A DNA stretch of 32,000 nucleotides from Moritella sp. JT01. Its GTDB lineage: Bacteria > Pseudomonadota > Gammaproteobacteria > Enterobacterales > Moritellaceae. Shown piece by piece: positions 1-32,000 of this stretch. The DNA is taken from assembly GCF_001574435.1 (NCBI RefSeq), contig NZ_LOCN01000024.1, positions 130,793 to 162,792 on the forward strand, given 5' to 3'. A model generated the notes under the pieces. The model was not told the DNA's origin. It made no database searches and saw only the letters and a list, made by a program, of their open reading frames with translations. Numbering within the stretch: position 1 is the stretch's first letter; every line of letters begins with the position of its first letter. The translations under genes and the position numbers were made by a program.

Positions 1-1129
1 TTAAACTACCACTGTCTCCATTACTCATCACTATGATGCCTTCACCTTCATTTACGAAAGCGTTAAAGTCATTAGTAAAACCAAGATTTTTACCGTCGTG
101 ACCAAAGATAATTTGGTTGTTAACCTGTCTTATAGATGGACCGAGTCCCCAATCACCTTGATGCTTGATAAAAATAGACTCTACTGTCGATTTCTTTAAT
201 ATCCCATCGGTTTTCCCCGCTATTATTGATTGCATATGCATGACATATAAAGCTAAATCTGATGGTGTAGTCCATAGGCCGGCTGCAGCCTTCTCTGGGT
301 AATCATTATAAATCGCGGGGTACATTTTTCCATTCTGGTCATAAGCTGCACTTGCACGCTGCTTTAACATCATAGGCAATACATGCTTGAATGTACTACT
401 TGTCATCCCCATTGGCTTAAGAATTTGATTATCGGCATATTCTGAAAAAGAAAGCCCTGTAATGTCTTCGACTATTTTTTGGATGACAGTATAGCCACCT
501 CCAGAATATCGCCAATTTTTTCCTGGTAGTTGATTAACTTCAACTTTGTGAGTGTTTCCCTTACCACTAAGAATATCAATTGTACTTGGAAGTTTACTAC
601 CAGTTGCGTACCCTGGAAAACCCGGAACGCTAAGGCCTGCATTATGAGTAAGTAAGTGGCGTAGTGTGACGGGGTTTTCTTTGGTCAGTTGGCTTCCTTC
701 AACGTTCCAACCTTTTAGGTATTGATTGACATCTACATCTAGTTTCAACTTCCCTTGTTCAACCAATTTCAGAGCGGCTAGGGCGGCAATTGGTTTGCTG
801 ATTGATGCTGCTTGGAATAGAGTGTCAGTGTTAACCTTCGATGTTGTATTCGCAATACCATAACCTTTTGCCCAATCGATTTTTCCTTTATGAATTACCG
901 CCACACTAAGGCCTGGTAAATTTGTTTTATTCATACTGTCAATTATAGAGATACTTGCGTCTGGTTCACCAACAATCTTAAAAATGTTTTTTAGATTGTT
1001 TTCAATATTTTTGGGCGCATCGGCGTTAGTTTGAGCTGCGCACGTAAATGTCAGCAAACACACAGAAAGCAGCGAGGTATTGAAAACCGAAGAAAAATAA
1101 CGTTTTTTATTCCTAATGGCGTGTTTGAT
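1..1129 (-). CDS. Secreted serine hydrolase, beta-lactamase/PBP (class C-like) family; C-terminus lies beyond the left window edge
   Basis: Absent from the ORF track because it has no stop in the window. My minus-strand translation reads IKHAIRNKKRYFSSVFNTSLLSVCLLTFTCAAQTNA (signal-peptide-like). It continues GLSVAVIHKGKIDWAKGYG and FQAASISKPIAALAALKLVEQGKL (SxxK nucleophile motif), then YSGGGY and HDGKNLGF. The frame stays open to position 2. The start codon is uncertain: ATC at 1129, ATT at 1117 or GTG at 1063 (see finding). Confidence 0.8.
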   Translation of the reverse strand, partial: MKHAIRNKKRYFSSVFNTSLLSVCLLTFTCAAQTNADAPKNIENNLKNIFKIVGEPDASISIIDSMNKTNLPGLSVAVIHKGKIDWAKGYGIANTTSKVNTDTLFQAASISKPIAALAALKLVEQGKLKLDVDVNQYLKGWNVEGSQLTKENPVTLRHLLTHNAGLSVPGFPGYATGSKLPSTIDILSGKGNTHKVEVNQLPGKNWRYSGGGYTVIQKIVEDITGLSFSEYADNQILKPMGMTSSTFKHVLPMMLKQRASAAYDQNGKMYPAIYNDYPEKAAAGLWTTPSDLALYVMHMQSIIAGKTDGILKKSTVESIFIKHQGDWGLGPSIRQVNNQIIFGHDGKNLGFTNDFNAFVNEGEGIIVMSNGDSGSL

Positions 1130-1323
1130 TTATAACTCCTTAACAAGCAAGAACAGATGAAAATAATGCTCTTTTTAATGATGAAGTGAAATTTTTCACT
1201 TGTATTACTTTAACTTGTTTAGACGATGTTTTTCAACCTTTTTTCATACCTCTAGCCGATTGTTGATTAGACCTAAAGTTCATACCATTGATGTGTTAAT
1301 TTGATGAATTAAAAGGATTTTAC

Positions 1324-3921
1324 ATGTCAACGATGTCGTTAAAACACCTAGTGGATAAATTAAACCAAAGCGGGAAAAAGGCACTAGAAGGTGCTGCGGG
1401 ACTTTGTCATTCACGCAGTCAATTTACGGTTGAGATAGAACACTGGCTATTACAGCTGGTCGAAAACAAACAAGATGATATAGGGATAATCTGTCAGCTG
1501 CAGGGCATCGATGTACAAGTGCTTATCAATGAACTTAATTTATCATTAGAACGACAAAAAACCGGGAATAGCGCAGCGCCAAGCCTCTCTCCGCATATCA
1601 TTACCTTGTTAAGACAAGCTTGGTTAAATGCGACCATTGAGTTTGACGAACAGCAGATCCGTTCCGGTATTATTCTTTATACACTGCTTAGTGACGACAG
1701 TATTAATGCGATGTTGTCTCGTCATGTTCGCCAATTTGAACGATTATCAGCAGCCTTAATTCGTGATAATTGGTCTATCATCACCGAAAAATCGACAGAG
1801 CAAAACAGCCTTGTTGGTGTGTCTAATGCGGGCGTAGCAACAAACAGTAAAACACCGTCGTTAGACCAATTTACGGTTGATTTAACGCAAAAAGCCCGTA
1901 GCGGCAAGATGGACCCTATTTTAGGGCGTGACCCAGAAATAAGACAAATGGTCGATATTCTAACGCGTCGCCGTCAAAACAACCCAATATTAACCGGTGA
2001 TGCCGGTGTGGGTAAAACCGCGGTTGTTGAAGGGCTTGCGCAACGTATCGCAGCGAAAGATGTCCCAGAAAGTCTGCAGCATGTTCAATTACGTGAACTT
2101 GATCTTGCGCTTTTGCAAGCGGGTGCAGGGATGAAAGGTGAGTTTGAAAACCGCCTTAAAGCGGTATTAAATGAAGTAAAACAATCTGCAAACCCGATCA
2201 TCTTATTCATTGATGAAGCACATACCATGATTGGTGCTGGTGGCGCGGCAGGTCAAAATGACGCAGCAAATATCCTCAAACCTGCGCTAGCTCGTGGTGA
2301 GTTACGTACTATCGCTGCAACAACTTGGGCTGAATACAAAAAGTATTTCGAAAAAGATCCTGCATTAACGCGTCGTTTCCAAGTTGTTAAGATCGAAGAG
2401 CCTTCTGTTCCAACAGCTGTCACTATGTTACGTGGTCTTTTACCTGTCATGGAACAACATCATGATGTTGTTATTACTGCCGACGCCCTCCAAGCTGCCG
2501 TGACCTTATCTAAACGTTATATAAACGGCCGTCAATTACCGGACAAAGCAGTGGCCTTATTGGATACCGCTTGTGCTCGCGTTGCAATTAGCCAAGCGGC
2601 AACTCCGGGTTTAGTTGAAGATTTACAACGTCAGCAAGCGCAGCTTGAAGCTGAAATTAAACTGCTTGAGCGTGAACAGTTATCTGGCGATGATCACAGT
2701 GACACAATTAGCATGTTACAAACGAACCTTACTGGTATAAAAGATAATTTAGCGATTGAGAAACAGGCTTGGCAAGCGCAATCAGAATTAGTAAAAGCTA
2801 TTCAACAACAAATTGCAGATATTCATGAAAATGGCGCAGAAGAAGAAAAATATACTCGACTTAAAGCGTTAAAAGCACAATTACACCAAGCTAAAAATAC
2901 CATGGTCTACTGGCAGGTTGATGAACAAGTCATTTGTGAAGTCATTTCTGACTGGACAGGTATCCCATTAGGTAAAATGGCACAAGATGAACTGGAAACC
3001 GTGCTCAACCTAAGCGATGAGATGAAGTCACGTGTTATCGGTCAAGACCATGCGATTGATATGATTGCTAAAACAGTGCAAATCTCGCGTGCGCAACTCA
3101 GTGATGAAAGTAAACCCAATGGTATTTTCATGTTAACGGGTCCAAGTGGTGTCGGTAAAACTGAAACCGCGCTCACACTTGCCGAGCAGGTTTATGGCAG
3201 TGAAGAGAATATTATCACGATTAATATGTCTGAATATAAAGAAGAGCATAAAGTATCACTGCTTCTTGGTTCACCTCCCGGCTATGTCGGTTTTGGTGAG
3301 GGCGGCGTATTAACCGAAGCTGTTCGCCGTAATCCTTACAGTGTGGTGTTACTCGATGAAATGGATAAAGCAGCACCTGGCGTGCAAGATATTTTTTATC
3401 AAATCTTTGATAAAGGCTGTGTTAAGGATGGTGAAGGGCGAGATATAGATTTTAAAAATACCATCATTATCATGACATCCAATGTAGGTACTGACACGAT
3501 AACAAGCTTGTTTGCCGATCCAGACACTGCCCCTGAATTAGAGAGCTTGGCTGATTGTATTAAAGCAGATCTAACTGCGGTATTTAAACCCGCGTTCTTG
3601 GGACGTGCAAACATAATTCCGTTTGTGCCGTTAACGGATGACATGTTAAGTACGATTGCTCAATTACAAATAAATCGTTTGGCTGCGCGAATTCGTCGTA
3701 ATCACAATGCTGATTTTACAGTTGATAATGAAGTAATTACTCAAATTGTCAGTCGTTGTCATGACGTGGCATCAGGTGCCCGTACAATCCATAACTATCT
3801 ACAAAATACCTTGTTACCCGAAATATCAGTACAAGTATTGGAAGCAATGACTAAACAGGTTGAATTTAGTCAAATAAACGTTATTACGAATGAAGAAAAA
3901 TTCATTATCACGCTCATTTAG
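1324..3921 (+). CDS. clpV: Type VI secretion ATPase ClpV (TssH), Clp/Hsp100 AAA+ family
   Basis: 865 aa. The N-domain is ClpV-like ([22 protein letters not shown]) rather than ClpB-like. There are two Walker A motifs ([10 protein letters not shown] and GPSGVGKTE) and a coiled-coil middle region. AAGGA SD before the ATG. hcp, vgrG and PAAR follow directly. Confidence 0.92.
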
Positions 3922-4156
3922 AACGAAAAGTATGAGATAGAAAACCATTCTTTTTATAGGGTGAAAGCATACTTGGAAAACTTGTATTACAGAGTGGTAA
4001 TTTAGATAATGTAATCAGCTGTTGAAGCGCAGATTTGTTTATTTATTATAGTGTTAAGTAAACTAACTGGTAATTTGAAATATATTTTAGAGATGGTTTT
4101 ATTGATAAAACTATTGTAATGAAAAGCTTATTTAAGCAATTTAAAAGGATGATAAA

Positions 4157-4636
4157 ATGCAAGCAAATACGTATTTAAATTATGAAGGGATTGCTGGTGA
4201 ATCTACTGCTAAAGAATTCCCAGATTTAATCACAGTATTATCGTTAGACTTCGGTACAACTCGTGTATTAAGTTCTTATACTGGTACTGCGCAAGATCGT
4301 GAAGCAAGTTCTGCAAAGCTTAATGATGTAACGATTACAAAATTACAGGATAAAGCGTCACCTGAGCTATTTAAAGAATCGACAATTGGTAAAGGTAAAA
4401 GTGCAATCTTCCACATTACTAAGCAGGGTAAAGGCATCGAAGAGATCATGAAAATTGAACTTACAGATGCAATGATCAGCGGCTACCAAGTTTCTGTTCA
4501 AGGTGACCGTCCTTTAGAAACGATTACAATTAGTTATACAGAAATGATGATGACTGTAACGCCGACTGATGATCAGAACAATGTACAAGCACCACTTGTA
4601 TATGGTTACAGCGGTGTAACTGGCCAACAAATGTAA
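4157..4636 (+). CDS. hcp: Type VI secretion tube protein Hcp (TssD)
   Basis: 159 aa. The N-terminus YLNYEGIAGESTAKEFPDLITVLSLDFG matches the Hcp pattern (IKGES...I.V.S...G). Size and position between clpV and vgrG fit. AAGGA SD. Confidence 0.9.
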   Translation: MQANTYLNYEGIAGESTAKEFPDLITVLSLDFGTTRVLSSYTGTAQDREASSAKLNDVTITKLQDKASPELFKESTIGKGKSAIFHITKQGKGIEEIMKIELTDAMISGYQVSVQGDRPLETITISYTEMMMTVTPTDDQNNVQAPLVYGYSGVTGQQM

Positions 4637-4649
4637 GTTTGCTGGTTTC

Positions 4650-4682
4650 ACAGTTGGGTGACTTAAACAGTTGCCCAACTGT
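4650..4682 (+). promoter_or_regulatory. Intercistronic stem-loop between hcp and vgrG (possible partial terminator or RNA-stability element)
   Basis: ACAGTTGGG (4650-4658) is perfectly complementary to CCCAACTGT (4674-4682), with a 15-nt loop, followed by TTCGTT. It lies 14 nt after the hcp stop. Confidence 0.3.
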
Positions 4683-4712
4683 TTCGTTACACTTGTTCAG
4701 TTAGGAAATAAA

Positions 4713-6614
4713 ATGGCAGCGGCTACTCAACAACATTCAATGATGAAAATCACCACACCATTGGGTGGTGACGCCTTACATATTACGGCCGTATCAATGC
4801 AAGAAAGCATATCTGCTTTGTACGAAATTAATGCCTCGGTGTATACCACAAATAGTGAGCTGGATTACCAAGCGCTACTGGGTCAATCGGTAACCATTGA
4901 ACTTGCTGTTAAAGATTCTTCTGGCAACTACACAAGAAATTTTAATGGTCTTGTAACAAGTATCAGTTCTCAGGGGCAATCTTATGAAGCACTGAATAAT
5001 ACCAGTAAATATTACCGTTATACCTTAATTATTTCACCGCAGCTTTGGTTAGCAACTATGCGAAGTAATTGCCGTATCTTTCAAGACCTCTCCGTTATCG
5101 ATATTGCGTCATTAATATTTCCTGAGCATAATATTCAGTTTGTTAACAATGCAGGTACTACATTTAAGCCCTATGAATACTGCGTTCAGTATCATGAAAC
5201 TGATTATCAACTTTTGACTCGATTATTTGCTCAGGAAGGTATATATTTTTACTTTAAGCAAAGCAGTGGGTCTAATTCCGTTATATTAGCAAATTCAACG
5301 ACTTCACATGTGAACTGTGCCGAAAGTCCTTTGCTACAATCAGATGAAATTATTTCTCATGCTTACGTCTCCACTTGGTCGTCATTGGCCGCAGTTAAAC
5401 CCGGTAAGGTGAGCTTAAGAGCTATTAACTTTGAACAGCCCTTAATGAATATTGACGGTAGTTCAGTTAATGCTGAGTTTACAGGGCAAGATAATTTAGA
5501 ACATTTTGAATATGTTTCTGGGCATAAAAATTTAGCCGCATCAAATTCATTTTCAGCAACACACTTAGAACAATTACAATCAAACAAAGCTATTTTTAAA
5601 GCCAACTCAAATTATGTGACGATTGAAAGTGGTAAGGTGATTGCTTTTTCTAAGCACGCAACACAAAGCCTTGTGGGGCCTGAATTCCTTATTACACGCA
5701 ACCATTTTATGGCGAGTCAAGGCTCGCAGCTTGATGTTAATTCAAAAAATGGTATGGAGATCAATTCTAATTTTTGTTGTGTTGAAAATACGCCAAACTA
5801 TCAGCCGATTATAAATATAAATAAACCAATCATTCGTGGTGTGCAAACGGCCATTGTAACGGGGGCTGCGTCGGACGAGATATATGTTGATTCTTACGGA
5901 CGCATTAAAGTTAAATTTTATTGGGATAGGCTAGGTACATCAGACGAGAACAGCTCTTGTTGGATCCGAGTTTCTCAAAATTGGGCGGGTAAAAACTGGG
6001 GCGCATTCTTTTATCCCCGTGTAGGGCAAGAGGTATTAGTATCATTCTTAGATGGTGATGCTTCACAGCCTATTGTTATTGGTGCTATTTATAATGGCGA
6101 TCAAATGCCCGTGAATCCTTTACCGGCCAACAAAACTCAAAGTGGTATTCGGACTCACTCAACAACAACTAACGGTAATGCAAACTGTAACGAACTGATT
6201 TTCGAAGACAAAATCGGCAGTGAATTGTTAGGCTTGCGTGCCGAGAAGGATCATCAATTAGTTGTCGTTAATAATCAGACCGACACTGTAGGTAATGACC
6301 GAACAACAACGGTCACCAATAATGACACATTGACAGTGACCAATGATCAAACGCAAACCGTCAATAACGACCGTAATAGTCAGATCGCTAATAACGATAC
6401 GCTCGATGTTGGCAATATACTTAAACTTAAGGCTGCAACGGAGATTAAGCTTGAAGTGGGTGCGGCTAGCTTATTAATGAAAAGTGACGGAACGATAAAG
6501 CTTTCTGGCGTTAATATCGAAATATCAGGGACAAATGTCAAAGTTAAAGGCACTGCAACTAATATCGAAGGGGCAATGGTTGTCGTGAAAGGCTCTGTCG
6601 TTAAAATTAATTAA
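4713..6614 (+). CDS. vgrG: Type VI secretion spike protein VgrG (TssI), no C-terminal effector extension
   Basis: The track ORF opens at a TTG (4671). I prefer the ATG at 4713, which has an AGGAAA SD 4 nt upstream, giving 633 aa. gp27/gp5-like core: RGVQTAIVTG, YVDSYGRIKVKFYWDR, SCWIRVSQNWAGKNWGAFFYPRVGQEVLVSFLDGDASQPIVIGAIYNG. The C-terminus is a beta-helix repeat region (TVGNDRTTTVTNNDTLTVTNDQTQTV...). Confidence 0.9.
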   Translation: MAAATQQHSMMKITTPLGGDALHITAVSMQESISALYEINASVYTTNSELDYQALLGQSVTIELAVKDSSGNYTRNFNGLVTSISSQGQSYEALNNTSKYYRYTLIISPQLWLATMRSNCRIFQDLSVIDIASLIFPEHNIQFVNNAGTTFKPYEYCVQYHETDYQLLTRLFAQEGIYFYFKQSSGSNSVILANSTTSHVNCAESPLLQSDEIISHAYVSTWSSLAAVKPGKVSLRAINFEQPLMNIDGSSVNAEFTGQDNLEHFEYVSGHKNLAASNSFSATHLEQLQSNKAIFKANSNYVTIESGKVIAFSKHATQSLVGPEFLITRNHFMASQGSQLDVNSKNGMEINSNFCCVENTPNYQPIININKPIIRGVQTAIVTGAASDEIYVDSYGRIKVKFYWDRLGTSDENSSCWIRVSQNWAGKNWGAFFYPRVGQEVLVSFLDGDASQPIVIGAIYNGDQMPVNPLPANKTQSGIRTHSTTTNGNANCNELIFEDKIGSELLGLRAEKDHQLVVVNNQTDTVGNDRTTTVTNNDTLTVTNDQTQTVNNDRNSQIANNDTLDVGNILKLKAATEIKLEVGAASLLMKSDGTIKLSGVNIEISGTNVKVKGTATNIEGAMVVVKGSVVKIN

Positions 6615-6650
6615 ACTTATTTTATTATCTGGTTTTAGAAAAGGATTTTT

Positions 6651-6938
6651 ATGGGAATGCCAGCTGCAACAATGACGAGTTTTCATGTATGCCCTGCGTC
6701 AACTAGTCGTGTGCCTCATATCGGCGGTCCTGTGATCGTCGGTTCGCCTACTGTGCTGATTGGAGGGCTCCCTGCGGCAAGGTTGGGTGATAAAATGGTA
6801 TGTTGTGGACCACCAGACACGATTGTGAAGGGATCTGCGACGGTACTCATTAATGGTAAACCTGCTGCTCGAATGGGGGATGCCGCTGCACATGGTGGAA
6901 AAATTGTTGCAGGTGTACCAACCGTGTTAATAGGTTAG
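6651..6938 (+). CDS. PAAR-domain spike-tip protein (stand-alone, no toxin domain)
   Basis: 95 aa. Repeated PAAR-type motifs: GLPAARLGD, GKPAARMGD, and the PTVLIGG/PTVLIG ends. Sits immediately after vgrG with an AAGGA SD. Confidence 0.9.
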   Translation: MGMPAATMTSFHVCPASTSRVPHIGGPVIVGSPTVLIGGLPAARLGDKMVCCGPPDTIVKGSATVLINGKPAARMGDAAAHGGKIVAGVPTVLIG

Positions 6939-6946
6939 GGATTGAT

Positions 6947-8095
6947 ATGGATGTACAGTCTCTACTTTCGCTGATTGGCCAGGTTGAAACCTACTTTCAA
7001 CAGCGTGAACGTTGCTTTGACAATTGCTGGTCAACGCATTTACAACTCAAGCAACTTGACCAGCAAGCCGCAGGTTGGTTTTATTTATTAACGCAACAAC
7101 GTGATGCATTACCAACTTTAGATATAGATAAACCCACTTGGCTTGATTTATTATTAGCACAAACTGTCACCGAGTTAGTGGAACTCGTCAAACATCGCAC
7201 TGCGATTAATGGTAGCGATAAGGTTTGTCTGCAATGGTGGTCTCAACGTCATAATGGTGCTGCGTTAATTGCTGCGCTTATTACACTGGAAGCCACAGCA
7301 AAGCAATCATCAACACCGCAGAGTTTGTTAACACAAGAATTGTTATGTGTTATAGCCACTGCAACACCTGTCATTAGCGATCAATTCAATTTTCTTCATG
7401 TCGATAATATTAAGCCCTGTATTCATTTTATTAACCAACATTTGGGCAAAGCATCGCATATCTGGTCTAGTCACTTTTTAGACGCAGAAACGACAGAACC
7501 AAACAGTAAAAAGTTATTAGCCTTGAGCTTATGTCGAGGTACGTTTCCTGTGAACTTGCCTGTATTAAGCAGCGTGTTATTAGCAGACAAATCTTTATTG
7601 AAACAATATGTTGTTCAAGCCGATAGCCGTTTGGTGGGTGTGGTAATCAATGAATTGTCTGCCCATAACGACAATGCCAAATTTGTATTATCACTCATGG
7701 CATTTAGCGGATATAAGCAATTCATTCCTTGGTTGATCCAAATGTTAACCGCTGGTTTTTTAAGTCACGCTGCTTTTGCTGCTTTGCATACCTTGTTAGG
7801 GGCTGACTTTGAGGCGCAACTACCTGCTAAATTATATGGCGAGTACGAACCTGAATCTAAAGTAGACTTGCTGGTGGCGTTGAAACAGTCATTGAGTGAT
7901 TGGTGGATATTACACCGCGATGAATTCCCAGAGCGTATATTGGCGGGTAAACCAATTAATGAATCAAATATAGACTTTATCTGGCAGCAAGGAAACATTT
8001 CGCAATGCGAGGTTGCTGCTTATCACTATTGGTGCATGAAGGCTGAACATCGTTTAACGGATGCGCGTGGGTTTAATATCGGAGGTATGCTATGA
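6947..8095 (+). CDS. T6SS-associated hypothetical protein, predicted all-helical (HEAT/ARM-like repeat; possibly TIGR02270-like)
   Basis: 382 aa with no signal peptide or TM segment. Leu/Ala-rich helical composition with HEAT-like stretches (SHAAFAALHTLLGADF). It starts 8 nt after the PAAR stop and overlaps the next gene by 4 nt (ATGA). The family assignment is from memory of similar PAAR-adjacent genes and is unverified. Confidence 0.55.
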   Translation: MDVQSLLSLIGQVETYFQQRERCFDNCWSTHLQLKQLDQQAAGWFYLLTQQRDALPTLDIDKPTWLDLLLAQTVTELVELVKHRTAINGSDKVCLQWWSQRHNGAALIAALITLEATAKQSSTPQSLLTQELLCVIATATPVISDQFNFLHVDNIKPCIHFINQHLGKASHIWSSHFLDAETTEPNSKKLLALSLCRGTFPVNLPVLSSVLLADKSLLKQYVVQADSRLVGVVINELSAHNDNAKFVLSLMAFSGYKQFIPWLIQMLTAGFLSHAAFAALHTLLGADFEAQLPAKLYGEYEPESKVDLLVALKQSLSDWWILHRDEFPERILAGKPINESNIDFIWQQGNISQCEVAAYHYWCMKAEHRLTDARGFNIGGML

Positions 8096-9045
8096 AATTT
8101 ACGGTAGTCGATTATGCCGGTGAGTTTGGTTGTCATCCTAATTCAATCGATTCTGTTTTGACTGGGCTAACACCGGATATAGCCTTAACAGAGCTTGCTG
8201 CATACGCGCAATTTAAGCCCGTTAAACAAGTCGCGTTTACTCAATCAGAATTGGCTGATAACCGTATTGACCGATGGCAAATATTGATTAACGCTGCGTT
8301 AGCAAACTCGAATTTAATTGAATTAAGTCAAGATGCCCCGGTATTGATGGTGCTGCCTTATGTCGATGCTAAATTTAGCCAGATGCAGAATCACTTGATT
8401 GATTCTGTGATTGATATTTTACCTGCGTGGACAAGGCACCCTAATAGTCATTATTACTTGCTGGGAAGTGCGGGGTTTTATCAGGCATTGCGCCAAGCGG
8501 ACGTATTACTCAGTGCAGGTATGGAACAGGTGGTGATTGGTGCAGTAGACAGTTGGGCGACAGAGCAAGGCTTGTTAAAGTTTATTAGCAAGTTCAGTGA
8601 TTATGGCTCTGTTGTATTACCTGCTTCAGAAGGGGCTGTCTTTATTGTGTTGTCTCGGCTGTCACAGGGTATAGAGGTGTTAGGTTGTGGTATGGATGTG
8701 GTGATTGATCGACATGCTCCAAGTGGCCTAATTGCAATTATTGCGGATCTTGTCGCTAAACAAACTCAACCTGTACAGTATTTGTCGCTGTGTCATTCCG
8801 GAGATGAAAGCTTAGATCAAGTCGGGCACAATACACTCTGTGCTATTTCAGGGCTTTACGATGCCAATACTCAGTTTTTAACGCCACAAATTACGCAAGG
8901 CGATATTGGCGCTTGCTATAGCTTATTACATTTTTTACTCAGTTATCATCATTATAAACAGCATATCTGGCAGGGAACTAGCCTACAAATTGATACGTCG
9001 TCGTTGCCTTATGTTGGCGCTGCGATTTATCGCTGGTGTGACTGA
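8092..9045 (+). CDS. T6SS-associated thiolase-fold / beta-ketoacyl-synthase-like protein with a degenerate active site
   Basis: 317 aa. By-eye alignment to the KAS pattern. LLGSAGFYQALRQADVLLSAGMEQVVIGAVDS resembles ..ACASG..Ai..A...I..G.advvlaGG.eS, with Ser at the nucleophile Cys position. ASEGAVFIVLSRL resembles GEGAgvlvLe.l. QGDIGACYSLL resembles GH.lGAAG, with Asp at the His position. Translationally coupled to the upstream gene. Confidence 0.5.
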   Translation: MKFTVVDYAGEFGCHPNSIDSVLTGLTPDIALTELAAYAQFKPVKQVAFTQSELADNRIDRWQILINAALANSNLIELSQDAPVLMVLPYVDAKFSQMQNHLIDSVIDILPAWTRHPNSHYYLLGSAGFYQALRQADVLLSAGMEQVVIGAVDSWATEQGLLKFISKFSDYGSVVLPASEGAVFIVLSRLSQGIEVLGCGMDVVIDRHAPSGLIAIIADLVAKQTQPVQYLSLCHSGDESLDQVGHNTLCAISGLYDANTQFLTPQITQGDIGACYSLLHFLLSYHHYKQHIWQGTSLQIDTSSLPYVGAAIYRWCD

Positions 9046-9070
9046 GTATTTATCGCTGGTGTAACAGATT
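9025..9070 (+). repeat. Imperfect 23-bp tandem duplication spanning the stop codon of the 8092..9045 gene
   Basis: Copy 1 is ATTTATCGCTGGTGTGACTGAGT (9025-9047). Copy 2 is ATTTATCGCTGGTGTAACAGATT (9048-9070). They are identical at 20 of 23 positions. Confidence 0.85.
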
Positions 9071-9197
9071 AATTACCGGCAGTAAGACACCTTATTATTG
9101 AAAAGATTAAATGGACTTATTTTCATGAATGGAATCACGATGCAAAGCCCTCTATCGATTGATAGGAGGGTTAACTATGCGGTATGCAATTAAATAA

Positions 9198-9296
9198 CTG
9201 AAGTTGAGTGTATCTATTGGCTTAATTTTGATTTTTGGAAAACAAAAACGCTGCCTTCATGACAGAATTGCTGGTACTAAAGTAGTAAATATATAG
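9198..9296 (+). pseudogene. C-terminal remnant of an RDD-family membrane protein gene
   Basis: The frame reads LKLSVSIGLILIFGKQKRCLHDRIAGTKVVNI*, directly preceded by an in-frame TAA. The ending ..LHDR.AGT.VV is the typical C-terminus of RDD-family proteins. No N-terminal part or start codon is present. Confidence 0.4.
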
Positions 9297-9437
9297 TAAT
9301 TTCAGTGTTTTTTAATAAGTATGCTTATAGTTTATTAAAGTTGTAACTTAATTGTCACTATTCCTAATTAGTATTTTAAAACATTGGTATTTAACGGATT
9401 GATACCGACTAATATACTTTTACAAAGGAATGTTTAG

Positions 9438-12086
9438 ATGAAGAAAACAATACTATATTTGTCTGCGAGTGCTATTTTCTCGTTGACGGCACATGCTGAT
9501 ATTTTAATTTCTGAATATATTGAAGGGAGTTCGTTTAATAAAGCCATTGAAATAGCGAATACAGGTAATGAACTTGTTACGTTAATCGGCTATGAATTAG
9601 CAAAGTCTGCGAACGGCAATAATGAATGGGGTAACCGTTTGCCGTTAGATGGCATCGCTATTGGCGCGGGCGATGTGTTTGTGTTGGCTCATAGCGATGC
9701 TAACGCCGATATTTTGTCTAATGCGGACATGACTGATACTAACGTGATTAGCTTTAATGGTGATGATCCTATCGCGTTATTATTGAACGGTGAGGTACAC
9801 GATATCATCGGTGTAATGGGCGATCAAAACTTTGGTAAAGACGTTACCTTAGTAAGACAAAGTCGCATTGCAGCTACTATATACAAGGAATCAGATTGGC
9901 TTGTTAAGGCAAAGAATAATAGCGATGGCTTAGGTTCGTTAGACTCATCTGGTGGCGGTTCTGATAATGGCGGGGAACCTGATACTATTATCGAATCGAC
10001 AATTATGGCACTTCAGGGAAATGGTTGGTCCTCTCCCTATACAGACCCTACAACTGAAAAATACATCTCAGACGAAACGTTCCTAATTGAAGGTATTGTC
10101 ACGGCCATTCAAGTTAATGCTTTAGGTAATGATTTACCACAAGGGTTCTTTATTCAAGATGAACTGGGCGATAATGATGTGACAACATCTGATGGTATTT
10201 ATGTCTCAGGTTTTATAACGGGTCTATCTATCGGAGATAAGGTTGCGGTTACTGGTAAAGTCAAAGAGGATTACGGCTGGACTAAGGTACAAGCAACAAA
10301 TGTAGACGTGATTGGTAATGGCACGATACCTGTAACAAATGTAAGGGCAGCAAGTGACGATGGTGATTTTGATTTTACATTAGAAAGACATGAAGGCATG
10401 TTCGTTAATATTGACCAACAAGCAGATATGTATGTTGCACGTACTTATGGCTTTGACTATGGCCCATTTCGTAACAACATGGTGATAGCCAAGTCTGGCC
10501 TTAACCTGCACCCCAATCAATTGAATATTCCCGCTTCTGCAGGTGCAAACTCGCAACGTGATGATAACGAAGATAGACGCATTATCGTGGAAACCATGAT
10601 TAAAGCGCCCAACGGTGCCCCTCTATGGTATCCAACATTCGGTCAAGATGATGGAACGGGTACCACAAACGACTATATACGTAATGGTGACTTAGTTAAC
10701 GGGTTAGAAGGTGTGCTAGGCTATTCTTACGGTGATTTTAGACTTTATATTACTAACCAAGCTGACGAATTTACTTTTATTCATGCGAACCCTCGATTAT
10801 CTCGTCCTGATGTTACAGGCGAGGGACTACGCATCGCCACTTTCAATGTTTTAAACTACTTTAATTCTCCTTTTGACGGAGCTGCGAACCCCACTGGGAC
10901 GAATCGTGGCGCTACGACTTATGCCGAATTTGAATTACAAGGCGATAAGATCGCGGCTGCTATTTTGGCTTTAGATGCAGATATTATTGGTTTAATGGAA
11001 ATCGAAAATAATGGTTTCGGTGATAGTTCTGCAGTCGCTTATTTGGTTGATAAAGTGAATTCATTATTACCAGACGTTGAGCAATATGCATTTGTCACAA
11101 GCCCTGATAGTGCGGGTTTTATTGGTAGTGATGCCATTGCTAATCAAGTGATTTACAAACCTTCGATGGTGACGCTTGATACTTACCGAATCATTAAGAT
11201 GCCTGAGCAACATGCAGGTCAAACGGGTAAAGAAAATGGTGACAACTATCAACGCGATGCGATAACGCCAACGTTTAAGGTTAATGACTCAGAAGAGTTG
11301 GTCACTGTCTCTGTTAATCATTTCAAATCTAAGGGGTCTACGTGTTGGGAAGATGTTGCTATTCAGAATGGCGAAGATGTTGGCTTACAAGGTTCTTGTG
11401 AGCACTTACGTGTTTCAGCGGCTCAACATTTGGGTAATGAAATGGCGTTAATTGCGGGTAATAAGCTGATCATTGGTGATCTTAATGCTTATGGGCAAGA
11501 AGACCCGCTACTTGTGTTAACAACCATGCCCGAAAACCACAGCGTGATGCCTGCACGTATGACATACATAGGTGACGAACCAATGGCGGGAAGTAATCCA
11601 AACGCTATCTCTGATTCATTTGGGTTTGTTAATGTGATCAGTGAACAGCATCCTGCCGCGTACAGTTATATTTATAACGACACTGTCGGTACACTCGATT
11701 ATATTTTAGTAGACAGTGAAACTGCATCAAAAGTGGTCGATGCAAATGTGTGGCATATCAATGCATCAGAATCAAAGTTGTTTGAGTATTCGTCAAAATA
11801 TACTGCAGACTTAGCTAAGTACCCTGATTTATTTAGATCGTCAGATCATGAACCCGCTATTGTTATTTTGGATGTATTAGGCGATGCTGACCAACCTGAC
11901 CAACCTGACCAACCTGACCAACCTGACCAACCAACGCCACCGTCTGGTACTGATGACACAACAAGTAACGATGATGACGAAGAAGAATGGTATGGCGGCT
12001 CTACTGGCTTATTATCACTTGGTTTCTTAACTGGTTTTGCTTTGTTTCGACGCTTCGGTCAACGATATATTAAGATGAACAGATAA
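9438..12086 (+). CDS. Extracellular endonuclease, ExeM/NucH-like (lamin-tail domain + endonuclease/exonuclease/phosphatase domain) with a GlyGly-CTERM sorting signal
   Basis: 882 aa. Signal peptide MKKTILYLSASAIFSLTAHA. LTD-like N-terminus (ILISEYIEGSSFNKAIEIANTG). EEP-type core (LRIATFNVLNYF, IIGLMEIENN, VNHFKSKG, GDLNAY, SSDHEP). The C-terminus YGGSTGLLSLGFLTGFALFRRFGQR has a GG motif, a TM helix and a basic tail. Confidence 0.85.
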   Translation: MKKTILYLSASAIFSLTAHADILISEYIEGSSFNKAIEIANTGNELVTLIGYELAKSANGNNEWGNRLPLDGIAIGAGDVFVLAHSDANADILSNADMTDTNVISFNGDDPIALLLNGEVHDIIGVMGDQNFGKDVTLVRQSRIAATIYKESDWLVKAKNNSDGLGSLDSSGGGSDNGGEPDTIIESTIMALQGNGWSSPYTDPTTEKYISDETFLIEGIVTAIQVNALGNDLPQGFFIQDELGDNDVTTSDGIYVSGFITGLSIGDKVAVTGKVKEDYGWTKVQATNVDVIGNGTIPVTNVRAASDDGDFDFTLERHEGMFVNIDQQADMYVARTYGFDYGPFRNNMVIAKSGLNLHPNQLNIPASAGANSQRDDNEDRRIIVETMIKAPNGAPLWYPTFGQDDGTGTTNDYIRNGDLVNGLEGVLGYSYGDFRLYITNQADEFTFIHANPRLSRPDVTGEGLRIATFNVLNYFNSPFDGAANPTGTNRGATTYAEFELQGDKIAAAILALDADIIGLMEIENNGFGDSSAVAYLVDKVNSLLPDVEQYAFVTSPDSAGFIGSDAIANQVIYKPSMVTLDTYRIIKMPEQHAGQTGKENGDNYQRDAITPTFKVNDSEELVTVSVNHFKSKGSTCWEDVAIQNGEDVGLQGSCEHLRVSAAQHLGNEMALIAGNKLIIGDLNAYGQEDPLLVLTTMPENHSVMPARMTYIGDEPMAGSNPNAISDSFGFVNVISEQHPAAYSYIYNDTVGTLDYILVDSETASKVVDANVWHINASESKLFEYSSKYTADLAKYPDLFRSSDHEPAIVILDVLGDADQPDQPDQPDQPDQPTPPSGTDDTTSNDDDEEEWYGGSTGLLSLGFLTGFALFRRFGQRYIKMNR
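11889..11933 (+). repeat. 9-bp tandem repeat x5 (GACCAACCT) encoding (DQP)5 in the nuclease linker
   Basis: Four perfect GACCAACCT units plus GACCAACCA, read directly from the sequence. In frame, between the EEP domain and the acidic/GlyGly-CTERM tail. Confidence 0.95.
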
Positions 12087-12094
12087 TCAAAGAC

Positions 12095-12137
12095 GAGGTT
12101 ATACCTGTTGAATCATTGGGTATAACCTCATTATTTT
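12095..12137 (+). terminator. Rho-independent terminator after the nuclease gene
   Basis: GAGGTTATACC (12095-12105) pairs perfectly with GGTATAACCTC (12119-12129). The loop is 13 nt and ATTATTTT follows. Confidence 0.7.
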
Positions 12138-12336
12138 GATCTGTATTTACCCATTCACAGGTAAGCGACATGTCGATGGCTCCACTACCGTTTTTGCAGG
12201 GAAATATAGGGTATTAAGTATTAAAAAGTAAGATTAAATGACATTACCGCAAGGTTTGATCGATTTCACTAACTTAATAGGGCATAAATACGCTAAAATA
12301 GTCGGCTATTATCTTATTTCTGAGCTTTATATATTA

Positions 12337-13611
12337 ATGACAACTGTCACAGCACCAGCAAACTTTACCGAACTTGGCCTTATTTCACCTTTGTTAGCGC
12401 GATTAACTGAGCTGGAATACCAGCAGCCAACGCCTATTCAAGCACAAGCTATCCCAAGTGTATTAGCGGGACGTGACTTAATTGCAGGGGCAAATACCGG
12501 TTCGGGTAAAACAGCCGCTTTTGCATTACCTATGCTGCAGCACTTACATATAGAAAAGCAATCGGGTAGTACAAGCAGTAAAGGTAACTATGTTACAGGA
12601 CTGATTTTGGTACCTACCCGTGAACTCGCTAAGCAAGTTGCTGACAGCATTAAATCTTATGCAGTGCATTTTAACGGCGCGATTAAAACGGTTGCTGTTT
12701 TTGGTGGTGTATCAGTGAATACGCAAATGCTCGCATTACGCGGCGGCACTGATATTTTAGTTGCAACACCTGGTCGATTACTCGATTTGATTTCAAGTAA
12801 TGCTATTAAGCTAGATATGGTTAAAACCTTAGTGCTAGATGAAGCCGATCGTATGTTAAGTTTAGGCTTTACAGAGGAGTTATCTTCACTGTTAGCTTTG
12901 TTGCCAAAGAAAAAGCAAATTTTATTATTTTCAGCGACCTTCCCTGAAAAAGTACAGACTTTAACGCAAACTTTGCTTAACGACCCAATTGAAATTCAAT
13001 TGCAAAGTGCGGATGCAAGTACCTTAGTTCAGCGTGTTTTTACTGTTAACCAAGGTGAAAAAACAGCCGTTCTAGCGCATTTGATCAATGAAAATCAATG
13101 GCGACAAGTGCTTATTTTCGTTAATGCTAAACACAGCTGTAATCACTTAGCAGACAAACTTGCTAAGCGTGGCATTACATCACAAGTGTTTCATGGCGAT
13201 AAAGCGCAAGGCGCTCGTATTCGTACGCTTGACGGATTTAAATCTGGCGAAATTCAAGTGCTGATTGCAACTGATATCGCAGCCCGTGGTTTAGATATCG
13301 AAAAACTACCAGTGGTGATCAACTTTGACTTACCAAGAAGTCCATCTGACTACATGCACCGTATTGGTCGAAGTGGCCGTGCTGGTGAAGTGGGCTTAGC
13401 ATTATCGCTTATCGACCATGAAGATTATCATCATTTCAGCGTCATCGAAAAGAAGAACAAGATCCGACTCGAGCGTGAACAAGTAGCGGGTTTTGAAGTA
13501 GATGAAACTATCGAAGCATATATACCGATGGCTCCACCTGAAGGCAGTGGTAAGAAAAAACGTAAAAATACAGCACCAGTAAATGCAGATATCTGGTTGA
13601 GAAATAATTAA
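12337..13611 (+). CDS. rhlE: DEAD-box ATP-dependent RNA helicase, RhlE-like
   Basis: Q motif FTELGL...PTPIQAQAIP, Walker A ANTGSGKTAAF, then PTRELA, DEAD (VLDEADRM), SAT, ARGLD and HRIGRSGRAG, with a basic C-tail. The track starts at ATG 12238. I prefer ATG 12337 (MTTVTAPANFTELGL, 424 aa) because it puts the Q motif at the usual distance from the N-terminus. The start remains uncertain. Confidence 0.85.
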   Translation: MTTVTAPANFTELGLISPLLARLTELEYQQPTPIQAQAIPSVLAGRDLIAGANTGSGKTAAFALPMLQHLHIEKQSGSTSSKGNYVTGLILVPTRELAKQVADSIKSYAVHFNGAIKTVAVFGGVSVNTQMLALRGGTDILVATPGRLLDLISSNAIKLDMVKTLVLDEADRMLSLGFTEELSSLLALLPKKKQILLFSATFPEKVQTLTQTLLNDPIEIQLQSADASTLVQRVFTVNQGEKTAVLAHLINENQWRQVLIFVNAKHSCNHLADKLAKRGITSQVFHGDKAQGARIRTLDGFKSGEIQVLIATDIAARGLDIEKLPVVINFDLPRSPSDYMHRIGRSGRAGEVGLALSLIDHEDYHHFSVIEKKNKIRLEREQVAGFEVDETIEAYIPMAPPEGSGKKKRKNTAPVNADIWLRNN

Positions 13612-13889
13612 CCTACGCAGAAGCTAAATCTAGTATATAAGAGTAGGTGTCGCGCAACGGCATCTACTTTACAACACTTCAACGGCCTTTCAGATTCACT
13701 TGGTTTTTCCACTGGTTCTATCGTGTTAAATGTTTCAGTAATTCCCATGGAAAACTTCAAGCAGTAATATTTAACTTACATCATACTTAGACCATCATGC
13801 ATATTGTGTTAACTATGGTGTTCGCTTTAAGATTTACGTATGTTGTATTTCAGCAGGAATGTTCGGGTGCTAGAGTTGGTTTAAATAAG

Positions 13890-13915
13890 ATATACCCCAA
13901 CGAGTTGGGGTATAT
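13890..13915 (-). terminator. Rho-independent terminator of the minus-strand five-gene operon
   Basis: ATATACCCCAA (13890-13900) pairs with TTGGGGTATAT (13905-13915) around a CGAG loop. On the minus strand CTTATTTAAA follows. It lies 28 nt past the MotB-like stop. Confidence 0.65.
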
Positions 13916-13942
13916 GACTTATGAGCGTTAATTCAGAAGGTT

Positions 13943-14608
13943 TTAAGGCCTACGAATGTAAATGACAGCGCGACGGTTTGCTGCTCTAGCTGCGTGTACA
14001 TCCTTAGTTGTACTTAATTCGACTTTGGGTCTTGAGTCAGCATAAGCAACTGCTTTCAGTTCCTTTTTTTCAACACCTTGTTGCTCAAGTCGTTTAACAA
14101 TTACAACGGCTCGAGCGCTCGATAACTCCCAGTTTGATGGGTAGAGTAGGGTATTGATTGGAATGTCGTCAGTATGACCTTCAATTTCAATCAGCTGGTT
14201 TTTGACATTTGAGTTATTAATGACGTCAGCAATTTGATCAATCACAGGTAACATCTGTGATTTGATCTCCGCATCACCAGAGCCATAAAGGGCCTTATTA
14301 GAAAACTCAATCTTGATACCTTTTTTATCAATACTGACATCGACTAATTCAGTCATGTTATTTTTTTCAAGTACACTCGTAATGTCTTTTTTCAATTCAC
14401 TAAAAGGCATAGAGGTCTTTGTGGTGCTGGTTATCGATGTGATACCTTGCTCGAGCTCTTGTAAACGACCTTCATTTACTTCTGATACACTGACCAGAAT
14501 AACAAAGAATGCGAGCAATAACGTGATCGCATCACTGTATGTGACTAACCAACCATTATCGTCTTGATCGTTTAATTGCGAGGTAGACGGAGGTCTTTTT
14601 AATCTCAT
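13943..14608 (-). CDS. MotB/OmpA-family stator subunit (peptidoglycan-anchored ion-channel partner)
   Basis: 221 aa. A single TM helix carries the conserved channel Asp (GWLVTYSDAITLLLAFFVIL, compare MotB TYADLMTLL). C-terminal OmpA-like domain (IEIEGHTDDIP, SNWELSSARA, NRRAVIYI). The start overlaps the MotA-like stop (ATGA). Confidence 0.85.
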   Translation of the reverse strand: MRLKRPPSTSQLNDQDDNGWLVTYSDAITLLLAFFVILVSVSEVNEGRLQELEQGITSITSTTKTSMPFSELKKDITSVLEKNNMTELVDVSIDKKGIKIEFSNKALYGSGDAEIKSQMLPVIDQIADVINNSNVKNQLIEIEGHTDDIPINTLLYPSNWELSSARAVVIVKRLEQQGVEKKELKAVAYADSRPKVELSTTKDVHAARAANRRAVIYIRRP

Positions 14609-15396
14609 TTACCTAACTCCGTCATTTTATGTTTGGGCGCTAGGTAACAGTTTAATCTGTCTTGAATATACAAATTATCTTTATTTTCTGTTATCAACTC
14701 AAAACCAGCTGTTATAATTTGACGCTCGAAGAAAATGCGGTGCTGTCTTCTTGCGATGCGAATTGCAGATGGCTTAAAGAGTAGCTGTGCTAACAATGTA
14801 CCGTACAATGTCGTTAATAGAGCAATGGCAAGGCCTTTGCCTAATTCAGACAAATCACCACTCATATTATCAAGCATGATAATTAAGCCAATTAAAGTAC
14901 CAACCATACCAAAACTAGGGGCATATATTGAAAGTGTATTAATGACATTTACGTGTTCATTTCTACGTTGAAAATCACTTTCATTCGTGTCGTCAAGCAT
15001 ACTAGAAAGAACTTTCGATTTATAACCTGTACCCAATAACTCCATTGCATTGATAATGAAATCATCCTTTTTTTCTTTCTCAGTCAAACTATTTTCTAAC
15101 GCTGTAATACCTTGCTTTTTATATATATCATTCCATTCGACAATACGATTAACAAGTTGCTTTAATTGTTTGTGTTGGTTCTTTTCGTCAAGCAGATTAA
15201 CCATCATTTCGGTAAATGCGGCCCAAATCAAACGAAACGAGTAACTGATTAAGGTGGCACCAAAAGTTCCGCCAAGCACGATAAGTAAACTGAATAGGCT
15301 TACAAATATCAGGTAATTATCAGTGCTTTTAAAAATTGCGTAAACGAATAAACCGACTGCACCTAATATGCCTACGAAAGTACTAATTGAAATCAT
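14605..15396 (-). CDS. MotA/PomA-family stator subunit (MotA/TolQ/ExbB proton-channel family)
   Basis: 263 aa with four TM segments and a large cytoplasmic loop between TM2 and TM3. Conserved prolines are in MotA-like context (YAPSFGMVGTLIGL and LLTTLYGTLLAQLLFKP). Confidence 0.85.
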   Translation of the reverse strand: MISISTFVGILGAVGLFVYAIFKSTDNYLIFVSLFSLLIVLGGTFGATLISYSFRLIWAAFTEMMVNLLDEKNQHKQLKQLVNRIVEWNDIYKKQGITALENSLTEKEKKDDFIINAMELLGTGYKSKVLSSMLDDTNESDFQRRNEHVNVINTLSIYAPSFGMVGTLIGLIIMLDNMSGDLSELGKGLAIALLTTLYGTLLAQLLFKPSAIRIARRQHRIFFERQIITAGFELITENKDNLYIQDRLNCYLAPKHKMTELGK

Positions 15397-15399
15397 TTA

Positions 15400-17220
15400 T
15401 TATCCCTTTAAATCATTCATAGTGAAACGACCTGAATTGAGCAACTGTCTTACTGCTACAACAATGTCTTGTTGCGCTCGAGCTATGCTTTCTTGATCTG
15501 GCACTTCGAGTTGTTTTATCTCAAATAGCAGCGCTGATTTTAATTTAACAGGCAGATCTGTTAATGCATGTTGAATTTGCTCTTCTTCAAAAGAGTGCAA
15601 ACCAATGGCCACTATTTTACGCTCAAGGTTACGCAATGCATCGGCAAGTACTAACGTTGGTGTCTTCAATACATCATCAAAGCAATAAAATTTCTCACGA
15701 ATTTTTATGTAGGTTTCTGGGGAGTTTTCTTTAAGCTGCGTTAATAATGCTTGCTGCTCGTTTAGCGGTAAACGATCTAACATTCCAAGTAACAACTCAG
15801 TGCCATCTGCATTGATGTGCTCGAAGTCTGGTACATGCCGTGATTTCTTGGCTAGACGCTGTGCAATCTCGTTAAACGTTGCGACTGGGAAGTTATGGAA
15901 CTGTCCAATTTCAACTGCAACTAATGCACGCTCAGTAGGGCTTAATTGTTTTAATACAGCCGTTGATTTTAATTCTTCAAGCTGTATTAAAACTAACGCT
16001 TTTATTCTTGGTGGTTCTTCTTTAATTAACCAAGATATTTGATTGTCGGTTAATTTTTGAAGGTAAGAAAATGGTTTATGTGTAACTGCTTCAGCATCAT
16101 TTTCTATGTGAGTCAATAACTGTAGTAGATCATTTAGACTAGTGATCAAAGCAGGGTAATCTTTTTGCTCTTGCTTAAGGTAGTTTATATATTGTGGAAT
16201 TTCATGCACAAGATTAGGGAAAATAGAAGTGAATATCGAACGACCTAATGTTTGATATGAAGCTGCTAACAGTGGCATATTTTGCTCGTTTAAAGCGATG
16301 TTAGCTACGGTGGTTTGGATTTTGTCCGGAGATGCTAAACTCAAGCTGATAATTCGCTGACGAAGTGCTTGTACATCTTGTTGCTGTTGCATTAATAATG
16401 GTTCAGCGGATGGTGGTGTACTATCTATTTCTTCGCGAGGCTCTTTCTTATTTGTATTCCGTAACAATAATACTAATAGAAGCATAATCAAAACAGATAA
16501 TAATATAATTAGCCAATTGATCCAATCTTGATACCAAGGCGCTTGTGTTAAATCGTCAAGATCTTGAACAGTCGTTGTTGGAAAATTAGTTGCTGTGATC
16601 GTTAATGTATCCCCTCTAAAAGGGTTGTAATTTAACTTTTCAGTAAGTAAATTTCTTAGGAATACAACTTGTTCGTTATTAACCGTGTTAGTCACTAATA
16701 GCTTAGTGTGAAGTACTCGCAATTTTTTTTCTGACGTGTCCTTACTTCTTGGTTGATTGGCTTGTTTTACTTGATTTTCGAGTAACTCAGCTTGTTTGGT
16801 AATTGTTTGCTCCATCTCTGCAATTTGAGCTTTTGCCTGCGCTACTACTGGGTTGACAGCAAGTTCTTTAGGCGTATTACTTGGTAAAGCTGGTAAGTCA
16901 AATTCATCTTCAGTTTCAGGTGTTAATGCTGAAGGCGTTTGATTACTCTGTTCTGGACTTTGCACTTGTTCCGGAGTGGTATGTGAGGCTTGAGGTTGTC
17001 CGTTATTATTCGTTAAATCTTGAGCCCTAGGCGTCGTTAATACTTCAGCTCTAATCGAAAGTATAAAGCTATCATCACCGAGATAGGCTTCGATATCTCT
17101 ATTCAGCCTTTCTTCTAAGCCTTGACTTAACTCGAGTGATTCAATTTCATTTGCCATAACCAGTGGTGTGAGCACAAGTAATATAGCTAATAATAAAGAT
17201 TTAAAAATAGTCATAATCAT
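15400..17220 (-). CDS. Bitopic membrane protein: FliF-C-terminal-like periplasmic segment + TM helix + FliG-like (middle and C-terminal domain) cytoplasmic region
   Basis: 606 aa. An N-terminal TM or signal segment is followed by a periplasmic part with a P/Q/T-rich linker and a coiled coil. KLRVLHTKLLVTNTV...EQVVFLRNLLTEKLNYNPFRGDTLTITATNFP resembles the FliF ring-building-motif end (recalled as ..RGDTLNVVNSPF). Then a TM helix (WLIILLSVLIMLLLVLLL). EEPPRIKALVLIQLE resembles FliG EHPQTIALIL, FYCFDDVL resembles F.FEDI, and ARAQQDIVVAVRQLLNSGRF resembles EAQQKIV..IRRLEE.GEI. The start could be the second ATG at 17214. Confidence 0.7.
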   Translation of the reverse strand: MIMTIFKSLLLAILLVLTPLVMANEIESLELSQGLEERLNRDIEAYLGDDSFILSIRAEVLTTPRAQDLTNNNGQPQASHTTPEQVQSPEQSNQTPSALTPETEDEFDLPALPSNTPKELAVNPVVAQAKAQIAEMEQTITKQAELLENQVKQANQPRSKDTSEKKLRVLHTKLLVTNTVNNEQVVFLRNLLTEKLNYNPFRGDTLTITATNFPTTTVQDLDDLTQAPWYQDWINWLIILLSVLIMLLLVLLLRNTNKKEPREEIDSTPPSAEPLLMQQQQDVQALRQRIISLSLASPDKIQTTVANIALNEQNMPLLAASYQTLGRSIFTSIFPNLVHEIPQYINYLKQEQKDYPALITSLNDLLQLLTHIENDAEAVTHKPFSYLQKLTDNQISWLIKEEPPRIKALVLIQLEELKSTAVLKQLSPTERALVAVEIGQFHNFPVATFNEIAQRLAKKSRHVPDFEHINADGTELLLGMLDRLPLNEQQALLTQLKENSPETYIKIREKFYCFDDVLKTPTLVLADALRNLERKIVAIGLHSFEEEQIQHALTDLPVKLKSALLFEIKQLEVPDQESIARAQQDIVVAVRQLLNSGRFTMNDLKG

Positions 17221-17222
17221 CC

Positions 17223-17786
17223 TTATTTATCACCCATTTTAGTTAATGCGTTCTGAACATCTTCGTATGATGGATCAAGTTCTAATGCTTTATTCCATGC
17301 GGCTCTTGCATTGGCATAGTTTTTCATTCTGTAATTCACGCTACCTTTAAGTGCGTGAGTTTGTGCAAGACTAGGCGCTGCTTTAATCGCATCTTCGACT
17401 TTAACAAGAGCCTCTGGGTAATCTTTATCTACAGCAAGTTGTTGAGCCGCAGATAATAAGCGTAATGCCTTACCTATATCTTCTGATGCTGGTTCTTCTT
17501 CATCTAATATGTCTTCGAACAGCTCGAGGTCGTCTTGATTGTTGATAAGTTCTGCTGCATTTATTTCCTCATCGTTTTCGATCTCGAATATAATATCGCT
17601 ACCAAGTACGTTAAATGCGACTTTTGATTCGTAGTAAGTTCCCTTATGTCGAAGGGATAATACGCCTAGTTCTAATGGGTTACCTGCTGCATCTGTAATT
17701 GCTTGTACATGATTATCATGATTATCTTTTTTAGCACTACATGCGGTAAGGGTGATAAGCATGCATAAAGTAATTATCTGTTTCAT
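17223..17786 (-). CDS. TPR-repeat lipoprotein
   Basis: 187 aa. Lipobox LTLTAC, with the Cys at residue 16. Acidic linker (DILDEEEPASED). C-terminal TPR-like repeats (YPEALVKVEDAIKAAPSLAQTHALKGSVNYRMKNYANARAAWNKALELDPSY). Confidence 0.75.
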   Translation of the reverse strand: MKQIITLCMLITLTACSAKKDNHDNHVQAITDAAGNPLELGVLSLRHKGTYYESKVAFNVLGSDIIFEIENDEEINAAELINNQDDLELFEDILDEEEPASEDIGKALRLLSAAQQLAVDKDYPEALVKVEDAIKAAPSLAQTHALKGSVNYRMKNYANARAAWNKALELDPSYEDVQNALTKMGDK

Positions 17787-17795
17787 ATTCTGTCC

Positions 17796-18920
17796 TTAGA
17801 GACGGAAGCTAAGTGTAATATCGAAGCTTATGCCACCAAATGTAATCTCTGATGCATAGCCTGATTTAGAACCTGCATCGATATTATGTTTAGGGACGCT
17901 AATGATGCCTAGTTCTAACGAACCATTATCGGGGAAGCTAATTTCAGTACCTACTCTAAACGCAACGGCATGGTAATTTTTGAATAATATTTGACCAATA
18001 CCGATATAAGGTTTGAATTTAATTTTTTGGTTCCAATCTGGCATTAATAATAAAATTCGACCTTCGATGTTTACACCGGCTAAGTTTATAATGTCTCTAT
18101 TTTCAAGGTTTGTGATCGCATCAAAGATAATTGCGTAATCAAGGTAAGGTGTGAAACCTGAAGATTTATTGTTACGCACACCAATTGTTGTGAACTTATC
18201 TACAATCGTAGCTTTACCTGTGCTTGTGTTTAATCGTTTAGCTTCAAGACCCCAAACACCTAAAGTAACTGCCCAGTCTGATTTTTTTGAAAAACCAATA
18301 TCCGAATTTATCTCAACGGTTTCAGATATATTTTTAGCCCATATCACATCCATCGTTTTTGCATTAACAAGTTTTAGTTGCAGATCGTAAACGTCATCAT
18401 GAACTGATGCATCCCACATTAGAAAAGCATTCGCACGAATGTCTTTCGCCATTGTTTGTAATTCTTTATTTGTTTCGGCGCTATGTTTCACACGCACACT
18501 GCCATTTTTTACAGTGATATATGTTTTAGAGCATTGAACACATGTTTTAACTCGTATGTCGTTGTCAATAAGGCTTAATGATAATTTATTTTCGATTAAG
18601 CTTAATGTTGTTTTGTCTAGTTGGTGCTGTAATCTATCACCGGTATGGTAGAGGGCAACTGTTCTAATATTTTGATCAGAAAGTTCCCAGGGAAGTTCTC
18701 CCCAGATATCTTTACGGTCAAAAATATTTAAAAATACAAGGTATGATTGGCTAGGGGTAATATTCGATGGCGTTAAAGCTTGATGAGTTATTTCTGATTG
18801 TTCGTCATTGTCGGTAATTTCTGCGGAATTGCTGAATGGGATATATGCGATTGAAATTATACAAAAAGAAAAAAGATATAAAAAGAATGATTTTTTTATA
18901 TCAAAAAATGAACGTGTCAT
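17796..18920 (-). CDS. Secreted protein with a periplasmic N-domain (FlgO/CsgG/LpoB-like pattern) and a C-terminal outer-membrane beta-barrel-like region
   Basis: 374 aa. Signal peptide ending SNSA. The N-domain segment AKDIRANAFLMWDASVHDDVYDLQLKLVNAKTMDVIWAKNI resembles the lg.dyvl.G.v...g..y.l.l.lvd..tg.viw pattern of FlgO/CsgG/LpoB-type domains. The C-terminal 170 aa has an alternating hydrophobic pattern ending FDITLSFRL. The domain calls are by eye only. Confidence 0.55.
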   Translation of the reverse strand: MTRSFFDIKKSFFLYLFSFCIISIAYIPFSNSAEITDNDEQSEITHQALTPSNITPSQSYLVFLNIFDRKDIWGELPWELSDQNIRTVALYHTGDRLQHQLDKTTLSLIENKLSLSLIDNDIRVKTCVQCSKTYITVKNGSVRVKHSAETNKELQTMAKDIRANAFLMWDASVHDDVYDLQLKLVNAKTMDVIWAKNISETVEINSDIGFSKKSDWAVTLGVWGLEAKRLNTSTGKATIVDKFTTIGVRNNKSSGFTPYLDYAIIFDAITNLENRDIINLAGVNIEGRILLLMPDWNQKIKFKPYIGIGQILFKNYHAVAFRVGTEISFPDNGSLELGIISVPKHNIDAGSKSGYASEITFGGISFDITLSFRL

Positions 18921-19242
18921 GGAATGCCTTTTTTATATTTTAATAAGTATATTAATGTATTAGTGTATCTATTTTCAGATTTTTAAACTGTAAGTAATAT
19001 GTAAGCTGACCGTAATGGAGTGTAAATAATCAGGAGAGGGGGCTGTAAATTACACCTGCCTAGGAAATTCAATCATATTAAACTTATTGATTAATTCAGG
19101 CATAAGGCCGATCAAGGTGATACATAGCATTGGCTAATATGAATCGTGCTTTATACCAATTTTTCAATTGAGGTATCTCCTTTAAACGTGTTGAAAGTGG
19201 TATTATTCTGCAATTCATTTACTAATTATTGAAGGGTGTTTA

Positions 19243-20127
19243 ATGTCTGATGTTGTAATTCATCAAGTACGACCAACTAAGGTTCTTTTTACTCAAGGAA
19301 TCATGCAATCTTTAACTCAAGTACAGTGGGTTGAGCAAACAGACACCAGTACTTATGTGGTTACTGAAAAAACACCGTTTCACCCGGTAAGTCATATCTG
19401 GCCAGATCATCCTGCGGATAAAGGGTTTTTAGTATTTAACGGTAAGCAATACACAGTCACAGATTGCGTGACGGGTGCTTTTGATATTGAAAATAGTAAG
19501 CTATATAAAGGTACAGATATACCAGTAAAACGTGGCGAGCCCGGCTGGTATTTTGTTGTCTTACACGAATTAGAATTAGACATGGCATTAAACATTAATG
19601 ATGCTGTTGAATTAGTTGTTGATGCAAGGTATCAAACGGCGTTAAGTCGGGGGCACAGTGCAGGGCATTTGGCTTCTTATGCGTTAAATAAGGTTTTAGA
19701 ACAAGGTTACTGGCGTAAAGATGCATCACGCAAAGATGTATTAAATAATCGCGACTTTCATTCATACGCACAAACATTAAGTTTGGTCTCTGAAAACAAA
19801 TCGACGGACAGTTACCGTTTAGGTAAAACGTTGAAAAAACGAGGCCTTAATGTGGCAGAAATACTTGCAGATCTATCACTCATTGAAGCGAGGGTTAATG
19901 ACGTACTGGCAACCTGGCTTGCGACTAACGCATCTGTTGTGATGAAGTGTGAAGGTGATACGCTTACAGACTCTCGCTTTTGGTGTTGCGATTTAGGTAT
20001 TGGAGAAAGTATCACTATGCCTTGTGGAGGCTCACATGTGCAAAGTTTGACTGAATATAAAGATATAACGATTGAGTTAACATTTAAGTCTGACCAAGAA
20101 CTAGAGATGATCACAAAGGCTAATTAA
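19243..20127 (+). CDS. AlaX-like alanyl/threonyl-tRNA-synthetase editing-domain (tRNA_SAD) metal-dependent hydrolase
   Basis: 294 aa. TPFHPVSHIWPDHPADKG resembles the AlaX N-terminal TiFyP.gGGQ..D.G. Zinc-binding HxxxH (RGHSAGHL) and CxxxH (PCGGSHV) motifs are present. Confidence 0.7.
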   Translation: MSDVVIHQVRPTKVLFTQGIMQSLTQVQWVEQTDTSTYVVTEKTPFHPVSHIWPDHPADKGFLVFNGKQYTVTDCVTGAFDIENSKLYKGTDIPVKRGEPGWYFVVLHELELDMALNINDAVELVVDARYQTALSRGHSAGHLASYALNKVLEQGYWRKDASRKDVLNNRDFHSYAQTLSLVSENKSTDSYRLGKTLKKRGLNVAEILADLSLIEARVNDVLATWLATNASVVMKCEGDTLTDSRFWCCDLGIGESITMPCGGSHVQSLTEYKDITIELTFKSDQELEMITKAN

Positions 20128-20172
20128 AAATAACCCTAACGGATGCATCAACATATACATCATAAACGTTGA

Positions 20173-20205
20173 AGAGGTTCGTTTAAATTTGTTATTTGAA
20201 CCTCT
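20173..20205. terminator. Hairpin between convergent genes (possible bidirectional terminator)
   Basis: AGAGGTTC (20173-20180) pairs perfectly with GAACCTCT (20198-20205). The loop is 17 nt and AT-rich. There is no strong U tract on either side. Confidence 0.35.
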
Positions 20206-20220
20206 ATATGCCATTAACCT

Positions 20221-21477
20221 CTATTTATACAATGACTCTGCTTTTACATGCTTAACAAAACCAGGATAACATTGGGATAATAATGTCAAAACAGATAATG
20301 CAATAAACATACTTGCCAAGACAAGCTCAGTATCTGGCAGGTGAGCACTCAATTGAGTAAGACTAAATAAACCAAGCATCTGTAATGCACCAAAGGTGGC
20401 TCCCACTTGTCCTTTATGATTAGGAAATAAATACAGTGCACTTACGGCGGCTGTTGCTGTCAACAATCCCGATGAGAACGCATATAAACAGATCGCGATT
20501 AACATCAGAGTGAATAAGTGTAGTTCAATATTAAGGACGAGCAGACCACTCGCTACTAACATCATTGCTCCACCGGTAAGTAACATACGCCTTTTTGTGA
20601 CATGTGTTTTAAGGTAATAGCTAAAAAATAATCTGCTAGCAATCGTACAACTGACGATTAAAATAGAAGTAAGCCCAAAGGATTTAGGTTCCAAACCATA
20701 ATCGTGAAAAGAGACAAAGGAACCAATAATATAAAAAATCATAATTCCACCACTCGCCGCAACCATCATTAAAAGATAAATCCAAAATATTGGATTCTTA
20801 ATTATCATCCAATAGTCTGCAACGAGTGTTTTCATTACTAACGCATCCGGATTTTTTTGTGTATGTGTTTCCGTTAAAAATAAGAATGTAAATAATAAAA
20901 TCAGCAGTGATAGTACAAGCATAAACTTAAAATTTGAACGCCAACCTAAATAGCTCTGTAATAGACCGCCAATGGCAGGTGCTAGGGCGGGTATAGACAT
21001 GAATAAAATACTAAACCAGGCGAGTATTCCAATGAGTTCTTCTTTACTTAATGAATCTTGCAATATTGTAAAACATAATAAATACAATGCACTGACTCCG
21101 ATCCCTTGAATGCAGCGTCCTATTATTAACATCGTTATATTAGTTGAAAATAAACACACGAGTGTACCAACCACAAACACTACTGCGCCTATTAGAACCA
21201 AAGGGCGTCTTCCGAAACGCTCGGAAGCAACGCCAACAACGAGCTGACTACAAGCGACGGACACAAAAAATACGCTGATGGTTTGTTGCACCGTAGACGC
21301 TGTACTTGAAAATGCATCAACAATAAATGGAAGACTAGGGGCAAACATATCGGCAGCAAAAAAATAACTACATGCCATCAATAAGCTGATTAATACAAGA
21401 CGATAAATAAGTTTAGTATCTCTTAAATCGACATGACTATTATCACGTTTACTGACCGTTTTATTTGTTATTGACAT
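20221..21477 (-). CDS. MFS transporter, Bcr/CflA-like drug efflux subfamily
   Basis: About 12 TM segments, with the MFS loop motif ERFGRRPLVLIG. The track starts at 21522. I prefer ATG 21477 (MSITNKTV..., 418 aa) because a GGAGA SD lies 7 nt upstream. Confidence 0.8.
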   Translation of the reverse strand: MSITNKTVSKRDNSHVDLRDTKLIYRLVLISLLMACSYFFAADMFAPSLPFIVDAFSSTASTVQQTISVFFVSVACSQLVVGVASERFGRRPLVLIGAVVFVVGTLVCLFSTNITMLIIGRCIQGIGVSALYLLCFTILQDSLSKEELIGILAWFSILFMSIPALAPAIGGLLQSYLGWRSNFKFMLVLSLLILLFTFLFLTETHTQKNPDALVMKTLVADYWMIIKNPIFWIYLLMMVAASGGIMIFYIIGSFVSFHDYGLEPKSFGLTSILIVSCTIASRLFFSYYLKTHVTKRRMLLTGGAMMLVASGLLVLNIELHLFTLMLIAICLYAFSSGLLTATAAVSALYLFPNHKGQVGATFGALQMLGLFSLTQLSAHLPDTELVLASMFIALSVLTLLSQCYPGFVKHVKAESLYK

Positions 21478-21826
21478 CGATATTCTCCACATGATTAATG
21501 CGCGAAGACTATCATTTAACAATGGTAGGACTCAATAAATATAACCGCTGGTATATCAATGACTTATGTTTGCGTGTATTGGTGGGTACAAGGGGGTAAA
21601 TAAGCCCCGTAAGGGACGTTCGCTATGTGAAAGGTAAGCGATGGTTAATAAATTAAATTAGCTTATTGTAAATACAATGAGCAGTGATTACTGGCTAGTT
21701 TATAGAGTGAGCGATTAGGATGAATTAATAACAAAACAATGTCATATTTCACATCCTAATCTTCAGGGATAATCCCAGTTTGATATATTGTTTTCATCTA
21801 CAGGTATATAAAGTTATTATCTCGGG

Positions 21827-22282
21827 TTAAGCACTAATACCGGATTGATATCCTGGTACGCGAAATAGCTTACGACATAAATCAAGAAATTGACCGTAAA
21901 ATACACCGACAAAGCATGACACGACAGCGTTACTTGATACCGCTGTTACGATTTTCTCAACATCAGCACCGACAGATAATAGAATTAAGGCATAAACAGG
22001 TGATTGGAAAGATACATACGCAAACGTATCACCAAATTGTTTTGTTAGTTTATTCTTAACTAATTTAGCACCAGTCCTAATAATAAAGTCACGATATAAA
22101 CCATATGGGTATGCAATGGCGATGTTGACCGGAATAGAAACTACACGGGAAGCTAAAGATCGTTCAAACGACATCCCAGAGACAAAAATCTCAATCAACA
22201 TTCCCACAACAAAGCTAAATACGACCATTGCGAATGTGTCAGCTGCGGCATTACGAACGCAGAAAGGGGCTTTAACTTGCAC
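21827..22282 (-). CDS. alaE: L-alanine exporter AlaE
   Basis: 151 aa. Near-collinear with my recollection of E. coli AlaE/YgaW: AADTFAMVVFSFVVGMLIEIFVSGMSFE, IPVNIAIAYPYGLYRD, AYVSFQSPVYALILLSVGAD, AVSSNAVVS, FLDLCRKLFRV. Confidence 0.88.
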   Translation of the reverse strand: MQVKAPFCVRNAAADTFAMVVFSFVVGMLIEIFVSGMSFERSLASRVVSIPVNIAIAYPYGLYRDFIIRTGAKLVKNKLTKQFGDTFAYVSFQSPVYALILLSVGADVEKIVTAVSSNAVVSCFVGVFYGQFLDLCRKLFRVPGYQSGISA

Positions 22283-22525
22283 TTGCTTATCTCCAACTAG
22301 ATTAATATCGTGTAATAATTGATTTATTCATCACTTATAAACTGGGTGTTTATCTGCGAGTGGAATATGTGGCTATTAAATCACGTATCAAGCAGTTTTA
22401 ATCACTAAAGATAAGTTGGTTTTTAAGTTTTTTATGTATTTAATACTGGGAATCTATAGAAAACAGAGAGTAAATGCTGGGCAATACAAAATATGTGGCA
22501 AATTAACGTGACGCACTTCAAATTA

Positions 22526-22546
22526 CTGACCGAAATAAACGGTCAG
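22526..22546 (-). terminator. Hairpin downstream of the DUF2797-like gene (probable terminator)
   Basis: CTGACCG (22526-22532) pairs perfectly with CGGTCAG (22540-22546) around an AAATAAA loop. TAATTTGAAG follows on the minus strand. Confidence 0.45.
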
Positions 22547-22590
22547 CATCTCGTAAGTTACAATTGTTTGTTGACATTCGAGTCAGTTAA

Positions 22591-23430
22591 TTAAGCTTTT
22601 AATGTGATTTCATAGCTTGTGAATTTACGCATGTTGATCACACCAGTATCAAAAAACAGATATTGACCTTTAATACCTTGTAGTATGCCTGTTACAACAG
22701 GTTCTTTATCAAAGTTGTGTGAAACTATTTTAGTCGGGTGCTGAGTAACAGGGTAGTTAATGGTCACAATATCCCCTTCGAGTTCCTCGATTGCATCTAA
22801 ACCATACATCATTTCAATATGACCTAATTGTTCTTCAATTAAAGGCATTAAACGTGCTGCTTCCGCTTTTAAATCAATATCTGCGTTTTCGCCTTTAAGC
22901 ATGGTACGCCAGTTGGTTTTATCACCAATAAATTCAGCTAATGCGGTTTCGACTAATCCTGATATTTGTCTGGTTTTTACTTTAAATATCGGTAAACCTT
23001 GTGTTGCACCTTGATCAATCCAACGGGTTGGTAATTGAGTATGACGGGTAATACCTACTTTTAATGCAGACGTATTTGAAAGGTATACATAGTGGTCAGT
23101 CATACAGAAATCATCGGCCCATTCTGGTTGACGACAAGTTCCGTACTCATAATGACACGTTTCTGGTTTCATGATGCACATATCACAACTGGCTAGCTTG
23201 CGTGTACAAACAAAACAATGGCCTTGTGAATAGCTCTTCTTTGTTTTCTTTCCACAGTTTAAGCAATGTATGTTGCCTGTGTGCGTGAGTGTGATTGATT
23301 TACCGATAAGTTCGTTTAACGGAATAAGTGTATCGTCGAGTGGTAATTGGTAACTGACACTATTATCTGCATTAAGTGTTGAAACCATTTTACTGATATG
23401 GCCTGTGTATGACATTTTATGATATTCCAT
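22591..23430 (-). CDS. Cys-rich zinc-ribbon protein, DUF2797-like
   Basis: 279 aa. Cys cluster HCLNCGKKTKKSYSQGHCFVCTRKLASCDMCIMKPETCHYEYGTC. The family name is from memory of similarly sized gammaproteobacterial proteins. The start could be the second ATG (MSYTG). Confidence 0.6.
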   Translation of the reverse strand: MEYHKMSYTGHISKMVSTLNADNSVSYQLPLDDTLIPLNELIGKSITLTHTGNIHCLNCGKKTKKSYSQGHCFVCTRKLASCDMCIMKPETCHYEYGTCRQPEWADDFCMTDHYVYLSNTSALKVGITRHTQLPTRWIDQGATQGLPIFKVKTRQISGLVETALAEFIGDKTNWRTMLKGENADIDLKAEAARLMPLIEEQLGHIEMMYGLDAIEELEGDIVTINYPVTQHPTKIVSHNFDKEPVVTGILQGIKGQYLFFDTGVINMRKFTSYEITLKA

Positions 23431-23717
23431 TGCTCGTGAAATTATTTTAGGCTTACGTTGTTTGTTAATTTACGTGTCTCTTCTTATTATAGGGGGATTA
23501 ATCTACGTAAGATTAACAAAAGCCGTGTAATTATAATGTAATTCTATATAATACTGGGTCTGAAATTTCTTTCTACTTATTGTTATCACTTTTAGTTTTT
23601 AGATGGCAAAATGCCCAGATTGGATTTTAGTTCTTTATTTACATTAGGTACGTTACTTTGTGTATATAAAAGAAAAATTATCACACGATGTTTAATCACA
23701 TCTTAATTTATGCAAAC

Positions 23718-23734
23718 GCTGCATCGTAGGCAGC
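23718..23734 (+). promoter_or_regulatory. Candidate thrS translational operator: anticodon-arm mimic hairpin
   Basis: A 5-bp stem GCTGC/GCAGC encloses the 7-nt loop AUCGUAG. The loop reads U at the position-33 equivalent, then CGU (a Thr anticodon), then A. It ends 10 nt before the AAGGA SD of thrS. Confidence 0.5.
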
Positions 23735-23755
23735 ATCACTGCAAAAGGATATAAA

Positions 23756-25690
23756 ATGCCTGTAATTACTCTTCCAGATGGCGCTCAGCGTCAATTTGAC
23801 AACCCAGTAACGATTATGGAAGTTGCTGCAGATATCAGTTCTGGTCTTGCTAAAGCGTGTATCGCTGGCCGCATTAATGGTGAACGTGTTGACGCATGTG
23901 ACCTGATCACTGAAGACGCTGCAATTGAAATCATTACTTCTAAAGATGCTGATGGTCTAGAGATCCTACGCCATTCTTGTGCGCATTTACTTGGTCATGC
24001 TATTAAGCAATTATGGCCAAACACCAAGATGGCTATTGGCCCTACCATTGATAAAGGCTTCTATTATGATGTCGATATGGAAGAACCAATTAGTGAAGCT
24101 GATTTAGCTAAGCTAGAAAAACACATGAACAAACTGGTTAAGACCAACTATCAAGTAATTAAGAAAGTTGTATCTTGGCAAGAAGCACGTGACACGTTTG
24201 AAGAACGTGGTGAGACTTATAAAGTAGCTATCTTAGACGAGAACATCGGTAAAGATGAAACGCCTGCTTTATATTTCCATGAAGAATACGTAGATATGTG
24301 TCGTGGCCCACACGTACCAGTCATGAAGCATTGCCAGCATTTCAAATTAATGTCTATTGCAGGCGCATACTGGCGCGGTAACTCAGACAATAAGATGTTA
24401 CAACGTATATATGGTACAGCTTGGACTGATAAGAAAGAGCTAAAAGCACATATTGAACGTCTTGCTGAAGCTGAGAAGCGTGATCACCGTAAAATTGGTA
24501 AGCAACTTGATCTTTACCATATGCAAGAAGATGCACCAGGTATGGTGTTCTGGCATAACGATGGTTGGATTATTTTCCGTGAGTTAGAAAATTTAATTCG
24601 TGAAAAATTACGTGAATTTGATTACCAAGAAGTGAAAGGTCCACAAATCATGGATCGTAGCTTATGGGAAAAATCAGGTCATTGGGATAAATATTCAGAA
24701 GGTATGTTCTGTACTCATTCAGAAAACCGTGAATATGCGATTAAACCAATGAACTGTCCGGGCCACGTTCAGATTTATAACCAAGGTTTAAAATCTTACC
24801 GTGATTTACCATTACGTATGGCTGAGTTTGGTTCATGTCACCGTAATGAACCATCGGGTTCGCTACATGGCTTAATGCGTGTACGTGGCTTCACACAAGA
24901 CGATGCACACATCTTCTGTACTGAAAGCCAAATTCAGAAAGAAGTATCTGATTGTATCAAGATGGTTTTTGAAACTTACGCTACATTTGGTTTCGAGAAT
25001 ATTGAGATTAAATTATCAACACGTCCTGAAAAACGTGTAGGTAGTGATGAGACTTGGGATAAATCTGAGCAGGCACTTGCTGATGCATTAACTGCTAGTG
25101 GCTTAAGTTATGATGTGCAAGAAGGCGAGGGTGCGTTTTATGGTCCTAAGATTGAATTCACACTACATGACTGCTTAGATCGTGCATGGCAATGTGGTAC
25201 AATTCAGCTAGACTTCTCAATGCCTGAGAAATTAGGTGCGGAATATGTGTGTGAAAGTAACGGTCGTGAGACGCCTGTTATGATTCACCGAGCGATTTTA
25301 GGTTCACTTGAGCGCTTCATTGGTATTCTAATTGAAGAATATGCAGGACTTTTCCCTACTTGGTTATCACCTGTACAAGCTGTTATTATGAACATAACAG
25401 ACAAACAGGCTGTTTTTGCTACAGAATTTGTAGAAAAAATGAAGAAAGTAGGCATTAGAGCAAAATTAGACTTGAGAAATGAGAAGATAGGCTTTAAAAT
25501 CCGCGAACATACTTTGAAACGTGTGCCGTATCTTTTGGTCATCGGCGATAAAGAAGTCGAATCAGGAGAAATAGCAGTACGTACTCGTAAGGGCGTTGAC
25601 TTAGGTACTATGAAGTTAGATGACTTCATCAGTAAATTACAAACCGAAGTCAATAGCCGCGGTAAAACAACTTTGGAGGATTCGTTATAA
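23756..25690 (+). CDS. thrS: Threonine--tRNA ligase
   Basis: 644 aa. TGS-like N-terminus (MPVITLPDG), editing-domain motif [10 protein letters not shown], class II core (FRNE-type [17 protein letters not shown]) and a C-terminal anticodon-binding domain. infC follows. Confidence 0.97.
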
Positions 25691-26229
25691 AAGGCGGAAA
25701 AAAAGGTCAACAACAAACGACCAGACAACATCGTATCAACGAAGAAATTCGTATACCTGAATGTCGCTTAAACGGTGCTGATGGTGAAGTGATTGGAATC
25801 GTATCTATAAGAGAAGCTCTTGCTATCGCAGAAGAAGCTAGTTTAGATCTTGTAGAAATTAGCCCGAATGCCGAGCCTCCTGTTTGCCGTGTCATGGATT
25901 ACGGTAAATTTATATACGAGAAAAGTAAGTCTGTTAAAGAGCAGAAGAAAAAGCAAGTTCGGGTTCAGGTTAAGGAAATAAAATTCCGACCTGGAACTGA
26001 TGTTGGCGATTATCAGGTAAAACTACGCAACCTGACTCGCTTCCTCGAAGAAGGTAACAAAGCAAAAATTACGCTGCGTTTCCGAGGTCGAGAAATGGCG
26101 CACCAGAGCTTAGGCTTTGATCTTTTAAATCGTATTAAAGAAGATTTAAAAGAAATTGCAGTCGTGGAAGCTTTCCCGAAAATGGAAGGTCGCCAAGCTG
26201 TAATGGTGTTAGCCCCTAAAAAGAAATAG
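25687..26229 (+). CDS. infC: Translation initiation factor IF-3, with a non-canonical ATA start overlapping the thrS stop
   Basis: The track only offers a GTG at 25789. The frame is open and conserved from ATA 25687: [30 protein letters not shown]..., compared with E. coli [28 protein letters not shown]. This gives 180 aa. A GGAGGA SD ends 6 nt upstream. Confidence 0.9.
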
Positions 26230-26245
26230 TAAGTGCTTCCAAGTG

Positions 26246-26269
26246 ATATGAGTACGTAAGTATTCATAT
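26246..26269 (+). promoter_or_regulatory. Stem-loop with a GNRA tetraloop in the infC-rpmI spacer
   Basis: ATATGAGTAC (26246-26255) pairs with GTATTCATAT (26260-26269). That is 10 bp including one G-U pair, with a GUAA loop. Confidence 0.4.
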
Positions 26270-26313
26270 TCGCCTTACTGTTATTCATTAATATTCAACA
26301 ATGCGGAGTTATA

Positions 26314-26508
26314 ATGCCTAAGTTGAAATCGAATAAAGGCGCTGCAAAGCGCTTTAAGAAAACCGCTAATGGTTTTAAACGCAAACAGTCTCACCTACGT
26401 CATATTTTGACCAAGAAGAGCACTAAACGTAAACGTCACCTTCGTGGTACGGAAATGGTTGCAAAGTGCGATGTTGCATCCGTTAAACGTATGCTTCCAT
26501 ACGCTTAA
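26314..26508 (+). CDS. rpmI: 50S ribosomal protein L35
   Basis: 64 aa, [35 protein letters not shown]. Conserved position after infC. Confidence 0.97.
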
Positions 26509-26535
26509 TTTTAGATATAAAAGAGGAAAATAGTT

Positions 26536-26892
26536 ATGCCTAGAGTTAAACGCGGTGTTGTTGCACGTGCTCGTCATAAGAAAGTTTTAAAACAAGCTAA
26601 AGGTTATTACGGAGCTCGTTCACGAGTTTACCGTGTTGCTTTCCAAGCAGTTACAAAAGCTGGTCAATATGCTTACCGTGACCGTCGTCAACGTAAACGT
26701 CAATTCCGTCAATTATGGATTACACGTATTAACGCTGCTGCACGTCAAAATGGTATGTCTTACAGCCGTTTCATTAATGGCCTTAAACACGCCTCTATTG
26801 AAATCGATCGTAAGATCTTAGCAGACATTGCTGTATTCGATAAAGCGGCATTTACTGTACTAGTAAATAAAGCAAAAGAAGCAGTTGCTTAA
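26536..26892 (+). CDS. rplT: 50S ribosomal protein L20
   Basis: 118 aa, [35 protein letters not shown]. Confidence 0.97.
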
Positions 26893-26919
26893 TTTTAATT
26901 AATTAAGTAAATGTTATTG

Positions 26920-26943
26920 AAGGAGGCCTCGGCCTCCTTTTTT
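26920..26943 (+). terminator. Rho-independent terminator after rplT
   Basis: AAGGAGGCC pairs with GGCCTCCTT and is followed by a T run (GAAGGAGGCCTCGGCCTCCTTTTTTAG). Confidence 0.85.
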
Positions 26944-27067
26944 AGTATTTGGCATAATAACGAAAATTATACCTATAAATAATTAATACTCTTGCCTTAT
27001 AAAATAGTTATAAACGCCTGTCCACACTGCCTCCTATATACTTGCATAATCCTTTTCTGTAATATCA

Positions 27068-29998
27068 ATGACTCAATTTAAAATAATTCTGAGACTGATA
27101 TTAAAATTTATGCATTCTTTATTGTCTTTACTATTTTTTATCACTTTTAGTCTACACGCCACTTTTGTACAAGCAGAAGGCGTTGTTATTGATTCTGACT
27201 TTAAGGTTGGCCGTCTTGGTACATCAACAAAGTATTTTGAAGATAAAACCAATTCATATACATTTGATTATTTGTCACAAAGACAATCTGCTATTCCATG
27301 GGTTAAAACTAATCAAACTCATTTTAATTTTGGTTTTTCAGATAGCACATTTTGGTTTAAGGGTGAAATAGTTAATAAAACGAACGTTGATAAATACCTG
27401 ATTATTGATTTTGGTGATTCGCTGTTAGATCAAATAGATCTTTATTTGATGCATGAAAATGGACCGTTGGTTGTAAAAAGACTCGGTACGCGTCGTTTGG
27501 GTGAGGACAATATGTCTAAACTTACATTCGCTACGGGTTTTAAGGTTGAAGCGGGTGAAAGAGTGAGTTACTTCATTCGAATTAAAACAAGTGCCTTTTT
27601 ACAAACCCCTCTCACGATCCGGAATGCGAACGATTTCATTGACGAACAATCACAACATAAATTAATGGTTGGTATGTTTACTGGCCTATTTTTAATGATG
27701 GTATGTTATCTAATATTTTTATATATTCACCTGCGTGAACCACGATTAATCCAATATGTTGTATTTATCATGTGTTATCTCTCTGTTATATGGATTTTAG
27801 AAGGTTTTGGCTTTGTTTATAATGTAAGTTTTATAGCTCATTATTATGATTCAATAATCGTGATATTAATGGGTATGATTGGTTTAAACTTGAGTTTATT
27901 TGCACGGCAATTATTAAAGTTAAGATACCGTTCTTGGTTTTCGGTATCGACAAAAACACTCATCTTTTTCTCGACGGTTGTTATTTCAAGTCCAGTATTA
28001 TTTTCATTTAAAACCGGCATCATATTGATGTCTATTTTGGCCTTTGGCATTACATTGTTGTCGATTGTTTGTGGTTTATTTTTTATCCGTAATGAATCTA
28101 AAGATGTTCGTTTTTATGTGCTGTCATTGGTGTATTTTATACTTGGTATTGATATTCACATATTAACCCGTTTCGGGTTGCTTGGTCAGAATGAGTTTAC
28201 GGATTATATCTCGGCATTTTCGGCTTTAATCGTATTGGTTTATTTATGTTGGAATTTTGCAAAGCAAATGGCGCATGACCGGATTGTAAAAAAAGATGTC
28301 GAAAAGCAAATGACATCAGCCAATGAGCGTTATTACAACGTATTTCAAAATGCAGCCGAGGGTATGTTTACGACTTCACTTGAAGGGGACATATTAGCGA
28401 TTAATAAATCAATGTGCAGATTACTCGGTTTTATTAATTTAGAGGACATGGAAAAGTCAGGAAATCTAACCGCAGATGAGTTTTATGCAGACCCTGACTT
28501 GCGTGAGAAGATAATAGAGAAACTTCGTATTGAAGGTGAAATAAATAGCATTGAGATGTCTGGTTATGACCGTTATGGTGAAATATTCCACGGTGAAATC
28601 AATATGCGTCTAAATATACAAGCGGATATAACAGTCATAGATGGTTCATTTGTCAATACGACAAAACGTAAGCAACATGAAATAAAATTGGCGTCTATTG
28701 CTAAATATGATCAGTTGACAGGGCTTGTGAATCGTATTCATTTTGAAAAATTGGTGGGTGTATCTTTAGAAAGTAAGTGTTCGGTATTAGAAGACAATAT
28801 TTTACTTTATTTAGACCTAGATCAGTTTAAATTAGTCAATGATATTTGCGGGCATGATGTGGGTGATTCATTATTGAAAAAAATCACTGTGGTTTTAAAA
28901 TCATTCCTTGATGCCAATGCAATATTGGCACGATTGGGTGGTGATGAATTTGGTATTCTGCTTAACAAGACGAACTTTGATAGTGCGTTAGAAACTGCAG
29001 ACACCATTCGCTGTGGTATTGAAAAATTTAGGTTTACACATAATGGTCGACATTTTGTGTTAGGTGTCAGCATTGGTGTTGTCACTTTAGATGAGTCAAT
29101 TGAAAATTTTTCACAAGCATTGAGTCTTGCTGATACAGCGTGTTTTACAGCAAAAGAGCAAGGACGTAATCGCGTTCATGTGTACAGTAAAAGTAATGAT
29201 GTAATGCTTGGTCATCAACGTGAAATGCGTTGGATCGGAGTATTACGAGAGGCGTTAGATGCAGATAGATTCGAGCTTGCGTTTCAAACTATCAAGCCTT
29301 TATCTCCTTCTGTTAATGAGGGCTATCGTTATGAAATTTTACTTAGGTTAAGAGATGAGCAAGGTATTTTACAATCACCAAGTGAGTTTATTGCCGCCGC
29401 TGAAAATTATAATTTTATGTCGCAGCTTGATCGTTGGGTTGTTAAAACGTACTGCCAATGGTTATCATCTAACCCTAAACATCTCGAACTTCTTACTTCA
29501 GCTTCAATTAATTTATGCGGACAATCTTTAGTTGATCGCAGTATGCATACCTATATAGAAAAAACAATTTCGGACTATGGCATCCCCCCTGAAAAACTGT
29601 GTTTTGAAATTACAGAAAGTCAGGCAATTATGGACTTTGATCGAACAATACTGTTTATGAACAAGTTTAAAGATTTGGGTTGCCGTTTTAGTTTGGACGA
29701 TTTTGGTAGTGGGTTTTCTTCATACAGTTATATTAAACGATTGCCAATTGATCAACTTAAAATTGATGGTTCATTTGTTAAAAATATTGAAACAGATCAT
29801 GTTGATTACACGATGGTTAAGTCATTTAATGAAATTGCAAAAGCGGTTAATATTAAAACGGTAGCTGAATATGTGGAAAATGAAAACATTAAAAATATCC
29901 TGTCAGGAATAGGGATTGATTATGTTCAAGGCTATTTAATAGCCAAACCTGCACTTTTAGTCGATTTAGTTGATATTGAGCACCTAGATTCTGCTTAA
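27068..29998 (+). CDS. Membrane sensor diguanylate cyclase/phosphodiesterase: periplasmic domain + 7 TM (7TMR-DISM-like) + PAS + GGDEF + EAL
   Basis: 976 aa. An N-terminal signal or TM segment, a periplasmic region of about 170 aa, then seven hydrophobic helices. PAS-like segment YYNVFQNAAEGMFTTSLEGDILAINKSM. Intact RLGGDEFGILL, with DANA at the usual RxxD I-site position. EAL domain with EILLR, NLCG, FEITES, DDFGSGFSSYSY, KIDGSFV, EYVENE and QGYLIAKP. Confidence 0.88.
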   Translation: MTQFKIILRLILKFMHSLLSLLFFITFSLHATFVQAEGVVIDSDFKVGRLGTSTKYFEDKTNSYTFDYLSQRQSAIPWVKTNQTHFNFGFSDSTFWFKGEIVNKTNVDKYLIIDFGDSLLDQIDLYLMHENGPLVVKRLGTRRLGEDNMSKLTFATGFKVEAGERVSYFIRIKTSAFLQTPLTIRNANDFIDEQSQHKLMVGMFTGLFLMMVCYLIFLYIHLREPRLIQYVVFIMCYLSVIWILEGFGFVYNVSFIAHYYDSIIVILMGMIGLNLSLFARQLLKLRYRSWFSVSTKTLIFFSTVVISSPVLFSFKTGIILMSILAFGITLLSIVCGLFFIRNESKDVRFYVLSLVYFILGIDIHILTRFGLLGQNEFTDYISAFSALIVLVYLCWNFAKQMAHDRIVKKDVEKQMTSANERYYNVFQNAAEGMFTTSLEGDILAINKSMCRLLGFINLEDMEKSGNLTADEFYADPDLREKIIEKLRIEGEINSIEMSGYDRYGEIFHGEINMRLNIQADITVIDGSFVNTTKRKQHEIKLASIAKYDQLTGLVNRIHFEKLVGVSLESKCSVLEDNILLYLDLDQFKLVNDICGHDVGDSLLKKITVVLKSFLDANAILARLGGDEFGILLNKTNFDSALETADTIRCGIEKFRFTHNGRHFVLGVSIGVVTLDESIENFSQALSLADTACFTAKEQGRNRVHVYSKSNDVMLGHQREMRWIGVLREALDADRFELAFQTIKPLSPSVNEGYRYEILLRLRDEQGILQSPSEFIAAAENYNFMSQLDRWVVKTYCQWLSSNPKHLELLTSASINLCGQSLVDRSMHTYIEKTISDYGIPPEKLCFEITESQAIMDFDRTILFMNKFKDLGCRFSLDDFGSGFSSYSYIKRLPIDQLKIDGSFVKNIETDHVDYTMVKSFNEIAKAVNIKTVAEYVENENIKNILSGIGIDYVQGYLIAKPALLVDLVDIEHLDSA

Positions 29999-30028
29999 GT
30001 ACTAGCACTTCGGCTTACTTTTGAGTAA

Positions 30029-31072
<1,044 letters not shown>

Positions 31073-31086
31073 GATAGGACTCAATA

Positions 31087-32000
31087 ATGAAATTCAGTAA
31101 TGAATGGTTACAAACTTGGGTTAAACCAGGTCTTACAAATGAAGAGCTAGCTCATCAAATCACGATGGCTGGTCTTGAAGTTGACGGTATTGACGCTGTT
31201 GCGGGTGATTTTACTGGTATCGTTGTGGGTCACGTTGTTGAATGTGGTCAACACCCAGATGCAGATAAATTACAAGTAACTAAAATTGATATTGGTGCAG
31301 AAGAGTTAATTGATATCGTATGTGGTGCAGCTAACTGCCGTGAAGGACTAAAAGTTGCGGTTGCAACCGTTGGTGCTGTATTACCTGGCGATTTCAAAAT
31401 TAAAAAAGCAAAACTACGTGGTCAACCATCACACGGTATGCTTTGTTCTGAGTCTGAAATGGGAATGGCTGAATCAGCAGATGGTATCATTGAATTACCA
31501 GCTGATGCAGTACCGGGTACTTGTATCCGCGAATGCCTTGGTCTTGATGATGTTACGATCGAAGTTGATCTAACACCTAACCGTGCTGATTGTCTAAGTA
31601 TCGCAGGTATTGCTCGTGAAGTCGGTGTTTTAAACAACATTGCTGTAACGGCACCTGAATGGACAAATGCAACGGAAACAAGTTCTGAAACAGTAAGTGT
31701 TTCTGTAGACGCAACAGCACTGTGTCCTCGTTACCTTGGTCGTGTGATCAGCAACTTAGATGTGACGGCGAAAACGCCTTTATGGATGGTAGAGCGCCTA
31801 CGCCGTTGTGGTACTCGTTCAATTGATCCAATCGTTGACGTTACTAACTATGTATTGTTAGAACTAGGTCAACCAATGCATGCATTTGACTTAGCGACTT
31901 TAACGGGTGGTATTAATGTTCGTCTTGCAAACCAAGATGAAAAATTAACACTACTTGACGGTAATGAAGTTAAGCTAAATGACAATACACTTGTTATTGC
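31087..32000 (+). CDS. pheT: Phenylalanine--tRNA ligase beta subunit (N-terminal part; continues past the right edge)
   Basis: Absent from the track because it has no stop in the window. ATG 31087 gives [70 protein letters not shown]. This is collinear with E. coli PheT as I recall it. It lies 14 nt after the pheS stop. Confidence 0.93.

Follow-up and report, generated by a model that had tools for sequence, protein, structure and literature searches.

Organization of the T6SS locus

The window, a 32,000-nucleotide stretch of the Moritella sp. JT01 genome, carries a conserved block of T6SS genes in the order clpV-hcp-vgrG-PAAR-A-B, and all features given coordinates here lie on the forward (+) strand. 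The first gene of the block is clpV/tssH (1324..3921), an 865-aa ORF whose homologues in related loci match AAA/ClpB Pfam families. DNA shared with other Moritella loci starts ~90 bp upstream of this gene, at position ~1230. The T6SS tube protein gene hcp (4157..4636; PF05638 at 1.3e-30) is followed by vgrG (4713..6614), which has no effector extension: the domains found in it (Phage_GPD, Phage_base_V and Gp5_trimer_C) extend no further than residue 599 of the 647-residue mechanical ORF, and TIGR03361 matches at 510 bits. That ORF was called from TTG 4671, but the true start is probably ATG 4713, which gives a protein of 633 aa, because homologues are also 633 aa. Only 36 nt separate vgrG from the spike-tip gene PAAR (6651..6938), which encodes a minimal, canonical protein of 95 aa (PF05488 at 6.2e-26); the Pfam search listed PF05488 only for this protein, with no DUF4150 match. 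No separate TvpC (DUF6484) gene follows vgrG, and the sole DUF6484 signal was sub-threshold and inside the VgrG OB domain.

Behind PAAR lie the two genes that are the subject of this analysis: ORF-A (6947..8095), encoding a predicted all-helical, alpha-solenoid-like protein of 382 aa, and ORF-B (8092..9045), encoding a putative thiolase-fold pseudo-ketosynthase of 317 aa. The two are joined by an ATGA start/stop overlap (8092..8095), read off the sequence. An (A/G)TGA overlap of the same kind is kept in 18 of the 19 tabulated loci, as well as in L028 and L031, and is conserved across genera. The initial annotation had placed PAAR, both ORFs and their overlap correctly, and its description of a minimal PAAR beside a VgrG lacking an effector extension is borne out by the Pfam domains.

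ORF-A is a remote TIGR02270-like helical protein

We modelled ORF-A and ORF-B with AlphaFold2 from shallow, Moritella-only alignments, and both models are of low confidence. The ORF-A model was all-helical (pLDDT 63.9), in agreement with what had been read from the sequence. Its best Foldseek matches in the PDB were ARM/HEAT proteins, none of them significant. Searches of Pfam and NCBIfam gave no family match for the window ORF-A, and at E<=1 Pfam returned only a chance-level DUF5952 hit for it (E 0.19) and nothing for ORF-B. Word-indexed homologue searches with ORF-A, ORF-B and the ORF-B alignment retrieved Moritella sequences only, while an exhaustive profile search found 25 distant ORF-A relatives of ~350 aa each; profile searches against PDB sequences yielded nothing useful.

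A family signal came from TIGR02270, as the initial annotation had guessed, and the support for it is weak but real. Nine of 23 ORF-A family members matched TIGR02270 weakly (best 7e-4), with no match for the window ORF-A itself; the family consensus matched at E 0.005 (15.9 bits) and a distant member, P0060, at 3.4e-10 (39.5 bits), so that scores of about 16–40 bits stand against a family cut-off of 206.8 bits. Relatives of ORF-A align in collinear fashion to the 410-position model over its C-terminal two-thirds (e.g., 220-351 to 239-386). A tblastn search of plasmids with P0060 found nothing. When the ORF-A family was compared with a DUF2169 protein by hhalign, no homology was detectable (E 0.18–0.68), and Pfam DUF2169 was absent from the module. 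ORF-A appears to be a remote TIGR02270-like helical protein rather than a DUF2169 protein. Since TIGR02270 has no known function, the comparison transfers none to ORF-A.

ORF-B resembles PRK06147 and lacks the catalytic cysteine

NCBIfam PRK06147 was the sole consistent family for ORF-B, matching 18 of 18 family members (best 4.2e-7). The corresponding model, NF004798, matched the window ORF-B at 2.9e-5 (23.5 bits) and the extended family consensus at 1.9e-12 (47.1 bits), both far from the 342-bit cut-off. In hhalign, ORF-B aligned over 215 columns with a TvpD-like protein of Vibrio aquimaris (probability 89%, E 2.3e-6), the gene for which adjoins a DUF2169 gene in a class II Tvp-like locus. 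We take ORF-B to be a likely remote relative of PRK06147/PA0098 (TvpD). Foldseek of the ORF-B model against the PDB gave 115 matches at E<=1e-3, and the top 50 were all ketosynthase, FabH or thiolase-like proteins. The best of these had E values of about 4e-6 with TM scores of only 0.3–0.39, and since the model itself has a pLDDT of 46.6, this support for a thiolase fold is qualitative only.

The motifs LLGSAGF (S126) and QGDIGA (D271), singled out in the initial annotation as a substituted nucleophile and a substituted catalytic histidine, are both present in ORF-B. The claim of a thiolase layout is strengthened by the Foldseek and PRK06147 matches, and by S126 falling opposite nucleophile C112 in the sole hhalign alignment to E. 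coli FabH (SAGFYQALRQAD / CAGFTYALSVAD), an alignment that is itself not significant (E 0.21). Further along, the residue equivalences are looser. The C-terminal half of ORF-B gave no significant alignment to FabH or FabF (E 0.29–0.81); D271 could pair with FabH N274, but the non-significant FabF alignment instead sets Q266 at H340. The catalytic position is thus D271 or Q266 depending on register in these non-significant alignments, and never His or Asn. Because the hhalign comparisons were to single FabH and FabF sequences and were not significant, we treat the equivalences as tentative. Overall, the evidence supports a thiolase-like ORF-B in which the nucleophilic Cys of active condensing enzymes (KAS I/II/III, thiolase superfamily) is absent from the site.

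An active enzyme built on Ser126, for instance an acyltransferase or hydrolase with PAAR or cargo as substrate, is an alternative to which we give hardly any credence. It draws on the invariance of S126 in 18 Moritella sequences and on the acidic residue (D/E271) kept across the Alteromonadales family. However, across the wider family the nucleophile column is S, R or A: most Psychromonas and Pseudoalteromonas-type relatives carry R there, and Thalassomonas has RAA as the site motif. The Vibrio TvpD-like protein has T in place of D271, H235 alternates with Y, and neither register supplies the His or Asn that a catalytic site would have.

The pair is conserved between PAAR and variable cargo

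The order PAAR-A-B was found in 26 of 26 related loci from at least four genera (nine Moritella configurations, six Psychromonas, one Thalassomonas, two Pseudoalteromonas and eight marine metagenomic loci). PAAR lies directly upstream of the ORF-A homologue in all of them, whereas cargo varies or is absent. This survey of neighbourhoods, in which the pair co-occurs with T6SS genes in related genomes, agrees with the initial proposal of a conserved, T6SS-linked accessory module.

The same survey argues against the proposal that the pair fills the effector/immunity position, as the cargo slot is the next one downstream. A polymorphic toxin followed by a small ORF stands directly after ORF-B in 15 of 24 informative loci, usually at a distance of 0–17 nt. 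Twelve of these cargo genes encode Rhs proteins that have no PAAR. Their architecture comprises DUF6531, RHS repeats and an RHS core, the C-terminus varies (it is RES in L013), and the adjoining immunity genes are annotated as SMI1/KNR4 and PoNe immunity. The other three, all in Moritella, encode a non-Rhs toxin of 662–738 aa, in which the N-terminal ~450 aa are common (60–83% identity), the C-termini are unrelated and a ~180-aa ORF follows each gene. An N-terminal domain common to the Moritella and Rhs cargo was unsupported (hhalign E 0.42), and because no such shared domain could be shown, how one adaptor pair would serve both kinds of cargo is unexplained. In nine loci, the window included, A and B are intact with no adjacent cargo. 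In the cargo-bearing locus L022, ORF-A looks disrupted, but the break is an assembly gap, recognizable by a run of N and by duplicated flanks, and the gene is no pseudogene.

No toxin signature was found in either protein. Pfam and NCBIfam searches detected no toxin domain in ORF-A or ORF-B, and neither family has a variable C-terminus. As the initial annotation had stated, the two proteins lack a signal peptide and TM helix (no signal-like N-terminus; no 19-residue Kyte-Doolittle window above 1.6, with maxima of 1.41 and 1.38), and no small immunity-like ORF lies behind the pair, either in the ORF list of the window or by tblastn. Pfam likewise gave no match of ORF-A or ORF-B to the adaptor families DUF4123 (Tap/Tec), DUF1795 (Eag) or DUF2169. 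This last result, together with the adjoining PAAR and the existence of binary effector modules with co-secreted partners (PMC8728615), could be taken to mean that ORF-A, ORF-B or both are secreted, as an effector/immunity pair or as co-effectors riding with PAAR. We consider this highly improbable, given the lack of a toxin domain, sequences that are conserved rather than polymorphic, two coupled genes of similar size with no small immunity-like partner, and genuine polymorphic toxin and immunity pairs directly downstream in relatives. Among the accessory, adaptor and effector roles first suggested for the pair, the adaptor is favoured and the effector disfavoured by the evidence.

A cargo gene was deleted from the window

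The 392-bp spacer after ORF-B is not empty, a point missed in the initial annotation: it holds the 5' leader of a cargo gene and the first eight codons. DNA alignment with L022 and L008 defines a conserved leader with a GGAGG ribosome-binding site and gene remnant at 9046..9200, and the Shine-Dalgarno sequence of the stub reads taggagggttaactATG. As far as ...AAACAACTG the window and L022 differ hardly at all; beyond it they diverge, with homology to the cargo-bearing relatives stopping at about 9201, the deletion junction. The stub itself (9177..9197) reads ATG CGG TAT GCA ATT AAA TAA (MRYAIK*), and was recognized from the N-termini of Moritella cargo proteins, which are MRYAIKQLSEL in L022, MRYALKQLGEL in L008 and MRYEIKEISEL in L001. 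Codon 7 carries a C-to-T nonsense change; in Moritella sp. 36 the same stub has CAA intact, leaving a 39-codon ORF. Since the leader and eight codons are kept and homology then breaks, we conclude that the cargo was deleted in the window, and that its cargo slot is empty because the deletion left only the stub. A tblastn search of the window and of cargo-less Moritella loci found no cargo or immunity remnants beyond it.

We also considered the downstream ExeM nuclease as cargo and rejected it. The protein scores above cut-off for the ExeM/NucH family and has both a signal peptide and a GlyGly-CTERM sorting signal; in other Moritella loci, unrelated genes stand in its place.

ORF-A and ORF-B remain under purifying selection without cargo

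Both ORFs are under purifying selection in the cargo-less lineages. Values of dN/dS were 0.08–0.13 for ORF-A and 0.08–0.19 for ORF-B, similar to those of VgrG and PAAR and unlike those of a diversifying toxin. Between the window and Moritella sp. 36, where A and B are full length in both, dN/dS was 0.10 and 0.17 at a dS of about 0.2.

These values bear on the idea that the pair is a non-functional leftover in the window strain, its purpose lost with the cargo and its genes not yet degraded. The nonsense mutation in the cargo stub and the variable flanks on both sides of the clpV-to-B block, seen among the Moritella loci compared, would fit such decay. Nevertheless, we find it very unlikely, as neither ORF is truncated in the window or in Moritella sp. 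36, dN/dS is equally low between other cargo-less lineages and the ATGA coupling is intact.

Persistence without cargo could instead mean that A-B is primarily a spike-assembly factor, which stabilizes PAAR, seats it on VgrG or fills the baseplate cavity, and is needed for firing with or without cargo. Canonical PF05488 PAARs generally bind VgrG unaided, which speaks against such a helper. A link to cargo is suggested by the 0–17 nt packing with Rhs genes and by the ORF-B 3' end being inherited together with the cargo leader. On the other side, PAAR is the invariant neighbour of the pair (26 of 26 loci) while cargo is variable or absent, and nine cargo-less loci retain undamaged A and B genes on which purifying selection acts (dN/dS 0.08–0.19). 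In Serratia, moreover, VgrG1-Paar1 assembly is reported to require TvpAB, TvpB and TvpC, and small PAAR proteins have been suggested to need accessory proteins to occupy the baseplate cavity (PMC13373197). As a primary role, we judge assembly unlikely, although assembly and cargo-adaptor roles are not mutually exclusive.

Proposed role of the pair

We propose, with a probability of roughly 60%, that ORF-A and ORF-B are an adaptor/chaperone pair for PAAR-tip cargo, and that in the window the cargo was deleted and the loading module left behind. This reading draws on the synteny (26 of 26 loci), the cargo directly downstream (15 of 24), the stub, the PRK06147 and TIGR02270 links, the translational coupling, the absence of a toxin domain, signal peptide and TM helix, and a dN/dS of 0.08–0.19. 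It also draws on the lack of a conserved nucleophile in ORF-B. The low pLDDT of the ORF-B and ORF-A models (46.6 and 63.9), TM scores below 0.4 and family scores far below cut-offs count on the other side. So does the persistence of the pair in the nine cargo-less loci, where one would expect an adaptor that served cargo only to have decayed.

In the proposed mechanism, A and B would form a two-subunit adaptor/chaperone complex of the T6SS, dedicated to the PAAR tip and made in a fixed ratio through translational coupling. ORF-A would provide an alpha-helical repeat subunit and ORF-B a catalytically dead thiolase-fold co-chaperone subunit. Together they may bind both the small canonical PAAR and the PAAR-less toxin encoded downstream, the latter through its conserved N-terminal region, and keep PAAR and cargo together up to their mounting on the VgrG trimer, without being toxins themselves. 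This binding of A to B, PAAR and cargo, and the order of assembly, are inferred, whereas the conserved gene order, the remote homologies, the lack of a conserved nucleophile, the stub and the purifying selection are observed. The window strain would then have lost its cargo and immunity genes and kept the loading module with an eight-codon stub.

More tentatively, PAAR-A-B may be a DUF2169-independent fourth class of Tvp-like spike-tip complex. Such a complex would use a canonical PF05488 PAAR, have a TIGR02270-like alpha-solenoid in place of TvpA beside a TvpD-like pseudo-ketosynthase, tether PAAR-less Rhs toxins non-covalently to the PAAR tip, and be needed for VgrG-PAAR spike assembly or firing even without cargo. 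A cargo-independent role of this kind would explain the survival of A-B after cargo deletion, but we regard this broader scheme as possible rather than probable.

Comparison with known spike-tip systems

The closest known counterpart of ORF-B is PA0098, in the P. aeruginosa vgrG1b-tse7 locus of the class II Tvp type. The initial annotation named a HEAT-like PA0097 beside it with no assigned function for the pair; PA0097 is in fact a DUF2169 protein and PA0098 a PRK06147 protein, and the statement on function is outdated. An adaptor role in the T6SS was put forward for PRK06147 in 2020, and of the extra domains with which PRK06147 proteins are fused, TIGR02270 is the most frequent (Liu et al. 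2020, PMC7714669); this association recurs here as two coupled genes. PA0098 was since named TvpD, a predicted PAAR co-chaperone, on the basis of AlphaFold models and gene context (Monlezun, Earl & Coulthurst 2026, PMC13373197). TvpD and ORF-B are both thiolase-superfamily proteins of about 320–350 aa, are encoded beside PAAR and effector genes (ORF-B has PAAR two genes before it in all 26 loci, and an effector as the next gene after it in 15 of the 24 informative ones), and are both predicted to be non-secreted PAAR co-chaperones or adaptors.

The two systems differ in the remaining parts. The partner of ORF-B is a helical TIGR02270-like protein, whereas that of TvpD is a DUF2169 protein. PAAR is canonical (PF05488) and upstream of the pair here, but of the DUF4150 type, toxin-fused and downstream there; the cargo of A-B loci is a separate PAAR-less Rhs or other toxin. 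Compared with class II Tvp loci, the module lacks a DUF6484 TvpC gene, a DUF2169 TvpA and a DUF4150 PAAR. The DUF2169 PAAR chaperones TvpA, Tap2 and PA0097 (Sachar et al. 2025, PMC11883445) resemble ORF-A in occupying the slot directly upstream of a TvpD-like gene and in the presumed job of shielding PAAR, but not in sequence, with no detectable homology (hhalign E 0.18–0.68).

Eag (EagR/DUF1795) chaperones are, like A-B, encoded just upstream of Rhs toxins. They bind transmembrane helices of prePAAR-Rhs proteins that have their own PAAR, whereas the Rhs proteins of A-B loci are PAAR-less. Burkinshaw et al. reportedly described in 2018 a chaperone-co-chaperone pair, TecT/co-TecT, for TseT with a separate PAAR. 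The logic is that proposed for A-B, with two accessory proteins and a stand-alone PAAR loading separate cargo, but the two pairs are not known to be related in sequence.

It is only partly understood how T6SS toxins without a PAAR or VgrG domain of their own are attached to the spike, and the sole placements of PRK06147/TvpD to date, all by modelling, are in DUF2169/DUF4150 systems. In A-B loci of several marine genera, a TvpD-like protein is paired with an unannotated helical protein of another kind and with an ordinary PAAR, ahead of Rhs toxins, and these loci may offer a second, independent context for TvpD-like function. Both genes are annotated "hypothetical protein", and the pair could serve as a marker for finding cargo toxins, including the Moritella toxin family. 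The window itself is more modest, an apparently orphaned loading module beside a deletion scar, and cargo-less strains such as this one are natural settings in which an assembly role could be told apart from a loading role.

Genomic context of ORF-A and ORF-B

The window's T6SS genes run on the plus strand as clpV (1324–3921), hcp (4157–4636), vgrG (to 6614), PAAR (95 aa, 6651–6938), ORF-A (382 aa, 6947–8095), and ORF-B (317 aa, 8092–9045). The mechanical vgrG reading frame begins at TTG 4671 (647 aa); homologues are all called at 633 aa, the length given by a start at ATG 4713. The observations in the initial annotation were upheld: PAAR consists of a PF05488 domain alone, VgrG stops soon after its gp5 C-terminal domain with no effector extension, an ATGA (8092–8095) is common to the ORF-A stop and ORF-B start, the motifs LLGSAGF and QGDIGA are both found, and neither ORF-A nor ORF-B has a signal-like N-terminus or a hydrophobic window above the Kyte-Doolittle transmembrane threshold. 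A 392-bp spacer follows ORF-B, and then an ExeM/NucH-family extracellular nuclease (9438–12086) with LTD and EEP domains, a signal peptide, and a weak GlyGly-CTERM (rhombosortase) signal. We considered this nuclease as T6SS cargo and rejected it as chromosomal flank. The nearest database matches were Moritella proteins, with Moritella sp. 36 (L020) at 94%–95% identity; its genome is collinear with window 1230–19005 at 95% DNA identity.

The context of the pair in relatives was the decisive evidence on its role. PAAR, ORF-A, and ORF-B occurred together in all 26 related loci, and cargo lay directly 3' of ORF-B in 15 of the 24 whose contigs extend beyond it. An (A/G)TGA overlap joined ORF-A and ORF-B in 18 out of 19 loci from a cross-genus tabulation, and likewise in metagenomic loci L028 and L031. 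Moritella homologues form one clpV-hcp-vgrG-PAAR-A-B block that ends at various chromosomal junctions (ExeM, MatE, YqiJ, fatty-acid hydroxylase, and an ornithine cyclodeaminase-like gene). In three Moritella configurations (L001, L008–L010, and L022), ORF-B is followed by a 662–738-aa protein (L001 11002–12990; L008 11096–13267; L022 8064–10280) and then by an ORF of ~180 aa. These proteins have their first ~450 residues in common (60%–83% identity) and unrelated remainders, giving three different C-terminal domains of ~210–290 aa, each with its own ~180-aa ORF 3' of it. As judged from this arrangement, the predicted architecture is that of polymorphic toxins. Pfam assigned the 662–738-aa proteins to no family, and they may represent an undescribed T6SS toxin family. 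In the metagenome scaffold L022, ORF-A is called as 133 aa, an apparent truncation that we rejected as an assembly artefact, since an N run with duplicated flanking sequence lies inside the gene (about 6450–6565).

Outside Moritella, the cargo was of the Rhs type. Scanning genomes with a Psychromonas-type alignment of ORF-A gave seven loci, six from Psychromonas and one from Thalassomonas, and HMMs from the window proteins found PAAR and the ORF-A and ORF-B homologues in the same order in 7/7. In four of the seven, a 1364–1524-aa protein begins 7–8 nt past ORF-B. These proteins contain DUF6531, RHS repeats, and an RHS core without a PAAR domain, plus a RES toxin domain in L013, and each has a 130–158-aa ORF 3' of it. 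Two RefSeq-annotated Pseudoalteromonas chromids carry VgrG and then, further on, PAAR, two hypothetical proteins (340 and 287 aa), an RHS protein, and SMI1/KNR4 or PoNe immunity; hhalign identified the proteins at their A position as homologues of the ORF-A family (97%, E 1e-10). The triad was also present in eight metagenomic loci, and all six that reach far enough encode an Rhs protein (1484–1592 aa, conserved from residue 1 to ~1320 and variable after) plus a small ORF.

Other positions in these loci also varied. The vgrG-PAAR interval, only 36 nt in the window, is a second cargo slot in Psychromonas, Thalassomonas, and Pseudoalteromonas loci (L011–L014, L017, and L025), holding a 1272-aa VasX_N protein in L013 and an Mbeg1-like protein with two ankyrin-repeat genes in L025. 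The same interval contains a conserved 117–118-aa ORF in Pseudoalteromonas Bsw20308 (L026 7163–7519) and metagenomic L028–L034 (about 8293–8647), which had no significant Pfam match and is absent from the window. Among Moritella, the slot 5' of clpV is variable too. L002 and L005 have a VasX_N toxin with TsiV2 immunity there, L001 has a periplasmic-binding-protein/HTH gene, and Moritella sp. 36 has a divergent DUF6443 protein of 2826 aa; in L008, tssG itself lies directly 5' of clpV.

A deletion scar 3' of ORF-B

The window retains a scar of the missing cargo. Its spacer 3' of ORF-B matches the ORF-B-to-cargo spacer of L022 almost base for base, through a GGAGG ribosome-binding site and ATG CGG TAT GCA ATT AAA CAA CTG, after which similarity ends at once. 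Codon 7 of the window copy is TAA, leaving MRYAIK* (9177–9197); Moritella sp. 36 retains CAA there, and its frame continues through 39 codons of unrelated sequence. The N-termini of the Moritella cargo proteins read MRYAIKQLSEL, MRYALKQLGEL, or MRYEIKEISEL. Retention of the cargo leader and first codons indicates that a putative toxin/immunity pair once lay 3' of ORF-B and was deleted in the window's lineage; other cargo or immunity remnants were not detectable in the window. The earlier proposal that ORF-A and ORF-B themselves occupy the cargo position thus gives way, as that slot is 3' of ORF-B in relatives and deleted here. Separately, a 15-bp direct repeat (ATTTATCGCTGGTGT, 9025–9039 and 9048–9062) flanks the ORF-B stop (TGA, 9043–9045). 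The arrangement resembles a tandem duplication of 23 bp from the ORF-B 3' end, and is also found in Moritella sp. 36 and L022 and absent from L008.

Sliding identity revealed recombination breakpoints within the module. L002 and L005 are 100% identical at PAAR and 67% identical by the 3' end of ORF-B, and the window's ORF-B 3' end and spacer are far more like cargo-bearing L022 than is its ORF-A. These patterns suggest that the ORF-B end may act as a recombination anchor for cargo exchange.

Both genes are under purifying selection and are being maintained. Nei-Gojobori dN/dS was 0.08–0.13 for ORF-A and 0.08–0.19 for ORF-B, compared with 0.06–0.10 for VgrG and 0.04–0.13 for PAAR. Cargo-less loci gave similarly low values, with 0.10 (ORF-A) and 0.17 (ORF-B) for the window versus Moritella sp. 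36 and 0.13 and 0.19 for L002 versus L005.

Predicted identity of ORF-A and ORF-B

ORF-B showed remote homology to ketosynthase-like proteins. It had no Pfam match and one weak NCBIfam match, to NF004798/PRK06147 '3-oxoacyl-ACP synthase' (2.9e-5, 23.5 bits; cut-off 342 bits). This match recurred in 18/18 Moritella family members, with no second family recurring; Psychromonas homologues reached 3.9e-8, and a multi-genus consensus 1.9e-12 (47 bits), collinear across positions 59–206 of 349. The AlphaFold2 model was poor (pLDDT 46.6), with alternating strand/helix order, which was sufficient for Foldseek to return 115 PDB matches at E<=1e-3 despite the model's quality. The best 50 of the 115 were all FabH, FabF/FabB, type II PKS ketosynthases, or thiolase-like, with TM-scores of just 0.3–0.39.

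The thiolase layout with Ser at the nucleophile Cys position, as first proposed, was borne out by these matches and by a non-significant hhalign alignment to E. coli FabH, which pairs SAGFYQALRQAD with the FabH CAGFTYALSVAD helix and S126 with C112. An alignment to E. coli FabF, also not significant, pairs PASEGAVFIVL with the LGDGAGMLVL strand. These two, the sole alignments obtained, are consistent with what would be expected. The proposed placement of an Asp at a catalytic His position is not upheld, since the C-terminal half can be aligned in more than one register. Catalytic residues appear to have been lost: most relatives from other genera have R in the S126 column, followed by S, T, or A (the Thalassomonas motif is RAA); H alternates with Y at H235; and D271 is replaced by E in Alteromonadales relatives and by T in one from Vibrio. 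This variation in the supposed active-site residues across other genera argues for a structural rather than catalytic protein.

ORF-A matched no family in Pfam or NCBIfam. Its AlphaFold2 model is all helical (~22 helices, pLDDT 63.9), and Foldseek against the PDB gave nothing significant, the best matches being ARM/HEAT proteins. An exhaustive profile search of 1.84 billion representatives recovered 25 distant relatives of ~350 aa (E 9e-18 to 2e-4), aligned mostly in the C-terminal 150 residues, with the common motif (A/M)xSGYxxF(I/V)P(F/W)L; the named ones are Pseudoalteromonas and Shewanella 'hypothetical proteins'. Assignment to TIGR02270 was weakly supported, with matches in 9/23 Moritella members (best 7e-4), the family consensus (0.005, residues 220–351 collinear with 239–386 of 410), and the distant member P0060 (3.4e-10, 39.5 bits), all far below the cut-off of 206.8 bits.

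Comparison with Tvp adaptor systems

Proteins of the PRK06147 family have previously been linked to T6SS loading. Liu et al. 2020 (PMC7714669) proposed PRK06147, on the basis of gene context, as a fourth T6SS adaptor class; TIGR02270 was the extra domain most often found fused to it, and many clusters had PRK06147 without any other adaptor. Our literature search found no further paper mentioning TIGR02270. PA0098 of P. aeruginosa is a PRK06147 protein, and its neighbour PA0097, initially described as HEAT-like, is instead a DUF2169 protein (PMC11883445). Monlezun et al. 2026 (PMC13373197) named PA0098 TvpD and, with AlphaFold, modelled TvpD and TvpA (DUF2169) as forming a groove that shields Tse7's DUF4150-type PAAR domain; this arrangement plus a DUF6484 TvpC protein constitutes their 'class II' Tvp system.

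A consensus tblastn retrieved a chromid locus of Vibrio aquimaris that follows the class II Tvp arrangement reported in V. parahaemolyticus: VgrG, a weakly DUF6484-like 161-aa ORF, a 440-aa ORF, a DUF2169 protein (7.6e-67), a 344-aa protein, and a PpkA-like kinase. The 344-aa protein matches NF004798 weakly (7.5e-6) but across positions 10–308 of 349. It was matched by the ORF-B family profile (1.8e-8, small database) and by hhalign (probability 89%, E 2.3e-6, 215 columns), indicating that ORF-B is a relative of proteins in the TvpD slot and that the NF004798 model is simply narrow. We found no relationship between ORF-A and the DUF2169 partner of this locus.

The best-supported interpretation is that ORF-A and ORF-B form a translationally coupled adaptor/chaperone pair for the PAAR tip, with all physical contacts predicted. 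The pair is analogous to TvpA-TvpD, with a TIGR02270-like helical protein in place of DUF2169. In contrast to class II Tvp, it would work with a canonical PAAR and a separate PAAR-less cargo, which would be Rhs in four lineages and the new toxin family in Moritella. The module is thus an adaptor-type accessory, as one part of the original interpretation held, and not a cargo substitute, as another part implied. This kind of module has recently been described and is not categorically new; the window provides a cargo-less example.

The main loose end is that the pair was kept after its cargo was lost, and either of two readings fits. The pair could have a cargo-independent role in assembly, by analogy with the role reported for Serratia Tvp proteins, or it could serve cargo encoded elsewhere in the genome.

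Flanking regions

Homology to other Moritella loci begins at ~1230. The region 5' of the clpV leader (1–1229) had no homology to them, including the otherwise collinear Moritella sp. 36, and tssE/F/G genes do not precede clpV in the window. An open minus-strand frame (1–330) continues past the left window edge. The minus strand at 13943–17220 encodes a motB/motA-like pair and, after it, a protein of 606 aa. Its homologue in Moritella sp. 36 contains the domains FliG_M and FliG_C; the protein is FliG-like, unusually long, and has a signal or TM-like segment at its N-terminus.

What the first reader, a model, noticed from the sequence alone, without database searches (positions are those of the whole stretch)
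15400..17220. Single polypeptide resembling a miniature FliF (MS-ring end) fused through a TM helix to FliG middle and C-terminal domains
Seen in the sequence: the periplasmic segment ends in KLRVLHTKLLVTNTV...EQVVFLRNLLTEKLNYNPFRGDTLTITATNFP. This closely resembles the last ring-building motif of FliF just before its second TM helix, which I recall in Salmonella as ...RGDTLNVVNSPF. A TM helix follows. The cytoplasmic half then shows FliG hallmarks: EEPPRIKALVLIQLE versus EHPQTIALIL, FYCFDDVL versus F.FEDI, and ARAQQDIVVAVRQLL versus EAQQKIV. In the segment aligned to the FliG torque helix (PVKLKSALLFEIKQLE) charged residues are only partly retained. Established knowledge: in flagella FliF and FliG are separate proteins that bind 1:1, and engineered FliF-FliG fusions are functional in Salmonella. 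A natural, much shortened fusion encoded directly upstream of its own stator would be an unusual minimal rotor. A long P/Q/T-rich disordered linker and a coiled coil replace most of the FliF periplasmic rings.
Basis: partly seen in the sequence, partly recalled or inferred. Interest (0 to 1): 0.8.

Follow-up and report, generated by a model that had tools for sequence, protein, structure and literature searches.

The report
Non-flagellar single-chain FliF–FliG rotor with stator
A Moritella gene encodes the last ring domain of the flagellar MS-ring protein FliF fused to a whole FliG rotor protein, and it sits in a conserved five-gene operon with its own sodium-type MotA/MotB stator and two outer-membrane partners, which looks like an undescribed rotor–stator machine working outside the flagellum.

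Summary
ORF 15400..17220 (−) encodes a signal peptide and a periplasmic domain homologous to FliF RBM3 plus its collar loop. One TM helix follows, then a FliG. Pfam scores FliG_M and FliG_C above threshold. The family profile hits solved FliG at E 2e-35 and Salmonella FliF residues 233-527 at E 1e-10.

FliG_N, and probably the FliF C-tail, are also present. The P/Q-rich loop is not a replacement, because it aligns with FliF's own collar loop.

The gene lies in a tight five-gene operon: OM β-barrel protein, TPR lipoprotein, FliF–FliG, PomA-like MotA, MotB. This set recurs in Oceanospirillales, in other unassigned lineages and in a Bacteroidetes MAG. In Marinimicrobia the rotor is split into two genes.

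The two flagellar rotor–stator charge pairs are kept on both sides. The FliM-binding EHPQR motif, RBM1/RBM2 and all export, rod and switch genes are missing. dN/dS is 0.1–0.2.

Most likely this is a self-contained, non-switching, ion-driven rotor–stator module that acts on an outer-membrane complex. Rotation and output are inferred. I found no paper describing it.

The parts
15400..17220 (-). FliF(RBM3)–TM–FliG single-chain rotor protein (606-aa ORF; likely start at 17214, 604 aa)
   Evidence: ORF. 100% identical to the Moritella sp. JT01 protein P0001. Pfam FliG_M and FliG_C above threshold. Family profile hits both FliF and FliG among solved structures. dN/dS 0.11-0.18.
17152..17220 (-). Signal-peptide-like N-terminus (residues 1-23, ...PLVMA|NE); takes the place of FliF TM1, RBM1 and RBM2
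   Evidence: Read from the sequence. Hydrophobic N-termini are common among relatives. Cleavage is inferred, not tested.
17029..17133 (-). RBM3a-like segment (residues 30-64: helix, then β-hairpin)
   Evidence: AF2 gives a helix to residue 47 and strands 52-64. The segment aligns with Vibrio, Salmonella and E. coli FliF from about residue 231. RBM3a is Salmonella FliF 228-270 (PMC11739650).
16735..17028 (-). Collar-equivalent loop (residues 65-162): P/Q/T-rich disordered stretch, LPALP motif (109-113), helix 124-154
   Evidence: pLDDT <50 for 65-122; helix 124-154. An LPGLP-type motif occurs in 90 of 116 representatives against 9.4 in shuffles. It aligns with FliF VPGALSNQP.
16582..16734 (-). 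RBM3b-like segment (residues 163-213: β-α-β, RGD at 202-204)
   Evidence: hhalign against E. coli FliF 374-472, probability 96%. AF2 strands 163-177, helix 182-195, strand 205-211.
16456..16533 (-). Transmembrane helix (residues 230-255), equivalent to FliF TM2, followed by a K/R-rich cytoplasmic flank
   Evidence: AF2 helix 230-255. Aligned with the FliF TM2 region. Internal TM helix in 116 of 124 representatives.
16093..16404 (-). Cytoplasmic helices 273-376: probable FliF C-tail-like helices plus a FliG_N-like domain
   Evidence: Foldseek aligns about 326 columns to full-length FliG. The only PDB sequence hits are FliG_N, E 0.3. Pfam FliG_N in 3 of 20 members. Targeted HMM test: 13 bits against E. 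coli FliG 8-62, and a weak co-linear match to a FliF-tail+FliG concatenate. dN/dS 0.03-0.04.
15832..16068 (-). FliG_M domain (about residues 385-463); EHPQR motif degenerate (EPPR...E)
   Evidence: Pfam FliG_M, E 7e-12. Only the Glu of EHPQR is conserved across the family, in 123 of 137 sequences.
15421..15804 (-). FliG_C domain (about residues 473-600) with torque helix LPVKLKSALLFEIKQLE; K559 = Ec R281, E567 = Ec D289
   Evidence: Pfam FliG_C, E 9e-13. Residue correspondences from hhalign. Family-wide, the R281 position is R/K in 119 of 137 sequences and the D289 position is E/D in 61 of 137.
14605..15396 (-). MotA/PomA-like stator A subunit (263 aa)
   Evidence: Pfam MotA_ExbB, E 1e-19. Best NCBIfam match is PomA, E 8e-41 but below the equivalog cutoff. 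PomA 8bri, E 8e-26. K93 = R90, E101 = E98, P160 = P173, P209 = P222, T167 = PomA T158.
13943..14608 (-). MotB-like stator B subunit (221 aa): plug, ion-binding Asp26, OmpA-like peptidoglycan-binding domain
   Evidence: Pfam MotB_plug E 7e-14 and OmpA E 6e-14. D26 aligns with E. coli D32 and is invariant across the cassettes. The start overlaps the motA-like stop by 4 bases.
17223..17786 (-). Lipoprotein (lipobox LTAC, Ser at +2) with a C-terminal TPR
   Evidence: Sequence. Pfam TPR_2/TPR_1 at residues 141-174. Conserved next to the rotor gene in all cassettes examined.
17796..18920 (-). Outer-membrane protein (374 aa): signal peptide, LpoB/TolB-N-like periplasmic domain with an invariant CxxC, and a C-terminal β-barrel of about 10 strands
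   Evidence: No Pfam or NCBIfam family. AF2 model with barrel pLDDT about 90. Foldseek hits OmpA, NspA, OmpX and OmpW barrels, plus LpoB, the TolB N-domain and PelC. Homologues end in ...RF. Homologous partner in the distant cassette L024, hhalign 97.5%.
13890..13915 (-). Intrinsic-terminator-like hairpin closing the operon
   Evidence: 11-bp stem followed by a T-run, 28 bases after the motB-like stop. It is the only such site on the − strand of the region.

Best explanation
The five genes 18920..13943 (−) encode a self-contained, non-flagellar rotor–stator machine built from flagellar-motor parts.

The 606-aa protein is FliF cut down to its S-ring domain (RBM3 plus its collar loop) and second TM helix. 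It continues without a break into the FliF tail and a complete FliG.

Inferred: it oligomerises through RBM3 into a membrane ring that carries a cytoplasmic FliG ring. The co-encoded PomAB-like units are anchored to peptidoglycan by their OmpA-like domain. They conduct ions (probably Na+) past Asp26 and push on the FliG_C torque helix through the two conserved charge pairs: MotA-like K93 with FliG-like E567, and E101 with K559.

There is no RBM1/RBM2, export gate, rod or FliM/FliN, and the EHPQR motif is lost. The ring therefore cannot export or switch.

The only periplasmic output is the collar-equivalent loop with its conserved LPGLP motif. I infer that this loop engages the two outer-membrane partners, the TPR lipoprotein and the β-barrel protein with an LpoB/TolB-N-like domain. 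Ion-motive force would then be delivered to an outer-membrane or periplasmic process, much as in a Tol–Pal or TonB system but with a flagellar rotor as the transducer.

Shown: the homologies, the domain anatomy, operon conservation, charge conservation and purifying selection. Inferred: ring formation, rotation, loop–partner contact and the physiological role.
For: Homology of both halves.

Operon: tightly packed (gaps of 9, 2 and 3 bases, then a 4-base overlap) with a terminator after motB.

Conservation of the gene set: same five genes in the same order in 17 complete Oceanospirillales loci at about 30% identity, plus 2 contig-truncated ones. Order permuted in L024 and in the Bacteroidetes MAG L020. 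Same order again in L027. Rotor split into fliF-like and fliG-like genes in Marinimicrobia.

Charges: MotA R90/E98 pair with FliG D289/R281 (PMC7564593 abstract). Both pairs are conserved here and in most cassettes. Two relatives without adjacent MotAB have lost the torque-helix charges.

Stator essentials (plug, Asp, two Pro, Na+-type Thr) are intact.

dN/dS is 0.11-0.18 for the rotor gene, 0.03-0.10 in its cytoplasmic domains and 0.07 for motA.

The LPGLP motif is strongly enriched. The partner protein folds as an OM barrel plus an LpoB/TolB-N/PelC-like domain.
Against: No oligomer was modelled or observed. RBM3-only ring formation is extrapolated from FliF.

Only 2 of the 5 classical torque-helix charges are kept. 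The D289 position is acidic in only about 45% of family members, and some cassettes deviate (L027).

Some relatives lack adjacent MotAB (L026, L028).

The AF2 model has pTM 0.29, and the loop is low-confidence.

Nothing identifies the output or the cargo. The single Bacteroidetes example is a MAG and could be mis-binned.

The hosts named so far (Moritella, Vibrio, Oceanospirillales) are flagellated genera by general knowledge, so cross-talk with the flagellum is not excluded.
Confidence: 0.55

Rival explanations
1. A static docking or regulatory complex. The FliF–FliG protein is a membrane scaffold that recruits and gates the MotAB-like ion channel, for example as an envelope tether, mechanosensor or Na+-entry device. 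It does not rotate continuously.
For: Three of five torque-helix charges are lost and acidic conservation is moderate. There is no axle, bushing or filament to turn. The MotB-like OmpA domain, the TPR lipoprotein and the OM protein with a TolB-N/LpoB-like domain resemble envelope-tethering and PG-regulating parts. Some relatives lack adjacent MotAB.
Against: The stator keeps every residue needed for ion-coupled rotation, along with the rotor-facing charges, and these are matched on the FliG side. 5:2 stators are understood to work by rotation (general knowledge). The FliG domains are under the strongest constraint in the protein.
Confidence: 0.2
2. An accessory or alternative rotor component of the host's ordinary flagellum, or of a cryptic second flagellar system.
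For: The named hosts belong to flagellated marine genera (general knowledge). NCBI names the protein 'flagellar motor switch protein FliG'. The stator is of the PomA/MotP type.
Against: No other flagellar gene lies in the window or next to any cassette. RBM1/RBM2, which house the export gate, are absent. The FliM-binding EHPQR motif is lost. All equivalog cutoffs are missed: FliG 60 vs 226.7 bits, PomA 140 vs 341 bits. The module also occurs in a Bacteroidetes MAG.
Confidence: 0.1
3. A MotAB-based anti-phage system of the Zorya kind.
For: The MotB-like protein matches ZorB models (E 1e-19), and the MotA-like protein matches ZorA marginally (E 6e-4).
Against: These matches reflect shared MotAB ancestry. 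At 263 aa the MotA-like protein has no room for the long ZorA tail: the matching ZorA models are 461-590 positions long and only their first ~100 positions align. There is no ZorC/D/E, and the other three proteins hit nothing convincing in PADLOC (only a weak PDC-M14B hit, E 7e-4, for the TPR lipoprotein). The locus is syntenic among Moritella strains rather than island-like.
Confidence: 0.03
4. A decaying remnant of a lost flagellar locus.
For: Large parts of FliF are missing, and the classical motifs are degenerate.
Against: The reading frames are intact. dN/dS is 0.03-0.3 in every segment. The five-gene set is conserved across very distant lineages. More than 100 clusters at 50% identity share the architecture.
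Confidence: 0.02

Closest known systems
Flagellar rotor core: FliF (MS-ring) plus FliG (C-ring top), and the engineered FliF–FliG fusions of Salmonella and Vibrio (PDB 8z4d; PMC11481574, PMC6079021)
   Same: Same order of homologous parts: RBM3a, collar loop, RBM3b, TM2, FliF tail, then FliG N-M-C. The family profile hits both halves of 8z4d co-linearly. The R281 and D289 equivalents are kept. Marinimicrobia have an adjacent-gene (split) form with overlapping stop and start, like fliF-fliG.
   Different: No TM1, RBM1 or RBM2; a signal peptide stands in their place. The collar loop is predicted disordered plus helical rather than a β-collar. EHPQR is lost, as are the K264, D288 and R297 equivalents. 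There are no fliE/H/I/M/N, flh or flg genes nearby. The fusion is natural, not engineered. The TIGR00207 equivalog cutoff is missed.
Chlamydiaceae natural FliF–FliG fusion (Bergeron 2016, PMC4768692)
   Same: A naturally fused, shortened FliF with a C-terminal FliG-like part, found in an organism or context without a flagellum.
   Different: As described in that paper, the chlamydial protein is about 330 aa. It keeps an RBM2-like region and a further RBM-like region. Only its cytosolic region is homologous to FliG_M, and it is proposed to interact with the injectisome. The protein here has RBM3, a full FliG with the torque helix, a dedicated MotAB and OM partners. I did not align the two directly.
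PomAB/MotPS sodium-type flagellar stators
   Same: Best matches of both subunits. Four TM helices with a large cytoplasmic loop, the R88/K89/E96 equivalents, the Pro pair, PomA T158/T185/T186-type threonines, a plug, the ion-binding Asp and an OmpA-like domain.
   Different: Scores are far below the equivalog cutoffs. The genes are co-transcribed with a non-flagellar rotor gene rather than standing alone or lying in a flagellar or chemotaxis cluster.
Tol–Pal and TonB–ExbBD trans-envelope energisers
   Same: Overall logic: a 5:2 inner-membrane motor, a transducer reaching into the periplasm through a Pro-rich segment, an OmpA-like PG binder, a TPR protein (compare CpoB) and a TolB-N-like domain at the outer membrane (PMC12204202).
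   Different: The motor is of the flagellar (MotA) type, not TolQ/ExbB (TolQ and ExbB E>0.01). The transducer is a FliF–FliG rotor, not TolA/TonB. There is no β-propeller TolB and no Pal lipoprotein. The resemblance is architectural only.

Membership tests
FliG (flagellar motor switch protein) | FliG_M and FliG_C domains | tested here: met
   Pfam scores of 45.9 and 48.8 bits are above the cutoffs of 25 and 23.3. Family profile against Aquifex FliG, E 2e-35. Foldseek E 3e-10.
FliG (flagellar motor switch protein) | FliG_N domain that binds the FliF C-tail | tested here: inconclusive
   The structural alignment covers full-length FliG. The sequence signal is weak: E 0.3 among PDB sequences, and Pfam FliG_N in 3 of 20 members. 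It is clear only in the split relatives, E 1e-18.
FliG (flagellar motor switch protein) | Orthologue-level score (TIGR00207 / NF004260 equivalog cutoffs) | tested here: not met
   60.1 bits against a cutoff of 226.7, and 16.5 against 550.
FliG (flagellar motor switch protein) | EHPQR motif (FliM-binding surface of FliG_M) | tested here: not met
   The window has E402-P-P-R, and E437 at the R160 position. Family-wide only the Glu is conserved.
FliG (flagellar motor switch protein) | Torque-helix charged residues (Ec K264, R281, D288, D289, R297) | tested here: inconclusive
   R281 is K559 and D289 is E567, so both are kept. K264 is H542, D288 is F566 and R297 is D575, so these three are lost. 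Family-wide the R281 position is 87% R/K and the D289 position 45% E/D.
FliG (flagellar motor switch protein) | Free cytoplasmic protein of about 330 aa encoded in a flagellar gene cluster | tested here: not met
   606 aa with a signal peptide and a TM helix. No flagellar genes in the 32-kb window.
FliF (MS-ring protein) | RBM3/collar region (Pfam YscJ_FliF_C) | tested here: met
   Met at family level. The window alone is sub-threshold at 13.5 bits. The family profile hits Salmonella FliF 233-527 at E 1e-10, hhalign gives 96% and Foldseek gives probability 1.0. Relatives and the split FliF-like gene pass the Pfam threshold.
FliF (MS-ring protein) | RBM1 and RBM2 (Pfam YscJ_FliF), which house the export gate | tested here: not met
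   No such hit. Homology to FliF begins at about residue 231, where RBM3a starts.
FliF (MS-ring protein) | Two TM helices flanking the periplasmic region | tested here: inconclusive
   A C-terminal TM equivalent is present. The N-terminal hydrophobic segment looks like a cleavable signal peptide (VMA|NE). Cleavage was not tested.
FliF (MS-ring protein) | Assembly into a ring of about 34 subunits | not testable with these tools
   No multimer prediction or experiment was available.
MotA/PomA–MotB/PomB flagellar-type stator | MotA_ExbB channel domain, large cytoplasmic loop with R90/E98 equivalents, P173/P222; MotB plug, ion-binding Asp, OmpA-like domain | tested here: met
   K93, E101, P160, P209, D26, plug at residues 17-56, OmpA at 108-203.
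MotA/PomA–MotB/PomB flagellar-type stator | Orthology to a named flagellar stator (NCBIfam equivalog cutoffs) | tested here: not met
   PomA 140 bits against a cutoff of 341; MotD 167.5 against 283.
Zorya anti-phage system | ZorA with a long C-terminal tail, plus ZorC/D or ZorE | tested here: not met
   Only marginal similarity to the ZorA TM region, and no other PADLOC component.
Chlamydial FliF–FliG fusion | About 330 aa, RBM2-like region, FliG_M-only cytosolic part | not tested
   Compared only with the published description. No chlamydial sequence was aligned here.

The most novel reading that the evidence does not exclude
This is a previously unrecognised class of bacterial rotary machine. 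A minimal flagellar-type rotor (an RBM3 ring plus a FliG ring in one polypeptide) is driven by its own Na+/H+ stator. It has no export apparatus, axle or switch. It transmits torque or force through its collar loops to an outer-membrane complex made of a β-barrel protein and a TPR lipoprotein. It is either a surviving relative of a pre-flagellar rotor–stator stage or an offshoot of the flagellar motor put to a new envelope function.
Probability: 0.4. Interest if true: 0.9.

Novelty: new variant of a known kind. Interest (0 to 1): 0.8.

Why it matters
FliG and MotAB are known to work together only inside the flagellum. A recent survey notes that about 11% of non-motile species keep a rotor protein without a filament, and asks whether rotor parts have other functions (PMC12199754).

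This operon offers a concrete, widespread and genetically compact candidate. It has five genes, and some hosts can be cultured (Moritella, Vibrio nigripulchritudo, V. agarivorans, Thalassolituus). Rotor–stator coupling could therefore be studied without the roughly 40 other flagellar genes.

If the ring turns, it would be the smallest known FliG-based rotor. It would also be a new route for carrying ion-motive force to the outer membrane. It would make testable the question of whether a rotor–stator pair could have existed, or can exist, independently of type III export. That question is central to arguments about how the flagellar motor arose.

Tried and rejected
The other nine and five papers read found no description of this family. 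The only natural fusion found was the chlamydial one. The library holds open-access papers only, so a subscription paper could have been missed.

Protein searches: the profile search with A1 through the word-indexed protein search returned the same 15 proteins as the single-sequence search.

Genome scan: alignment A1 was too diverse for the scan, so the narrower A2 was used. This biases the 19 loci toward Oceanospirillales.

It was repeated with database homologues.

Distant partners: hhalign of orf374 against the Bacteroidetes 370-aa neighbour was not significant (3.5% and 18%). The link is only transitive, through L024 (97.5%, then blastp 1e-4). The L027 and L028 partners could not be linked.

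Taxonomy: cluster look-ups gave few organism names for distant members.

Rejected readings: Zorya, a decaying remnant, and a plain mis-annotated FliG (signal peptide, TM helix and FliF half).

The FliF C-tail assignment rests on a 7-bit targeted alignment, so I treat it as a lead only.
Full report
**What is there.** The window matches Moritella sp. JT01: the target protein is 100% identical to an NCBI entry of that strain, named there 'Flagellar motor switch protein FliG'. ORF 15400..17220 on the minus strand encodes 606 aa. The second ATG, at 17214, lies five bases after an AAGGA and is the annotated start.

The gene is the third of five tightly packed minus-strand genes:
- 18920..17796: 374 aa, no known family.
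- 17786..17223: 187-aa lipoprotein with a TPR.
- 17220..15400: the target.
- 15396..14605: MotA-like, 263 aa.
- 14608..13943: MotB-like, 221 aa.

The gaps are 9, 2 and 3 bases, followed by a 4-base overlap. A strong hairpin plus T-run follows at 13915..13890. It is the only terminator-like site on that strand of the region.

**The cytoplasmic half is FliG.** Pfam scores FliG_M (393-463, E 7e-12) and FliG_C (495-600, E 9e-13) above the curated cutoffs. A 24-sequence family alignment (A1) hits Aquifex FliG at E 2e-35, along with every other solved FliG. hhalign against E. coli FliG gives 97% probability for residues 392-602 against 115-324. The AF2 model (mean pLDDT 74) matches full-length FliG structures over about 326 columns (E 3e-10).

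That length implies FliG_N is present as well, although the sequence signal is weak. The 258-392 region finds only FliG_N among PDB sequences, at E 0.3. Three of 20 members hit Pfam FliG_N. A targeted HMM comparison gives 13 bits to E. coli FliG residues 8-62. It also gives a weak co-linear alignment in which 'RQRIISLSLASP' lines up with the FliF tail 'SQRIREMSDNDP', immediately before FliG_N. I treat the tail assignment as a lead, not a result.

**The periplasmic half is the C-terminal third of FliF.** On its own the window protein is below the Pfam threshold for YscJ_FliF_C (E 0.1), though the match spans the whole profile. The family evidence is stronger:
- The family profile hits Salmonella FliF 233-527 (E 1e-10) and Vibrio FliF (E 1e-7). 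It hits both halves of the engineered Vibrio FliF–FliG fusion 8z4d in the same order.
- hhalign against E. coli FliF 374-472 gives 96% probability.
- Foldseek places the model on RBM3/S-ring structures with probability 1.0 and TM-score per target of 0.5-0.57.

By the published boundaries (RBM3a 228-270, β-collar 271-381, RBM3b 382-438, TM2 455-475; PMC11739650), the protein starts exactly at RBM3a. TM1, RBM1 and RBM2 are absent, and a signal-peptide-like segment takes their place.

The loop between the two RBM3 halves (residues 65-162) is predicted to be a disordered P/Q/T-rich stretch followed by a helix. It is not foreign to FliF. Its LPALP motif aligns with FliF's VPGALSNQP, and E. coli FliF is also P/Q/N-rich just after that motif. 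An LPGLP-type motif occurs in 90 of 116 family representatives, against 9.4 expected from shuffles. So the loop is a diverged collar loop with one conserved short motif.

**Rotor–stator interface.** In flagella, MotA R90 and E98 pair with FliG D289 and R281 (PMC7564593). Here:

| Flagellar residue | Equivalent here | Source |
|---|---|---|
| FliG R281 | K559 | |
| FliG D289 | E567 | |
| MotA R90 (PomA R88) | K93 | |
| MotA E98 (PomA E96) | E101 | |

Both pairs are therefore preserved as complementary charges. The equivalents of K264, D288 and R297 are lost (H542, F566, D575).

Across 137 family members, the R281 position is R/K in 119 and the D289 position is E/D in 61. Most cassettes show R/K plus E on the stator side and K/R plus E/D on the rotor side. 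The two relatives without adjacent MotAB have lost the rotor charges, but that is only n=2.

The stator is otherwise complete:
- plug;
- Asp26 (E. coli D32), invariant;
- P160 and P209 (E. coli P173 and P222), invariant or nearly so;
- Thr167, where PomA has its Na+-binding T158 and E. coli MotA has Ala;
- an OmpA-like domain.

The FliM-binding EHPQR motif is reduced to its Glu, and no fliM or fliN is nearby.

**The partners.** The 187-aa protein has a lipobox (LTAC, Ser at +2) and a C-terminal TPR.

The 374-aa protein has no Pfam, NCBIfam or PADLOC family. Its AF2 model has a C-terminal β-barrel of about 10 strands with pLDDT about 90. That barrel matches the OmpA, NspA, OmpX and OmpW barrels. 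The N-terminal α/β domain matches the LpoB C-domain (TM-score per target 0.55), the TolB N-domain and PelC. Homologues end in the ...RF typical of outer-membrane barrels, and they carry an invariant CxxC.

**Distribution.** An exhaustive HMMER search of 1.84 billion cluster representatives gave 1300 hits, 211 of them below 1e-10. Most of the top 150 are 550-780 aa long, and 116 of 124 full-length ones have the internal TM helix.

Named members are Moritella spp., Vibrio nigripulchritudo, V. agarivorans and Vibrio sp. SCSIO 43136.

| Locus or lineage | Gene content and order |
|---|---|
| 17 complete Oceanospirillales loci (Oleispira, Thalassolituus, Bermanella, Gynuella and others), plus 2 contig-truncated ones | five genes, same order |
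| L027 | five genes, same order |
| L024 | rotor, OM protein, TPR, MotA, MotB |
| Bacteroidetes MAG L020 | 370-aa protein, TPR, MotA, MotB, rotor |
| Ca. Neomarinimicrobiota (L031) | rotor split into a 504-aa FliF-like gene (YscJ_FliF_C only, E 1e-9) and an overlapping 310-aa FliG with clear N, M and C domains; MotAB and several TPR genes alongside |
| L026, L028 | no MotAB nearby |

The orf374 family is demonstrably homologous to the L024 partner (hhalign 97.5%). It links only transitively or weakly to the others.

**Selection.** Against Moritella sp. 5 and a 71%-identical contig, dN/dS for the rotor gene is 0.18 and 0.11. It is lowest in the cytoplasmic domains (0.03-0.10) and highest in the loop (0.3). 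The value for motA is 0.07. The locus is syntenic between Moritella strains. It is not a remnant.

**Interpretation.** The evidence supports a self-contained module made of a single-chain FliF(RBM3)–FliG rotor protein, a cognate and probably Na+-driven MotAB-type stator, and two outer-membrane proteins. It lacks everything the flagellum needs for export, an axle, a bushing, a filament and switching.

The most economical mechanism is as follows:
- RBM3 builds a ring.
- The stator turns or loads that ring through the conserved charge pairs.
- The collar loops pass the work to the outer-membrane partners, with the LPGLP motif a plausible ligand for the TPR or the TolB-N-like domain.

Ring formation, rotation, the loop–partner contact and the physiological role are all inferences.

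The part list invites comparison with Tol–Pal: a PG-binding OmpA-like domain, a TPR protein, a TolB-N/LpoB-like domain and a Pro-rich periplasmic segment. That comparison is architectural only.

The rivals, in order of weight, are a non-rotating scaffold or channel regulator, an accessory to the host flagellum, a Zorya-like defence system and a decaying remnant. They are weighed in the rival-explanations section.

**Novelty.** The individual domains are known. A natural FliF–FliG fusion has been described in Chlamydiaceae, but it is a different, shorter protein without FliG_C or a stator. Engineered full-length fusions are functional and structurally solved.

I found no description of this family or of the five-gene module in the searchable literature. 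NCBI gives its members only a generic domain name. I therefore rate it a new variant of a known kind. There is a substantial chance that it is a distinct class of machine.

Noticed in passing
L031:3993-7933 and L032 (Ca. Neomarinimicrobiota MAGs): A split version of the rotor. A 504-aa FliF-like gene (YscJ_FliF_C only) has a stop that overlaps the start of a 310-aa FliG with clear N, M and C domains. MotA and MotB precede it, and four TPR genes surround the set. The torque-helix charges there are R, D, E, closer to the canonical pattern.
   Followed up: partly
window 16882-16896 (residues 109-113, LPALP) and family-wide: An LPGLP-type motif is conserved in the otherwise variable periplasmic loop, in 90 of 116 representatives against 9.4 in shuffles. 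It aligns with the VPGALSNQP motif of the FliF β-collar. It may be a binding site for the TPR or OM partner.
   Followed up: partly
window 18531-18542 (orf374 residues C127..C130): An invariant CxxC pair sits in a low-confidence loop of the LpoB/TolB-N-like domain of the outer-membrane partner. It could be a disulfide or a metal site; its role is unknown.
   Followed up: no
L026:7001-9316 and L028:7001-9334: Family members of 771-777 aa have no MotAB nearby. One is followed by a KAP NTPase, the other by a Sel1-repeat protein. Both have lost the torque-helix charges. This may be a stator-independent subfamily, but n=2.
   Followed up: partly
window 17212-17224: The ORF's first ATG (17220) overlaps the Shine-Dalgarno-like AAGGA. 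The ATG at 17214 is the likelier start, giving 604 aa as in the NCBI record.
   Followed up: yes
window 1324-9045: Type VI secretion genes ClpV (1324-3921), Hcp (4157-4636) and VgrG (4671-6614) are followed by two ORFs with no family (6947-8095 and 8092-9045). In Moritella sp. 5 the same two ORFs lie next to a PAAR gene, so they may be an effector/immunity pair.
   Followed up: no
window 9438-12086: An 882-aa secreted nuclease-like protein with a lamin-tail domain and an endonuclease/exonuclease/phosphatase domain. It carries a (PDQ)n repeat and a C-terminal hydrophobic tail followed by basic residues, which looks like a sorting signal.
   Followed up: no
window 19243-20127: A 294-aa ORF with no Pfam family is divergently transcribed from the operon. 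It is conserved at the same place in Moritella sp. 5 (L029 3080-3964) but is not part of the cassette in other genera.
   Followed up: no
window 27068-29998: A 976-aa membrane sensor protein with 7TMR-DISM, PAS, GGDEF and EAL domains (c-di-GMP turnover) lies about 8 kb from the operon. No link to the operon was tested.
   Followed up: no
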